Source: Naegleria gruberi (taxonomy: Eukaryota). From it: a DNA stretch of 64,000 nt. The stretch lies in assembly GCA_000004985.1 (NCBI GenBank), contig GG738920.1, one strand, 5' to 3'. The notes under the pieces were generated by a model that saw only the letters and a list, made by a program, of their open reading frames with translations, ran no database searches and was not told where the DNA came from. This document shows positions 1 to 64,000 of this stretch, piece after piece (position 1 is the stretch's first letter; every line of letters begins with the position of its first letter). The translations under genes were made by a program, and so were the position numbers.

Positions 1-577
1 AATTTGGCGGCAAATCGCGTTTGGACATTTTTTTTTGTAAGGATTTTAAAATTGTAAATTCGTACAGAAATTGTGTGAAATTATCATTGTAAAAATTATT
101 GAAATTTGTCAATATTGAAGTTCAAAGTCTCATTTTGTAACTTGACAAACCAACTTGCTAACGACCAAAACCGAAACCATCATGAACAAGACATTTTACT
201 TTTTAAAGCATTTCAAGACTTTACAATACAAAAAATCACAAACCATGAATTCCGTAAACCCTCAAAAAATCAAGTTAATCTCTCATCTTACCAAATACAT
301 CTTTAATTTTCCCTTAATAGACTTTTACATTCCCGATTCGTTCTTCACAAACCAAATCAATAAGGTGAGAGAATGACCTTTTATGGTGTTTGTTGTAGAC
401 ATTCGATTTTTTGCTGGACCAAAAAAACTACAAAAAATTGAAAAAGGCGCCAACACAAACGTGAACAGTCCAAAAACCAACTTGAAAAAAAAACATCGAC
501 ACCAAGAGTCTTTTTTCGCTTGTACAAAAAATTGAAACTCTTCACTTCGTTGTACCATTACCACTTTAAGCTTAAAA

Positions 578-2101
578 ATGGAAGTTGCAGTTTCGTATTC
601 TAATCAACAACAACAACATCTTGGAGGTGTTGTTGATGATCTGCAGCAAGTTGTCCTTTTGGAAGATATTTCTATTGGGTTGACTTGTGGAAATTCATAC
701 AATACTTCTTTGGAGAGTATTGTGATGGAAGCATTCCGAGAATTTTCATCAGAAAGTATTGATAATTATTCGAAAGGAGTTACATTGATTCCTTTGGATT
801 TATTGCTTGGTAAAGAAGAGATCAAGCAAGGAATTCCTATTGTAAAGTGTAAAACTATTTGTAAATATGTAGATAATTTGTGCCATTCCCTTTCAACTAA
901 TTCAATGTGGAGATTTGTGGCTCCTCAAGCTTTGATGGACACAGTTTCGAATAAGATTATTTTCAAGTATTTGAATAGACAATTTTCACTGCTGCACTTG
1001 GCATGTATTTTCAATAGATTGGATCTGTTGGAATGGTTAGAAGCTTTATGTTGCGAGTTGAATATTTGTGATGAGATTAATCATTGCCCATCATGTCATC
1101 AGAGAAGAGAAAATTTGTGGTCAACTGTCAAAGATTCGAATGACGTGTTTCCTTTATTTTATTCGATAGAATTCGGCTCATTGGAATGTTGTGCCTTCCT
1201 GTGCTCTCAACCGATTGTGAGAGATAGCCAATTGAACTTGAAGAGGGATCACTTGGGTAATCTTCCAATTGCTTTAGCTTTACAAAAGAAGGATTATGTA
1301 ATGTGTGATACCTTGAGATTATTTGGCGCCTCGTTTGATGTTACGAATGGGTTATCATTTGGCCTGGGACTTGCTGAGAGTTTGATGCATCAAATTATGA
1401 GAAAGCAAGACTATGAAGGTTTCAGATATCTAGCTACTCATTCGCCTAAAGTTATTCTGAAAAAGAATCAGAGAGGTGAGTCTCCTCTCTTCTCTTGTCT
1501 AAAGGATAAGAGAAATAATTACAAAGATGATTTGGTACAAACAACTGCTAGTTTTGGAAGCGTGGACGGCAAACCAATCTATGTTCCTTCGTATATTCTC
1601 TTCTTTTCCAAAATATTGGAAAGCTCTGTATCTCTATTGGGTGAAGAACTCTTACAAAAGGCTCTCCTCTCTAGAAATAACTTTGGAAGAAATGTCTTAA
1701 TGGAAAGTGTAATCATGCACGACTTTGAAAGTTCCAAATTGTTGTGTAAATTCCTGATGAGAAATTACTTGTCTGAGGGTAATGCAAGATTTTCTGCTGG
1801 TGTTTCAATGAACAAGTACAACTTTTTGAAGGAATTAGTCTTTGATAAGGACATTACTGGAATGACAATCTTCTTTTATGCCTTTAGCACCACAGTGAGA
1901 TATATTTCTCTAACGAACGAGAGTGCAAATCAAACTTATCAAATGTTGACCAAACTGTACAAACATACCTCTGCCTCTAATCAGACACTAAAGGCCTATC
2001 TCAAAGAAAAGTACTCTACCAAGAATTTGGATGTCAAGACTCGTAATTTAGTATCTTCTTCATTCAAATACTGGCAGAAATTGGAAGATTCAACTGAATA
2101 A
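578..2101 (+). CDS. ankyrin-repeat-like protein (paralog A of the gene at 54115..55962)
   Basis: Single uninterrupted 507-aa ORF from a real ATG at 578 to TAA. LHLA/GNLPIALAL-type ankyrin-like motifs are present. Long collinear similarity to the 54115 protein, e.g. KNQRGESPLFSCLKDKRNNY vs RNQRDENCLFSCLKDFRSNQ, and LSRNNFGRNVLMESVIMHDFESSKLLCKFL vs LKNSFGRNILLESVALNDHESMKVICQFL. Confidence 0.6.
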   Translation: MEVAVSYSNQQQQHLGGVVDDLQQVVLLEDISIGLTCGNSYNTSLESIVMEAFREFSSESIDNYSKGVTLIPLDLLLGKEEIKQGIPIVKCKTICKYVDNLCHSLSTNSMWRFVAPQALMDTVSNKIIFKYLNRQFSLLHLACIFNRLDLLEWLEALCCELNICDEINHCPSCHQRRENLWSTVKDSNDVFPLFYSIEFGSLECCAFLCSQPIVRDSQLNLKRDHLGNLPIALALQKKDYVMCDTLRLFGASFDVTNGLSFGLGLAESLMHQIMRKQDYEGFRYLATHSPKVILKKNQRGESPLFSCLKDKRNNYKDDLVQTTASFGSVDGKPIYVPSYILFFSKILESSVSLLGEELLQKALLSRNNFGRNVLMESVIMHDFESSKLLCKFLMRNYLSEGNARFSAGVSMNKYNFLKELVFDKDITGMTIFFYAFSTTVRYISLTNESANQTYQMLTKLYKHTSASNQTLKAYLKEKYSTKNLDVKTRNLVSSSFKYWQKLEDSTE

Positions 2102-2245
2102 ATACTATTCCATAACCTTTTAATCTTACATGTACTATTATTGTTACTCTTTTATAATAATTTTAAATTGTTTTTATTTTATTTAGGATTTAGTGAGCTT
2201 AGTTGTCTAGGTCAATTTACATAGGTTTCTTTCTTCTAACAATAA

Positions 2246-4560
2246 TTATTTGAGAATAACAACTCTAGAATTGGTATAGTCAGCAAGGTACAAGTCACCA
2301 GTCTTTTCATCAAAGAAGGAACCAACAACACGACCGAATTGATCCTTACCCAATGAACCATTGTAACTGGCAGTGAAAACACCAGAATCCAAATTGAAGA
2401 AAGTGATTCTATTGTTACCACCATCACAGACAACAACATTCTTAAGAGTTTCATCAATGGCAATACCACGTGGGTTGATAAATTCCATACTTCCTTGGCC
2501 TTCCTTTCCGTAGACTCTCAAAGATACAAATTCGTGATTATCCTTATCAATACCAATAATGTGCATTCTGTGACTGCCATATTCCGAGACAATGAGATTA
2601 TTATTGATGGACAAGTAGATACCTTCTGGTTGATTGAAGAGAATACCGTCCTTATCATCCTTCTTTGAACCAAAGACCTTGAGTGGTTTACCATCAGAGG
2701 CCTTCAAAACCTTAACACGATGATTTTCACCATCACAAACAAAGACAGTGTTACCACCAGTTTGAGCCAATTCTGGGAACATTTGATTGATCTTTCTAGA
2801 GGTACAAACGATAACACCAGCAGGTTCATTGAACAAGGAAATATCGCTACCCTTCTTCTTACCTGAGGTCCAGATTGGTTCAACCTTTTCCTTTTCGTGA
2901 GCTGTCAACAATTGCTTCAAATTGTACTTGTAGACACAGTGATTGTCACAAGTGTAAATCAAAGCATCATTATTACCTTCAAAGTTTGGTTCAATGGCCA
3001 AATATCTTGGATTCTTTGGTGTCTTGTGAGTAGCCTTGTATTCCTTAGTTTTGAGATCAAAGAATTGAATTCTATTGTTACGACTGTCAGAGACAATGAT
3101 AACTCCACAATTGTGTGAAACTTTAACATCCCATGGACCCTTGAACAAGTCATTATCACTACCTTCCTTACCAGTCTTTCCAATAACACCAGCATGTTCA
3201 AATCTCATAGAATATTGTTTGAATGGAGTTGAAGCTTCGGTGACAGTTGGAGTGCTAGAAGCAGATGTAACAGTGGCAGTTGAAGAGTTGGCAGGTTGTT
3301 CGGAAACTGGAGTAGTGGCAGGTGACTTTGAAACTGGAGTTGGAGCTTTAGTCTTTGGATCAGTTTTGATGATTTCACCCAATTGTGCAATTTCACGTTG
3401 AACATATTTGAGCATGGTTTCAACATTGGTGAGTTGAACATCGTGAACTTCTTCCAAAAGTAAATACTTGAAGAAGGTCTTCAAATCTTCGAAAGATTGA
3501 AGTGTTTGTGGAAGTTTACCTAATTTTCTATCCATCATTTCAAAGCCAGACATTTCAGCCAATTTATCAAATTCAGCAATGTAATCGACGGAAATCTTCT
3601 TTAAATCAATAACTCTATTGGTATAGGTAATTTGTTTTTGACAAATTTCATCAATATCGGCATTCAATTGATCTTGTCTATCTTGTAAAGATTGTCTTAA
3701 ACCATCGAAAATAACTTGAACTTCTTCCTTCAATCTAGTTCTTTCCTTTTCAATCAATGTACTTTCTTCTTCTAATTCATTATCATGGGTTTTATGTGAT
3801 TCTTCCCATTCTTTCAATGAATCTCTCAAATTTTGCAAAACCTTTTCCAAATTGGCACGTTCTTCTGGTTCAATCTTTGAAATCATGTTGACTTCTCCGT
3901 GACCTTCACGATGTTCTTCAATAGCACAAGCAGAACAAACCAATTTCTTACAACTTCCACAGAAAGTGTTGATAGGAATGTGGTGAATTAAACACAATGG
4001 GGCAGGACCTCCAAAAGTACCTGTTGTGTTAATTGTTGAGGCAACCATTGGACTGGCAGTTGTTGATGAGCTGATACTTTGACGTGGAGTTGGTGGCAAA
4101 TGTCCTTCATGATTGTGCAAGTGTTGTCCCAATAGAATACCACTTCCTGAGAGTGATTGTGAGGAGGCTCCAATAAAATCGATCACTTGATGGGAAGGTT
4201 CTTTCTTTCTGTGGATAGCAGCATCACGAGCACACAAGAAAAGATTACAGTCTGTGTGTAAAATAGATGAAATTTTAACACATCACACAATGATTGACAT
4301 TTCGACCCATCATCATTGACGTTCAACAATAGCCATTGAAAATCAGCAAAAAATAGAAAATATCGTTAAAATCTTGTACAAATAAATTACTACGTACCAA
4401 TACATTGACTTTTTGCTTCTTGGAAAACATCAACTTCTTCCTTACAGACAAAGCAACATGGTGGAGCTACTTGTTGAGCAGAAAGTGAAGAAATAGACGA
4501 GCTTGAATCAGAGTGGGAAAGTGTGGAAATAGCAACTGGTGGAATGGTGGTTTCACTCAT
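2246..4560 (-). CDS. RING-less TRIM-like protein: B-box1 + B-box2 + coiled coil + about 6 NHL repeats (Brat/TRIM-NHL-like), 2 exons
   Basis: Exon 1 is about 4398..4560, with ATG (MSETTIPP...) at 4558-4560. It carries CCFVCKEEVDVFQEAKSQCI, then a GTACGT...CACAG intron at about 4252..4397 (146 nt, phase 1). Exon 2 is 2246..4251 and continues DCNLFLCARDAAIHRKKEPSH, which completes a B-box1 CxxC..CxxC..C..H..H pattern. A second B-box (CGSCKKLVCSACAIEEHREGHGEV) follows, then a heptad-rich coiled coil, then NHL blades (GKEGQGSMEFINPRGIAID..., NHRVKVL, NNRIQFFD). No C3HC4 RING is found upstream. Confidence 0.65.
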
Positions 4561-5221
4561 TTTTTTAAAGTGGTTTTTTAACGGTTGATGTGTGGCATGT
4601 GAAGAGACATTAAGTCTGACGGGGTTCAGAGAATCATCTTCCGCAATCAGAGTGAATGGTTCGATGTAGCTGACCTTGTGGGAAGGTGAATCGTACGCTT
4701 GATGACAAGTGTAAATTTTTGGTATGATGTTTGACGCTTTCAAAATGATTAGGTAAGGGGACAGTCCTTAATATTCTTTTGACCGTTTTTTTTCTAACAA
4801 TGCAACTACAGTTACCTCTTTGGAATTGATTCAGCATATTAGCATCGCCCAACAAAAGCAATTAGGACTTCATATAAAGAAATATTTTGGTGGCTACATT
4901 GTTTTGAAAAATTATATCAAGATAACTATCTTTCATGATCTTTCCGAGGTGTTGATTTACATGTACTTTGCTAATATATAATATTTAATTATGAATTTTA
5001 ATGATAAATATTTAAATATTATTAATGGTGAAGCCTTTGTTGCTTTATATTGGCCTTAAAAAAAATTCTCAAAACCCAAGAAGTGATTTCCCGCTATTTT
5101 TTTTTACGAACTGTACATGACTTGAGTTTGATAATGTAACCCAGCATAGATTGTTTATCGATGAATGTTTCATTGTTGAAGCAACTATTACAAACTTTAC
5201 AAAGTGAATGAACACAAAAAA

Positions 5222-6265
5222 ATGCAAACAGCACAGCCTTCATCATATCATCTCGATGGAATTAATAATTGTTCAAACAGCTACCTATTCATTAAAGGCT
5301 GTGAAATGCCCTTTTCCGATGGTTGGATAAATATTGATGTTGGATTATCATCACTCCGATTATTTGAATTCAAATCAGAGGAAATATTTGGAAAAATTAA
5401 AAGAATTGGTATTAAAAAGATTGTATGTGGAGATTATCATGCCATCTTTTTATTAAATGATGGAACTGCTTTTGGGTATGGGCAACGAACAGAGGGACAA
5501 TTGATGGTTGATAGAAATTCGAAACAACATGTTGTTGAAATACCACTTTCCAATATTGAGGATGTTTATTGTGGAAGCAGTTTTACATATTGTTTGATTA
5601 GAAAATCAAAATGTGAGTTCAAAATGGTTTCTTTTGGGCAAAATATAAACGAATGTTGCTCACAAAGAAAGGAGGAGGGAGATAGGGATGTAATTCATTG
5701 TAATCTAGGAGATGTTTATTATTGGAATGATGGATACAGTCAACCAATGGAATTTCCTCCTCCAAATGAAATTGTTCTTGATGTGAAATGTGGAGCCGGG
5801 AAAGTTGCCATTCTCACAAAACACTACAAGGATAATCAGAGATTTCTATATTCGATTGGGATTTATGAAAAGAATTTTGGAATTCTACGAAACAAGTATC
5901 TCAGTAGAAGAATACTCTGGAGAACCTACGACAATACGGAATATTTAACGTTGTTCCAGAATTACATAGTATTCCACATGAAGGAGGGACTAAACTATAG
6001 TGATGAAGATATTGAAGAGTATTCCAATAGAATGTTTTCGGAAAGATTCCAGTTGGATTATTTTGGGAAATTATTTGAACTCCCGATATATTCATCTCCA
6101 CCAAGATACCAAATATTGCCAAACGTGAAAATAGAAAAGATTGTAAGTGATTTGGCAGCTTTATCCGCAGAAGGTGATGTTTATGATTTAATGAGCAAGA
6201 GAAAGATTGAGTTTCATGAATTACTTACTGATTTAGATCAGAAAACATTTAAAATGGATAAGTAA
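5222..6265 (+). CDS. RCC1-like repeat protein (hypothetical)
   Basis: The tool ORF starts on GTG at 5204; the first in-frame ATG is 5222 (MQTAQPSS). KKIVCGDYHAIFLLNDGTAFGYGQRTEGQL resembles an RCC1 blade (G.H...L...G.V...G.N..GQLG). It ends in TAA. Family assignment is tentative. Confidence 0.45.
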   Translation: MQTAQPSSYHLDGINNCSNSYLFIKGCEMPFSDGWINIDVGLSSLRLFEFKSEEIFGKIKRIGIKKIVCGDYHAIFLLNDGTAFGYGQRTEGQLMVDRNSKQHVVEIPLSNIEDVYCGSSFTYCLIRKSKCEFKMVSFGQNINECCSQRKEEGDRDVIHCNLGDVYYWNDGYSQPMEFPPPNEIVLDVKCGAGKVAILTKHYKDNQRFLYSIGIYEKNFGILRNKYLSRRILWRTYDNTEYLTLFQNYIVFHMKEGLNYSDEDIEEYSNRMFSERFQLDYFGKLFELPIYSSPPRYQILPNVKIEKIVSDLAALSAEGDVYDLMSKRKIEFHELLTDLDQKTFKMDK

Positions 6266-6966
6266 AGTTTCAATGTAGATATTTCAAGCAATGGAAAGGT
6301 ATTATTTATTCTCGTGAAGAGAGGGTTGTACAGAACAAAAGAGGTTATCAGATTTTGGGAATTAATTAGAAAGGAATCATTTCATGATATATTGTTCAAA
6401 CATAATGATGAAATATCTCAAACTGAATATCCTAAACCTTCAGTTGAAAAAGCACTCCAAAACGAATAGTTCTCAATCGAGTGTAGGATCTATTGGAAAT
6501 TTCTTTTCGAATTCCAAACAAAAAGATTTAGGATATCAGTAAGGTGTGGAGATAACTCAACAACTGCTTAGGTCTTATTTTGATGTGGCCTCAAATAAGC
6601 TTTGTTACATAGCAGGTCAATGCCGAATATGCAGATATTATCAAAAAGGAAGTAGGATGCATTGTTTGATTTGATATTCAATCACTATACATCAATTATT
6701 GAGCTGTATTTTACAATTGCTTATCTCTTCATATTTGTATTGTGCCAGGCAAACTTACAACAAGTTGATGCCGGTTGACTTGCTAACATTTTGTTATCAA
6801 ACCCCATCACATAGTCTCGTTATATACAATCAAAGATTGACGAGAATTATACAAAGAAAGTGATTTCCCGTATGAACTTTTCAATGGCAGATGACATTAT
6901 TGTTAGATAATTACAGTTTCATCTCCAAGGAGGATATCAAAAACTAAAAAACAAACTAAAGATACC

Positions 6967-9393
6967 ATGAAGATAGTACCAGAAGAAAGTATCAACGAGA
7001 ATGAAGAAGAAGTTGAATTGCTTCTTCCTTCTCAAAAGAAAGGCATTTTGAAAGGAATTATGCCACTCAACCTGTTCATTGTCTTTACAATATCCATTTT
7101 AATTTTGAGTGGCAGTTTATTGTTGTGGGGAGCTTCCTATGCATTAACCAAACAAGCAATTACAGAACTTTCCAATAGTTTAATCAGAGTTTCAGGTGAG
7201 AAAATTGTTGGTTTTTTGGATGGAATGCTAAAACCCGTGTCTATGGAAACTAGATCAATGGCCAGAGAATACATGCTCTCTACTCTAGATTTTAATATTA
7301 ATCAGCAACGTGGCTATCTGTATCCAAAGGTTTTGGACTTTGGCAACAATGGAGTTGGTTACTTTTTTGAAAAACCTTACAATGCCAGATATACCTATAC
7401 TTATCCAGTTGGGTCTGCATTCATGAATTATGTCTATCAAGCATTTGGAAGTCCACTGTCAATCACTGACAGAATTAATATCACAACAGCATATCCTGTC
7501 AAGTTGAATTATACAGTCAGCTCAACTCCTTATATTAACAATATTCAACCTTTTTATAACTATACAGTTGAGAGGACTAAAACTTTGGGAGTTGATGGAG
7601 TTTTTGGTGATCCATATGTTACAGGAGGTAAGTATCAACACAATTGATGAAATCAAACTCAATTGTTGACAGGTGTCATGACAATTTATTATTCTCATTT
7701 ACTCTTTAACCCAACACTTTATCAAAAGAATAGAACGAGAGACATGGTGGGTGTTGCAAAAATCAATCTTTCCCTCAAAGCTGTTGCTAATTACCTTTCC
7801 ACAATTAGACTTTTAGGAAGTGGCTATGTTGTGTTGGGAGACAACTCTGGAACCTATCTAGGAGCAAGTTTATTTGTCAATTCTACTACCAATACCATCT
7901 TTGATTTGACAGATCGAAATGCTGGTTTATTACTGAGACAATTCTTTAATATGAATGGAAATTCAACTAATTTTGATAATTCCACTTCCTTCATAATGGT
8001 TGGAGAGCTTGATGAAATTTCTTACATTATTACACCACTCAAGTATAGATTAGAGAATGTGGATTGGAATATTTTCTTTATATTGTACGAACAGGAAGTG
8101 ACAGCTACTTTAATGTTGACAACTTATATTTCGATTGGTGTGACAGCTGGTGTTGTGATTATTGGTTTATTGTCAAGTTTGTTTATAGGGTTGGTTGTTT
8201 CTAGACCTATGAAATTCTTGGAGAAGCAATTCAAGCTTATTAAGGTCTTTGATTTGGATAATGTTGTTTCGAATAAGTCAGTTTTCAGAGAAGTCAACTC
8301 AATTTTCAATAATCTGGACGAAACCATTGATTGGTTGAAGGAAATCAAATCGTTCGTTCCTCCATATATCCTTGAACAAATCCAAAACAGTGAACAAGTT
8401 CAAAAATCAAATACCCAGGAAACAGTTGGAGAAACCAACCGAAAGTCAGTCACTTCATTCCATTCCCAACCTCATTCCAAAGGTGAATCTGGAGCTAGTT
8501 TCCACACAGTTGCTCAATCTTCTTACAAGAATTCAAAGTCACTTTTCAAAATGGGATTAATTGAAAATCCTTCAGCTATCATTACTATTAGAACTGAAGC
8601 TGACAGTCCACATATTTTGGAAGAAGCTTTCAAAGAATTGGTGGTTGCTTTGGGACCTGTCGTGAAGGTTTCTCAAGGAAATTTGCAAATTATTTCATAT
8701 AATCATTTCCAATTGTCATTCACTGCCAATCAACTAGATTCTAAATTGGCTGAAAAAGCTTTTGAAACAGCACTCAAAATTTTCAAAGCTTCTCGATCCA
8801 TTAAGAATCCGATTGATGTAAGAATGGGTGTCTGTGTCAACAAGAGCCACTCTGGAAATTTAGGAACAAATACTTCAAGACATTACATGGTGGTGGGTAA
8901 AGCAGTTGAGCTCTCGGACAAATACTGTGAGTTAGCTTCATTGATGAAGGTGAACATAATTTCAGATTTAGCATCCTTCCAAAAATCAGAGAAATTCATT
9001 GCTAGACCTTTGGACAGGATTGGTTTTGATATGGAAAAAGTTATTGTCTGGGAAGTAATTGATAAGAAAAATGAAGAGAATGATGAATGGTTGTATGAAT
9101 TGGAACGCTCAAAGGAGAATAACAAGTTTAAGGAATACTCCAAAGTATTCGAAATGTTGGAAGAAAAGTTCTGGGAGGTAAATAGAGAAACTGATGATGT
9201 AATTGGAGAATTAGGTAAATCCATTTCAGTTCTGGAAAATTGGTTGAATTCTAATAACAAGGATTCAGGCACAGTTGAGAAATTGTTAAACCATCTCAGA
9301 AAAGTCATGAACAATTCATATGATAATATTTCTCAATTGAAAGATTTTGTTATGAGCTATTCGACAGCTTTTGTCTCTAAGAAATTAATGTAA
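6967..9393 (+). CDS. single-pass receptor-like membrane protein: glycosylated ectodomain + HAMP-like linker + degenerate class III nucleotidyl-cyclase homology domain (2 exons, about 800 aa)
   Basis: ORFs 6967..7647 and 7663..9393 are in the same frame and are joined by a 45-nt GTAAGT...GACAG intron at about 7628..7672. That intron contains an in-frame TGA, so it must be spliced out. The N-terminal signal anchor is LNLFIVFTISILILSGSLLLW. The ectodomain of about 330 aa has many NxS/T sites. A second TM follows (LMLTTYISIGVTAGVVIIGLLSSLFIGLVV), then RPMKFLEKQFKLIKVFDLD, which is HAMP-like. The C-terminal domain carries cyclase-fold hallmarks (RMGVCVNKSHSGNLG...RHYMVVGKAVELSDKY...KVNIIS) but lacks the Asn/Arg catalytic pair and a clear metal-binding Asp. 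Confidence 0.55.
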
Positions 9394-9601
9394 AAATAGT
9401 ATTTAATAATTATGATGAATTGTTTTATTCTGTTTCGAGTGCAACAATTCTCATCTAAACAGGTAAGCTTCAACAAAATGGTGATCAACATTTTCGCATG
9501 GTAAACGCTGTTCTCAGAAAGAGAGAATCTGTCAACATGATTGTGTTATTGGTATAAGGAGCTTAGATCGTCCAGAACTCTTCTCAAAAGAGATTTAAAC
9601 C

Positions 9602-10339
9602 TTAGTGAACTCCAAAAATTCCTCTGACAAACATTCTGTTAATAACCATTGGTTCATTCTCCTCTTCATTCTCTTCAACCTCAACTGGAGGAGTTGGTTT
9701 CAACAGCTTTTTCTTTTCTAGTTTTCGTTCCTTTCTTTGTGCGTGATAGAGATGTTTGTGAATGGCATCAGAATTGTTAACAACCAACGGAACACTCTCC
9801 ATCATGAATTCTTCGTGAACTGGTGGATCACTCCTTATTGAAGGAGCTTCCATTGAGGCATAATGTTTCCTCAGAGAAGTATAATCCACACTCTGAGCAA
9901 CCATTCGCTTCTTCTTTTTAAGCTTTTCTTCCATTCTTTCATAGATTGCTCTGTCAGTGAGTGGAGGTTGAACATTTGGTGGAAGAACTTGCTGCTGTTG
10001 CTGTACTATATCTTCTTCTTCCTTAATGTTATAGATATTTAAATAGGGCACTATTCTTCTTCGATGATGAATATCGGGTAAGACCATTCTCGATTCTTGT
10101 TGATTGTCTAAGATTGAAGGTGCTTTGGTTGCCTCATTATTATTACGATGATGGCGATGATGATGCTTTCTATGATGCTTCTTATGATTTGTTAAGGCCT
10201 TTTGCTGAGGATGATTCCCAGTAGGAGTAGGAACAATATATCTTCTTATTCCTTGATGACATGTTGTTGAGGGAGTACTAGAGTGAAGTTGTTGTTCTTG
10301 TTTGTTAGTAACACTACTCGAAACGGCCATGTCTTTCAT
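9602..10339 (-). CDS. hypothetical low-complexity protein (poly-His/Arg and poly-Gln tracts, Lys/Glu-rich C-terminus)
   Basis: 245-aa ORF with a real ATG at 10337-10339 and a TAA stop. It contains HHRKHHHRHHRNNNE and QQQQQ runs. I recognise no domain. Confidence 0.4.
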   Translation of the reverse strand: MKDMAVSSSVTNKQEQQLHSSTPSTTCHQGIRRYIVPTPTGNHPQQKALTNHKKHHRKHHHRHHRNNNEATKAPSILDNQQESRMVLPDIHHRRRIVPYLNIYNIKEEEDIVQQQQQVLPPNVQPPLTDRAIYERMEEKLKKKKRMVAQSVDYTSLRKHYASMEAPSIRSDPPVHEEFMMESVPLVVNNSDAIHKHLYHAQRKERKLEKKKLLKPTPPVEVEENEEENEPMVINRMFVRGIFGVH

Positions 10340-10906
10340 TCAAAATTTATCAATTTCTCTCTTCTAAATATTATAATGCCTCTTGATGTGTTTGTTGTTA
10401 ATTGAGGGCGATGGTTTTCTTCAAAATCAAACGTTCAGTTTTGCTTTGGTGTTGGCTGGCGAGTTTTACTTCTTTTTTTTTGTTGTTTTAATTTGCTTAA
10501 TAGAACCAAAAGGAGAGGACTTTTTCCTCATTGGTCGTTGTGGCAGTTATTAAGATTTCAAACCACCTGCAGGAAAAGACCTTTTATCTCCAAGCATCTT
10601 TTTCATTAAGGATTCTCGCAGTGTTTGTTGGTGACTGTTCACGAATCCATTAAATTGCAACTTTTGGAAAGGTCCAAACTTTTTCTAATTATATTTATTA
10701 ATTGTTCTTTCTTCATCATCGTGGGATTGTTGACAGTAGTGAATGCTCATTCACTCACAAAATTGAAAACTAATCCATCTAAAAATCATATTGTTCATCT
10801 AATGTACATTGTCTACAGAAAATTTCACATGTCTGAAGGTACTTCTTTCATCTTCGAATACTTCATAATATTTTCTAATATTTCGAATATCTTCGGTGAA
10901 AATCAA

Positions 10907-11719
10907 TTAACTTTGATCAATTTTGAAATCAAACAAGTTAATTCTCAAAAAGACATATAGAAATATTGAAAATCCTGCCATGAAAATCATCACCCCTCCA
11001 AAGGTCAATACAACAAACACTGAAAACATTGAAATCAAAAGGGATGAGAATGATCCCTCTCCAAAATATGAAATTCTAATGCTTCCATTTGAATCCTTTC
11101 CTCCTTTCCAACATGAATCCATATCATTGTGAATGTCTACGGTAAAAAGGCCTTTCTCTCTTAAAATGACACATGCCAAATTGTCATTTCCTTCCTTTTT
11201 CAAATTTGAGGTCACATAGCAGACATGTCTCGAAGTCAAACTGTCGTCACCATTCACCCGATCGATATTTTTGCATTCAGACAAGATCAACCTCTCATAA
11301 CCATTCATCATGGGCACAAATGATGAAATCACAATCGAATCCGATCCACCATCATTTTCCTTCCTCTCGTGCTCTGAATCTGAATGACTACCACTCTGAT
11401 ATCTCACAAATGTATTATAAATCGAACGATCCAACACATGTGCTGATAAATCACCTCTCTCAATAATTTTCTTCTTGAATTGTGAGGACGGAAGTGAATT
11501 TAATCTCGACTTGATCTCTCTGCTCTCATCAACTGTTGATTGTTTTACCGAAAAAGCAGCAGAAGGAATGTTTCCATTCAAAAGATTAGCTCTCCTACTC
11601 CAACTGTCAAGAACATGTCGTGGTAAAAGGGAGCCAGTGGTGATGGTAGAGTAGAAGGCATAGAAACCAACACAGAATAACAAAATGATTATCATAATTA
11701 TTGATACTGTTCCTCTCAT
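10907..11719 (-). CDS. hypothetical membrane protein (N-terminal signal anchor, C-terminal TM)
   Basis: The first in-frame ATG is at 11717-11719, giving MRGTVSIIMIIILLFCVGFYAF. The C-terminal hydrophobic stretch is SLLISMFSVFVVLTFGGVMIFMAGFSIFLYVF. It ends in TAA and no domain is recognised. Confidence 0.35.
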   Translation of the reverse strand: MRGTVSIIMIIILLFCVGFYAFYSTITTGSLLPRHVLDSWSRRANLLNGNIPSAAFSVKQSTVDESREIKSRLNSLPSSQFKKKIIERGDLSAHVLDRSIYNTFVRYQSGSHSDSEHERKENDGGSDSIVISSFVPMMNGYERLILSECKNIDRVNGDDSLTSRHVCYVTSNLKKEGNDNLACVILREKGLFTVDIHNDMDSCWKGGKDSNGSIRISYFGEGSFSSLLISMFSVFVVLTFGGVMIFMAGFSIFLYVFLRINLFDFKIDQS

Positions 11720-11993
11720 TTTTTTTGTGATAAAAAGCACTTTGAATAGTGTGATGTTTGAATACAGTTGACAGGTTTGGCAAGTCAGAGTTGCAGAAAA
11801 GTACATCCGTACAAACAGAGCTTGAAATTTACAAGGTGCGGCTTCACTAGTTACAAAAATGAATTATCTTTGCTCCTTTTGTGAAAAAAACTGAAGCATT
11901 TTAATCTTCATGATTAGTTTCCAATAAAACTTTTAACACATTATATCATTGAACCTTCTCACCATCTATTGAGGTTTCTTGCCTCATCTTCAT

Positions 11994-12443
11994 TCATCTA
12001 ATACTTCCTTGCAACAACTTTCTTCTCCTAATGAAACAACAATAACATCCAAACACACAAACTGCCACACAACAACAACAAGCCACAATAAGAACCAACA
12101 TTCCAGCAGCAAAGACATTTCTCAAAAAGATTGATCTCTCACCTGGGCTTTCATAAACGAAAATTACATTGCCAGTCAAAATGTCACAATCTGGTTCAAT
12201 ATCAAAGTCTTCATCGACGAGACAATCATAAAAGTTGGTGTTCAAGCCAATTCTGAGTTTGTCATCCTTTTCTTCTATTTTGATACTGAACGGGACAACG
12301 AGAGTTGTTAATTCACTCACTGATGAGCAATTTATATTATTCAGGACAATCATCATTATCGTTGTGATCAGTATTAAGGCAACATTAAATGTGAACAAGG
12401 CACGCAGCGATTTTATTCTGTTCATTTTTTTAAAGTGTTTCAT
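11994..12443 (-). CDS. small hypothetical membrane protein with a C-terminal poly-Cys TM segment
   Basis: In-frame ATGs lie at 12441-12443 and 12423-12425. The N-terminal hydrophobic stretch is LRALFTFNVALILITTIMMIVL. The C-terminal stretch LVLIVACCCCVAVCVFGCYCCF could be a palmitoylation-type Cys cluster, which is inference. Confidence 0.3.
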   Translation of the reverse strand: MKHFKKMNRIKSLRALFTFNVALILITTIMMIVLNNINCSSVSELTTLVVPFSIKIEEKDDKLRIGLNTNFYDCLVDEDFDIEPDCDILTGNVIFVYESPGERSIFLRNVFAAGMLVLIVACCCCVAVCVFGCYCCFIRRRKLLQGSIR

Positions 12444-12546
12444 TGAAAAAAGAGAAATCAGAAATGAAACCAACATTAATCTTTAATATTTACAGAAGGC
12501 ACGACTTGTTGGAATCAACCACCATTTTCTCCTTTTTTGGGTTTTC

Positions 12547-13287
12547 TTATTGTCTTAAAATCTTTTTGGCTCTCTTTTTTTGTTGTTTGGTAATTCCAAT
12601 TGGAACAATTCTTTCTCCTGAGGGTCTAATCTTTGTTGCTTTGGTACAATTTCTGTGAGCAACCATTCTAAATCCTGGATCACCTAATTCAGGAATATGG
12701 TTTGGTTTCTTTTTCATGGAAATGATAGGTGCCTCCACATGATTAACACTTGGCAGAATGGAGAGAGTCTCATCTACATTACTTGACTCTGGTTCCTTGG
12801 CAACATTATTGTTTTGTGATTGCTTATCCGACAGAGAAGTGGATGTTGAATTTTTATTGAAAAGATCATTCACCAACTCTTGGTTCAACATAATTGGTTT
12901 GTGTTCTTCATTGTGGTGGTGAATATCTGCATCAACTTGTTGATTTAAAACTGAACTGTCTTCAATTTCAACAACAGAAATAACAACCTTGTCTTCCACA
13001 CTTTCATCATCACTAATTTCAATATTTTCTTGATTAGAACATTGTGGCATTGATCCATTAGTAAGATTATCATTATCATCTTCGATAAGAATTGGTTTAC
13101 CCAGAGTGCTTCCTTCTCGTTGTTCAGCTTTAACCGATGGAATGTGAAAAAGTATTGCAGACGTGTTTGGAATATTCTGTTCTTCTGCTTCTGTTAAACA
13201 CTTAATCTGAATGGAGATGAAGCTTCTCCCGAGAGATGGATCATTACTGGTAATACTAAAATAAGTATCACAATTAAACATTGGCAT
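12547..13287 (-). CDS. hypothetical acidic Ser/Asn-rich protein with a basic C-terminal tail
   Basis: 246-aa ORF with a real ATG at 13285-13287 and a TAA stop. The C-terminus KQQKKRAKKILRQ looks NLS-like. No domain is recognised. Confidence 0.4.
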   Translation of the reverse strand: MPMFNCDTYFSITSNDPSLGRSFISIQIKCLTEAEEQNIPNTSAILFHIPSVKAEQREGSTLGKPILIEDDNDNLTNGSMPQCSNQENIEISDDESVEDKVVISVVEIEDSSVLNQQVDADIHHHNEEHKPIMLNQELVNDLFNKNSTSTSLSDKQSQNNNVAKEPESSNVDETLSILPSVNHVEAPIISMKKKPNHIPELGDPGFRMVAHRNCTKATKIRPSGERIVPIGITKQQKKRAKKILRQ

Positions 13288-13620
13288 TTTGATGATATTG
13301 CAAAAGACGATGTGGTTACTAGAGTTTAATTAAAACAAGAATTAAAATTCCTGTATGATGAGTTTGTAAACTAAGAAAGCTTGAGAAATTTGGTGGCTTG
13401 AATGATGGCAATTTTTTGGAGAGCGATTTTTGAGAATTTGGCGGATTGGAGAAATTTAACTGGTCAAAATTTTCATTTTTTACAATCAACAAATTTTGAC
13501 GTCTTTTTCAAATTCTATTTTAAAAAGAAATGATTATTGGTTGAATGGTAGTTCTTAATAAGAAAACAGGAATTATGAACAATCATCTATATGATAGAAA
13601 TATTTTATTTAAACATGTAA

Positions 13621-13691
13621 TCGGGTGTGGTATAGTGGTAGCATTCCAGACTGTCACTCTGGCGACCCGGGTTCAATTCCCGGCACTCGAG
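13621..13691 (+). tRNA. tRNA-Asp (anticodon GTC)
   Basis: It folds by eye into a cloverleaf. The acceptor stem is TCGGGTG/CACTCGA, with one G-U pair. The D-arm is GTATAGTGGTAGCAT. The anticodon stem-loop is CCAGA-CTGTCAC-TCTGG, giving anticodon GTC. The T-arm is CCGGG-TTCAATT-CCCGG and the discriminator is G. It is identical to the copy at 49293..49363 and very similar to canonical eukaryotic tRNA-Asp. No intron is present. Confidence 0.85.
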
Positions 13692-13697
13692 TAATAA

Positions 13698-13701
13698 TTT
13701 T
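13698..13701 (+). terminator. Pol III T-run downstream of tRNA-Asp
   Basis: TTTT lies 7 nt after the discriminator (cgag taataatttt). Confidence 0.35.
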
Positions 13702-15319
13702 ACATTTTATGCTTTGTTTCGCATTATTTTATATTGATTTTTCATATTTATGTAGTATACATTGATGTCTTTTAAATTACTAATTTTCAATATTTAATTA
13801 TTTGTATTTCCAATTTTAGAAGCCTCGCCTTGTAGGTCATTTTTCACTAAAAAAATATCTAGTTGAAGAACTGTGCCATATCAGAATTTGACCTTATTGT
13901 CAGTTCTGAGTTTCAATCCATTATCTAGATATTTGGAAAGCATTGGACAAGGTGCATTTGGATCTGTTTTTAAATGTGTAATTATATCCACACCTCAATG
14001 CCCTCATTAATAATATTTTAAGAGTTTGGAAATGGACGAAATTTATATCAAATTACTGCTGATTTTGGTTCTATTCAAAAGTCCAATAATTCATGTGAAT
14101 GTAGTCAATCCAAAAGTATTTCATATCTCAATGTTAAATTGCAATCCAATCACAAAGAAAGGGAGAAGTTTCTCTGTCGTTTTGTTCTCCACTTGCATTC
14201 AGATAATAAAAATAAATTACAATTATATTCTCTTATTAATAGAACAAACTCTATCTACTGCGTGAGAAATCTCGTTGTTTTGGTCGACTTGACGTAGTGG
14301 AAAGTATTGTTATTGAAATTGTCAATCTTGTTTTAATTTAGCCATTGTAAAGAGAGCAGATATTTACCAGTGCCTCCAAATCGTGCACCTCTCGTGAGCT
14401 GAACGTAACCATCATTCATTGCATAGCTTGAGAATTGGGCGAGAATTCGAATATGTTTTCTATTATTCAACAATATCATGCTATTCACAAACTCGAATCC
14501 TTCCATAATTGTCCATTGATGTTGTGATAAGTGGTTTGCCTCATCCCTTCAAGCACTATGAGTAGTTTGCCTATCATGGAGAATGTAACACAATTTATCT
14601 TGGTCGATGATAATGAGTTCTTCCTCTGAATGTTATTCAACACACAATGATAAAAAGAATAGGAAGATGAAGAGGATGGGAGTAGCAAAGTACTAATAAT
14701 TAATTATTATAATATATAATATGTATTTAGTTCCAATGTGTGATGTAGAAGGTAGATGTTCCTCCTGTGCTAACTAATTGCTGTAGTTCGTAGATGATGA
14801 AGACAAAAAGAAGGCTTGACTTGGTTTATGATATGAAAACAAGAGATGAGGACGAACCAGCATATTAATGATCATTTGGGACTAGACGTGAAGATAATAA
14901 TACACAGCAATTCATGAAGTGAATACAACCATGGCCGTACAAGATGCTGGTTGGTTCTTTGATGATTTTTGTCATTCAAATTATTGAAAATTCATCAAGC
15001 CTCGAACATGAAACTCTTCATGATGACGGAACAAAAGATATGAAAGATAATAATGAAGAACAAAGACAATATTGATAATTTAAAGAGAATTTAATTTGAA
15101 TTGAGCAATGGATTGAGAAAGGCCGCAAAGGAAAAGCAAAATTGTTTTGATAATTAATTATATAATTATAGATACACACATGTGTGCATGCAGAGGAGAA
15201 AGGGAAATGGAGAAAAACTTAAGTAGGAGGAGAATCTGTACAAGTGGGAAGTGAAAGTTATAAACCTAGCAAGAGCATAATGAGTTGCCGAACAATTAGC
15301 CAAACGAATAATCATTAGA

Positions 15320-15910
15320 TTAATACCAAGACCACCAGGTAAAGCCATCTTCTAAACCAATTTCATACTTGGTATCATCATTGGCATGGAGAGAGGCTAT
15401 TTCCTCCTTGACTACAACACACTGCACACCATTCTTTGCCTTGCTCTTTCTCTTCTCAATTTTAACCTTATTACTTGTTGGATGATGAATGAATGGATTT
15501 TCATTCTTAATTAATGATGAAGATGAGGAACCACCAGTTTGAGCTGATTTATCAGCAGCTTGATAGTGATGATGATGGAAAATGGTAACACCACTTGGAT
15601 TGGATGAGTGAACACTCTTCTTCTTTCTCTTTGGATTGGATTGTTTGTATTGATTTGACATTTTGTCTTCAACAAAGACAAATGTTTGCTTATCTAATGG
15701 TGTTGCAGTTTGAGTATGATTTGGAATCGATTGATTATATCTGATATGATTACTTTTTACAAGATCAGTGGTTGGGGATGTTGCACCATTTGATGAGATG
15801 GTTCCCATCATGGAGATTATTCGGTTGTGATTTGTGGAAGAAACAGTATTATTATTGGAGGATGATGACATTAAATTGTTGGTGTTGTGGAAATTTGTTA
15901 AGAGAGTCAT
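15320..15910 (-). CDS. hypothetical Ser/Asn/Thr-rich low-complexity protein
   Basis: 196-aa ORF with a real ATG at 15908-15910. It has poly-S/N stretches and HHHH, and ends ...GFTWWSWY. More 3' exons cannot be excluded, because the 1.6 kb downstream carries no long ORF. Confidence 0.35.
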   Translation of the reverse strand: MTLLTNFHNTNNLMSSSSNNNTVSSTNHNRIISMMGTISSNGATSPTTDLVKSNHIRYNQSIPNHTQTATPLDKQTFVFVEDKMSNQYKQSNPKRKKKSVHSSNPSGVTIFHHHHYQAADKSAQTGGSSSSSLIKNENPFIHHPTSNKVKIEKRKSKAKNGVQCVVVKEEIASLHANDDTKYEIGLEDGFTWWSWY

Positions 15911-17559
15911 TCTTTCAATGAGTTAATATGGATTGAAACAGTTAGGAAAGAGTTTGTTATTATTCGAAAGTAATCAATTACTATTAGTTGTTTGTTTTTT
16001 CTGTGTCGTGACGAGAAGAAATTGCACACACCATCATCTCTTCACACAATAATTGAGGTTTTAATGCTTCAACACAACAACTCATAAAACTCTCTAATGT
16101 CCCGAACATAATGAAGTCAATTGTACAAATTTAATTATTGAGGAATAACTTTTTATCACACCCAAGTTGGGCCAATAGCTTTCTCATATCATGCTCGTCT
16201 ACTTTTGGACAAGATTTAGTGTGTTTCGAATTGTTGTCAGACATGTCATGATTTGGTTTTGTGGGTCATGATTCAGTTCTGCTAGTAAAAATGCAATTAT
16301 CAGACCCCGTGATATACCTCGAGATATCTAAACGACAAGTTTAGTCTTGGAATTCTAAAAAAGTAAACGAAAGAGCGGGCTAAACTTATCGCAATGGTAA
16401 AAAATACGGTATTATTAGTGAATGGTCCCTTTTAATTTCACATTACAACATTAATTTTGAACTGGAGAATTGGCCAACCAATGAAATTGTTGTTTATTGG
16501 TGTTTCTTGAGGAGAATGATAAAATACTATTCGGGCGAAAGTGTATTGAATTTGAGTTAACACAAGATTGTCAGATTGTGAGAGGTGGGTACATTTTGCA
16601 TTTACAGAAACAGTTGTGTTAAACAACAACTGTAGATAACAGTTGAAAGATTTTCGTTTGTGAAGTTTCACTTTGTTGATAAGCATCGTTTGGGTTGAAG
16701 ATAACCAAACGTTGAAAAATCTCGTGTGGGTGGCTAATGTTTAATTGCAATAATTTACAAAAAAGAGTTAAGATTGCTTGCACGATTGTTTGGCATGGAA
16801 CGAAATCGTTCATTACATTTAGCCTGTTGTTTGCCTTTTCGAATGGTTTCGACTCATTGTTAAAAGGTCAAGAAAATCTTTAGGATTTAAATTTATGGCT
16901 TGTGATCTATTTAATGGCTGTTTTGAATTCGTCCACTAATTTTAATACAACTACAGTTTTTGCTGCCTAACCAACTACTGCATTTATTTAACAAAACGAA
17001 ATGCAAAGAAAACCAACTGTGGATAATCCATCATTCATATCTTTACAATCCTCCAATTCCAAATATTGCACAATAATTGTCAGCCATCACAATAGTAACT
17101 TTCAGTCTGATAGTACTATCAAACATTCTTCCATTTCTCTTCTCTTTCCAAAGTCATATTCTCCCATGAGAACTCTTAATATTAGAACCTCTCAGTATTT
17201 TGCAATATTGTTATTAACAATGTTACCTCAACTTGTATGTTCAAACACCTGAAAATGAAACTCTGTCGCGCTTATCGTTGCCAATTAAATATCGCAATAA
17301 GCGCGAAGCACATTCTCTGAATTGCTTCATAAGAAGACGCTCGGACGTTACACATCATCAAAAAAAATCAGACAAAATATCTCACAGCTTTTTCATCGTT
17401 TTTTGGCCGTACAGCAGCAACGAACTTTTGTGGAAGGAATTTTAAAAGAAAAATTGAGTATTGTGAATATTCACAGTGTTGGAATTTATTGGTTAGGAAA
17501 TAATAATAATTTAACGGAATTAGTGTATATATTAAATTGTAAGATAGAAGAAGAAGAGA

Positions 17560-18243
17560 ATGGTTAATTTAAAAATTTTGGATTATATTTGTTGTTGTTT
17601 TGTTAGTCATGCTGATGAGAGGAGTGAGGTACCTTTCAGCCAATTGTCAAATCCTTCTCCCAATACAGAGAGATCCTCTGATTTGAATGATACAACTGAT
17701 GACTTTTGTGAGTCTTCCGAAATGATTATTGGTCTGTCAGCAGAACAATATGAAGTACTGTTGAACCAGGTACAACATGAAATTGATTTTGATGATGAGA
17801 AAATGAATCACATTACAGCATATCTGACGGAGAAGAATGTCTGTATTGATACAGAACAAGCATTGGCTTTTATTGGAACAATACACTTCTCAAATACTAG
17901 AATTGTATTCATTGAACGTTTGCTTCCTTTCATTATTGACTTGAAAGTGGGCAAGAAGAAAATTATCGAAACAATTGGATTTTATAACGACAAGATTAAA
18001 ATCAAGAAATTGATTAGTGAACATTTAAAGAAGAGAAAGATTGGAGATAATTTCATGAAGCCACCACCAGTCTCACCATCTCAAGCCAGAATGAATGCAC
18101 TCGGTGGATATAAGGGAACTACAAGTGACTATCTGGTTGGAGGAACAGAATTGGAATCATTTGGAAGTAAACAAATCAAACAATCTTCATCCACCAGTCG
18201 AAGTGCATCCCCATCTCCAAACTATCAAGCCAACAATAAATAA
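17560..18243 (+). CDS. hypothetical protein
   Basis: 227-aa ORF with a real ATG and a TAA stop. The N-terminal half is acidic and the C-terminus is Ser-rich. No domain is recognised. Confidence 0.4.
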   Translation: MVNLKILDYICCCFVSHADERSEVPFSQLSNPSPNTERSSDLNDTTDDFCESSEMIIGLSAEQYEVLLNQVQHEIDFDDEKMNHITAYLTEKNVCIDTEQALAFIGTIHFSNTRIVFIERLLPFIIDLKVGKKKIIETIGFYNDKIKIKKLISEHLKKRKIGDNFMKPPPVSPSQARMNALGGYKGTTSDYLVGGTELESFGSKQIKQSSSTSRSASPSPNYQANNK

Positions 18244-18465
18244 GATAATGTAAATAAATCAGATGCATGAAAAACATGCACCTACCACCAATTTAATAAT
18301 ATTAATTCTATATTTAATTTATTTTCAATTATTTAAATATTCTTTGAAATGCATGTAGCTAGAATTATTAAATTAATTAAATAATATTGTACAATGAGAA
18401 TCATTCAACTCCGTTTCATGGATTTGATTTAAAGAATCCAAAAATCAAAAAATTAGAACATCACC

Positions 18466-19308
18466 ATGTTGTATTCTCTTGCCAGAAAACAATTCAAACC
18501 ATCAAGTTCTCTTATTGTCAACTCTGCCATCATTAAATTCACTCATTCATCATCTCCACTATTCACTCTCCACAGTAATAATAACAAAGAATATAAATCC
18601 TGCTCATCATTCCACACCTGCATCAATTCATCCTTCTACTGGCAAACACCTTCCGATATTAAAGATGGCAAAGTGAGTCGTGTTGCATCGTCATCATCAT
18701 CAAACAATCAAAAGAGAAAGACAAAATCAAAGGATCATCACCATGCATTGTTTTTGGAGGCCAATTTAATTCCTCTCAAGAAGAAACAATACAAGGAATG
18801 GAGCTCTCGGGAAGTTTCTCTCACTTTATTGAATAATGATCATGATGAATATGTGTTGGAAAGTTTGGAGAGGGAAATTCATTGTTTGTTACTTTCACCA
18901 AATGCCAAATCAATGATTTTACACTATCAAAATATTGAGGCTTTATTTAGAGAGAATAAGGAAAATAGACAAGTATTACAATACTTGTTGGAACAGTTTA
19001 CAAAAAAGAGTTTGGATGTTTCACAATCAATTGTTGGATATATTGGACGTGGATTAAGCTTACTCTATTTGCATGAGTTTGAAAAATCAAAAACTGTCTT
19101 TCTCACTCTCAATCTCATTGACAATCAAATGGGAGTTGAGAAGGGAGGAGTTGGAGAAACTGATTATCCAGCTCTGTACATGTCATTTGTTTATCTTTCT
19201 CGAGTTTATTCCAAATTGAACCAACAAGATCAATTAAAATCATGTCAAAAAGCCATCAAGGATATTGAGGGTCTCGACAATCCAATCCTCTCTAAATTTG
19301 AGTTGTAA
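18466..19308 (+). CDS. hypothetical protein
   Basis: 280-aa ORF with a real ATG at 18466 and a TAA stop. The N-terminus is Ser-rich and could be a targeting peptide. No domain is recognised. Confidence 0.4.
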   Translation: MLYSLARKQFKPSSSLIVNSAIIKFTHSSSPLFTLHSNNNKEYKSCSSFHTCINSSFYWQTPSDIKDGKVSRVASSSSSNNQKRKTKSKDHHHALFLEANLIPLKKKQYKEWSSREVSLTLLNNDHDEYVLESLEREIHCLLLSPNAKSMILHYQNIEALFRENKENRQVLQYLLEQFTKKSLDVSQSIVGYIGRGLSLLYLHEFEKSKTVFLTLNLIDNQMGVEKGGVGETDYPALYMSFVYLSRVYSKLNQQDQLKSCQKAIKDIEGLDNPILSKFEL

Positions 19309-19744
19309 ATCAAATTCAGAAAATTGTCAATAAAAAATCAAATAGAAACTGAGACATTCTAATTCCTTTTACTAAAACACCTGTTCGCACTTATTATTCA
19401 CAACTAGTTGTTGAATTTTTACAACAGAAATCAAGTGCACTGCAGATGATTAAGGATTCATTGAAAATCAAATGTGTTTCTTTTGAAAGCACTGTAAAGC
19501 TCGAGTTCCAACTTCCAAAACCTCAACGTTTGTATGAAGTATTGGCTGTGGCTGAGAATTGTGAAGTTGGAATTTATTGCTTGTGTGGTTGTGTTGTATA
19601 ATTTGTGAAAACATTTGTTTCATAAGGCAATTCTTCACAAAGAACATCAAGCATTTTCTTATTTTGTCCTCCAGTCCGACAAAGATTGACAGTGAGGAAA
19701 TTTTTGACAAATCTTCATCCAAATAAAACCACAAATTTTTTAAA

Positions 19745-21493
19745 ATGAACCAACGCGAGTATGAAGGCGATAAACAACCGTACAGCTGTATGCGGTGCAG
19801 GAAACATCATCGAAAGGTAGGTTGAAAGGGATTTTGTGTGATCTTAGGAACAAACGTAATATTATTATTTGTTTATTTGCATGTGGATGTGCTTTGAAAA
19901 TTTTTAAATATCATGTGGCGGTTATTTGTTGCATGTAATATAATAATAATTGATAATGATATTATAGTGTGATAGGAATCCTAAGGGATGTTCTAATTGT
20001 GGAAATTCTGGAGTAAAGTGTATTGTAGGTTTTTGTTTTTTGGAAGGCTAGTAATTAATCACACATTTGAAATAGTATGCCGATCAACTTCAAAACTCAC
20101 AACATCAAGAAAAGAAGGATGAACAATCACAACAGCAGAATACTCAGCAACAACAACAAACAATGACACCACAGACTTTGGTAGATGTCTACTTTTCGAT
20201 ACTTTGTGGAACACATCCTTTAATTGAGAAGGAAAAGTTTAAATATTTTGTAAATAATTGCTTGAACCAGTATAATGATATCAAAGCTAACGAATGGATT
20301 TCTTCGGTTGGTGAACTGAGATGTATTCACTGTTTCTACATGTCTAACATGTCTTTGGCGCTACAGTTAACTTCAGATATTAATCACACAAAAACTATTG
20401 GAATAACAGAGGCTCTTATTTCATCATTGGAAAAGGAACAATCTCACGAGTTTTATTGGGTTGCTTCTTGTTTTACATTGGTCATGTACTTTATTGGAGA
20501 GGGAGACTTTACAAAGGTCAATCACTACAACTCTAAAGTTTTTGAATATTTGAAAGGAGGTTATCAACACAAATTCACTTTTCACTTGTTGAGATATCAA
20601 TCATTTGTTAATTCTGGATTTGTTCATCATATTACAACCATGCAAAGTTTAATCAAGGATATGTGTGAACAATTCTTTTATAGTACTGGGAAAAGGCTTG
20701 AGGATTGTGTACTTCCAGGTACTATTGAACACATGAGAAGTAATTCAATAACAATGGAAAATAACCAAATGTACAGACAGGTCCATAACTTTGTCTCTGA
20801 TACTGTTGTAAATCTTGAAGGTGAAATGGTTAAACAATTAATAGATTGCCATTCAACTACATTTTTCAAACATCAAAGAATAGTAACATCAATGATACGG
20901 TTAGGATGTTCTCTCATGTTATTCAAACAGTCAGATTACTTCCTCAATGATACATCAATTGAGGAAACAGCCCTAATGATAACATTACTAACTGAAGATG
21001 AACTCTTCCCGTAAGTAGTAGTAATATTTTTACAATATATTAATTAACAATGATTTTTTACAGTTTCTGCATGTGCTATACAATATCTCCTATTGTTGAG
21101 ACATGTATCTATCACAAACAGTTGGTTGAAAATTGTATTGAACGCGGTACCAAACCAATGACCTCAACAATCATGACCTCCTCTGGAAATACTGTGACTG
21201 TCGACTATTTATCAATCCTTAAGAAGGATTTGAAAGCACTGATATCACTTGCCAAGAGATTTAAACGAGTAACACTCCTCTACCAAAACCTTATTGAAGA
21301 AATGACTCAAACCATTATGAGAAATACTTCACGAAGTGCAAGTAGTGATACCCGTTCTACCACCAGCTCAACCACAAACCGAACACAAATCGAGGCCTTT
21401 GCTGATGACACTATGAGAGAAGTATCGTCATTCAACGATTCTGCTGTCAAGATGGCTGAATCAGTTGACAATTTCTTTTCTTTTCTGTTTTAA
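19745..21493 (+). CDS. Zn2Cys6 (GAL4-type binuclear cluster) transcription factor, 4 exons, about 497 aa (Z1)
   Basis: Exon 1 is 19745..19816 (MNQREYEGDKQPYSCMRCRKHHRK). Intron 1 is GTAGGT...TTATAG at 19817..19967. Exon 2 is 19968..20024 (CDRNPKGCSNCGNSGVKCI), which completes C-x2-C-x6-C-x6-C-x2-C-x6-C. Intron 2 is GTAGGT...AAATAG at 20025..20075. Exon 3 is 20076..21010 and runs in frame into tool ORF 20163..21014. Intron 3 is GTAAGT...TTACAG at 21011..21063. Exon 4 is 21064..21493, which is tool ORF 21050.., and ends in TAA. All phases are consistent. Confidence 0.6.
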
Positions 21494-21580
21494 TTATTAA
21501 ACTATTAATAAATAGTTTAATTTCTATTCGATGGACTATTGCAACATATACCGCGGACATGAATAATTATTTTAAAAAAA

Positions 21581-22870
21581 ATGAAAACAACACTCATCCA
21601 CAACTGCAACACTCAACCTTCCCTTGAGGAACTGATTGAATTCTCTCCGGTTGCCTGTCTTGATTGTAGAACCAACCATAGAAAATGTGACAGGAAGAAA
21701 CCAACATGTGCTGCATGTCAAATAAGAGGCTTCGATTGCACATACTCAAAAACTATGAAAAGAAAGCTCAAGAAACAAATCATCCACAACCAACTGGAAC
21801 AAGATTATAACATGATTGATTTTTATTTTAATTTGGCAAGTTATGGTCTTCCGATGGTTGGACGAGATGAGCTGAAAAGTTTTTTGACGTTGCTAGTTGA
21901 AAATGGTGGTGAAATTCCTAATAATGAGGATAAACAAGTACTAGAAATGGCTGCTCTTTTCTATTCAATTAAAGCCATTTGTGAATGCTTCACTGGAACA
22001 ATGGAAGATGCAGAGAAGGCAGCCACCAAATCAAAAAACTATCTGTCTCATGTATTTGATAGACATTGGAGTGTACTGGTTGTTGCCTGCTATTATTACT
22101 TGTGTTGGTTTGATTTTATGGTTGGAAAAGTGGAATCATCCCAATTCTATAGACAAATCTTAAAGTTTGCAAAGGAAAAGTTTGAGAAATCAACAAGACA
22201 ATTGAGTAATTTTGAGAGGAATGCCTACGAATGTATTTGTCATGTGGACGAATTCATGTTCAACGAAGAGGGAGAAGTCAGAGTGATGAATTTCGAATTA
22301 TTCATCCAATCTATTCCAAGAATGTACATTTTCGACAAGAGTAGTCTTCCTAATGGATGGAATTACTATATGAAAAATCCACACCTTATCGATTCCACAA
22401 ATTGTTTCGAAGTTTGGACCATGTTGGAGATGATTTTACATGAATCAAGGGAGAATGATCTCGAATTGATTCCAAACTTTGCTGAACTTATTAACTTGTT
22501 TTACAATATAACAGAGAATGGCACACGATTGGGCATACTATCAAAGGCCTCTAATGCATCTAGCTCACTATTGATAGAGCATGCAATGGAGAAGAGTGCA
22601 TCAGAAATAGCTTTCGCAACAACAAGTATCCACTTTAAAACCCTTCCAATAGAAATCATGATACATGTTTCAATTGCTACCAATTACCATCTCGAGAAGG
22701 TGAAGAGTGGTGTTCTCTTTCCTAAGAGAGGAGGGATAAGCTACTTGGATCTGCTATCTAAGGAGCTTCAGGCCTACAATTATTTTAAGCAAAAATTTTT
22801 GATTACTTCTCGTCATTTCTCAACCCTATTTTCACAAGTTGAACAGGTGGCAGGATTATTGAATGTTTAG
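21581..22870 (+). CDS. Zn2Cys6 (GAL4-type) transcription factor, single exon, 429 aa (Z2)
   Basis: Real ATG at 21581. ACLDCRTNHRKCDRKKPTCAACQIRGFDC gives C-x2-C-x6-C-x6-C-x2-C-x6-C. A basic stretch (KRKLKKQ) follows the cluster. The region after the zinc finger resembles the corresponding part of Z1 (IDFYFNLASYGLP... vs VDVYFSILCGTHP...). Confidence 0.65.
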   Translation: MKTTLIHNCNTQPSLEELIEFSPVACLDCRTNHRKCDRKKPTCAACQIRGFDCTYSKTMKRKLKKQIIHNQLEQDYNMIDFYFNLASYGLPMVGRDELKSFLTLLVENGGEIPNNEDKQVLEMAALFYSIKAICECFTGTMEDAEKAATKSKNYLSHVFDRHWSVLVVACYYYLCWFDFMVGKVESSQFYRQILKFAKEKFEKSTRQLSNFERNAYECICHVDEFMFNEEGEVRVMNFELFIQSIPRMYIFDKSSLPNGWNYYMKNPHLIDSTNCFEVWTMLEMILHESRENDLELIPNFAELINLFYNITENGTRLGILSKASNASSSLLIEHAMEKSASEIAFATTSIHFKTLPIEIMIHVSIATNYHLEKVKSGVLFPKRGGISYLDLLSKELQAYNYFKQKFLITSRHFSTLFSQVEQVAGLLNV

Positions 22871-23608
22871 CAATATACTTTCGAAAATTATTATTTGGCG
22901 TTGAACGGAAAATCAGTACATCTTTTCGCCTACTCATGCATGAGTTCATTAGATGAATAAGTTGCACTGAGTTGGGTATTTCACTCAATGATTTCCTCAA
23001 TTGAATATGCCAAAACCTCAAAATTAATCGAATCCATGTTTGAATAGTTTGCATGTGTGGACGTGCTATTTTTTAAACTGAAAATCAATAACAATGTTCA
23101 AAGAGATTCCACACTTTGCATGCAACCTGTTCAACAAAGTACATTGAATTTCATGTAACACACTGATTAATAAGAATTGAGAGATAGCTCCTTCTTGGAT
23201 ATATTATTGAAGGGGCTGGCACATACAATTACTTCACAGTAATCATTCCTCTTGTTGAACAAACTACCATTCCATCAATCAGTTGTGGGGATTGAAATCA
23301 TGAAGCTTCATGCCTGTAAAACCTGTTGAGTTATTGGCTTGTCTTCAGGTATTCATGGAAGTGTGAACATAATTAATTTTCTTCCTTTTCATTACACCTT
23401 GTTACAATGCATTTGTACGTTTTTCCTTAGACGTTGCGCATCATCCTACTCAACACTCGGAAGAGGAGAAAACCTTTACAAAAACTTTAAGGAACTTTCA
23501 CCACCTCCAGAAGGAAAGCTTCCAACCTTAAATAGTACACAAACGAGGTTTAGAATTGGAATATAAAAGCATTCTTGCAGATTTTCATAAGTTTTTGAAA
23601 GAAAAAAA

Positions 23609-26600
23609 ATGAAAATTCCTTCAGGAATAATTCTCCTCCTTCTACTCGGTTTTGCAGCAGCATGGTTGTTAGCAGAACATAAAGTAGAGTGCACTATCGA
23701 TCACAAAATAGTGGCAGGTGGTCTAGTCGATCCAATCACTGGTATCGATGCATCTGGTTTCAAATTCAAAAATCCTGCTTCTGCATGTGTAAATCCTAAA
23801 ACTGGTGATGTATTCTTGACTGATGCTGATACCATCAACAAACCAAGTTTAGGTTTTAATAGAATATTCAGGGTAAATAGACAAACTAACATCATTACTA
23901 CCTATGCTGGTAATGGTTACTCTTCTGTAACAAGGTAAGTTAATGAATGAGCATCATGTGATGCATACATGCATGAATGTTAATTTAACATGCTTAATCA
24001 TAATCAACACATCCAAACGTGAATTTATATAGTGGAGATGGTGAATTAGCAATTGATGCTGGCATGACTCCATCAGTTTGCACTGTGGACATGGCTGGTG
24101 ATTTGTATTTTTATGATATATCCAGTTCTGCCATTAGGGTTGTCAATGGAACAACTGGAAAGATTTCCACCTTTGCATCCGTTTCTAAACCATTTTCTCT
24201 TGCAAGTGATGATAATTTCATTTACTACTCTGCAACTTTTTCTGTTGGTAAATTCAATAAGGTTACTAAGGTTAAGACTGTTTATGATAGCAGTGTTGGT
24301 ACATCATATGTTGTGTTGGGTCTGGATGGATCATTATATTACAGTGCAACCAGTGAGAAGACCATTAAGAAGGTTGACAAACAAGGTGCAATTTCGATCA
24401 TTGCTGGTCAAACCAGTGTTGGTTGTGGAAACGGCAATAAGGATGTGTGCGGTGATGGTGGATTGGCTTCCAGTGCTCTATTTTATGTAAGTATTCACAG
24501 AGGACTAGATCCATATTTAACAACATGTATTTCCTTATTAACAATTAACAGCAACCAAGTAGTCTTCATGTACAAGAAAATGGAAACCTCGTCATTGCAG
24601 ACCAATACAGAGTAAGAATGATTTCTCCAAATGGAACCGTGTCAACTCTTGCTGGTACTGGCACTTTCAATTCTTACTTTGGTGGTGCAAACGGTGATGG
24701 CAGCTCGGCAATCACTGCTGTTCTTAAAGATGTTGGTGTTATATTTGGATACAACAATACTGTTTATATTCAAGACGCGTAAGTATTCATATTCAACTTG
24801 GTTCGTCTAATCATTTCAATAGAAGAAATCTTAGATACAGAAAGGTTGAGAATAGCATTATCAATCATGCATTTGGAACTTGTGACAAGGGAGTTGCTTT
24901 TGGAGAAGGTAACAGATTGATTAATACCAATTTGAATAGTGGTTTAGCTTCTCTTGCATTCGACTCTCAAGATAACATGTATTTGGCTTGGCAAAATATT
25001 GTTTACAAGGTCTACAATGGAATTGTTAAAAGAATTGCTGGAACTGAAATTGGTGATTATGGTACTAATGGTAATGCATTGAATGCATTACTTTCTGTTG
25101 GAAAGATTATTGTGAATTCCAACAATGATGTTATTTTCCCAGCAGTAAGTTGATACTTAATTCAATTTAACCAATTTTTGATATAGGTCAACAAAGTTAA
25201 AAAGATTGAAACCTCAACTGGTTTAGTCAGAGAATTCAATATTACTGGTCTCAATAGTCCTAAAGCAATTTGCTTGGATGCAAATGACAATTTGATCATT
25301 ATGGACACCAGTAACTGTGTCATCAAATATTTCGATGTAACAACTCAACAAGTTTCGCAACTTTCCAAGACAAATGCTGGATGCGATCCTGGAGCAAGTG
25401 GTTTTTGTAAGTTTGCACATTTTCATTGTTGATTTAATCTATATAATAGTTGTCAATTCAACATTATTTAGCTCACCTTCTGATTGTGCCGTTGATAAGA
25501 AGAATGGGGATATTTACATTTCTGAGAATAACAAGATTAGAGTTATTAGAAAATCAGATAGTAAGGTGTATACCATTGCAGGTAATGGAAACTATTGTTT
25601 GAAAACAACTTACAATACGAACAAATGTGGAGATGGAGGCTTGGCAACAAGTGCTGCTATTTCAAGTAATGGTTTGGCCCTCAATTCTGCAACTTCTGAA
25701 TTGTTCTTTTCTGGTAAGTATTTAAAATATTCTATTTCGACTAATTTCAAGATAGATCTTGCTTGGGATGGTGCTAATAATAATTATTATTCAACTATTA
25801 GAAAGGTAAATTTAACATCTGGTGTCATTTCAACTGTGGCAGGAACAGGTTCTTCACCACCAAAAACTGGTACTTACATTTATGGAGAATGGTCAGATCC
25901 ATTGGCTACTCCAATTTTAGTTTCCACAGTTTCTGTTTCAAATGGTGGAAAACTCTATTTCCCAGACGGTTCCGATCAAGGGTATATCAGAACTATTAAC
26001 TCCAATAATAGAATAGTTTCAATTACAGGTCACTATTATTCGGATTCCATTTATTACAATGGTGAAAACTTGACAGCTACCGAAAGTTATCTATGTAACC
26101 CAACAAGTATTGCCAAACATAAGAATGGCGACTTGTTCTTTGGTTTGACATGTAAAACAATTGTTCAGCAAGGTGCAGTTTGGACAACTTTTTCCAGAAT
26201 TGTAAAGTTGGATTCGAATACTGGAAGAATTAATACTATAATTGGTAATTTTAAGGAAACAACTTCTCCAGATGGATTGAGTGGATTACAAACAAGTATT
26301 AGTCCATATAGAGATGCTTCTAGCTATTTCCCATTGGGAGTTGTTGTTACTGATGCAGGTGAAGTAATTTACTCAGATTCTCAATCAAATATTATTAGAA
26401 AAGTAAGTTTCTTATAAGAATTTGTGAAATTAAGCAAATATTTAGTTGAATTTAAATGGAGTGATTGAAACTATTGTTGGAACCAATACCAGTTGTCCAA
26501 ATTCCACATACACTTGTGGAGACAATGGTGATGCCAAATTAGCAAGTAAGTTTCTTCCTAAATCTTTCCAATATTAAAAACTAATCATTCCTCACGTATT

Positions 26601-29600
26601 GGAAATATATAGATTTGAAACAACCAACTGGTCTCTTCTTGACAGAAAGTGGTGTTTTATATATTGCTGACTCTGGTAATCATAGAATTAGAAAAGTTGA
26701 AAATGGAACAATCTCAACAGTGATTGGTTCTGGATATTCTTGTTCATCTGCTGGAGCTGCTTCTTGTGATAGCACTGATCCTCTTTTGGTCAAGTTGTTG
26801 GTAAGTTATTCGACACTAGTTCGTATGATAATTTTGGTTAATAGACTCCTGCTGCTGTTTATATCACTAAATCAGGAGATGTCTATGTTGCTGATACAGG
26901 AGTAAGTTATTTGATTGATATATTTCAAAGTAATCCTATCAAATTAACTATTTAGAATAACAAAGTAAGAAAGTTGAGTAATGGAATTTTGAGCACTGTT
27001 GTTGGCACCTCGTTGGATCTTCCAACTGGTTTATTCGTCGATGAGAGCAACAATGATGTTTACATTTCTGATCGTGTAAGTTTTTCAATCTTCCTTTCAA
27101 AAATGTTTACATTTTCAATAATCTTTCAAATTATTTTAATAGACTCGTACTGTTAGAAAAGTTTCTAAAGGATTTTTATCAATCTATGCTGGTACGCTTA
27201 ACAATGCAGTATATTCAATCTCTGGAAATGTTTCTTTCTGCTATCCAACTTCAATTCTTCAAACTAATGATGGAATTCTTGTTGCTGACACTGAAAGTGG
27301 CTTGATCAGATCTGTCAAACTTTCCTGTCCAACTGGATACTATGGATTGAACTGTGAATATTACAACTGTTTTGGAATTAGCAGCTTAAACTCAAATACC
27401 TGCAATGGATTTGGTAATTGTTCAGCACCTGACGTTTGTAGTTGTGACAGCAGTCATGAAGGAAGTCAATGTGAAATTGGAAAGTGTTTTGGAATTTCAA
27501 AAAATAACTCAATGGTTTGCACTGGACATGGGTTATGTCTTTCACTTGATACTTGTTCGTGTAATGGTGATTATTACGGTGAAAAATGTAATTTACCTTA
27601 TTGTTTCTCAATCAGATCAAACGAAACTTCTGTTTGTTCTGGACAAGGCAACTGTGTTGAAAAGGATCAATGCTCATGTAGAAATAATTATTTGGGAGCA
27701 ATGTGTGAAAATGCACCATGTTTTGGAGTTTCTTACAACGCATCTAATGTTTGTTCTGGAAATGGAGAATGTGTTTCTCTCAATAACTGTACTTGCGATG
27801 AAGGTTATTATGGAGATTTATGTAATTTACCAATTTGTTTCTCTATCAAATCCAATGACTCATCAGTTTGTTCTGGACAAGGTGATTGTATTGGAAAGGA
27901 TCAATGCTCATGTAGAAATAACTATTTAGGAGCAATGTGTGAAAATGCACCATGTTTTGGAATTGTTTACAATGCAACAAATGTTTGCAGTGGACATGGA
28001 TTGTGTGTTTCAGGAAGTTGTCAATGTTCAGATAATTATTTTGGATCTAACTGTAGTGTCACCACTTGTTTTGGAACGGCCAGTAATGACAGCTCAGTAT
28101 GTAGTGGTAATGGTATTTGTTCTTCTTTTGATGAATGCAAATGCTCAACTGGATACACTGGAGTTAATTGCAATGTTTCAACTTGTTATGGATTACCTGC
28201 CACTAATGCAAGTGTATGTAGCGGACATGGATTGTGTACTTCTCCGAACCAATGTTCTTGTAATCAAGGTTGGAATGGAACTTATTGTAATGTTACTTCC
28301 TGTTTTGGTATTGTTTCTACAAGTGTTTCCAATGTTTGTAATGGACATGGTTCATGTATAGCTCCAAATGAATGTTCATGCAAACAAGGATATCTTGGTT
28401 CTTCATGTAATGTTACTTTCTGTTATGGAGTTTCTTCCAATGAGTCCAATGTTTGTTCTGGTCACGGAACTTGTGGAGATTTAAATTCTTGTTCCTGCTC
28501 TTCCGATTGGTACGGATCCAAGTGTAACATTACCACTTGTTTCGGTATTAAGGGAGACCAAAATACTGTCTGCAGTGGCCATGGCTCATGTCCATCAACC
28601 AATCAATGTAACTGTCAAGAGAATTATTATGGCACATCATGTTCTGTTCGTTGTGACTCTAATACCTGCAATGGACATGGTAACTGCTCATCAACAGGTC
28701 AGTGTCAATGTTTCTCAGATGTAGAACATGGTTTCTGGACCTCTTCTAATTGTTCGAAATGTGATTCGAATAGGTATGGTGAAAATTGTTGGGTCACTAT
28801 TGGAAATAGTTCAATGGTTACTCCAGATGGAATTGGTCTTTTATTGCAACTTGTTAATCCTAATGCAAATATTAAGAATTTGCAAGTCGATTGTAATATT
28901 TTACTTTCTTCTGAGACTATTAGAAAGTTGGATTCACCAATTTGTAGATGGACTAATTTATCAACAAGTGAATTGACCATTCAAATGGGTCTTGAAAATA
29001 GTATTCAATTAGGAGATTCTTTATATGTCAATACTAATTATTTCAACACAGCCAACTTGAAACCTTCTTACATTCCAATAACTGTCATGAAAAATTCGAA
29101 TCCAACTGTTTTACCAGAAGCTGTCATTTCCACAACTTCCAAATCTTTCAGTAATTGTGATTCAATTGTTATTCAAGGATCTGAAAGTAGAGACAAGAAT
29201 TATAGAGATTTGACTTTCGAATGGCGTTTCGTCAACTCTCCTCTTTCTCCTTCTGCCTTATCTCTCATTACGCTAACCAAACCAACACTTATTTTGGCAG
29301 ATAGTCAACCATCTGGAAATTATATTGTTGAACTCGTTGTCATTTCCAAATTTGGAGCAAGAAGTTTGCCAGTTTCTTATTCATTCAAGAAACTTTCTGC
29401 CAGTATGCCACAAATCAATGCTGAAAGCAATAGTATGGATGTATTTGTCGATAGACTTCCAATAATTGTCAAGAAATATGTTTCGTACAAGTCATGCTTG
29501 GGAGAAATTTTAAAGTCGAATGAATATACAGTGAATTGGACTCAAACCAGTGGACCAACCAATGCCAAATTCGAAACTTTACCTAACGGAGACTTGGCAA

Positions 29601-31942
29601 TTTATTCATTCCAATCTCAATTGTCCAATACTTTCACATTTGTTGCAACTTTGAATTATTCAATGGAAATTGCAAGCACAAAGGTAACAATCAATACTCA
29701 TGAACCTAATTTTGCAGTTTTGGTTTATCAAACTGATTTGAATTCAACTCATGTGACTGTCAATGTTGAAAGTGATCCAGTTGAAAGTTTGGCTCAATAC
29801 AAGGATAATATTCAGTTTACTTGGAATTGTAAGAATGTGGACGAAACTAATTGTGATTCTTCCATTTTGAATACTCTTGCTTATCACGGCAATGTTAAAT
29901 CGACCAAATTCATGTTGGCTCGTAAATCTTCATTGTCAATTCGTCTCGGATTGGATGTTACCTTATCAGGAAATAATCACAGCAATGAAATGGTTGTCAC
30001 TTTCCCTAAGGACGAAACTGTTCCAGTTGTTGAATTGGTTTCAGTTTCTCCAGCTGGTTCTCAACTCACCACTGAAGACATTTTAACCATTCAATTATTA
30101 GTTCGTGTCAGTGGTCAAATTGAAAATATCGATTCTTTAATTACAAGAAATTGGAATCTCAATGGTCAACCAATTAGTAACGATTTGGTTTTATCCCCAT
30201 CTCCATCTAAATCCAATTACATTTCTCTAGATTTATCCAAACTCAGTGCTGGTTCATCAAACACTTTGCTATTCAACGTTTCAAGTGTTTCGTCTAAGTT
30301 ATTCTCAACATTTACCTATTCCTTCTCACTTGCTCCAAATCCATTGCCATGTTCATGTTCTGTTAGTCCATCAACTGGTTTCGCTCTTGAAACTCTTTTC
30401 ACAATCAGTTGTCCTAATTGTTTGACTTCCAACACTGCTCTTCAAGTTTTATTCACAGATGTCAAGACTGGAGTCAGAGTTCCACTCATGGATGCAACTG
30501 TGTCTGAGTTGACCACTCAATTACCATATACAGGTGATGAACAACTTCCATTACATTTTGTTGTTAGAAATACCAAGACAGGAGCCAAGACTGAAACCTC
30601 AGTTTTACAATCGGCTAAAGTTCCATCCGCTATCTCATTGTCAGAAGTCAAGACAAAGAAGATGGCTTGGAATGCTTTTTATAGATCTCTCTATGCTAAT
30701 GATCCAAGAAAGGTTGTTTTCAATTATATTTCAACTGTTGTCAAAGAAATGACTAGAAGAAACTCTGTCACCAGAAGAAACTTGAAGGTAACAAACTGTT
30801 TAAATGGTGGAGTGTATAATTCATTCACCAAGATGTGTGCTTGTAAGAGTGGATTCAAGAAGATTGACTGTAGCATGACTCTTTCTGATTGGAATGCAAT
30901 TGTTTTGGATAATTACGAAACTGCCAAATCAGTCATTGAAGAATTGAATTCCAGAAATAGTTTAGAAGCCCCACAAGAATCCAAGATTGCCAGCCAAATT
31001 TCATCTCTCTATCACTTGCTGGAAACTGTCGACGAGAATAGTCCAGAATTGCTCGATCAAGTTCTTTCCATTTTCAACAATACCATTCAAGATGCCACCA
31101 AATTCTCTTACATTACAATTTCGAATTCATTGGCAAGTACAATGTCTGAAATTTTGGGATTACTTTACAAGAGTCAACTCTATAATGCTGGTAATGTGAG
31201 TGTTGAATATTTTGCAAAGATTAGAGAATTGCTCAACTCGGTTGCATCTATCAAGTACAGAAATCAATTGATTGGAAGTTCTATTGATTTTGATGCTGAT
31301 ATGTTCAAGTTGACTGGAACTAAACTCTATCCTATGGATTTATCTGGAAAGAATCTTGATACAATGATTCAACTTCCAACATTAATGACCAAATATTTGA
31401 AGAATGGAGACATGAGAAAGTCAATTAGTCCAAGAATTTTCAAGAATTCAATTATTCAATCCAAACAAACTTCTGAAATTATCAATAATCAAACAGTTGT
31501 AACATACGAAACCACTCCAGGTTACTCTCTTTCCTTAGAATTCATTAATCAAAATGTTGACATTCAAGAAAAAGTTGTTAATTATTACTTTAACCTTACT
31601 AAGACAAATATTTCTGCATACAGCAATATTAAGAACTTGGTCTCTGAAGTTGTTTGTGAAAGTGATCAACCATGTGAATTACAAACCTTAGAAACAAACT
31701 TTTATGCATGTAAATGTGCCCTTCCATCCCATGTAACAGTTAGAGAGAGAACTACGTTCACTATTGTGCCAATAGTTCCACAAAATTCTATTCCAACTCC
31801 TCAAAAATCAATTGTTCCAAAAGTTTCTCCAAAAGTTTCCAAGATTGCCACTGTTTCTGATGCTTTGCAATATTCTGGAATTAATGGATGTATTGTTGGT
31901 TTGTTAATTGTTTTATGGACCTCTGTTGCTGTCTTCTTTTAA
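23609..31942 (+). CDS. giant secreted/surface protein: signal peptide + about 10 NHL blades + about 11 EGF-like repeats + about 1100-aa Ser/Thr/Asn-rich glycosylated region + C-terminal hydrophobic anchor (12 exons, about 2570 aa)
   Basis: Exons, +/-3 nt: 23609..23934, 24033..24486, 24552..24778, 24823..25144, 25187..25406, 25450..25713, 25756..26402, 26446..26545, 26613..26800, 26845..26901, 26956..27075, 27143..31942. Introns are 42-98 nt, all GTAAGT...YAG, and all phases close. The signal peptide is MKIPSGIILLLLLGFAAAWLLA. NHL blades include CGDGGLASSA..., ADSGNHRIRKVENGTISTV and DNNVRKLSNGILSTVVG. EGF-like repeats of about 32 aa follow the pattern CFG..(10)..C.G.G.C....C.C..(8)..C. The protein ends GCIVGLLIVLWTSVAVFF, a TM or GPI signal. 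Near 23879 the ORF-track frame was used where it disagreed with the printed text by 2 nt. Confidence 0.65.
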
Positions 31943-31982
31943 ATAAACAATTTTAATATTGCTAGACTTTGAAAAATGTTAT

Positions 31983-34900
31983 TTATTCAAAAACTTCAGC
32001 AAATTCAGTAGCACTTCTTCCAAATATTTCAGGAGTGTACATTTCTTCTGCCTTCACACCTGGGATAACAAATGAACCGATTGAGGTAGCTCTAGCAATG
32101 TAGGTAAATTCGTGAGTGCCTTCCCATAACAATGAGCTAAATGCCTCAACTCTCTCATCTCTAATGTTGTGGTGTTCATACCAAATTGGATTAAACCACC
32201 AACACCACCAACCGTTTGATCTACTATTGGTTCCACTTCCACTTACAGTAGCAATATCTGGAGTTCCTTTCAATTCTGGATTGATTGGTTCAAGACCAGC
32301 AGGTAAAAAGTCAACTAATGCAACGTGATATCTACGACTGGTATTGGTCATGGTCAACTTGATACGAACCAATTCTCCAGCCTTAAATCTCCAAGTGTTT
32401 CTTTCTCTATCAAATGTAACATGAGAAGAATCAGTCACGTGTTCATAAGTTCTTTGAACTTCAAATCCATAATCCAATGCATCAACAAGCAAGTTCTTTG
32501 GAGCATATTCCATTCCAATTCTGTAATATAATCTTCCAGGTCCATGCTTGGAAATAGCAAGTGTCTTTTGACCATTCTCTAATAAACTCATTGGAATGCT
32601 CAATTGGTTTTCATCCTTGGATCTTCCCTTGAAAACTTGCTCTCCACAATAATCTTCACCTAGCCACATGTTGGCAACAAAATCTGGTGTCACACCTTCG
32701 AATACGTTAAAGTATGTATTAAGGGAAAGAAGGATGAAAACATTTTCTTGAGTATTTTCCCATCTACCTTTCTTTCTATGAGCCAGTAAGCCCTTGACAA
32801 TCTTTGGAATAATATAATTTTGAGGAGTAATATTAATAAGAGCTTCTAAGCAAATACCATCAGTTCTACGATTGCTGTGCAACATGACATGTTTAGTGGC
32901 CATTGCATCACCATAGCTTGTGATAAAGTTTGCTGTTTGAGCAGTTTCATTCACATGCTTATTCAAATGTTCAATGATTTGATTAACAGAAGTAGTGGCT
33001 CTCTTATTATTTGATAAATATATGGCAGTAGCCAACCAAGCTAAATGTTCAAAATTACCTGAAAGTTTGTAAGTTTGATAAAGTTTTTCAGCTAAATTCT
33101 TTGCCTCAGAATCATCTAACAATGCCAAAGCATAGTAGGCATATGCCTTGAGTGATTTGATAGTCTCCTCAGAGTAGTTCTCACAATAACTTTCAATACT
33201 TCTCAATACTGGAACCAATTTTGAGAGAGTGGATTCATTCACTGAATATCCTGCAAGCCTGGCTCTAGCAAGGGAATGACCGACGTGGCATGTAACGTAT
33301 GGACTGATACGATGATCCACTCCATTAAATGACCAGTAGCTGAATCCACCATTTGGATATTGTCTTGTTGATAATTGTCTGAGTCCTTGATTAATATTTT
33401 CATCAAGGTTTTCCTTTGTTGGAAGCTCTTGTAATTTGAAAGCAAGAAGAATATCTTTAAGAGCTAAAATTGATAATAATCTACTAGAAATTTGTTCAGA
33501 GCATGCGAAAGGATAATTGTACAAATAAAGGAAACTGTCAGTGAGTGAAGACAATGCAGTAGAGCTGGTTGAAATCTTGAGACCTCCAAATTGTGTGAAA
33601 ACATCTTGAGGAGCCTTTACAGGTTGGAACACTGAGCTATCACCATCCATTTCACCATAAGTTGCAAATGCTTCAGTTGTGGCTGGAGTAAATACTCTGA
33701 TTTCTTTTTCAACAGCATCAGAGAAGTTTACACCAGAAGTGGCGATAGAGACACCAACTTGGAATCTGGCCACACCCACCCTATCAGTAGTCATGGGGAA
33801 TCTCAATTCAGCCCTTCCTAAAGCTGGTATTCTAATCTTGAGTCCTTTCTTTGAGGTATCCAACAAGTTCAAATTGGTAAAGTTAATAGCAGCATGTACC
33901 TCCAAACTTAATTGGGTTTGATTTTGTAAAACACATGTAAATTCTGCTCTATCGCCAAAGTTCAAGAAACGAGGTAGGGATGGTCTGATTGACAATGGAA
34001 GTTGAGCAATCATAGATGATTCATGAATTCCAAAATTCCAATCTCCCTTAACAGCCACAGCTGTGATTCTGTACTTGGTAAGATTATCAGGAAGTTTAAA
34101 TTTAACAGAGGCCACTCCTTCAGAGTTTGTCTTGTTGGTTGGGCTAAAGATGGCAAGAGGATTGAAATTAGATCTCACTACAATCTTTGGTTGTTTGGAT
34201 AGTTTAGCTCCTCCTCCACCAAATCCACCTACACAACCATCACCACAACATGCACATTGGCAACAAAGGTCGTCACAACAACAGCATTCATTCATACAAT
34301 CTTCAAAACAACAATTAGCGCAAGAACTGCATGCTCTAGCAAAGCGACAACAGTTAGTAGGACTTCGCATTAACGGTAGTTCCTCTTGGAAAACAATACC
34401 ATCATAGCTCTTAACAAAAACATTATTTCTGATGGAATAAGTTTGATAATAGCTGCTGTATTCTCTAACAAATGTATCTAGAGGATTAGCAATGGTGTGG
34501 CCAGTTAATGACAATACAGCTTCATCCACAGCAATGATACAAACTTCACATCCTTCTAAAGGTTTACCAGTTATTGGATCCTTAACAATGACATCAATGC
34601 TAGTTTCGCTTCCAGGTGTCAAATATTCCCTTTCAGGCTTGGATTCAACAGATAAGGTTCTGGAAATCTTTGAAACCTTAATCATACATTCACCACTTGC
34701 AAAAGCAGGTTGTTTTGGTAAATCCTCAAGAACATTACCTATAGCATCAACCCTTGATTCGCAACCAGTAACTTCAGCACTGACGAAAATATTTGGAATA
34801 TGGTCAGAAGTAATGTCAAGTTCAAATTCAATATAGCCAGGCTCACCATCAATTTGAATAGGATGTTGGCTATGTATTCCATGAAGTCTTGTGAATAAAA

Positions 34901-37900
34901 CACCTTCACACCTTGTTTCAAAAGGAGATTGAATTAAAATCTTAGCCTTTTCTCCAATTTGATATTCAGTCTTGTCTGGAAGTAGAGTGAGTTGTTTCTT
35001 TGTAATATTCTTTCCAAGTTTTTGCTCCCTCACAGAAGCACCTGTAATGTACAAGCTTGTTGAAGAGTTATTAGTTTGGCCTGTTTCAGAATCAACAATA
35101 TCAACAGAGAAATAATAGATACCACCATTTCCAAACTTTAAAGGAACGTCAACAGCTTCCTTTCCTGAAGTGAAAACTTCATCAACAATTTCAATAGTTT
35201 CCGAAACAAATTTGTATCCCTTCTTTACCTGTACATTGGTGGTTACTTTCAATTTCATTGGAATACCAGAAACCAATTTTCCATCAATGTCAGAAACAAT
35301 TAGAGAAGCAGTTATTGGAATGTTTGGTTTGGCGAATTGTTTGCTCAACTTGATTCCACAATAATATTTACAAGGGTGAACAAGGAAGGAAGTAGATGAA
35401 GAAATGGTTTGTCTATTGATATCTTGTACAGTTGCCTCCACTGAGATGGTAACTGGTGTCTTTACCAAACGATCACTTTCATCAAAGGCAATAGCAACTT
35501 GATGCTCACCATTAACATCTGTAGTACCTTCAAAGCTTGTAACATCAAGAGCTGATCCACTTGGGAATAAATAATTTGCTACAGAGGAACCTCCAAAATT
35601 GTATGAGGATTGGTTTGGAGGAACATAACTACTACTGGTTTGTTTGATAGAATAAGAGCATTTAGCTCCTGAGATTCCTCCTCCACTATAGTAAGTAGCA
35701 TTAGTGGTACAAAGAGCAGAACCACCAACAATGTAGTTTCCAGCAGGTACTGAAGATTTAGATTTGAACTCTGGTGTTCTAAATTCTTGAACTTGGAATT
35801 GATGGAAGGCAGAGAACCCATCTAATGAGATGGAGTGACTTCCCAAGTTGGCATTATCAGGAACTTTGAATTGAATATCAAAAGTACCATCTTCACTCAG
35901 AGTTACATTACCAGAATGATACTTTTGACCTCTCGCATCCAAGACTGTGAAAGTAGAACTAGTTTTTGGTATTTCAATCTTTTCAACATTGTCAATCAAA
36001 TTGAAGTTTCTTACATAACCCTTGATGGAAACTGTTTCATTAGGCTTGTAAAGTCCTCTATCGTTGAACATGCAAGCAACAGTTTGTGGTTGATATGGAT
36101 TGTAATAGTGATAAATATCTGGAATGAAGCATGTATCTTGACCTTGAGTGGCAATAGCCTTCACATATGCTCCATATTGTTGTTCATGACCAATATTACG
36201 TATACAACCAATACCAGTTGATGAGTTAGGTGTATTTGGGGAATGATTGTTGAATTTGAAGGTTACATTATCCTTAATAATACTTCCATCCAACAATGAG
36301 TTAACCCAATAGTATACACTTGATGAACTTGTGTCAAAAACACAATCAACAGAAATTTTGGTTGCTTGAATCCAAGATGTGAAACCAGGTCTTTGATTCC
36401 ACTCACCCTTCCAGCTACTTTTTTCTGGCTCAACAATAACAAGCAATTGACCAATATTTTCAGATGGATACTGAAGATAGGAATGAAGATTGATTTCAGT
36501 CTCCACTGGTTCGTCAATTTCTCCCTTTGTTGAAATGACACTATCACAAACCAATTTACCAGGATATTGAATAGTTGAATAGGTGTTATGATGAAGAATA
36601 GATGAAGAATACATATTTGGTTGGACTTGATAAACACTCAAATGTACAGAATCCAAATTTACAGTAACAATTGGGTAGGTTGGAGTTGGATTCAAAGTTG
36701 GATCTAAAACAATCACACCAGTCTTGAATGCTTGGAGTGATTGACGTGCACTTTTAACAGTAAATTCTACAGTGGTGTCTGGAAGGATTTGACCCCAAAC
36801 ATCAACCAAATTCTTCAAGAAAACCTTATAAGTAGTTCTTCCTTTGATTTTACCAGAAACACTGATAGTGCATCCGTATGGATTTAATTCCATTCTTTCT
36901 ACTGGTGGTGAAACAGTTACCATACTTTCTGTTAATTTTTCCAAATCAATATTTGTTGTAAAATTCAATCCAAAAGCCTGCATTGGTAGCTCACCACCGT
37001 GTTTTCTTTCAAACTTGAAAGCTGGATAATTCTTGACTTGATTGCTTACATCCTTTTGTGTTGGTAATGGACCTTCTGACCCAGTAACTCCACTCTTGAC
37101 AACTACTTGAGAGGAGAGACCAAGTTTGTGACTAGTGGTAAACCACAAATGTCTTCCATCTGGAGCATGTTTGAGTTTTTGTTCGTAAAACGAATGAATG
37201 CTCCTATCTCTCTTCTCCAATTCATAATCTTTCAAAACTTTAACAATGTGCTCCTCAACGAGAGGATTCGAAGACTTTCCATCATGAATCAAATTGGCAC
37301 TTTGATTATCGATAGTAATAAATTTGATCACTTCACTTGGATTAATTTCTTGATCAAACTCACAATAGTAAATTGGTACTTCGTTGAGAGGATGAGCTTG
37401 TTGGTTTGGGAAAAATTGCTTTACATATAATCTTGGAGTTTCAAAACTAAATGTCAAATCTTCCTTCAAAGTTCCTCCAATTTCTGATTTGGTACCCTTC
37501 TTGACAGTAACTGTATACTTGGTAGACATGTCAAATCTGTAATTAGCTTCATAAATTAAAGTTTTTGTTCCCAACCACTTGAATTTTCCTCCCTTCTTTG
37601 GGAGTGGTGAAATTTCTACTGGAATATTATGACTTTCTACTTCTGCAACACCACTCACAGGAACCATTGGTTGAGAGAAGGTAATAGTCACAGATGGAAC
37701 TGATCTATCCAAAACACCTTCTGGTGAATAACGAAGCACACTCAAATCAGATCCTAACAACTTTGCCTCCTCTTCAATCAATTCCTTTGGTTTTTCCAAA
37801 CTTATTTCAGGTGGAAATGGAACACTATTAATCTCGGCAGTAATTGGTGCCTTCAATGATTTTTCTCTAATGAGAACAATAATTAGATAGAATTTTCCGA

Positions 37901-37913
37901 TTATTATTATCAT
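31983..37913 (-). CDS. alpha-2-macroglobulin / thioester-containing protein (A2M/TEP/CD109 family), about 1976 aa
   Basis: One uninterrupted ORF. The first in-frame ATG is at 37911-37913 (MIIIIGKFYLIIVLIREKSLKA, signal-peptide-like). The thioester-domain signature LYLYNYPFACSEQISSRLLSILAL (codons at + 33492..33503) aligns with A2M PYGCGEQNM. RQYPNGGFSYWS lies downstream, as does TCHVGHSLARARLAGY, which matches LTAFV...A. VRSNFNPLAIFSP matches the FPETWLW segment that follows the bait region. The C-terminal MG8/RBD-like region contains GRLYYRIGMEY. A poly-Cys low-complexity insert NCCRFARACSSCANCCFEDCMNECCCCDDLCCQCACCGDGCVGGFGGGG sits at about + 34205..34370, at the bait-region position. Confidence 0.75.
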   Translation of the reverse strand: MIIIIGKFYLIIVLIREKSLKAPITAEINSVPFPPEISLEKPKELIEEEAKLLGSDLSVLRYSPEGVLDRSVPSVTITFSQPMVPVSGVAEVESHNIPVEISPLPKKGGKFKWLGTKTLIYEANYRFDMSTKYTVTVKKGTKSEIGGTLKEDLTFSFETPRLYVKQFFPNQQAHPLNEVPIYYCEFDQEINPSEVIKFITIDNQSANLIHDGKSSNPLVEEHIVKVLKDYELEKRDRSIHSFYEQKLKHAPDGRHLWFTTSHKLGLSSQVVVKSGVTGSEGPLPTQKDVSNQVKNYPAFKFERKHGGELPMQAFGLNFTTNIDLEKLTESMVTVSPPVERMELNPYGCTISVSGKIKGRTTYKVFLKNLVDVWGQILPDTTVEFTVKSARQSLQAFKTGVIVLDPTLNPTPTYPIVTVNLDSVHLSVYQVQPNMYSSSILHHNTYSTIQYPGKLVCDSVISTKGEIDEPVETEINLHSYLQYPSENIGQLLVIVEPEKSSWKGEWNQRPGFTSWIQATKISVDCVFDTSSSSVYYWVNSLLDGSIIKDNVTFKFNNHSPNTPNSSTGIGCIRNIGHEQQYGAYVKAIATQGQDTCFIPDIYHYYNPYQPQTVACMFNDRGLYKPNETVSIKGYVRNFNLIDNVEKIEIPKTSSTFTVLDARGQKYHSGNVTLSEDGTFDIQFKVPDNANLGSHSISLDGFSAFHQFQVQEFRTPEFKSKSSVPAGNYIVGGSALCTTNATYYSGGGISGAKCSYSIKQTSSSYVPPNQSSYNFGGSSVANYLFPSGSALDVTSFEGTTDVNGEHQVAIAFDESDRLVKTPVTISVEATVQDINRQTISSSTSFLVHPCKYYCGIKLSKQFAKPNIPITASLIVSDIDGKLVSGIPMKLKVTTNVQVKKGYKFVSETIEIVDEVFTSGKEAVDVPLKFGNGGIYYFSVDIVDSETGQTNNSSTSLYITGASVREQKLGKNITKKQLTLLPDKTEYQIGEKAKILIQSPFETRCEGVLFTRLHGIHSQHPIQIDGEPGYIEFELDITSDHIPNIFVSAEVTGCESRVDAIGNVLEDLPKQPAFASGECMIKVSKISRTLSVESKPEREYLTPGSETSIDVIVKDPITGKPLEGCEVCIIAVDEAVLSLTGHTIANPLDTFVREYSSYYQTYSIRNNVFVKSYDGIVFQEELPLMRSPTNCCRFARACSSCANCCFEDCMNECCCCDDLCCQCACCGDGCVGGFGGGGAKLSKQPKIVVRSNFNPLAIFSPTNKTNSEGVASVKFKLPDNLTKYRITAVAVKGDWNFGIHESSMIAQLPLSIRPSLPRFLNFGDRAEFTCVLQNQTQLSLEVHAAINFTNLNLLDTSKKGLKIRIPALGRAELRFPMTTDRVGVARFQVGVSIATSGVNFSDAVEKEIRVFTPATTEAFATYGEMDGDSSVFQPVKAPQDVFTQFGGLKISTSSTALSSLTDSFLYLYNYPFACSEQISSRLLSILALKDILLAFKLQELPTKENLDENINQGLRQLSTRQYPNGGFSYWSFNGVDHRISPYVTCHVGHSLARARLAGYSVNESTLSKLVPVLRSIESYCENYSEETIKSLKAYAYYALALLDDSEAKNLAEKLYQTYKLSGNFEHLAWLATAIYLSNNKRATTSVNQIIEHLNKHVNETAQTANFITSYGDAMATKHVMLHSNRRTDGICLEALINITPQNYIIPKIVKGLLAHRKKGRWENTQENVFILLSLNTYFNVFEGVTPDFVANMWLGEDYCGEQVFKGRSKDENQLSIPMSLLENGQKTLAISKHGPGRLYYRIGMEYAPKNLLVDALDYGFEVQRTYEHVTDSSHVTFDRERNTWRFKAGELVRIKLTMTNTSRRYHVALVDFLPAGLEPINPELKGTPDIATVSGSGTNSRSNGWWCWWFNPIWYEHHNIRDERVEAFSSLLWEGTHEFTYIARATSIGSFVIPGVKAEEMYTPEIFGRSATEFAEVFE

Positions 37914-37924
37914 GATGTTAATCG

Positions 37925-38218
37925 TCACACAAAATTTAAAAACACAAACCTCATGAAGAAATCCTTTTGATCACCACCTTCTGATTTTACATTCGGAAGT
38001 CTACTCAGTAATCTCTGAGTTTCCTCCTCTGACAAACCCTCAATGGTTGCCGATAAATTGCTACTTGATTCATTGCTACAACTCTTTCCTTCCATCATGA
38101 TCAATGATCGGGTTGTATCCTCTGCAGTAGGCTCTCTAACACTCAACTTTAATGCACCACCCAATGATGCACTTTCAAGTTCATTGTCAAGCAATTGCTC
38201 GAGATCATATCTAACCAT
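37925..38218 (-). CDS. small acidic Ser-rich ORF (97 aa); either a separate gene or a 5' exon of the A2M/TEP gene
   Basis: Real ATG at 38216-38218. The ORF stops 1 nt before the tool start of the A2M ORF. ...DQKDFFM|R is followed by GTTTGT, and a TAG acceptor at about 37846 (cattag|AGAAAAATCATTGAAGGCACCA) would join it in frame to ...EKSLKAPITAEIN of the A2M ORF, giving an intron of about 85 nt. Confidence 0.25.
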   Translation of the reverse strand: MVRYDLEQLLDNELESASLGGALKLSVREPTAEDTTRSLIMMEGKSCSNESSSNLSATIEGLSEEETQRLLSRLPNVKSEGGDQKDFFMRFVFLNFV

Positions 38219-38439
38219 TTTTTTCTGATGATTTTTGTTTAAAAAATTAAGCTAGCAGCTTTTTAACAATTTTCTTGCAAGATCTCTGAACTCATTGTTA
38301 CCAGAACTGTTGAGGGGTTCAACGAAAAGGAAGTGACGAAGCGTTGGCCAATATGATTGGATATTCCGATAATTTTGAGAGGTTACCTTTGGATACATGC
38401 TATGGTTGAAGGAAACACTGTTAAAAAAGTATGAATCAT

Positions 38440-39861
38440 CTATTTAATTGAGATATATAGGAGTGTGGTGAATGACAGCAAGATGAAAGCTAATCCAATT
38501 AATTTTCTCAATCCTTTTGTATTATCAAGAGAAGGTGTTGACAACTTGGTATTAGTTTCGGCTAATGGAGTAGTGGATACTTCTTTGATTTCCTTTGGAT
38601 GCTCCTCTTGTTCAATAATATTATTATCCCAAATTAGAAGATCCGTTAATTGTTTCATTTCTTTGATATATTTGGCTCCTTGGTTGCCAATAATATTAAC
38701 ACTAATATCAAGTGCGTTTAATTGTGACATTTCACTTATGTATTTGGCTCCTTTCTCATCAATGTGATTTTCACTTATATCGAGCTCAGTTAATTTCTCG
38801 AGTTTGGATATATATTTGGCTCCCTCTCCCCTAATATTATTTTTCCATAAAGTGAGAATTGTTAATTGTTTCATATTACCAATGTATTTGGCTCCTTCCT
38901 CTCCAATATTATTGTCACTAACATCAAGATTAGTTAATTGTTTCATCTCAGAAATGTATTTTGCTCCATTGTCACCAATATTATTGCTACTGATATCGAT
39001 TTCAGTTAGTTTATCAAGGCCAGTTAAGAATTTGACTCCTTCTGCTGTTAATTCATTCCTCCAAATGTTAATACCAGTCAATTGTTTCATTTTTCCTAAG
39101 AATTTGGCCCCCTCATCTCCTATATTATTGTCATGAATTCGTAGATAGGTTAATTGATTCATACCACTAATATATTTGGTACTATCATCATATAGCATAT
39201 TACTACTGATATTAAGATCAGTCAATTTATCCAGTTTGGAAATGTGTTTGATACCTTCTGAGCTAATACCACAATAAAAGATACAAAGATCTAACAATTG
39301 TGTCATTTCTCCTATGAGTTTGGCTCCCTCATCTCCAATACTATTTTGCCCAATATTAAGATGGGTCAATTGCTTCATTTCAACAATGTACTTTACCCCA
39401 TCCAATCCAATATTATTTTCACTAACATTAAGATGAGTCAATTGTTTCATTCCACTAATATATTTTACTCCTTCATTTCCAATATTATTACCCAACATAT
39501 TGAGAATAGCCAAATACTGCATTTCACTTATGTATTTAGCTCCCTCCTCATCGATATTATTTCCATCAATATCCAATTGAGTTAATTGTTTCAGCAAACC
39601 AAGTTTTTTACAATCAAAAAGAGGATCACTTTGCTCTACTTGTAGAGTTGTAACACGTTCCAATAATTGGCCTTGTATTTTCTGGTAACTTTTAATGGAT
39701 AGTGAAAGTTTTGATCTTTCCGATATGACCTTGAACCACTGTTTCGAAACCAATACACAATTGAGTACTATGGACATGTTTACAAATGTTAAATCTTCGT
39801 GAAGGAAAGAAAATATTTCCTCTAGAATGTCATCAGGAAAGTAGACTTGCAGTTTATTCAT
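38440..39861 (-). CDS. F-box / leucine-rich-repeat protein (RNI-like LRRs) with a C-terminal hydrophobic tail anchor
   Basis: ATG at 39859-39861 (MNKLQVYFPDDILEEIFSFLHEDLTFVNMSIVLNCVLVSKQWFKVI, an F-box consensus LPDEIL..IF..L...CK.W). About 13 tandem 24-25-aa repeats of the form MKQLT.L.IS.NNIG..GAKYISE follow. The protein ends GLRKLIGLAFILLSFTTLLYISIK and the stop is TAA. Confidence 0.6.
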   Translation of the reverse strand: MNKLQVYFPDDILEEIFSFLHEDLTFVNMSIVLNCVLVSKQWFKVISERSKLSLSIKSYQKIQGQLLERVTTLQVEQSDPLFDCKKLGLLKQLTQLDIDGNNIDEEGAKYISEMQYLAILNMLGNNIGNEGVKYISGMKQLTHLNVSENNIGLDGVKYIVEMKQLTHLNIGQNSIGDEGAKLIGEMTQLLDLCIFYCGISSEGIKHISKLDKLTDLNISSNMLYDDSTKYISGMNQLTYLRIHDNNIGDEGAKFLGKMKQLTGINIWRNELTAEGVKFLTGLDKLTEIDISSNNIGDNGAKYISEMKQLTNLDVSDNNIGEEGAKYIGNMKQLTILTLWKNNIRGEGAKYISKLEKLTELDISENHIDEKGAKYISEMSQLNALDISVNIIGNQGAKYIKEMKQLTDLLIWDNNIIEQEEHPKEIKEVSTTPLAETNTKLSTPSLDNTKGLRKLIGLAFILLSFTTLLYISIK

Positions 39862-40000
39862 TTTTTTAATAATAAAATTAATAGTTTCTGTTAAATATAT
39901 AATCAAATTAGAATATGCACCGTTGTAATATATTGTTCTGCCAAATTCCACCAATGTTAAATAATTAATGAGTCAATTTCGATGGAATTGTTCTTAATTA

Positions 40001-40327
40001 CTAATCAAAAACTTGTCTAGAATTATAAAATCCATCTTTTGGATGATTTCTATGCCATTTCTTATGATTCGTATCCGTTGAGTTTCTCTTTCTAATATCC
40101 TTCATTTGATTCTTTAGTAGGGTTTCGTATTTAAGAGCAGAAATTAGCTCCAATCTTTGATATCGATCAGCATTATTGTAATTATCAAATTGTGACACTT
40201 TGGATTGTTCATTGGTGATTAGAAATTTGTGCTTTCCTCCCTTGTATTTGTGTTCAGTGTTGATTTTTTCAACTTTTGGAGTTGTGTGGTATCTGACCTT
40301 TCCTGTTCTAAAGTGTCTTTTTGGCAT
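40001..40327 (-). CDS. small basic hypothetical protein (108 aa)
   Basis: Real ATG at 40325-40327. It is Lys/Arg/His-rich. No domain is recognised. Confidence 0.35.
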   Translation of the reverse strand: MPKRHFRTGKVRYHTTPKVEKINTEHKYKGGKHKFLITNEQSKVSQFDNYNNADRYQRLELISALKYETLLKNQMKDIRKRNSTDTNHKKWHRNHPKDGFYNSRQVFD

Positions 40328-40733
40328 TTTTTGAGTTTTAAAACAACAGTATTCGATAGTTCACTAAAATATTATTATAATAATATTTTAATAATAAGAG
40401 CAAGGAACTTGGAACTAGCTTTAATTTTATCAAAATCTAAATTAATTGTTGTTACTATTATGCTTCCATTTATTATTGTATCAACGTAGTTTTACTGACC
40501 TTTTTTGCAAGTTTCGTCTCACTAGAATCACGAGTAAGGACATTTTTCCATTCCCCAGTGATCATATGAATGGAATGTTATGACCTCTAAACTACCTTTA
40601 CATTATTGTAAAGAATATTAAGGCCATTTGACAAAGCTCCTTTTAGACAAAAGAAACTTCATTTTCCCTCCAAAAGTCTACAAATATTTGGCGCCAAAAT
40701 CAAAAAATTCAATCACAAAAAAATACATGAACT

Positions 40734-43127
40734 ATGAATGAGACACTTGATAGTAGCAGCAACAATCTCCTCTTTAATCGTGAATATACTTCGAGGTCAA
40801 ATGTTGGGAGGCCAACATTTAGTTTAAGGGACTCTATGAATAGGGAATGTCTAGGATCATCCAATGTTGTGCCAACAACTCAAAAACAAACATCTTCTTC
40901 CGAGAGAGTTTATGGAGCAACATTTACTCCCTTCCCAACAAGAGAAAATATTCCTCCACGTTCCGATGATGCTGTCCTTAGAAAGAGTTATACATTTGAT
41001 GACAAGATGAGTGGCTTCCGAGAAAAAATCGACAATAGTCACTATAGCACATCTTTGGGGTGGAAGAGAAGAGCCGAGAAGGATGCAGAATGTTGCAAGA
41101 ACTGTCATTTATGTACTCAAACTCTTACAACAGATAAATGGGCCTTAACCAAACAAGAACGACAACTAAGGCCAGACTCATCAACAAGAGAACCAATGGA
41201 AGGTTATTATCCAAGTAATGATGGAAAGCAATATAGACCATATTCTCCAGACACAAAGTCAATGATGCAGAAATTAGTTGGCTACAAGGAGAATCCACAA
41301 GATCCTTCATTACCAATGTATAAATCAGCTCATTCACATCAAACTCCATCTGTGGATTATTATATGAATCAACCAAAGATTGAAACAAACTCTAGGCAAT
41401 CACAACCTAACACATACCCTAAGAATCCAAGTAAGATGCAGCCTTATAATACAAATACGATCTATCTAAGTAACAACCCCATCTCAGTCAAAAGTGTGAC
41501 ACTAAATACCAGATACGATCCAGCCTCAAGGTATAATCAAAATCCAGATGAGCCAAATAATTTCTTTCAAAGAGTTAGAATGGGTAGAATGTATTCTGAT
41601 TCTACTCCTTGGGAATACTATTTACATTATAATGAAGACGATGATGAAAAGAAGGACATGTATGATATGATTAGACAAAGATGTGCAGAATATGCCAAAA
41701 ATCAAACCAAAAAGGAAGATAGAAAAAGTAGAATATGTATGGAAACTTCAGAATTTAAAAATATTGTGGAAAAGCTCACAAGAAAGGAAACTAGCTCAGT
41801 GGAGACACAGACAGCAATCGATGAAAATAATAAGGAAAATGAAAACGATTATTCTAGAAATGCAATACAATCGAATAATACATCTGATTCTACAAGAACT
41901 AAAAAGTCAGACAAACAATCAGTCAATCAACAATCAAACAATCAATCAAATGGTAATGAAGAAGCAAATATTTATCTTCAAAATTCATCTGAGCAAAAGA
42001 AAACAAAATCTAAGCCAACTAAAAAGAAAGTATCCAATAATTCTACGACTCTCTCAACAACCTCAACAACTTCATCCAAATCCTCTAATAGTAGTGGCAG
42101 TTCAACATCCAATAGAGTACTCTCCATAACAAATGGTCCTCCTAGCACCAACAATAGAGTTATTGACGGTCTACCTGTTAACAGTCCTGCCAAAAAGCAA
42201 GATACACCAAAAGGTGTACCTGGTTTTACGCCACCTAAAAAGTCAGAAGTTTTTAATAAGATTGTCACAAATATGACCTCCAATAATAAGAAAAAGGTGA
42301 ACTCAAAGAAGAAAAAGAAGTCTCTAAATATTGAACCAAGGAAGAGTGTCTCTCAAAATACTACCTCAACTTCATCCTTCATAATATCAGACAAGACCAA
42401 ATCAACAACAACCTCTCCCTCCATAATCAACAAACCTGACAAGAAATTTAAAAAGACAATGAAAAGAATGGAAGATACAAAGAAAAAGGCAGAGTGGCTG
42501 GATAAGTACATTGCCCTGCTTTCTAGTCCAGAAAAATCAAGTGTTAAGAAGCGATTGGAAAGCTCCAGCAGACACACCTCTCCAAAGAAATCTGAAAGCT
42601 CACAAATCACCTTGCAAACCTCTTCTGATTGTGAAGATAATTCTACTCCATACTCCATTGACTTTGATGATGTTTACACTGGGTTGCCATCAACAGTGTC
42701 AACAGCGATAGCAACCTCAAAGTCTGTGCAAAAATGCTTTGATTCTGTTCTGAATTACTTTGAAAAGTCTAAATACAAATCAGACTCGTCCACGGAAGAG
42801 GACAATTTGGATGAAGAATTGGATGATAATGTAAGCCTTTCATCAATGACATCTGAATTGGAAATATCTGTAAAATATAACATTGGCAGCTACTCGAGTG
42901 ATGAAGAGGATGAAGAACAACTTTCAAGTGACGATGAGGAATGTAGTTTATTGAATGAGTTTACTCCAAATACTTCTTACCTTGTTGATAATATGAACGA
43001 AACTTCAGCAAGCATTTCAATGGATACCTCGCTGAACACTGTTTCGATCGGTTCAGAACAAGAGTTTGAGTGTAGCTCTTTGGATGATATTTCACGAGAT
43101 TTTAACATTTCAAATATGTCAATATAA
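40734..43127 (+). CDS. hypothetical 797-aa Ser/Thr/Asn/Lys-rich low-complexity protein with an acidic C-terminus
   Basis: Real ATG at 40734 and a TAA stop. Long S/T/N tracts, K-rich blocks and an acidic DEE-rich C-terminus are present. No domain is recognised. Confidence 0.45.
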   Translation: MNETLDSSSNNLLFNREYTSRSNVGRPTFSLRDSMNRECLGSSNVVPTTQKQTSSSERVYGATFTPFPTRENIPPRSDDAVLRKSYTFDDKMSGFREKIDNSHYSTSLGWKRRAEKDAECCKNCHLCTQTLTTDKWALTKQERQLRPDSSTREPMEGYYPSNDGKQYRPYSPDTKSMMQKLVGYKENPQDPSLPMYKSAHSHQTPSVDYYMNQPKIETNSRQSQPNTYPKNPSKMQPYNTNTIYLSNNPISVKSVTLNTRYDPASRYNQNPDEPNNFFQRVRMGRMYSDSTPWEYYLHYNEDDDEKKDMYDMIRQRCAEYAKNQTKKEDRKSRICMETSEFKNIVEKLTRKETSSVETQTAIDENNKENENDYSRNAIQSNNTSDSTRTKKSDKQSVNQQSNNQSNGNEEANIYLQNSSEQKKTKSKPTKKKVSNNSTTLSTTSTTSSKSSNSSGSSTSNRVLSITNGPPSTNNRVIDGLPVNSPAKKQDTPKGVPGFTPPKKSEVFNKIVTNMTSNNKKKVNSKKKKKSLNIEPRKSVSQNTTSTSSFIISDKTKSTTTSPSIINKPDKKFKKTMKRMEDTKKKAEWLDKYIALLSSPEKSSVKKRLESSSRHTSPKKSESSQITLQTSSDCEDNSTPYSIDFDDVYTGLPSTVSTAIATSKSVQKCFDSVLNYFEKSKYKSDSSTEEDNLDEELDDNVSLSSMTSELEISVKYNIGSYSSDEEDEEQLSSDDEECSLLNEFTPNTSYLVDNMNETSASISMDTSLNTVSIGSEQEFECSSLDDISRDFNISNMSI

Positions 43128-43139
43128 ACATGATTATTT

Positions 43140-45911
43140 TTATTCTAAAATTTCAGAAGGAAGATTGTCTCCAACTCTAATTGAGAAGTTTTCAGAGCCA
43201 TGTTTAACACGATTTTCTTTTGCGCCATAGCTACTATCAGTTGCACTAAAGCTTGATGAAGCTGGTTGTTTGAATTCTACAATGAAATGGAAATCTCTTA
43301 CTTGGATATGGACATACTCAATAACATTTTGGTGAATATATTCTCGCATTGATATCTTAGTTTCATCACTCTTATTATTAATGTAGAGATAAACTTTTGG
43401 TGGAGTTCCTGCACTAAAAGCAAGATAAATGAGTATCTTGGTGAAAATCTTAAAATTGATATCACTAGAAAGTAAAGTACCAAAATCAGGCTTTGACAAC
43501 AGATACTTGAAGGTAGTGAAAATAATAAACTTGTAAAGTTCTTGTGATGACATTTGCTTTCCATGAATATTTTCATTATTATCATAGAATGGTTTCCACA
43601 ATTTTACACTAAATAACTCTTCATATCTGGCCATTTCTGAATCATACCATTCACGTGAGCAGAAAGGCATAGGTGTATGAATTAAAGATGAATCCTTATT
43701 TTCTGGGCTATAGATAGATGATGGGAAGACTGTTGTTTGCTTGAGATCTGTCAACTCACGCTTTGTTATAAGACAGTAATTAAGCACTTTAGGAGCATTA
43801 TGTAACAAGTAGTGGAATGACCTGATTAATTTCACATCATTCAATTCGACCTCCTTCTTTCTGATGACTGTTGCGTAATCACCAAGAATACCAACCTTTT
43901 GGAAATAGCTTTGCATATCCTTCAAACAGAGGTAATGTAATTTGACTTCCAATGATTCATCCTTAACAATGGTATTTGCAACAAGAGAGTTGATAAAGTT
44001 GGTCATTTCGTCATTAGGTGTCAAATTCTTTACAAGCTCAGAGGCAGCATGAGCTCTTCTATGTAATACCTTATCGAGTAATGTTGATTCGTTCTTGTCT
44101 GCAATGACAGTTGACAAATCATTAAAAGCTTGATAAAAATTACCAAGTTTGATTAAACAAAGAGCTCTATTTGATAACACTCTTGAATCATTTGGATAAC
44201 GTTTGGTTGCAGTATTGTAGCATTCGCGAGCTTCCTCGAATTTCTTTTCTCTGAAAAGGTCATTACCAGCTTCTGTGTACATATGGCCATAGTCCAATTC
44301 AACAAATTCATTACCATTAATGAAGAGGGTTACTGGTTTTTGGAGAGTAATTTTTTCAAAGATTGAAAGTTTTGTTGAAAGTGGAATAATTTTTTGTCTT
44401 TCTCCGAGTGTCTTTTTGAAACAGACTGTTGTGATAGGCATGGTGGAATGATCGGAAATTAATTCAATCAATCTCTTGAGGTCATATTTGGCTCCAACCT
44501 TGAATAGGCATTGCTTTGATGGTGGTTCTGTCTTACTTGTGTAGGAACTATTTTCATCGAAAGTCAGTGCTATTTGATAACTAGATACCTCACCAACATT
44601 CTTTGGGTTGATGCAAATCAAGTGTCTAAAGGCAATCTCTTCAGAAAAGAGTCTTGTTGTTTTGGTATTTACATGAGAGGAAGTGTTTTGTTCTGCTACT
44701 GATGCAACAGAATTACCAGTGTTGGTAGGGGAGGTTGGTTCACTAGTTGTTGTTGGTGCAGAATTTACACCTGGAACTTGTTGGAGTCTTTTGGAATTTT
44801 GGGAAGTAAGTGTTGGATGATCGGATGATTCACTTCCTTCAGTTGCACTTTGGATTGGCATTGTGTTCAATAAATTATTTTCTGATGATGTTTTTTGTTG
44901 TACTTGTTGCTGATCAAAAGCAGTAATATTATTATTATTAGATGATTGATCTGATAAATCAACAATGTCTTCTTCTTCGATAGAGATGGATCTCTTTTGT
45001 TTCCTTGAATCGTTAACAATTGGTGTCGAATTGCTTCTATCAAGCCAGTCAGTACTATTCGAGTCGCGACTATTTGTTATATCTTGCTGCTGCTCTGTTA
45101 GTGGTCGTTGTTCTTCTTCTCTACGAGTCTCTTTAGCTGCGTGGAGGTTATTCTTTTTGTTGGAATTATTTTTAAAATTATTTTTCTTCTTCTCATGTTC
45201 TTCATCACCAAAACAACTTGATGAATAATCATTCGAGTTCTTGGTTTCACTTTTGGGATAGAGAAGGGTCGAGTAACCTTCGGGATAGAGTTTGGTCGAT
45301 AAACCAGTTGGATAGTCATCGCGCATGGTGTGGGATGAAGAAGGTGTAATTTGAGAAGCAAGCTGGGCTGAAAATTCTTCCAAAGTGATTGTTGGTTGAT
45401 GAACTTCAGCTTGGAAGGCTCGTGGTACATCAGAGTTTAAATCATAATTTGTGCACATAACACTATCACCATCATTGAGAGAGTTTTGAAGGGCTCTTGC
45501 GTATTGTTCATCGAAATCATCCTGATTATTATATGCAAAAGTATGTTCTACTGAGACGAAAGGAGTATGCCAATCATGATCACGATCTTCTGGGCCAAAT
45601 ATGCTTGGAGAGAGAGGTCGCTTGTAGCGATTATTACCATTAATCCTGTCAGTATTATTGCTTGATGATGTTGATCCGTTATTATTGTGATGTTGATCAT
45701 CATTTGCATTGGTAAACTTTAACATTTCGGATGTGTAATTGATGTTCTGCTGTGATGATTCTGTTGTTGATAACAATTCATTGGATGTTTTAGCCTTTTT
45801 ACTAGCAGTACTATTATCATGATCCTCTTCGCAATCACTAATTCGTTCAGCGAGTTCACCTTCACAATAATCATATTTGCTTATGAAATCATATAGACTT
45901 CTCTTTGACAT
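43140..45911 (-). CDS. TPR-repeat-containing protein (923 aa)
   Basis: Real ATG at 45909-45911 (MSKRSLYDF). TPR-like repeats lie in the C-terminal third (AGNDLFREKKFEEARECYNTATKRYPNDSRVLSNRALCLIKLGNFYQAFNDL). The N-terminal half is low-complexity Ser/Asn/Gln-rich. The stop lies 12 nt from the stop of the convergent gene at 40734..43127. Confidence 0.55.
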   Translation of the reverse strand: MSKRSLYDFISKYDYCEGELAERISDCEEDHDNSTASKKAKTSNELLSTTESSQQNINYTSEMLKFTNANDDQHHNNNGSTSSSNNTDRINGNNRYKRPLSPSIFGPEDRDHDWHTPFVSVEHTFAYNNQDDFDEQYARALQNSLNDGDSVMCTNYDLNSDVPRAFQAEVHQPTITLEEFSAQLASQITPSSSHTMRDDYPTGLSTKLYPEGYSTLLYPKSETKNSNDYSSSCFGDEEHEKKKNNFKNNSNKKNNLHAAKETRREEEQRPLTEQQQDITNSRDSNSTDWLDRSNSTPIVNDSRKQKRSISIEEEDIVDLSDQSSNNNNITAFDQQQVQQKTSSENNLLNTMPIQSATEGSESSDHPTLTSQNSKRLQQVPGVNSAPTTTSEPTSPTNTGNSVASVAEQNTSSHVNTKTTRLFSEEIAFRHLICINPKNVGEVSSYQIALTFDENSSYTSKTEPPSKQCLFKVGAKYDLKRLIELISDHSTMPITTVCFKKTLGERQKIIPLSTKLSIFEKITLQKPVTLFINGNEFVELDYGHMYTEAGNDLFREKKFEEARECYNTATKRYPNDSRVLSNRALCLIKLGNFYQAFNDLSTVIADKNESTLLDKVLHRRAHAASELVKNLTPNDEMTNFINSLVANTIVKDESLEVKLHYLCLKDMQSYFQKVGILGDYATVIRKKEVELNDVKLIRSFHYLLHNAPKVLNYCLITKRELTDLKQTTVFPSSIYSPENKDSSLIHTPMPFCSREWYDSEMARYEELFSVKLWKPFYDNNENIHGKQMSSQELYKFIIFTTFKYLLSKPDFGTLLSSDINFKIFTKILIYLAFSAGTPPKVYLYINNKSDETKISMREYIHQNVIEYVHIQVRDFHFIVEFKQPASSSFSATDSSYGAKENRVKHGSENFSIRVGDNLPSEILE

Positions 45912-46155
45912 TGTTCTCGAGATAATACTTGATAATGATGATGTTGATGAGGTTGATCACAAAAGTTGTCTTCTATTTAGCTTGTTACTTCCAAGAGTTG
46001 TAACACATCCAAAGGCTTTGAGAATGGCTTTCTACAAAATCGTTCCGAAATTTAATTTTCTTCTCTGACGTTGTGGTTGGGAAGCAGAGGTGTAGTTAAT
46101 TTTTTTAAGATTGAAAAAGAAGTTTATTTTTACAATTCAAATAATTTACAGAATT

Positions 46156-49028
46156 TTAAAGCTCATTGTTTTCCTGTGGGTTGACTTCGTAAACTTCAGA
46201 TTGATTGGATATATTATTTGGTTGGGAAATAATGGGATATTGTACTGGGTTGTCATTATTTGTTACAGTTGAGGAGAGGGGAGGAAATGATGATTCACTC
46301 TCTGTCATTTCAACTGAAGGAGTAATTGGATCTTGCATATTTGTTGATGAATTATCAGTTCGAGTATTCAAGTAATAGCTTGGTATGGAAAAGTAGTCCT
46401 TTGGACAACGTTGGTTGAATTCTTCCTCAGCAACAATCTTTCTCACATTTTCCTTCAAATCGAATACATCAATCACACCATTCAATTGTTCACAAACTAC
46501 AATTGCTTCCAATCCCCATTTAAGGTATTGTCTAATTCTGTGGATGGTATGGTTTGGAACTTCTGAAAGTCCTAGAACAGATAAATCATCTACAGAAGAA
46601 CCAAATAAAGATTCTTGAGAGCCATACAATCCAAAAACTCCAGTCATTAGGGCAGTTGATTGTAAAGTTTCCAATTCTTCGAGCTGAATTTCTACAGCTT
46701 TAACAATGCACGGAAGGACCACTGGACCACTGAAATAGAAAGCATCATTTCTTGTTGCTTCAATGACAGAATAAGATGCTAATATTGAGGTTGGTGTGTT
46801 AATGTTTGGAAGTGTAGAATAATTTTCACTCGTTTTTGAGGAACACATATCATCTCCAACAATGGATAACTTTGATACAATAATACTGATAGTGTCAGCA
46901 ATCATCTGGGAGGTCAAGAGAGAAATATTAGCAGAGAGTGGAGGGATAAAATTTTTGAGTACTTGATTTCCATAATTGAGGAACTCTTTGGAAAGTTTCA
47001 TTCTTTCTAAACATTCATCGAAGGAGATTCCTTTCTGAGTGTTAGAGCAAGATATACTTGCACTTGGATGGGCACGAACCGATTTGCAAGGTATGGTCAG
47101 GTAGTTCTCAACCCAGAATGAAGTTTCATTTTCAATTTCTCTTATTCTTTGTTCATCTTCTTCATGAATGTGAAGGTAAGAGTATTCATAAAGAAGCTCA
47201 TCTGCTTGTGGGGATGGAGGTAATAATCTCTCGTTATTCTTCTTTTGTTTCAAAGTTTTGATTAAAAATTCGGTAGTTGTTGCCGATTCTTTTAAATTTT
47301 GAAGTTTTGAGAGAGTATTAAATTGAGAAACTATTGTAGATGAGTGTAATTCATTCAAGCAGACGAGAAATTCTTGAACTTGGGATGATGTTAACTTGTT
47401 CTTAATCTTTTTCGAGAAGAGTATAACTTGAACATGAGAGAGTAATAGATGAAGTAAATGATCTTCAATATCCAAGTCTTTGATAGTATTCCTATATTCT
47501 TTCCATCCATGTTGTGAGTGAATACTACTAGTGGTTGTATCATGTTTGGCTACTCTTGATTCCAAATACGATGATACCTTAGTTATGTACTTGGATGCTT
47601 CCTCTGGATGTCTATTAGCAACTAGAAGTGAAATGTAGGAAAAACATATTAATACTCGTATTAACGTTTCGTGATCGTGGGATTTAACATGCTTTTTAGC
47701 TTTTAAATGTAAATAGAAAGGTTCCAGATATGACTTTGCCTTATTGAGGAGAAATTCCGAGACTTGAGGGAGGCCTACTCTATCAAATGCTAAAGACTGG
47801 ATACATAGAAAGAGTGAATAGTCAACATGATCGATATCTGAGAGTTTTTGCTCTTTGGATCTTATGGCAATGTGATGAAAATTTGAAGAGTCGTGTCCTA
47901 TAAGATGAGCAAGTTCTGGGGTTGGAGTTGATAAAGAAAGAGGTGTCAAATCTATAGAGAAATCAAGGGATGATGGCAAATTTGTTGAAATGTGAAGAGA
48001 GCTAGGTTTTTTGTGATGATAGTAATGTTGATCGTGATGATTTTTGTGCTGTTCAGTAATATTATTATGATTAGGTTCATGAGTTTCCTCACAAAGACGG
48101 TACAGAATGGAGATGATGTATGTTTTCAAAATATTTTCACTTGTTGGTTCGTCATCCACTGTTCCTAATTCGTTTGTCATAAAGTGGAAAGATACTAATG
48201 AATCATACAAGCATAAATCTCTAACGAGCTCCAATTTCCGTTTTGCAATTGATGAAGGTTGAATTTGTGGTAGAACTTGCTCCACAAACATACTCAAAAT
48301 ATTCTCATAGGTTTCATATTTTGGATCATCAAATGGTGACTTGTCTATTTGTTGTAATAATTCAATCCTTTTGTGTGCAGGTTGATGTTCATCCCGATGT
48401 GGATGTAAAGTTGGAACACCAGAAACAATCACTGGCTCAGCTCCATCTTCCTCCTCACTTTTAGATATTTCCTCATCATGTACATGTTTTACACCATGTT
48501 TTTCCTTCTTGTTCTCCTTTTTGTGACTTTTTTCAGTTTTTTCCACAATGCTATCTCCTTCGTTTGTTGCAGTTGAAGGAGCGTTAGAGAGTGGCACCAA
48601 AGTCTTGGTTGGTGATTTTGCTTTTCTATTACGTTTAGCCTGTGGATAAACACAAACTTTGTCTTTCCTACGACAATTAGAACAAATTGGCAATGCTTTA
48701 TCACACTAGTAGCAGATGTGGTAAATAAAGAAATTAATCCATCCAATAATTAATTTTACAAAGATGATCAAAAAAACAATGATAAAAAGCATAGTAAACA
48801 AACCTTTCTATGTCCCTTTCTACATTCTCTACAGGCAATTGGAGAATAGGTTTGAAGTACTTCCACAAGAGGTTGATCGGAGGAGGTTGAATTTTGAAGA
48901 TCAACATTGTCTGTTGTTGCCCCATGATCAAATAATTCTTCTTCATCACTTTCATCTTCTAAATCTTCATCACTATTCACAATGACTTTGTTTTTCGTCG
49001 ATGATGATGTATTTCCTGTTGCAAACAT
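46156..49028 (-). CDS. Zn2Cys6 (GAL4-type) transcription factor, 2 exons, about 924 aa (Z3)
   Basis: Exon 1 is 48804..49028 (ATG at 49026-49028; ...YSPIACRECRKGHRK). A GTTTGT...CTACTAG intron lies at about 48706..48803. Exon 2 is 46156..48705 (CDKALPICSNCRRKDKVCVYPQ...), which completes C-x2-C-x6-C-x6-C-x2-C-x6-C. The tool ORF 46156..48693 begins on TTG inside exon 2. Confidence 0.65.
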
Positions 49029-49292
49029 TTTTTTTTTGATTTTTAAAATTCCCCAAAAAAGGAACAGAAATTATTTTGAATTAATTGAGACAAGATGCGA
49101 AGAGTCATCTTGAAAAATTGAGATTTAAGCACATGATATTCCAAATATGAAACATGGGTTAGAGTTGATCAAATGGAAGAGCAAAATTTGAGACAGCATA
49201 GTGCACTAAATGAATTCACGTTTTTAGAAAAAAACACAATACCAGAAAGAAAAAAGTAAGCAGATTTGGGGAATTTTTTATGTTGAATGTAA

Positions 49293-49363
49293 TCGGGTGT
49301 GGTATAGTGGTAGCATTCCAGACTGTCACTCTGGCGACCCGGGTTCAATTCCCGGCACTCGAG
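49293..49363 (+). tRNA. tRNA-Asp (anticodon GTC), identical second copy
   Basis: The 71-nt sequence is identical to 13621..13691. The 5' flank shares atgtaa, and a TTTT run follows 7 nt downstream. Confidence 0.85.
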
Positions 49364-49369
49364 ATGAAG

Positions 49370-49373
49370 TTTT
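49370..49373 (+). terminator. Pol III T-run downstream of tRNA-Asp copy 2
   Basis: cgag atgaagtttt: TTTT lies 7 nt after the tRNA 3' end. Confidence 0.35.
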
Positions 49374-49693
49374 GACTTTATCTGATATGTTTGAGTTTTT
49401 ATTTTTCTATCACATGAGAAATGATATATAACCTACCCAACTTTCAATTTTTAAGGGTTCACCTTAAAACCATTTAGAAAATAATCAAAGATTAAACTAT
49501 TTCATTTTCTTAAAAATATTCCAAGATCGAACTAACTGCCTCTGTTAAACGATATGGTGCACCATATGAAGAAGGTCTGAATTGTCTTAAAAGATCTTTG
49601 ATTCAATGAGAAAAGACTGGTAAGAAATCACCTCTGAATAACATAAGAAAAACGTGAAAGGAAGAAGCAGAAAGATACCACAAGTTTTAATTA

Positions 49694-51047
49694 TTAAATT
49701 TTTGGTGGAATATAACCTGATGATTGATAATATTGAACTGGTTCAGGATCATTTTGGAATGGTTGTCTTGATTGTTCTTGTTGGACAAAGTTTGGATTGT
49801 AAGCAATTCCTGGTTGGTTTACGAATCCTATTTGTGGTTGTTGGTACATATTTGGTTGATAGTATGGTTGAGTTTGTTGAATTGGCACGAATTGATTTTG
49901 ACCTGGTTGTTGTCCGTATTGTGGTGGAACCTGTCCTGGTTGTACCATTGGTTGTTGACCGTAAATGTTTGGTTGAACTGGTTGAGTAAACATATTGGCT
50001 GGCATGTCCAATTGTTGCTCCGTAGTGTTAAAAGTCCTCCTGAAAGCATTAGATCCACTTGAACTGAATCCATAACCACTATTGAGATACATAGTTGGAT
50101 CCGTATTGTTATCAGTTTGCCCATCATTGAATGGCTGATATGACAATTGTTTGATGAATGTATAGTCCTGTGCGTCACATCTCTTATTGAACCAAATTGT
50201 ATAAATCCACCCAACGAAAAACAAGCAAAATGTCAAATACCAAAAAGGTGTGGCAATTCTAGGTGTTCTCAGATTTGGATTACAAGTCAGGTATTGACCT
50301 TGGAAGTTTGGAGTACCCCAATTTTCGAAATAATCCATATGTGTATCACGTCCTCTATTTGCAATATAGATGGCAATTCTCTCCTGATCCAAAATCTTTT
50401 TCGATTCGCCATCATTCACAAACACTTGTTGGGTCATGTCTAATTTGATGAAAATCTTGTTGGTATTTTTGAATCTATAGTTCAGTAAAAATTTTTAAAC
50501 TTGATTCAACACTGAAAAGTAAAGAAACATACGAAAATTGAGGTGAAAAATCTCTGTGAAATTCAAAAGGTAAAGTTCTCGATTCAGTGTGAGTCACCAC
50601 TCTCACTGTAGTAGTATGAGTTCTTGTATGTCCGTTGGCATCTCTGGTGGTATGAGTTCTTGTTTCATAGTGAAAACATTCAACAGTAAGCACAATTTCT
50701 GGTTTCTCCTTTTTAGTTTCTTCCACAATTTCCAATACTCTATTATTCATTTGAAAATTAATCAAATAGTGATAAGTAGGAGAAGCATAAATCCCAATAA
50801 TATAGAAAATCAACAAGGTCAACAGGATTGGATAAATAAAAGCTCTTGGAAATATCTTTCCAAACAAATCAGCTCCAGGATAAACAAACAATTCACAAAT
50901 AATTTGAGAGATTACAATGAGCATGCAAATAATACTCAAAATTGCTTGAACAACAATATTTCCAAAGGTTTTTTGAAGTATGAGCCGAGGAGATGACTTT
51001 TTAGTCCCAGAATATCCTTCACCACCACCACTGGATGTTTGTCCCAT
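49694..51047 (-). CDS. hypothetical multi-pass membrane protein with a Gln/Pro/Asn/Tyr-rich (prion-like) C-terminal tail; 2 exons (possibly 3)
   Basis: Tool ORFs 50475..51050 and 49694..50437 join in frame through a 58-nt GTATGT...TATAG intron at about 50475..50532. Exon 1 is 50533..51047 (ATG at 51045-51047, MGQTSSGGG...). Exon 2 is 49694..50474. Three predicted TMs are present (IVVQAILSIICMLIVISQIIC, AFIYPILLTLLIFYIIGIYA, ATPFWYLTFCLFFVGWIYTIWF). A tail of about 120 aa is dominated by QP..Q..Y. A possible extra 5' exon at about 51111..51348 has GTAAGT straight after GGPP and an in-frame acceptor at about 51062; this is less certain. Confidence 0.45.
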
Positions 51048-51451
51048 CAAATTTCTGCTTAACCATCACGTGATGATGATCAACTTTAAATATCAAACAA
51101 AATACTTACGGTGGTCCACCTGCATTATTCCTCAACATATCATACCCATTCACTCTAAAAGTAGGTCCTGTAAAAGCCACCCGAAACATTCTCCAATAAT
51201 AATAAATTTCAAAATTGATGAAGATGATTTTCCCGCGCTTTTCTGAAATCCTGCAATTGAAACAAGCAAATGAATGGTTCACAGAGAATCTGAAAAAATC
51301 AGCGAAGGCTTGTCGCGTTTTTTTTTCGTGTTGCTGGAATTTTTCCATCAATCCTTTGAAGAGATATTGATTGTAAAATATTGTTGAAAAACGCAATGTT
51401 TATCCAATCAAAATTGATTTTTTGGTGGTGGAATGTGTGATCCAAAAGGAT

Positions 51452-53201
51452 TTATCTGAGGGATAATTTCAATTTAAAACCTTCAACTGGAGCAAGGTTT
51501 GGCAAATGTTTGTTGAATTGCATTTCTTGATTTGGATGAGCTAGGTCAATTCTAAACTTTTGGAGAATGGAAATGATGAATGCTTTTTGTTCGAGTTTGG
51601 AAAAGTCGATTCCTGAACAAATTCTTGGTCCATTTCCGAAAGGAACAAAAGAATTTGGAACAATTGACTGCATGAATCTTTCTGGTTTGAATTCTTCTGC
51701 ATCTTGACCCCAGGCATCTCTATTTCTATGAAGTGCATAAATATTGAGAATGAGAAGGAAACCTTTTGGAATCTTGTATCCATCAATGACTTGTGGAGTG
51801 GCCAAACGACGAGGTGGAAGTTGTGGAATTGGTGGATAAATTCTCAAATTTTCCTTAATGACACAATCCAAATATTTCATACTTTGAATCTTTTCATAGT
51901 TTGATAAATCTTCATTACTTCCAAATGTTTCATTAATTTCATTAAGTAATTTTTCTTGAACGTGTGGATGTTTGGCTAGTGAATAAAAGAGGAAAGCTGA
52001 AATAGTTCAATAAGATGATGAACAATAGAAAATTCTATAACAACTTACCTAAAGCCACTGCCGTAGTTTCGTGTCCCGCAAGGAAAAACACAGCGGTGTT
52101 GTTCTTGATATCTTCATTGCTGAGTCCATTCCCTTCTTCATCCACAGAGTCTACCATCATTTTCAAAAGGGTATCTTCCATGGCAGGATCTTTAGATTTT
52201 CTACAATCTTCAATCATTTCACCAATGAACTTGTTAAATTCCTCAATGGACATGTCCATCTTTCTATTTTGTTCTAATGGCAACTTGGTAAAGGCCTTTC
52301 CCAAGAAGAGTCTAGCTGCATTTCCCATATTATTCATCACATAGTGATAGGCTGCAAGGGCTTTCAAATTCTTTTCCGAATCCTTATTTCCACGATTTGG
52401 TATTATTTGATTGAGATAGTCAAAATCAACTCCCAACATGCATAAACCCAAAACATCAAGAGCCATTCTAGTAGTCAAATCAGATGGTGAAATTTCAAAT
52501 TGACTCTTTCCACCAGATAATTCTTTCAATAAATCAACTGCCTTTTGAGAATTTCTCACAAAACAATCAGTAAATCTCTCAATCTTAAAGAAGGCAGGAT
52601 TAATAATTGTTCTATGCTTTCTCCAGACATCTCCATTTGCAAACACAACATTCACACCAAAAAACTTTTGCATATCCTCAGAGAATATCAATGAATCATC
52701 CTTCTCCACATCCTTCCACTTTAAAAAGATTGTTTTTGCAGCAGATGGCGTACTCACCATCATCACTGGAATATTCCCAATAAATCCAAAATGTGGTCTG
52801 AAATTATCAGATCTAATAGCCCTCTCATACGATTGCACCGTTCCATGATTTTGCTTGAACAAATTCACCCACAAACAATAAAAAGTATTAAAATGTTGCA
52901 ATTGATTCACTGGAATTGGCACTGGAGGTTTATAACTCTTCTTTGAATATTGTGGATGCTGTTGATCATGAGGAAGAACATCATCGGAATCATCAGAGGC
53001 TTGTTGCTTGACAATTTTAATCTTTTTCAAGATTGATTTTTCATTGAGGGTGACGAGAAGGTAGGGTATCCCGATTGAAGCTACTGCTATTGAGGAGTAG
53101 ACAGCCCACGGAGGTAAATTTGGTAAATTGTCGAGTTGTAATTGTTCTAACATTTTTTTTTGAATTTTTTTTGCATTTTTAGCTTTTGATGAAATTTTCA
53201 T
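51452..53201 (-). CDS. cytochrome P450 monooxygenase, 2 exons, about 565 aa
   Basis: Exon 1 is 52049..53201 (ATG at 53199-53201). It has a membrane anchor (WAVYSSIAVASIGIPYLLV) and the I-helix motif FLAGHETTAVAL. A 52-nt GTAAGT...TTTCAG intron lies at about 51997..52048, phase 1. Exon 2 is 51452..51996 (AFLFYSLAKHPHVQEKLLNEI..., K-helix ENLRIYPP, PERF, and heme-binding FGNGPRICSG). The stop is TAA. Confidence 0.8.
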
Positions 53202-54114
53202 TAAATTGAAATTTTTGATTGGTTAGCGCTCAATTTCCTATTTGGGAAAAAGTGCAATAGCAGTGCTTTCTTTTGATTTAAATCAGCGTATCATCTAATG
53301 GTTCGTTTGTATCTAAGGAAAATGTGCTAAAGATTTTTAAAAATCTGATTGAAAATTTACCATTTTCTCATTGGACCTTTGTATTCTTTAGTAGGAAAAC
53401 AAGAAAAGTTTGTGGTAGGGATCGAATAAGCAACACGATAAAATTTGTAAATTTGCTCCTAGCCAAATTGGATTATCAATGCATTGATAAATATTCTGTG
53501 AAATAATGGGTCTTGACCATTGTTCGAAAGGGAAACATATTATTTCAATATTCTCATTGATTATGTGTTGGCACTTGATAAAGTTGTGTTTGGATTGTTT
53601 TTCAATTAATATTTCTTCTTACAATAACAATTTTCTATTTCGAAAGAAGAAACTTGAGGCCAAATAAGGCATTCAAAAAGGACAACCATCCATGTAATGA
53701 TGTTACTTATTTTAAATATATGTTTATTGATTATCATCATGTTCAAATGACAACAATCATCCAAACTAATATCATTAACATTACATAAATCTATTCTAAA
53801 CTCATTTCTAGCTCGATTAAAGACATTACTTTACCAAATCCCAATCCTATACAACCCAACTTCTTCACATGTATTATCAAAGTACTTTTTAATACCTCAA
53901 TTGTTTATTGTAAAGTTGAACCAAAGAAAGTTTTTAGGCCTAATTTGGAGTTTGCGATCCTAGTAAGGAAAAACATGATTTTCACACCAAGAAAGAAGTT
54001 TGACAGTGGTGCGAGTTGGGATACTTTCAGTGAGAAGGTGATTGTTAATGTTCCTCTTTAAATTGTTACAAAAAATTCTAACTAAAGCTAACGAAACTGA
54101 TCTCAACAGACGAA

Positions 54115-55962
54115 ATGGAGCTAGAGGATGAAGTTGTGTGTTTGGAAGCTAAGAATCCATTATCGGTCGCGTCTACTAACAAAATGTGGTATGATAAACT
54201 ACAACTGTTTACACACTTTACAGCACTTTCGAATGAAGATTCGGATTTATTTCTTCAAGCAAGTGTTGAACAATTAGGAAGAATTTTAAGAAAATACTAT
54301 CGTATAGGAATGGAATCATCAAATTCCTTTCCATCTACACCTTCAAATCCAGTCGATGGTCCATCAATCATCGAGCATGTCGTAAATCATTTACAATTCA
54401 AAAATAATTGCACTCTTGTACATTTGGCAGCTCGATATAACAATGTATTCGTTCTGAATTGGATGTTAACATGTTGCTGTGATGATAACTGTAAGCATGG
54501 AGAACATTCCTTAGAATGTCATGCCAGACAAGAGAAATTATGGTCGGCATGTGACAAGAATTTGTCAACACCCTTATTTTATGCAATTTCTACATCAAAA
54601 ACAAGCTCAGAACAAGCAAATACTGATTCAGATGAAAATTCAACACATCCTTCCCATGAATCAATTGTATTTTTACTAAGTCAACCAAGTGTTAAAACCA
54701 AACAGTTAAATCATCACACAGACACTCATGGAAACCTTCCAATTGTGGTAGCACTTCGAAGAAGAGACTATTCTCTAGCAGATTTACTAATCCTCTTTGG
54801 TGCAAAACTCAATATTACTGTTGGATTGGGACTCGGCACATCAGAGTCCATTCTTCACAGTGCATGCAGAGAACGAGATATGAAATTGCTGAAATTCATT
54901 GGACCTCGTTGTAATAAGGTCCTGTTGAAGAGGAATCAGAGAGATGAGAATTGCCTCTTTTCATGTTTGAAAGATTTCAGGTCGAATCAATTCCAGTCAA
55001 GTGCTAGAGCACATTCGAGCATTTCAATGCATTCGGATTTTTTAAGAGAATTTCTTAATATGGCAAGTTCATTGTTTGGAAGTGATACATTTGAGAAAGC
55101 ATTGATTTTGAAGAATTCATTTGGTAGAAATATTCTGTTGGAATCAGTTGCTTTGAATGATCACGAATCGATGAAAGTCATTTGTCAATTTTTATCAAAT
55201 TATCAGCAGCAACCAGATCGATTGAATGTCAGTGCTAGTAATTTATTATCAAACTCAGAATCAAGCTCGTCAGATTCTGATTTTTCACCTTCTACTTTGA
55301 CTAGTTCATTTTCTTCACCAATTTCTAGATCTAAATCTGCAAAAAGCTCAAATTCTTTATTGGAAACTATTGTATTCGATACTGACAAGCAAGGAAATAG
55401 TATTCTTCATATTATAGCAGGTGCAGTTATCAAGTCAATTGAAAATCTTGAGGATTTCATGTGGTTGTTCGATGGAATGAAATGGCTAATGATATGGATG
55501 GAAAATAATTTTAAACCTAGTTCAGGATTGGATTCTCCTCTTTCTCCTTTGATGCATTCGAATGCGCCAATTCAGTTATCTGTATTTACAAAAGCACACA
55601 AGAATTCTGAAGGATTGACAGTTTCAGATTTGATTTCTAATGCAAGGAGAAGTGACAAGACAGAATGGGCAGTCTCAGTAGTTTCAGAAAAGATGAAAGA
55701 AACCATTCGAAAGTGGAAAAAGCTCGACAATCATGACATTATCGGTGAAGATCACAATGATGATGCAGCAAGCGATTCAAGTTTGGTAATTGGAAGAAAA
55801 TCCAATGCTAGATTTTCCAAGTCTTTTCCAGCTGGTGCCTTAACCATGCTTTCTTCTAATCATACTGTTCAGATAACAATTAACAAGTCAGAAAATCAAC
55901 AACCAACTAGAAACAAACTTGGATTCTTGGCCAAGTTAAAACTTGGAAGAAAAAAGAAATAA
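54115..55962 (+). CDS. ankyrin-repeat-like protein (paralog B of 578..2101)
   Basis: 615-aa single-exon ORF with a real ATG at 54115 and a TAA stop. It has LVHLAARYNN and GNLPIVVALRRRDYSLADLLILFGAKLN ankyrin-like motifs. It is collinear with the 578..2101 protein and carries extra Ser-rich insertions. Confidence 0.6.
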   Translation: MELEDEVVCLEAKNPLSVASTNKMWYDKLQLFTHFTALSNEDSDLFLQASVEQLGRILRKYYRIGMESSNSFPSTPSNPVDGPSIIEHVVNHLQFKNNCTLVHLAARYNNVFVLNWMLTCCCDDNCKHGEHSLECHARQEKLWSACDKNLSTPLFYAISTSKTSSEQANTDSDENSTHPSHESIVFLLSQPSVKTKQLNHHTDTHGNLPIVVALRRRDYSLADLLILFGAKLNITVGLGLGTSESILHSACRERDMKLLKFIGPRCNKVLLKRNQRDENCLFSCLKDFRSNQFQSSARAHSSISMHSDFLREFLNMASSLFGSDTFEKALILKNSFGRNILLESVALNDHESMKVICQFLSNYQQQPDRLNVSASNLLSNSESSSSDSDFSPSTLTSSFSSPISRSKSAKSSNSLLETIVFDTDKQGNSILHIIAGAVIKSIENLEDFMWLFDGMKWLMIWMENNFKPSSGLDSPLSPLMHSNAPIQLSVFTKAHKNSEGLTVSDLISNARRSDKTEWAVSVVSEKMKETIRKWKKLDNHDIIGEDHNDDAASDSSLVIGRKSNARFSKSFPAGALTMLSSNHTVQITINKSENQQPTRNKLGFLAKLKLGRKKK

Positions 55963-55994
55963 AGTATTAGTGAGATACAAATAATATATAGTAT

Positions 55995-57721
55995 TTATTG
56001 GAAGAGAGAAGAGTGGATCTTTTCATTATTGAGATACCAAACTTGATCTGGAATGTTGGAAGCCATTTCTGCCTTCTTGAGTTCCATATATTTTCTTCCT
56101 TGTTCGGTAGATAATAATTCAATCATGCCCTTCATGTATGATAATTCAATTTGAGCATCTGTTGATTTGATATAATTTTGAACTTCAATGTTAGCTTTGG
56201 TTGTTTCATAAGTGACTTGAGAATCAATCTTGGCTTCTTCAACCTTTTCAACTTGCAAGTTTTCATTTTCAATACCGATGAGTTCTTCACGTAATTTTTG
56301 AATTTCAGCTTCTGCCTTAAGTTGTTCCTTTTGAGCTTCTCTGGAGGCTTCAGTTTCCATCTTGTTACAGACAATTCGCATATTAGATTTGATAGATTGG
56401 TTCAAGAGATCATTGATTTGGTTATTAACAGGTGAGATTGATTTAACGTCGATTTCAGAGACTAATAATTTGATTTCATCAAAATAAATACCAAGAACGG
56501 ACTTTTCTTCGTTTCCAACATTGACTTTGGATTCATTGAAAAGGTGCTTTCGAATTAATGATACAGTTCCGCTGTGGAATTCTTCGAATGTGAAAAGAGC
56601 AGCAAGTTCTCTAACTCTTGACATGAGGGTAGCACAAATATATCCAATAAAGTCAAGCATTCTGAACATGACATGTGAATCTGATTCATCAACCAAAAAT
56701 TCCCACTTGTAAGTTAACAAAATGCTGAGTTCAGCATTGTCCTTTGTACTGACACGGAAAGAATCAGAAACGAAATCTGGACCTCTCATAATTTTGGCGG
56801 CCTTAATTTGTTTGATTTGTTTTGGCTTACCAGCAGACAACCAGAGACACTTAACGTGTTCCTCAGGTGAGAGAATGTATGAGGTTGGTCCATTGATAAT
56901 TCTTTCATTTCTTTCAGCATCCAAAACACAAACTACTTGTTTCTTTTCAAGACGAATAACAGTAGCCATATAATCCGAGCTAGTAGGTAATCCAAGAGCA
57001 GTCTTTTCCATATCAGTGTATTGCTTATAGTACAATTCTTCAGTTGCTTTCAAAATATAACATGCAGGTCCCTTAACTAACTTCTTTTCGGAAGTTTCAG
57101 TATCTTGAACATAAATACCTTCATTTTCATTGATCATGATGGCATTAACAGTTTTCATAACTTCAGTATCCTTATCTGGAATAAATCTGGCTGGTCCTTT
57201 AATTTGATAAACATCACCGGCCTAATTTAACAATAAAATAAATTGCTCAAATGATTACTAAGAATACAAACCTTCAAATCAACTTCCTTTCCATCAATTT
57301 CTATCTTCTTATCAACCAAACATCTCAATCTCAAAGCTTGGTTTGGTTTCAAAATATGAACATCAGTAATAGCTTCAATGACTTCATTTCTATGCAATGC
57401 CAAAGCCTTTGGTCCTTCAATAACACGACGTTCACCCATCAAGTTTCTTTCTTCCTCATAATCATATGGATTTTTAATAATAACATATTGTCCTTCCTAT
57501 TATCAGTGTAATTATTTAACAACAGCGATGATAATACAATGATGATGATCAACATGTTGTATTGTTGTGTGGTCACTTACCTTGATGATTGACAAATTTT
57601 GTGTATTAATGATGGCTTCATTGGCTCTCAAAGCAATACGTTTTGGACCAATTTCAATCTTGACAACACCCGAATCATTATCAAGAATGTGTACATAAGT
57701 ATTTGGATTTAGAACGTTCAT
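55995..57721 (-). CDS. MVP: major vault protein (MVP) homologue, short form, 3 exons, about 530 aa
   Basis: Exon 1 is 57581..57721 (ATG at 57719-57721). MNVLNPNTYVHILDNDSGVVKIEIGPKRIALRANEAIIN matches the MVP N-terminus [24 protein letters not shown]. Intron 1 is GTAAGT...AATAG at 57497..57580. Exon 2 is 57272..57496 and carries an MVP-repeat-like ERRVIEGPKALAL...NQALRLR. Intron 2 is GTTTGT...AATTAG at 57222..57271. Exon 3 is 55995..57221. ENEGIYVQD and the shoulder segment KCLWLSAGKPKQIKQIKAAKIMRGPDFVSDSFRVSTKDNAELSILLTYKWEF match human MVP ENEGIYVQD...[35 protein letters not shown]. The C-terminal coiled coil is short. Confidence 0.75.
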
Positions 57722-58155
57722 GATGATGATAATAGTACTTTGTTGTATGATACAAATTTAAAAAAGAATATATAACTGTGTTAGTGGCTATTGTCTTCCT
57801 GTTTTTTTCTCTAATGAAAAAACATTAATACTTGCAAGTGGCTTTTGATCAAAAAAAGTTCATAACAAGAAGAGATGTTCCGTGTGTTGGTTGTGTGGCA
57901 CAAATCTTCTTCACAGAGATGAACATATGAAAATATTTTTTTGGTCGGTACCTTTTTAGTACCTTACACAAAGATACAACAATGAACTTGTAAAGTTTTG
58001 CAAAACATGAAAGAGATCAAAATCATTTTGTTTTGGTTGAACAACATAGTAAGGTACCTACCAACACATTGAACTCTGTAAATTGATTGAATAATTGGGT
58101 GAGTATTACAATATGAGTTTACAAAGAGATATTTACTAATAATAACAAAAATAAA

Positions 58156-59242
58156 TTAAAGGGTGTCAAGAGCAACTCGTTCTTGTGTGAAACAGTCAAC
58201 TGGAGTGATAATGATTGGAGGAAGAAGTGATTTGATGGAAGAGTTAGAGCCTGCTTGGAAATCTTGTTGAGCAAGGTCTAATTGTTTGAGTTCTCGAAGA
58301 GAAGAACCTCTAATGAGATAGTCCTCTTTAGTGAGAGGTAGGGAATTTTGTTTTCTATAGTTGATGTAAGAGGTGAGAGCTTCCACTGATTTTACAAGTA
58401 ATTCCCTTCTCGAATCATACAAGACATATTCGTAATAATAACTAATTCCAAGAAGTTTGAGAGTATTTGGATCATTTGGTACATGTTTCAAATACGTTTC
58501 CAAATCCTTAATGCATCTATCGAGTCTCTTCAATTGATAATAGCACAATCCTCTATTGAAATAGCACTCGTAAAAATCTGGATGATTGGCTATTGCTTTA
58601 GAATAATCCTTGATAGCACTTGAATAATTGCTATCAAAGTAAAATAAATTTCCTCTCCTATAGAAAACCTCTGGATGGAATGGATTAATTTCCTTAGCTT
58701 TTTGCAAATCCTGATATGAATTGGTAATCACTCCTCTATAGATGAAGGACCATAGAATTTGCTTATCAATGGTAAATTCCTTGGTTGGTGGTTTTTTAGA
58801 AATTGCAATCACTTCCTTTCCCTTCTCTATAACTTTTGTGAAAAATTCTGTAGCTTCCTTGTACTTTTTCTGGTTGTATCCATCCACAGCAACATGAAAT
58901 ATCTTGGTTGTGTACAAGTGTTGATTGGAAAATACCTTCTCATGAATATCCGATAACAATCCATCCACCTTTTGTCCGTATCTCCGATATTGATTGCTAT
59001 TAATCCAACAATGATTAATAGTATTTACATTACATTTTACACTTTCTAATTGTGATAGACTATTCCGATGTTGTTGAATGGTGGAGTAATGATATGTACA
59101 ATGTAAATGATGATGATGATGAAGATTTTCCTTCAGGTTGTTGTTGTCCTATCAGTGTCCTATTATTATTCTTGTTGATGATAAAAGAACCAATGAAGTC
59201 TTTTATCCGAGGAGTAACAGCCGAAGAACAATGTTTTTGCAT
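58156..59242 (-). CDS. TPR-repeat protein; the tool ORF 58156..58968 lacks an ATG, and a probable 5' exon lies at 59100..59242
   Basis: TPR motifs are present, e.g. AIKDYSKAIANHPDFYECYFNRGLCYYQLKRLDRCIKDLETYLKHVPNDPN. The tool start at 58968 is GTG. The frame stays open upstream to about 59150 without an ATG. A candidate exon 1 is MQKHCSS...SSSSFT, with ATG at 59240-59242. It would join through a GTACAT...TTAATAG intron at about 58997..59099 (103 nt, phase 2) to NQYRRYGQKVDGLLSDIHEK... The 5' model is low confidence. Confidence 0.45.
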
Positions 59243-59868
59243 TTTTTTTTAATAATATTAAATTTTAGATTGTCATTTACAAACTTGGTCAACTCAACCA
59301 ATTATGATTATGGTCAAGGCTGAAAATTGAAAGTATACTCTGTGTCTATGATCTCCAGTTCGAATCTGTCCTATTAATCCAAAGTAAAAATTGGTATTTT
59401 TGAAGTAATTGAGCTTTTGAGTCAAATTCTGAGAATCAAAAGAAAGAAATTGGTTTCAAGTCAGATATAGAGTTATATATCTGTTTTTCTCAATCTATTT
59501 TGTCTGTTTTAGAATGTTGAAAAGGAATTTCTAACCAATTTTCTTGCACCAATTTTGAATTCTTAATAAAAGCTTCCAAGATGGAACTCATTTGAAGCCA
59601 ACAAATAACAATACATGGAACGTTCATACAGGTCACTATCCAGTATCCAACAACAGGTCCACAAATTAGAAAAACAATTCCACAGCAGCCCCTAAATCTT
59701 TCTTCCACTTTCCTTCCAATTAGAGTTGAAATCGAAGCTCAAACAAAGAAAAATTGTAAAAAAACTCCAAAAAATTTAAAAACAAAAAAAATTACATCGC
59801 GAAAATTCAAAATTTTTCTTCTTTTTTTGCTTCTAGTTGAGAATTGATCGGTCCGAGGCTTTTTTATA

Positions 59869-62800
59869 ATGTCGATGAATTATAATTCCTCCACTCCAAT
59901 GACGATTGGTAATGGTGAAGATCTTCAATTGTATCAATCAACATCGCCTATCGGTGCTGGTACAATGATGGCAAGTAATAGAAATTCCTATGTTGATGAT
60001 ACTTCGAGTCAAATTGCTATCAATGCCAATTTGCAACAAGATGTGCTTGCTGATAGAGTGAAAGTTAATATTCTTGTTAAAAGTAGAGCTATTGTACGTA
60101 TTTCATTACAAAAACCAATATTTACACTATTTAATAATACTATTTTACAATAATCTATTCCATCACAGTTATTGAAAACTCTTGCAGAAGAAAGACAAAG
60201 ATACTGTATTTGGATATTGATCATTGTCATGTCCATATTATTAACATTTGTTCCAAGTATTATTTCATTAATAATTACCTTGGTAACCATGGATCCAGAT
60301 GCAGGTCCAAAACTAATCAGAGTTGGACTTATTAATACTTATTCAAGAGATTCTATGTATGAAACAGCTTATACCAGTTTTTACAGTTCTTTACGTAAAG
60401 ACGGTTGCTGTAATAAGCGTGATGATTGGTCTGGTTATACTATAGAATGTCCAATTGCTGATTTTAATTTTCTATTGAGTTATCAACAGGGTACAAATGA
60501 AAATGTGTTGGGTTATGTTAATTTATATAATGAATCTGCAGGTTTACTTGATAGCGTTTATCATCCTTGTAAGTTTTTTAATTTTGAAAATTATTCAAGT
60601 ATTGATTGATTTACATTTTATTGATTTGATGTGATTAAATAGGTAATAGAGAAACACCTACTAGTTTATGTAAAACATCACCTACATTTATTAAGGATAA
60701 ATCAATTGATCCAAGTGAAATTTTAAAATCTAATTTCAAGTATAATGAAACTATTAAGAAATTTAATTCAATTATTAATGTAAAAAAGAGTGAAAATGTG
60801 AATTCTAATTTACAATTAAATTTAGAAATAACATCCTATTATAAGCAAGTTTATAATCAATTGATTTCATTAATTCTTAAAACAGTTATAGAATCATTGC
60901 CTGATAGTAATATAAATCCCATTACTCATACTACTTTAAGATTTAATAACGATCCTTCAACTAGTTCTCTTATGGCACTTGGTACTACTGACTTTATTCC
61001 ATTAATTACATTAGCCATTATTCCTATTTGCTTATCTTTATTATTCCCTGTTTTTATTGATAGTTTTGCACAGGATAGATCAGGTGGTATGATGGAAATT
61101 ATCGAATTGGTATGTTTACACATTCAAATTGTTATTTAATATTTAATTGTAAATTTAGTATGGTATTACAAGTACTTTACATGCAGTTGTTAAAACATGT
61201 TTCTTTTATGGTATTTATGTAATTTATGTTGTTGCTCAAATTGTAGTTGGTTTGGCATTCCAAAATCCCTTCTTTTTAAAGAATAAGTAAGTTGTTATTT
61301 CAATAATTTAAATTAATTGTTTTAATAATTAAATAGTGCAGGCATTTATATCACCGCATTACTAATTTGGGGTATTACCATCATTTCTATTGCTAATGTA
61401 ATCTCTGTATTTAAGGTTAAATCAGGATATTTTATTGGTTTTTGTTTGTTAATCTTTGGATTTTTAGGATCCATTGTTGCTATATTTGTATTCTCTAATG
61501 GAATAATGCCATATTATTTGTTATTAATTCCAAGTATTGCCTTTTTGAGAATCTTACTCTTGATGATTTTGCCAAGTATGTTAGTTCCTATTGAAGGAAA
61601 TTATGGTGAACAAGTGGTAATTGCCTATGCCTTCTTAATTGGAGTTACATTAATTATTGCATTGGCTGTACCAGTTGCAAATTTAGTAATCTTGTTATTT
61701 AAAAAATTATACAAATTATTGAAAGCTAAAAAATTATCACAAGAAACAATGAAATTGAAGGATAATTTCAATAAGAATTATTCCACAGATGCAGTAGCTA
61801 CACCACACGATGTTGATAAGGTTGCTGATGATACTGTTGAAAGAGAAGTTCAATACGTTTTAAACAATACAAATATGGAAAACAATGTCATTGAAGTTAG
61901 ACAATTGACTAAAAGATATGGATCAAAGGTTGCTGTCAACAATGTTACATTTTGTATCCCTAGAGGTATTTGCTTTGGTTTGTTGGGTAACAATGGTGCT
62001 GGTAAAACTACAACTGTTAATTGTATTCTTGGTTTGGAATTTCCATATGAAGGAATTTGTACTTGTATGTATATTTAATTATTTCCTAATTAATATTTAA
62101 TTTATAATAGTGTCTGGTAAAGATATTAACAGTACAGATAGCAATATTTTAGCTACCAGAATTGGGTGTGTTCATCAATTTGATAGATTTTTCGGTATTA
62201 CAGTTTTAGATCAATTGAAATTCTTTGCTGCTATTAAGGGAATTCCTAGAAAATTAATTGAAAAACATATTGATGAAATTTTGCAAGATGTTGGTTTGAC
62301 AGAAGCTAGAAGAAGAAATTGTAAAGATTTATCAGGTGGTATGCAAAGAAGATTATCTTTAGCTATTGCCATGATTGGTAAACCTGAATTATTAATTTTG
62401 GACGAAGTTACTGGTGGTATGTATTGAATAATATTATTGGAATATTTAACAATTTAAATTTAACTAATATAGGATTGGATCCATTGAGTGCACATGGTAT
62501 TCATATGATTTTAAAGAAATATATGGAAGATAAGAATAGAGCTATTTTGACATTGACTCACTCTATGGAAGAAACTGAAATTTTGTGTGATAAAGTTGGT
62601 ATTCTCGTTAATGGTGAAATGAAAACTATTGGAACACTTCACGAGTTAAAGACCAAGTATGGTAAAGGTTACAAGTTATACGTCCAAACATCAAGTACAG
62701 AATATAATGAAGTTGCTAGAAATTATGTTCAAACCTCATTGGTTGAAAATGGAATTCCACCTAATTTAATTTCACACAATGAAACTTTTGCAAACAGATT

Positions 62801-62987
62801 GGAATTTAGAATTGGTAATCATCAAAACGATAGCAAACAATTATTAGAAACTCTATTCAAAGTAATGACTAGAAAGGAAGCTAAGCATGCATTCATTGTC
62901 GATTGGACTTGTACAATGGCATCATTGGAAGAAGTTTTTATTAGAAAAGTTAAATGGCAATATGAAAATGATACTGTTCAACAATAA
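59869..62987 (+). CDS. ABC transporter, ABCA-like half transporter (TMD then NBD), 7 exons, about 922 aa
   Basis: Exons, +/-2 nt: 59869..60093, 60169..60568, 60643..61109, 61159..61286, 61337..62064, 62111..62416, 62473..62987. Introns are 46-75 nt (GTACGT/GTAAGT/GTATGT...YAG) and all phases close. Hydrophobic TM helices span exons 2-5. Walker A is [12 protein letters not shown]. The signature/C-loop is [17 protein letters not shown]. Walker B is [10 protein letters not shown], and splicing gives a D-loop reading GGLDPLS. The H-loop is [17 protein letters not shown] plus [10 protein letters not shown](L/V)AIA is ABCA-type. Confidence 0.8.
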
Positions 62988-63042
62988 ATTATTAAAATTA
63001 ATTGAACTCCACAAATCCAATATTATTTCTCAATTCAAAAGA

Positions 63043-63708
63043 TTATTCTGATTTTAATGATACAGTTTCTGGTTTCTTCAATAGTTTAATCAACAAGTAG
63101 ATTAAATAATGCAAAATTGATGCCAAAATGACAGCAAAAACACAGAAAATTCCAAATTCCAAGAATGACCAAGAAGCCATGAATGGATAAGGCCAATATC
63201 CCTTCATGTGTTTTGAAAGTCCAGTAAAACTGAGATAGGCCACTGGAATACACAATACCATATAGAATTTTCTCTTCCAAATTCCATGTAAAACATCACT
63301 TGTTGATCTAACAAGAATCAACTCTATCAACACCAAAATTCCAGGCACAGTATGATGTAAATGATTCAATCCATCAGGATAGTACATTCCCTTCGGAACC
63401 ATATTCTCAGGATCAAGCCAATAAATACTCCAAAACAAGGAAACTGTAGCGAGAGCCATCAATAAAGTCAAATGGAATAAATCATTTAATATACTATTTG
63501 ATGATCGTTGATTTTTTGTATTGCCACCAAACAAGCCTTCCAACAATGATAATCCGAAATAAATAACTTGAACACAACCAGTCCACAAGGTGAACATTTT
63601 CAAAATCATTGATAATGATAAAATTCCAATAAGATGCATCCAATAGAAGGCAGCTAATTGAGAGGAAATAGCCACGAAATGAAAAAGCAGGGTGAGTCCT
63701 TTAGCCAT
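63043..63708 (-). CDS. AIG1 / FAR-17a-family multi-pass membrane protein (221 aa)
   Basis: Real ATG at 63706-63708 and a TAA stop. DGLNHLHHTVPGILVLIELIL...YWPYPFM aligns with human AIG1 GWLNHGMHTTVLPFILIEM...MWVYPFL. Five to six predicted TMs. Confidence 0.6.
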   Translation of the reverse strand: MAKGLTLLFHFVAISSQLAAFYWMHLIGILSLSMILKMFTLWTGCVQVIYFGLSLLEGLFGGNTKNQRSSNSILNDLFHLTLLMALATVSLFWSIYWLDPENMVPKGMYYPDGLNHLHHTVPGILVLIELILVRSTSDVLHGIWKRKFYMVLCIPVAYLSFTGLSKHMKGYWPYPFMASWSFLEFGIFCVFAVILASILHYLIYLLIKLLKKPETVSLKSE

Positions 63709-63854
63709 TTTTTTATATTTGTTTTTCCGATCTCTTCCGACAAGAATTAGTGCGATTAATGCGATTCAAACTCCTTAATCAATATTCCCTTATTTATTGA
63801 TATGATGGATTAGTAGAGAATGGATGGTTTGCAGTATTTGAGTTATTAGAGGAA

Positions 63855-64000
63855 TTATTCTTCCTTCTTATCAGAAATTTCAGTAATTTCACTTGATGGA
63901 TTTACAGTTGAGTGTGGAAGCCAATCTGGAATTTTAACACCACCTTGTAATTGGATTCCTTCAAGCATTGGAGCAAAGGATTGAACCATCTTGATAATTG
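63855..64000 (-). CDS. 3' end of a gene whose 5' part lies beyond the window (partial)
   Basis: On the minus strand the frame is open from the window edge to TAA at about 63855-63857, reading ...IIKMVQSFAPMLEGIQLQGGVKIPDWLPHSTVNPSSEITEISDKKEE*. No family is assigned. Confidence 0.3.
   Translation of the reverse strand, partial: IIKMVQSFAPMLEGIQLQGGVKIPDWLPHSTVNPSSEITEISDKKEE

What the first reader, a model, noticed from the sequence alone, without database searches (positions are those of the whole stretch)
46156..49028. Third Zn2Cys6 gene shares a phase-0 intron position inside the zinc cluster with Z1, 27 kb away
In both Z3 (minus strand) and Z1 the binuclear cluster is interrupted at exactly the same place. 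The sequence runs C-x2-C-RK(G/H)HRK, then the intron, then C-x6-C-SN-C. Z3 reads ...ACRECRKGHRK | CDKALPICSNCRRKDKVC and Z1 reads ...SCMRCRKHHRK | CDRNPKGCSNCGNSGVKC. The two introns differ in length and sequence (98 nt starting GTTTGT in Z3, 151 nt starting GTAGGT in Z1). This indicates an old shared intron and therefore a native, vertically inherited family, rather than a recent horizontal acquisition from fungi.
Basis: seen in the sequence. Interest (0 to 1): 0.5.

Follow-up and report, generated by a model that had tools for sequence, protein, structure and literature searches.

The report
Shared intron site, Naegleria zinc-cluster genes
Two Naegleria gruberi zinc-cluster transcription-factor genes are split by an intron at the same codon boundary, but the matching genes in related amoebae lack that intron or carry one a few bases away, so it is not good evidence for an old intron.

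Summary
The window is Naegleria gruberi. Z3 (46156-49028, minus strand) has a 98-nt GTTTGT...CTAG intron, and Z1 (19745-21493, plus strand) has a 151-nt GTAGGT...TATAG intron. Both are phase 0 and fall between HRK and the third Cys of a Pfam-significant Zn2Cys6 domain. Orthologue alignment confirms the Z3 junction. My Z1 model is identical to the N. gruberi reference protein.

The Z3 orthologues of N. lovaniensis and Willaertia magna have no intron there. The N. fowleri orthologue has an 89-nt intron 4 nt upstream, in phase 2. A Z2-like W. magna paralogue has one 13 nt upstream, also in phase 2. Z2, its N. lovaniensis orthologue and an Acrasis kona relative have none in the cluster. So the site-0 intron was seen only in N. 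gruberi, while four of the seven introns in nine genes fall within 14 nt. I favour repeated insertion at a hot spot (about 0.45) over one ancestral intron with many losses (about 0.35).

The family is long resident in Heterolobosea, but that is shown by the orthologues, not by the intron. Ancient transfer from fungi is not excluded. This is an ordinary gene family with a mildly interesting intron pattern.

The parts
46156..49028 (-). Z3 gene: two exons, 924-aa Zn2Cys6 protein, stop codon included.
   Evidence: Pfam PF00172 at 31.3 bits against a cut-off of 21. Orthologues in N. fowleri, N. lovaniensis and W. magna at 43%, 39% and 27% identity.
48804..49028 (-). Z3 exon 1, 75 codons, ending ...IACRECRKGHRK.
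   Evidence: The tblastx match ends exactly at 48804.
48706..48803 (-). Z3 intron: 98 nt, phase 0, GTTTGT...CTACTAG, between HRK and the third Cys.
   Evidence: Its absence from the contiguous orthologues L001 and L002 defines both boundaries.
46156..48705 (-). Z3 exon 2, beginning CDKALPICSNC and running to the stop codon.
19745..21493 (+). Z1 gene: four exons, 497-aa Zn2Cys6 protein.
   Evidence: 100% identity and 100% coverage to N. gruberi predicted protein P0004. Pfam PF00172 at 33.2 bits.
19817..19967 (+). Z1 intron 1: 151 nt, phase 0, GTAGGT...TATAG, at the same domain position as the Z3 intron.
20025..20075 (+). Z1 intron 2: 51 nt, phase 0, directly after the sixth Cys plus Ile. It contains an in-frame stop.
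21011..21063 (+). Z1 intron 3: 53 nt, GTAAGT...TACAG.
21581..22870 (+). Z2 gene: a single 429-aa ORF in tandem with Z1. Its Zn cluster is uninterrupted (CAT AGA AAA TGT GAC).
   Evidence: The N. lovaniensis orthologue P0081 is also intronless.

Best explanation
Shown: Z1, Z2 and Z3 are real N. gruberi genes for Zn2Cys6 (Gal4/LAC9-type) zinc-cluster proteins. Z1 and Z3 each carry a true spliceosomal intron at the identical phase-0 site, just before the third Cys codon. The family is long resident in Heterolobosea.

Inferred function: they are sequence-specific DNA-binding transcription regulators.

Inferred origin of the coincidence: the identical position is most likely not one old intron inherited by both genes. 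It more likely results from repeated, independent intron insertion into one short A/G-rich stretch, ...TGY AGA AAG GGN CAY MGN AAR TGY GAY..., which encodes the conserved CRK-GHRK-C motif near the 5' end of these genes.

That stretch has been interrupted at three different points within 14 nt, in four genes of three species:
- site 0, phase 0, in N. gruberi Z1 and Z3;
- site -4, phase 2, in N. fowleri Z3;
- site -13, phase 2, in W. magna P0158.
The closest relatives of each of these genes are uninterrupted.

Given such a hot spot, two of four insertions landing on the same site is unsurprising. The cause of the hot spot is not established. Candidates are the local sequence context, break-repair-mediated gain, or selection for a 5'-proximal intron.
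For: Site 0 is occupied only in N. gruberi. The N. lovaniensis and W. magna Z3 orthologues are contiguous there.

N. fowleri and N. lovaniensis Z3 are 79% identical, yet they differ in intron presence. The N. fowleri intron lies at -4 in phase 2. The event is therefore recent.

W. magna P0158 has its intron at -13 in phase 2.

The offsets of 4, 9 and 13 nt are not multiples of 3, and the protein alignment has no indel in this region. Simple sliding is therefore unlikely.

Four of the seven introns in nine genes lie in a 14-nt span. P is about 6e-8 with uniform placement and about 1e-5 with a strong 5' bias. Given four hits on 5-14 usable sites, an exact coincidence has P of 0.37-0.81.

Z1 and Z3 resemble each other only within the Zn cluster and are the least alike of the three genes. 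Their introns share no similarity.

From my own knowledge, not tested here: parallel intron gain at the same sites has been reported in Daphnia populations.
Against: Intron loss generally outweighs gain. Also, 30-50% of N. gruberi intron positions in conserved genes are shared with other supergroups (PMC3174169), so an old intron with several exact losses is a reasonable prior.

No insertion mechanism is demonstrated:
- no repeated, introner-like copies of any of the four introns in the roughly 180 kb held;
- no sign of origin by duplication of flanking sequence;
- the exon sides of the six N. gruberi introns I read show no strong consensus.

The N. gruberi and N. fowleri Z3 introns show weak similarity (local score 26 against 18.6 +/- 3.1 for shuffles, p of about 0.03). 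That could indicate homology.

Only nine heterolobosean gene structures could be read.
Confidence: 0.45

Rival explanations
1. One intron at site 0 existed in the common ancestor of the Z1 and Z3 subfamilies, before the Naegleria-Willaertia split. It was kept in both N. gruberi genes and removed precisely elsewhere by reverse-transcript-mediated loss.
For: The exact position and phase are shared, which is unlikely by chance under random placement (P of 7e-4 to 7e-3). N. gruberi keeps many ancient intron positions (PMC3174169). Exact, scarless absence in N. lovaniensis and W. magna is what such loss would produce. Both retentions being in the same genome fits a lineage that loses introns slowly.
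Against: It needs at least four independent losses: W. magna Z3, N. lovaniensis Z3, the Z2 lineage and A. kona P0030. It also needs two extra events to explain the introns at -4 and -13. Those nearby introns imply a local gain bias or sliding anyway, which removes most of the force of the coincidence. No species other than N. gruberi shows site 0.
Confidence: 0.35
2. Intron sliding within the Z3 orthologues. The N. gruberi intron (site 0, phase 0) and the N. fowleri intron (site -4, phase 2) are the same ancestral Naegleria intron. Its boundaries moved by 4 nt, and N. lovaniensis then lost it.
For: These are orthologous genes with introns 4 nt apart and of similar length (98 and 89 nt). There is a collinear weak similarity, TTTTTTTG..ATC.TC..TGT..ATTAATT.TTGGA, with p of about 0.03.
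Against: A 4-nt shift needs two exactly compensating changes with no change in the protein. The p of 0.03 is no better than the best of 16 control comparisons, which reached 0.017. From my own knowledge, published surveys support sliding only for shifts of about 1 nt.
Confidence: 0.12
3. The intron was copied between Z1 and Z3 by ectopic gene conversion. The two sit about 29 kb apart on one chromosome and are 15/18 identical around the junction.
For: They lie on the same scaffold, and the flanks are similar: CGAAAG|TGTGATAGG against AGAAAG|TGTGATAAA.
Against: The introns differ in length (151 and 98 nt) and share no similarity (p of about 0.4). The flanking exons are otherwise only about 50% identical at protein level.
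Confidence: 0.03
4. A gene-model artefact: one of the two junctions is wrong.
For: No transcript data were available here. GTTTGT is not the commonest donor among the introns I read.
Against: Orthologue contiguity fixes both Z3 boundaries to the base. Only this acceptor keeps the reading frame. The Z1 model equals the reference protein. Both spliced products give a full-length PF00172 match.
Confidence: 0.02

Closest known systems
Fungal Zn(II)2Cys6 binuclear-cluster DNA-binding domain (Pfam PF00172; Gal4, LAC9, RSC3/RSC30)
   Same: Six Cys with C-x2-C-x6-C-x6-C-x2-C-x6-C spacing and a basic stretch before the third Cys. All three proteins exceed the Pfam cut-off. The best solved relative is the LAC9 domain, 1cld, E = 1.6e-5.
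   Different: The host is a heterolobosean amoeba, not a fungus. The cluster carries a distinctive PIAC-x2-CR-x2-H-[RK]-[RK]-CD signature, with His where fungi mostly have Lys or Arg. No Fungal_trans middle-homology domain was detected. The C-terminal regions are specific to Heterolobosea.
Zinc-cluster transcription factors of Amoebozoa (22 in Acanthamoeba castellanii, 3 in Dictyostelium discoideum; PMC4053784)
   Same: They show that the family occurs outside fungi, as lineage-specific expansions in free-living amoebae.
   Different: They belong to a different supergroup. No orthology to Z1, Z2 or Z3 was shown, and their intron positions were not examined.
Identically placed introns in duplicates of a horizontally acquired gene in Acrasis kona (PMC11589745, Fig. 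3)
   Same: Same phylum. Paralogues share intron positions because the introns were gained before the duplication.
   Different: In that case the donor is bacterial, so the introns must post-date transfer. For the Zn_clus genes no transfer is demonstrated, and the two genes are anciently diverged paralogues.
Parallel intron gain at hot spots, and near-intron pairs (Daphnia population gains; near-intron-pair literature). From my own knowledge, not tested here.
   Same: Independent introns lie at the same or nearly the same site in related genes, while close relatives are uninterrupted.
   Different: No flanking direct repeats, no source sequence and no population data are available here. The events are older.

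Membership tests
Zn(II)2Cys6 binuclear cluster (PF00172) | Six cysteines with C-x2-C-x6-C-x5-12-C-x2-C-x6-8-C spacing. | tested here: met
   Z1, Z2 and Z3 all have C-x2-C-x6-C-x6-C-x2-C-x6-C after splicing.
Zn(II)2Cys6 binuclear cluster (PF00172) | Profile score above Pfam's gathering cut-off of 21 bits. | tested here: met
   Z3 scores 31.3, Z1 33.2 and Z2 37.5 bits, each covering profile positions 1 or 2 to 38 of 39.
Zn(II)2Cys6 binuclear cluster (PF00172) | Binds two zinc ions and recognises CGG-type half sites, usually as a dimer. | not testable with these tools
   Inferred only from homology to LAC9, RSC3 and RSC30.
Fungal zinc-cluster regulators with a middle homology region (Fungal_trans, PF04082/PF11951) | A Fungal_trans domain downstream of the cluster. 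| tested here: not met
   No Pfam family other than Zn_clus at E <= 0.01 in Z1, Z2 or Z3.
Evolutionarily conserved (orthologous) intron | Same position and phase in orthologues of other species. | tested here: not met
   For Z3: N. lovaniensis has none, W. magna has none, and N. fowleri has one at -4 nt in phase 2.
Evolutionarily conserved (orthologous) intron | Same position and phase in paralogues of the family. | tested here: inconclusive
   Met for Z1 against Z3. Not met for Z2, N. lovaniensis P0081, A. kona P0030 or W. magna P0158 (-13 nt). The ORF-derived proteins P0032 and P0150 are contiguous by construction.
Introner-like or transposon-derived introns | Several similar copies of the intron sequence in the genome. 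| tested here: not met
   No copy of any of the four introns in the window plus loci, about 180 kb. Whole genomes were not available.

The most novel reading that the evidence does not exclude
The roughly 14-nt stretch that encodes CRK-GHRK-C in heterolobosean zinc-cluster genes is a recurrent intron-insertion hot spot. At least three, probably four, independent gains occurred in Naegleria and Willaertia. One of them is recent enough to distinguish N. fowleri from N. lovaniensis. This would be a small natural system for studying how new spliceosomal introns arise in an intron-poor protist.
Probability: 0.45. Interest if true: 0.45.

Novelty: new member of a known kind. Interest (0 to 1): 0.27.

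Why it matters
For annotation:
- It confirms a correct two-exon model for Z3. No N. gruberi protein matching Z3 was returned by the search.
- It shows that the reference Z2 model omits its DNA-binding domain.

For the question of fungal-type regulators outside fungi:
- Zn2Cys6 proteins form a sizeable family with its own signature across Naegleria, Willaertia and Acrasis. The genes are not recent imports.

For intron evolution:
- It is a warning that an identical intron position in two paralogues is weak evidence of age when orthologues have not been checked.
- It offers a compact candidate case of recurrent gain, or of unusual positional instability, that could be settled with genomes already public.

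None of this overturns current views.

Tried and rejected
- Exact look-ups of window proteins (Z2, the neighbouring 923-aa ORF, Z1/P0004) found nothing on record. N. gruberi DNA outside the window was therefore unavailable, and no genome-wide survey was possible.
- A search with the 48-column Zn-cluster alignment in the search for homologous proteins returned nothing, because of that tool's word requirement.
- The metagenome scan with the Z3 alignment gave only two unrelated zinc-cluster loci, L004 and L005, at 40% GC.
- Literature searches for Naegleria with Zn2Cys6, Zn_clus or zinc cluster, and for intron positions in zinc-cluster genes, found nothing directly relevant.
- SRR3989338, the source of the close Z3-like fragment P0009, could not be identified as DNA or RNA. 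P0009's contiguous cluster is therefore uninformative.
- Tests for an origin of the introns by local duplication or as repeated elements were negative.
- One fungal comparator, Chytriomyces P0015, has the cluster closest to Z1 among the named fungal hits and is intronless. One gene says nothing general about fungi.
- I first took P0117 for a Z1 orthologue and then rejected that. It is closer to Z2 and to P0158.

Full report
**Identity of the window**

The window has about 34% G+C and short GT...AG introns. The spliced Z1 protein is 100% identical over all 497 residues to a predicted protein of Naegleria gruberi, P0004. Z2 is identical to N. gruberi XP_002669971 over the latter's whole length. 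The best hits of Z3 are proteins of N. fowleri, N. lovaniensis and Willaertia magna. The window is therefore N. gruberi (Heterolobosea). N. gruberi DNA outside the window could not be fetched.

**Check of the observation**

A six-frame motif scan finds exactly three zinc-cluster genes.

- Z3 lies on the minus strand, from the ATG at 49028 to the stop ending at 46156. Exon 1 (49028-48804) ends ...IACRECRKGHRK. Then come 98 nt, GTTTGT...CTACTAG (48803-48706). Exon 2 begins CDKALPICSNCRRKDKVC.
- Z1 lies on the plus strand, starting at 19745. Exon 1 ends at 19816 with ...SCMRCRKHHRK. Then come 151 nt, GTAGGT...TATAG (19817-19967). Exon 2 begins CDRNPKGCSNCGNSGVKC.
- Both introns are phase 0 and fall between columns 12 and 13 of Pfam PF00172. 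All three spliced proteins match that profile above its cut-off: 31.3, 33.2 and 37.5 bits against 21.
- Z1 has two further introns, 20025-20075 (directly after the sixth Cys plus Ile) and 21011-21063.
- Z2 (21581-22870) is a single ORF with an uninterrupted cluster.

The Z3 junction is fixed by comparison. In tblastx the two window segments that end at 48804 and begin at 48705 match segments that abut in N. lovaniensis and in W. magna. The spliced protein reproduces a 23-residue stretch, IACRECRKGHRKCDKALPICSNC, that is nearly invariant in the four species; W. magna differs at two residues.

With random placement, the Z3 intron would hit a Z1 intron site with P of about 7e-4. If all introns lay in the first 300 nt of the CDS, P is about 7e-3.

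**What the orthologues show**

- The N. lovaniensis Z3 orthologue (L001 10001-13033, 1010 aa) and the W. magna one (L002 10001-12865, 954 aa) are exactly three times the protein length plus a stop. They read CAT CGT AAA TGT GAT and CAT AGA AAG TGT GAT without interruption.
- The N. fowleri orthologue (L003 10001-13128) is 89 nt too long. Its intron is 10252-10340, GTATGT...ACATAG, in the context CAT CG | intron | A AAG TGT. That is phase 2 inside the Arg codon, 4 nt upstream of the N. gruberi site. ORF calls from two other N. fowleri assemblies begin just after it (P0006 and P0007).
- N. fowleri and N. lovaniensis Z3 are 79% identical. Their difference in intron presence is therefore a recent event.

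**What the paralogues show**

An exhaustive profile search gave 1494 hits. Among the best of them, many carry the signature PIAC-x2-CR-x2-H-[RK]-[RK]-CD. Nine of the 20 that I could name are from N. gruberi, N. lovaniensis, W. magna or A. kona.

- W. magna P0158 is Z2-like and sits next to an alpha-2-macroglobulin gene, as Z1 and Z2 roughly do in the window. It has a 104-nt intron (L007 5210-5313) in the context AGA AA | intron | A GGA CAT CGT AAA TGT. That is phase 2, 13 nt upstream of site 0.
- A. kona P0030 is related to Z1 over 531 aa. Its only intron, 40 nt, lies at residue 177/178.
- The N. lovaniensis Z2 orthologue P0081 (36% identity over 417 aa) is intronless, and no second zinc-cluster gene lies within 10 kb of it.
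- The chytrid protein whose cluster is closest to Z1 among the named fungal hits (P0015) is intronless.

**Relationships between the genes**

Z1, Z2 and Z3 resemble each other only in the cluster. Z1 and Z3 are the least alike. Z3 has full-length W. magna orthology. Z1 and Z2 share full-length homology with W. magna P0117 and P0158 and with A. kona P0030. The Z1 and Z3 lineages therefore separated before Naegleria and Willaertia did. An intron homologous in both would have to be at least that old.

**Weighing the explanations**

In nine heterolobosean genes read from DNA there are seven introns. Five lie in the roughly 90-nt cluster-coding region (P of about 2e-6). Four lie within a 14-nt span (P of about 6e-8, or about 1e-5 if half of all introns fall in the first 300 nt). 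Some common cause is needed.

- One ancestral site-0 intron needs at least four precise losses. It also needs separate explanations for the introns at -4 and -13.
- Sliding by 4, 9 or 13 nt would need exactly compensating changes, since the protein alignment has no indel there.
- Independent insertion needs a strong local bias. That bias is already implied by the three distinct positions. Given it, two of four hits coinciding has P of 0.37-0.81.

I therefore favour recurrent gain (about 0.45) over ancestral retention (about 0.35).

Several points count against recurrent gain:

- Loss usually dominates intron turnover, and N. gruberi keeps many ancient positions (PMC3174169).
- I found no mechanism. 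There are no repeated copies of the introns and no local duplication.
- The N. gruberi and N. fowleri introns show a weak collinear similarity (p of about 0.03). That is no stronger than the best of my control comparisons.

'Native, not a recent acquisition' is right, but for another reason. Orthologues and paralogues across Naegleria, Willaertia and Acrasis, host-like base composition and host-type introns all show long residence.

'Old shared intron' is not supported by the orthologues. A shared intron in paralogues could not in any case exclude an ancient transfer. In A. kona, a bacterial gene gained introns after transfer and then duplicated, giving identically placed introns in both copies (PMC11589745).

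Zinc-cluster factors are already known outside fungi, for example 22 in Acanthamoeba (PMC4053784). Whether the heterolobosean family descends vertically from an early eukaryote or from an ancient transfer remains open.

**Function**

By homology to LAC9, RSC3 and RSC30, the three proteins are inferred to be zinc-dependent, sequence-specific DNA-binding regulators. Nothing here tests that.

**Verdict**

The gene family is ordinary. The pattern of intron positions is modestly interesting and can be resolved with public genomes.

Noticed in passing
window 21581-22870 (+): The N. gruberi reference model for Z2 (XP_002669971 / P0156, 371 aa) equals Z2 residues 59-429. It starts at an internal Met and omits the Zn2Cys6 cluster, which lies in the same open reading frame. 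The N. lovaniensis orthologue P0081 keeps the cluster.
   Followed up: partly
window 46156-49028 (-): No N. gruberi protein matching Z3 was returned by the homology search, although the N. gruberi proteins for Z1 and Z2 are in the same collection. Z3 may be missing from the reference gene set.
   Followed up: no
window 31983-37928 (-); L007 1-4637: A 1981-aa single ORF encodes a bacterial-type alpha-2-macroglobulin (MG2, A2M_BRD, A2M and bMG10 domains). In W. magna a similar gene sits directly beside the Z2-like zinc-cluster gene P0158, which suggests conserved linkage.
   Followed up: no
window 20025-20075 (+); proteins P0084, P0075: Z1 has a second phase-0 intron right after the sixth Cys plus one residue. 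Two unnamed short ORF products (…GLKCIVGNTL* and …GLKCTVSLITF…) look as if they run into an intron at the same place in other family members.
   Followed up: no
window 27302-31942 (+): A 1546-aa ORF with many teneurin-type EGF repeats and a REJ domain.
   Followed up: no
window 578-2101 (+), 15320-15799 (-), 46156-49028 (-) against L001: Three genes spread over the 64-kb N. gruberi window have their counterparts within 12 kb in N. lovaniensis (an ankyrin gene, Z3 and a 218-aa gene). Linkage is conserved, but order and spacing are rearranged.
   Followed up: partly
proteins P0010-P0023: Many top profile hits from unnamed sources carry 2-10 zinc clusters in one polypeptide. P0010 has ten. That is an unusual architecture for this domain.
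   Followed up: no
L004 3001-3093; L005 472-564: Two near-identical metagenome contigs at about 40% GC encode a GHRKCDK-type zinc cluster at the start of a gene that appears to be interrupted by introns. The organism is unknown.
   Followed up: no
L009 6431-7501 (-): A DDE_3 transposase gene lies 2.5 kb upstream of the N. lovaniensis Z2 orthologue. N. lovaniensis has no Z1-like neighbour there.
   Followed up: no

Follow-up and report, generated by a model that had tools for sequence, protein, structure and literature searches.

A short major vault protein of Naegleria gruberi with five repeats and the domain layout of prokaryotic homologues

The window analysed, a stretch of 64,000 nucleotides of contig GG738920.1 from Naegleria gruberi (GenBank assembly GCA_000004985.1), carries on its minus strand the gene NAEGRDRAFT_81983, coding for a short major vault protein (MVP). 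The coding sequence of 1593 nt gives a product of 530 aa, with a molecular mass of 60.6 kDa and a pI of 5.4. The initial annotation had described a compact MVP homologue of about 530 aa, encoded by three exons, with a GTTTGT donor in intron 2; the gene model agreed on each point, and Pfam, phmmer and Foldseek agreed on the homology. The host contig is AT-rich and nuclear, and the gene has spliceosomal introns. An Rfam scan of the window found two tRNAs and nothing else; the vault RNA family, for which linkage is not expected, was not found in it.

55995..57721, minus strand: whole gene from ATG to TAA, short major vault protein, NAEGRDRAFT_81983
57581..57721, minus strand: exon 1, 141 nt, codons 1-47, with its junction backed by the N. 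lovaniensis orthologue, which lacks an intron at this site
57497..57580, minus strand: intron 1, 84 nt, GTAAGT...AG, phase 0
57272..57496, minus strand: exon 2, 225 nt, codons 48-122
57222..57271, minus strand: intron 2, 50 nt, GTTTGT...AG, phase 0
55995..57221, minus strand: exon 3, 1227 nt including the TAA, codons 123-530 and stop

The orthologue from N. lovaniensis, also of 530 aa and 80% identical, has no intron at either of the N. gruberi splice sites and is continuous across the two junctions (...LSIIK|EGQY... and ...DLK|AGDVYQI...), which independently confirms both of them, including the one with the GTTTGT donor. Reading through intron 2 leads to a stop codon 14 codons on.

The translated product and XP_002670013.1 (EFC37269.1, UniProt accession no. 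D2W0Z9) have the same sequence from end to end. This 530-aa Naegleria MVP is already known, having been published as a short MVP in 2013 by Daly, Sutherland-Smith and Penny. These authors reported D2W0Z9 (530 aa) and D2V5B9 (559 aa) as the short MVPs of N. gruberi, described D2W0Z9 as a protein with fewer repeat domains and an MVP fold whose gene is apparently complete, and modelled the short Naegleria proteins in silico as MVP folds docking laterally (Genome Biol Evol 2013, PMC3595041); a Naegleria short MVP is also found in PMC3762200. Heterolobosea and Jakobida were later reported to have short forms only, the full-length gene being absent (J Biol Chem 2025, PMC12547018). The initial annotation had called for a search for a second, full-length MVP elsewhere in the genome, and the answer in print is that there is none, with D2V5B9 as one more short paralogue (PMC12547018). 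In the literature on Naegleria and vaults, searched also by accession, we found in silico work only, and no particle, expression or interaction data. Our protein is the published one and the object itself is unchanged; what we add to the published description is the number and types of the repeats, the exact shortening of the helix, the validation of splicing, a test for selection and a connection to prokaryotic five-repeat proteins.

We examined the relation to MVP with Pfam profiles. MVP_shoulder (PF11978) scored 120.6 bits (cut-off 25, E 4.6e-35) and matched over its entire profile (1-118 of 118). Among the vault repeat families tested (PF01505, PF17795, PF17796 and PF17794), Vault_3 (57.3 bits, cut-off 28.8, E 1.7e-15) and Vault (39.2 bits, cut-off 27, E 6.9e-10) exceeded their cut-offs, Vault_4 stayed under its own (18.8 bits, cut-off 22.9) and Vault_2 was not detected. 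The protein thus has the MVP shoulder and vault repeats that define the major vault protein family in Pfam. A phmmer search against solved MVP chains gave an E value of 2e-67, and the predicted structure, with a pLDDT of 88.5, matched vault structures in Foldseek with an E value of 7e-38 and a TM of 0.6. The resemblance to MVP far exceeds what chance would give, and the alignment of N-terminal repeat, shoulder and cap helix to MVP, as first noticed in the sequence, is borne out. The R1, R8 and R9 repeats, the shoulder and the cap-helix fold are common to this protein and to the canonical MVPs of rat, human and Dictyostelium (PDB 4V60, 4HL8 and 9BW5), and identity across these regions is 27-31%.

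The repeats were assigned with HMMs for the individual repeats, made from 37 full-length MVPs, together with the beta-strand pattern of the predicted model. Five repeat domains were found, where only two to three had initially been counted.

57590..57721, minus strand: repeat 1, R1 type, aa 1-44; R1 HMM 36.0 bits (aa 4-40), beta strands in the model
57362..57589, minus strand: repeat 2, R6 type, aa 45-92, across intron 1; R6 HMM 12.5 bits
57144..57361, minus strand: repeat 3, generic Vault repeat of R3/R4/R7 type, aa 93-148, across intron 2; Pfam Vault E 6.9e-10
56940..57143, minus strand: repeat 4, R8 type with a short helix, aa 149-216; R8 HMM 38.2 bits, helix 192-198 in the model, Vault_4 below cut-off
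56775..56939, minus strand: repeat 5, R9 type, aa 217-271; Vault_3 E 1.7e-15, R9 HMM 35.4 bits
56424..56774, minus strand: shoulder domain with SPFH-like fold, aa 272-388; MVP_shoulder E 4.6e-35, Foldseek matches to SPFH cages
56112..56423, minus strand: cap helix, aa 389-492; a single predicted helix of 104 residues, about 15.6 nm
55995..56111, minus strand: C-terminal element, aa 493-530 and stop; helix 495-510 with a conserved G-x-x-Y-L/M-x-L, then a W-Y-L..(D/N)..L tail

The first repeat carries the motif YVHILDNDSG..EIGPK, which matches a ten-residue stretch followed by ..EVGPK in MVP. The R6 HMM gave 17-40 bits for repeat 2 of relatives compared to 12.5 bits in Naegleria, and an R2 match above 3 bits was seen in only one of the four short MVPs examined (P0025, 9.6 bits). 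For repeat 3, the scores were 37.5 bits with R3, 25.2 with R7 and 23.9 with R4. The MAFFT alignment placed residues 1-38 on MVP 6-44 and residues 39-202 on MVP 269-430. We prefer the order R1-R6-R7-R8-R9, in which the choice between R3 and R7 for the third repeat is ambiguous. The order R1-R2-R3-R8-R9, which corresponds to the phmmer alignment of residues 5-160 with MVP 11-176, was rejected because repeat 2 is R6-like and not R2-like. Compared to the nine repeats of canonical, vault-shell MVP, the Naegleria protein has five, with no equivalent of the R2-R5 block that includes the PARP4 docking surface R3-R5.

C-terminal to the repeats, the shoulder is complete and the helix is short, as the initial annotation had proposed for the coiled coil: the cap helix has 104 residues, compared to about 156 in rat MVP, and a clean heptad signal is absent from its hydrophobic periodicity, with no clean peak at 3.5-3.6 residues. 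The spacing from the shoulder to the C-terminal motif is 110 residues in the Naegleria short MVP and about 169 in canonical MVP, or about 59 residues fewer. A cap-helix length taken from whole-protein MAFFT and hhalign alignments, which place just two 11-residue gaps, was rejected as they misplace the C-terminal motif. The long C-terminal tail of canonical MVP is lacking, and the model has a pLDDT below 50 at residues 517-530. When the C termini alone were compared by hhalign, a weak match (E 0.04) to the cap-ring segment AGPEMQ...LITDGSTPINLF was obtained, with which the C-terminal element may tentatively be equated; canonical MVP combines this cap ring with a helix of about 155 residues.

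A protein search retrieved a family of short prokaryotic MVPs from Nanoarchaeota, Woesearchaeota, Promethearchaeota, Uhrbacteria and Eremiobacterota. Asgard MVP homologues have been described as having five repeats, with a homodecamer model of low confidence (ipTM 0.525), in a paper in which neither Naegleria nor Discoba is named (Nat Microbiol 2026, PMC12962969), and we found no paper linking the short MVPs of Discoba to the archaeal five-repeat lineage. The succession of R1-, R6- and R7-type repeats, R8, R9 and shoulder is the same in the N. gruberi protein, Acrasis, Andalucia, Promethearchaeota, Woesearchaeota, Uhrbacteria and Eremiobacterota. The motif D[VI]xxIxP at the end of the shoulder and the C-terminal GxxYLxL are spaced exactly 110 residues apart in the N. 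gruberi protein and in 17 out of 17 Discoba proteins, and the spacing has a median of 110 in the prokaryotic group (108-110 in all six members listed, with an overall range of 108-150). In global hhalign, residues 1-530 aligned end to end with residues 6-524 of the Promethearchaeota protein P0162 (score 960, E 3e-175), compared to a score of 639 with a 217-residue skip for canonical MVP. Identity to the prokaryotic five-repeat proteins (Asgard, DPANN and CPR) is 33-35%, collinear from end to end, and the C terminus G-x-x-Y-L-x-L ... (D/S)-x-x-x-L-P-L is common to both. By repeat order, 110-residue spacing and end-to-end collinearity the Naegleria protein belongs to the class of five-repeat short MVPs. 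It differs from the DPANN proteins by the absence of their N-terminal extension of about 30 residues and of their R8 insertion, and from the prokaryotic proteins generally by an insertion of about 10 residues in the shoulder and by a eukaryotic gene with spliceosomal introns.

These shared features suggest that the Naegleria protein is by descent a member of the prokaryote-type five-repeat lineage, and did not arise by recent truncation of a nine-repeat eukaryotic MVP. Phylogenies were made by neighbour-joining only, with a simple distance correction. Discoba short and prokaryotic short proteins were split from myxobacterial and canonical ones with 100% bootstrap over 510 columns, and with 99% over R8-R9-shoulder alone. 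Both short groups lie on long branches, so that long-branch attraction could create this grouping; mean distances from Discoba were 1.25 to the prokaryotic, 1.25 to the myxobacterial and 1.38 to the canonical proteins. The number of repeats forms a series, from four in Odinarchaeota to five in Promethearchaeota, DPANN, CPR bacteria and Discoba, seven in myxobacteria and nine in canonical MVP, which suggests that nine-repeat vaults arose by insertion of two-repeat modules. Canonical long MVPs occur in Euglenozoa, the third group of Discoba (PMC12547018), and a vertical five-repeat origin would therefore need two MVP types in early eukaryotes, or else a gene transfer. We give about even weight to the full scenario, in which the short MVPs of Heterolobosea and Jakobida would represent an ancient Asgard/DPANN five-repeat lineage, received either from the archaeal ancestor of eukaryotes or through an old transfer, and nine-repeat vaults would have come later through inserted two-repeat modules.

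Secondary truncation is the strongest competing explanation, and we regard it as rather unlikely. Here the common ancestor of Heterolobosea and Jakobida had the canonical nine-repeat MVP; R2-R5 and some 59 residues of the cap helix were deleted and the protein evolved fast, its archaeal likeness being due to convergence and long-branch attraction. The canonical MVPs of Euglenozoa, likewise Discoba, fit this explanation, as do the long branches of the Discoba short proteins and their nearly equal distances to the prokaryotic short and myxobacterial groups; the better score of repeat 3 with R3 than with R7 makes the deletion boundaries ambiguous, and loss within the repeat region was one of the two options raised by Daly et al. 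(PMC3595041). However, two independent deletions would have to reach the same repeat set and the exact 110-residue spacing of prokaryotes. The profile-profile score to the prokaryotic family is 50% above that to canonical MVP, from end to end, and Discoba grouped with the canonical clade in 0 of 200 neighbour-joining replicates over 510 columns and in 1 of 100 over the unambiguous columns of R8-R9-shoulder.

The canonical vault is a hollow particle of two halves, each with 39 copies of MVP, which makes a 78-mer, and R1 is the waist domain that joins the halves. Canonical vaults are associated with vault RNA, TEP1 and vPARP; we found no evidence of these, or of a 78-mer, for this lineage. The Naegleria short MVP would most likely form a smaller, vault-like cage in which the PARP4 docking repeats are missing. 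Copies would pack laterally, as canonical MVP and the related SPFH proteins do, the repeats forming the wall of the barrel and the shoulder and cap helices a closed dome, and two halves may meet through the conserved R1 domain, which is 82% identical between the Naegleria species. Lacking four of the repeats and one third of the cap helix, such a putative mini-vault would be markedly shorter than the canonical particle; it would probably also be narrower, with fewer than 39 subunits per half, and may include the second short paralogue D2V5B9. In human vaults PARP4 binds MVP repeats 3-5 (PMC12280208); as R3-R5 are absent, any cargo would have to be held differently. TEP1 reportedly went undetected in Heterolobosea and Jakobida (PMC12547018) and the vPARP clade was found in animals and Amoebozoa only (PMC2964712), and the absence of R3-R5 fits this reported lack of both partners in the lineage. 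Taken as a whole, a functional short MVP of the five-repeat class, with this mini-vault mechanism and a prokaryote-type origin, is the reading that we consider likely.

An MVP-like protein with another assembly or role, such as an open dome or ring on a membrane or other structure, or a scaffold of small oligomers, appears improbable. It would accord with the missing TEP1 and vPARP, and with the structural matches that come next after MVP in Foldseek, namely HflK/C, prohibitin, erlin, flotillin and stomatin (E 6e-8 to 1e-4). The SPFH/Band-7 cages resemble the Naegleria shoulder and long helix in having an SPFH fold followed by a long, dome-closing helix, and prokaryotic relatives give weak matches to Band_7 in Pfam; a subpopulation of canonical Dictyostelium vaults is membrane-associated in situ (PMC13100048). 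Unlike these cages, the Naegleria protein carries five beta-repeats before its SPFH-like domain, lacks a membrane anchor and does not match Band_7 (PF01145) at E values up to 1. In a hydropathy scan it showed no transmembrane or strongly hydrophobic segment and no N-terminal anchor, the maximal 19-residue Kyte-Doolittle mean of 1.16 falling inside the shoulder rather than at the N terminus. The conserved R1 domain, the half-to-half contact of canonical vaults, also argues against a non-vault assembly.

A degenerating copy, raised as an option by the initial annotation, or a mis-annotated fragment of a longer gene has only the short length compared to animal MVP in its favour and is hardly credible, as the frame is open, the introns are canonical GT-AG, the N. 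lovaniensis orthologue has the same length, and strong purifying selection acts on an intact, spliced gene. Between N. gruberi and N. lovaniensis, dN was 0.17-0.18 and dS above 1, giving an omega of 0.07-0.16, and every domain is 75-85% identical. About 25 relatives of 506-552 aa were found, the named ones from Heterolobosea and Jakobida and several from transcriptomes, and the layout of about 520-550 aa is kept in five genera, Naegleria, Acrasis, Pharyngomonas, Stygiella and Andalucia; decay to a pseudogene was rejected on dN/dS and on this conserved length. A tblastn search of the window with 122 MVP relatives gave, outside the gene, no match with an E value below 0.1, and in the 434-bp upstream spacer (57722..58155) nothing better than E 1.9, in line with the initial failure to see candidate exons between 57721 and 58156. 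Hidden exons were rejected on this result and on the size of the introns, just 84 and 50 nt. The N terminus of the Naegleria protein aligns to MVP residue ~7-11, close to the MVP start, which places the missing repeats internally and not upstream.

The origin of the vault is debated as Asgard-archaeal, cyanobacterial or eukaryotic. The short Naegleria MVP itself adds nothing to the record, and the side link to the archaeal layout is of some use: the five-repeat, short-cap MVP layout of uncultured archaea of the Asgard and DPANN groups also occurs in a eukaryote that is free-living and can be cultured. The link is relevant to whether the nine repeats of the vault are ancestral in eukaryotes or came about by later expansion. 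N. gruberi makes it testable in the laboratory whether five-repeat MVPs close cages, and of what size and symmetry, as well as what a vault does without PARP4, TEP1 and the PARP4 docking repeats. If the reading of an ancient five-repeat lineage is true, N. gruberi would be the first tractable organism in which a mini-vault of the ancestral type could be isolated and imaged.

The window has a G+C content of ~33-36%, as AT-rich eukaryotic DNA, and carries on its minus strand a three-exon gene for a short major vault protein (MVP). The coding sequence of 1593 nt codes for a protein of 530 aa with a molecular mass of 60.6 kDa and a pI of 5.4, in which no transmembrane-type hydrophobic segment was found.

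55995-57721, minus strand: MVP gene, three exons, ATG at 57721 to TAA ending at 55995
57581-57721, minus strand: exon 1
Intron 1, minus strand: 84 nt, GTAAGT...AG, phase 0, after codon 47
57272-57496, minus strand: exon 2
Intron 2, minus strand: 50 nt, GTTTGT...AG, phase 0, after codon 122
55995-57221, minus strand: exon 3
54115-55962, plus strand: convergent neighbour, 615-aa ORF, stop codons of the two genes only 32 bp apart
58156-58968, minus strand: upstream neighbour on the same strand as MVP, separated from the MVP start by 434 bp, ORF of at least 270 aa

An exact-sequence look-up showed that the product is identical to XP_002670013.1 (EFC37269.1, UniProt accession no. D2W0Z9, locus NAEGRDRAFT_81983), which identifies the window as nuclear DNA of N. 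gruberi; the three-exon model of the initial annotation is the public one. In N. lovaniensis, the orthologue P0001 (530 aa, 80% identical; L001 4001-5695 on a 521-kb contig) has one intron of 102 nt after codon 217 and is interrupted at neither of the N. gruberi intron sites. Because its open frame reads through both junctions, both N. gruberi splices are valid, including the GTTTGT donor of intron 2. The differing positions show intron turnover within the genus Naegleria. The genes flanking MVP also differ between the two loci. Elsewhere in the window, two identical copies of tRNA-Asp (GTC) are located at 13621-13691 and 49293-49363 (plus strand), 35.7 kb apart, with ~22 bp of upstream flank also similar and wider flanks unrelated, and self-BLAST revealed a direct repeat at 27571-28011 (~207 bp, 82.6% identity, offset 234 bp).

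The domain content was analysed with Pfam and with separate HMMs for the repeat types R1-R9, the shoulder, the cap helix and the cap ring, built from 37 full-length MVPs. The domain boundaries used for the per-repeat HMMs reportedly come from the rat crystal structure of Tanaka et al., 2009.

aa 4-44: repeat 1, R1 type, 36 bits
aa 45-92: repeat 2, R6 type, 12.5 bits (17-40 bits in relatives)
aa 93-148: repeat 3, generic Vault type (R3 37.5, R7 25.2, R4 23.9 bits)
aa 149-216: repeat 4, R8 type, 38 bits
aa 217-271: repeat 5, R9 type, 35 bits
aa 94-138: Pfam Vault, E 6.9e-10
aa 149-190: Pfam Vault_4, sub-threshold
aa 217-263: Pfam Vault_3, E 1.7e-15
aa 269-388: Pfam MVP_shoulder, whole profile, E 4.6e-35

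The protein thus has five repeats by the per-repeat HMMs, and the same five beta domains are visible in the strand pattern of the AlphaFold2 model (62-sequence alignment, mean pLDDT 88.5), so that the about 2-3 repeats counted initially were an undercount. For repeat 2, the query did not exceed 3 bits against R2; of the four short MVPs examined, only P0025 did (9.6 bits). In a MAFFT alignment, query residues 1-38 correspond to MVP 6-44 and residues 39-202 to MVP 269-430; the equivalent of R2-R5 is therefore missing. The model exhibits a cap helix predicted as one helix of 104 residues (389-492), of ~15.6 nm compared to 23.4 nm in rat (~156 residues). Behind it come a second helix of 16 residues (495-510) and a tail that is disordered yet conserved. 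A phmmer search against all solved chains matched MVP only (E 2e-67). Foldseek of the model retrieved the human, rabbit and rat vault chains (E 7e-38 to 3e-31, TM ~0.6 on query) and, after them, the SPFH cage proteins HflK/C, prohibitin, erlin, flotillin and stomatin.

Hidden exons do not account for the small size. When the whole 64-kb window was searched by tblastn with 122 short and full-length MVP relatives, no match outside the gene had an E <0.1, and the sole match in the 434-bp spacer to the next gene (57722-58155) had an E of 1.9. Since the N terminus aligns to residue ~7-11 of mammalian MVP, the part missing in comparison with animal MVP is internal; the initial impression that upstream exon candidates are lacking was thus borne out. 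The introns, with 84 and 50 nt, are far too small to hide the missing repeats. Decay of the copy, which had been one of the options, is contradicted by an omega between N. gruberi and N. lovaniensis of ~0.07 (NG86) to 0.16 (LWL85), with a dN of 0.17-0.18 and a saturated dS (>1), and by the same layout in ~25 retrieved relatives of 506-552 aa. Every domain is 75-85% identical between the two species. The relatives include the Heterolobosea N. lovaniensis, Acrasis kona and Pharyngomonas kirbyi and the Jakobida Stygiella incarcerata and Andalucia godoyi, and several come from transcriptome assemblies. The N. gruberi protein is a minimal MVP, neither degenerate nor deprived of exons.

The short MVP was recognized correctly, but it is not new: D2W0Z9 (530 residues) is one of two N. 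gruberi proteins described by Daly, Sutherland-Smith and Penny (Genome Biol Evol 2013, PMC3595041), the other being D2V5B9 (559 residues, 35% identical). Both were termed MVP-like, with fewer repeat domains and a length more than 300 residues below that of rat MVP. The authors modelled them as MVP folds, docked them laterally in silico, and left two options standing, a gain of repeats in lineages other than Naegleria or a loss in Naegleria itself; in a follow-up paper the same authors considered the Naegleria sequences short but complete. Whether the genome holds a second, full-length MVP, a check initially proposed, is answered in print: none exists, and for Heterolobosea and Jakobida as a whole a 2025 study (J Biol Chem, PMC12547018) gives short MVP forms only. 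No experimental work on the Naegleria protein was found in the literature. The initial annotation is accordingly confirmed as an observation, with its repeat count corrected, and its interpretation is partly supported.

One of the closer matches outside Discoba was P0029, a 574-aa MVP homologue (L003 6001-7725) from an archaeal contig (NCBI GCA_053534855.1, JAIYKI010000001.1) on which an archaeal-type L18e-L13-S9 operon, a PIN/RHH pair, an integrase and overlapping genes are also present. P0029 is collinear with the five-repeat short MVPs, and a search seeded with it gave ~50 relatives of 480-650 aa, including a family of ~540-630 aa, with members named as Nanoarchaeota, Woesearchaeota, Promethearchaeota, Odinarchaeota, Uhrbacteria and Eremiobacterota, as well as myxobacterial proteins of ~755 aa. 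By the per-repeat HMMs, the proteins of Promethearchaeota, Woesearchaeota, Uhrbacteria and Eremiobacterota share the five repeat types of Naegleria, the Odinarchaeota protein P0170 (479 aa) has four (R1, R6, R8, R9), and the myxobacterial P0176-P0186, e.g. from Corallococcus and Vitiosangium, have seven in the order R1, R2, R3/7, R6, R7, R8, R9. With the nine repeats of canonical MVP at its top, this graded series suggests growth by insertion of two-repeat modules. The Asgard MVP paper (Nat Microbiol 2026, PMC12962969), which gives five repeats for the Asgard protein, does not mention Naegleria or Discoba.

All 17 Discoba sequences have a spacing of exactly 110 residues between the D[VI]xxIxP motif at the shoulder end and the G-x-x-Y-L-x-L motif of the C terminus. 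The prokaryotic short group likewise has a median of 110 (108-110 in the 6/6 members listed), whereas in canonical MVP the corresponding AGPEMQ motif is ~169 residues downstream of the shoulder end. In global profile-profile alignments, the Discoba family matched the prokaryotic one with a score of 960 (query 1-530 to residues 6-524 of the Promethearchaeota protein P0162, small indels only) and the canonical one with a score of 639, with 217 N-terminal residues skipped. Neighbour-joining (NJ) distance trees with a simple correction separated the Discoba and prokaryotic short groups from the myxobacterial and canonical MVPs. The bootstrap for this split was 100% with 510 columns and 99% when only the R8-R9-shoulder columns were used. 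Discoba were monophyletic in 88% of the replicates and joined the canonical clade in 0/200 and 1/100 replicates. Both short groups are on long branches, and long-branch attraction may account for their grouping. The repeat set, the helix spacing and the C-terminal motif are independent of the tree. They tip the balance to shared ancestry with the prokaryotic five-repeat lineage, either by vertical descent or through an old transfer, which we regard as somewhat probable. Secondary truncation of a nine-repeat ancestor, with which it agrees that Discoba are at the same mean distance (1.25) from the prokaryotic short and the myxobacterial proteins and little farther from canonical MVP (1.38), appears rather unlikely.

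In the NJ tree, five bacterial MVPs of full length, with nine repeats and the annotation "colicin uptake protein" (P0031, P0037, P0042, P0050 and P0056, including Parabeggiatoa and the cyanobacteria Tumidithrix and Oxynema), nest within the canonical eukaryotic clade and are up to 87% identical to sequences grouped as eukaryotic. Some of the JGI sequences so grouped may be bacterial. Their placement would fit transfer between eukaryotes and those bacteria.

Fold, domain set, selection and family conservation are established for the short MVP, and its assembly is proposed by analogy with MVP and SPFH cages. Subunits would pack laterally via repeats, shoulder and cap helix, forming a dome on a barrel wall, and two halves may meet through the conserved R1 domain, which is kept. 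As the wall lacks four repeats and the cap helix is shortened by one third, the particle would be much shorter, and also narrower (<39 subunits per half) unless the cap is left open. In two unrelated assemblies of probable heteroloboseans (Logan SRR15116022 and a 320-kb contig of JGI metagenome 3300062347), two short-MVP paralogues are arranged head to head, 400-600 bp apart.

L002: 746-2599, minus strand, and 3001-4650, plus strand, paralogue pair
L004: 893-2398, minus strand, and 3001-4530, plus strand, paralogue pair

The two members of each pair probably share a promoter region. Their head-to-head arrangement hints that the paired paralogues may be co-expressed and form hetero-oligomers, as MVPs do in Dictyostelium and trypanosomes. 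In the N. gruberi window the MVP gene stands alone, and the second paralogue is located elsewhere.

The docking surface of human PARP4 is on MVP repeats 3-5 (PMC12280208), and these repeats belong to the block missing from the N. gruberi protein. Their absence agrees with two published observations: vPARP-clade proteins have been detected in no group but animals and Amoebozoa (PMC2964712), and TEP1 is reported to be absent (PMC12547018). The remaining interest of the protein is its architectural and sequence link to the archaeal five-repeat MVPs, and because of this link the culturable N. gruberi is a practical system to ask whether ancestral-type mini-vaults exist.
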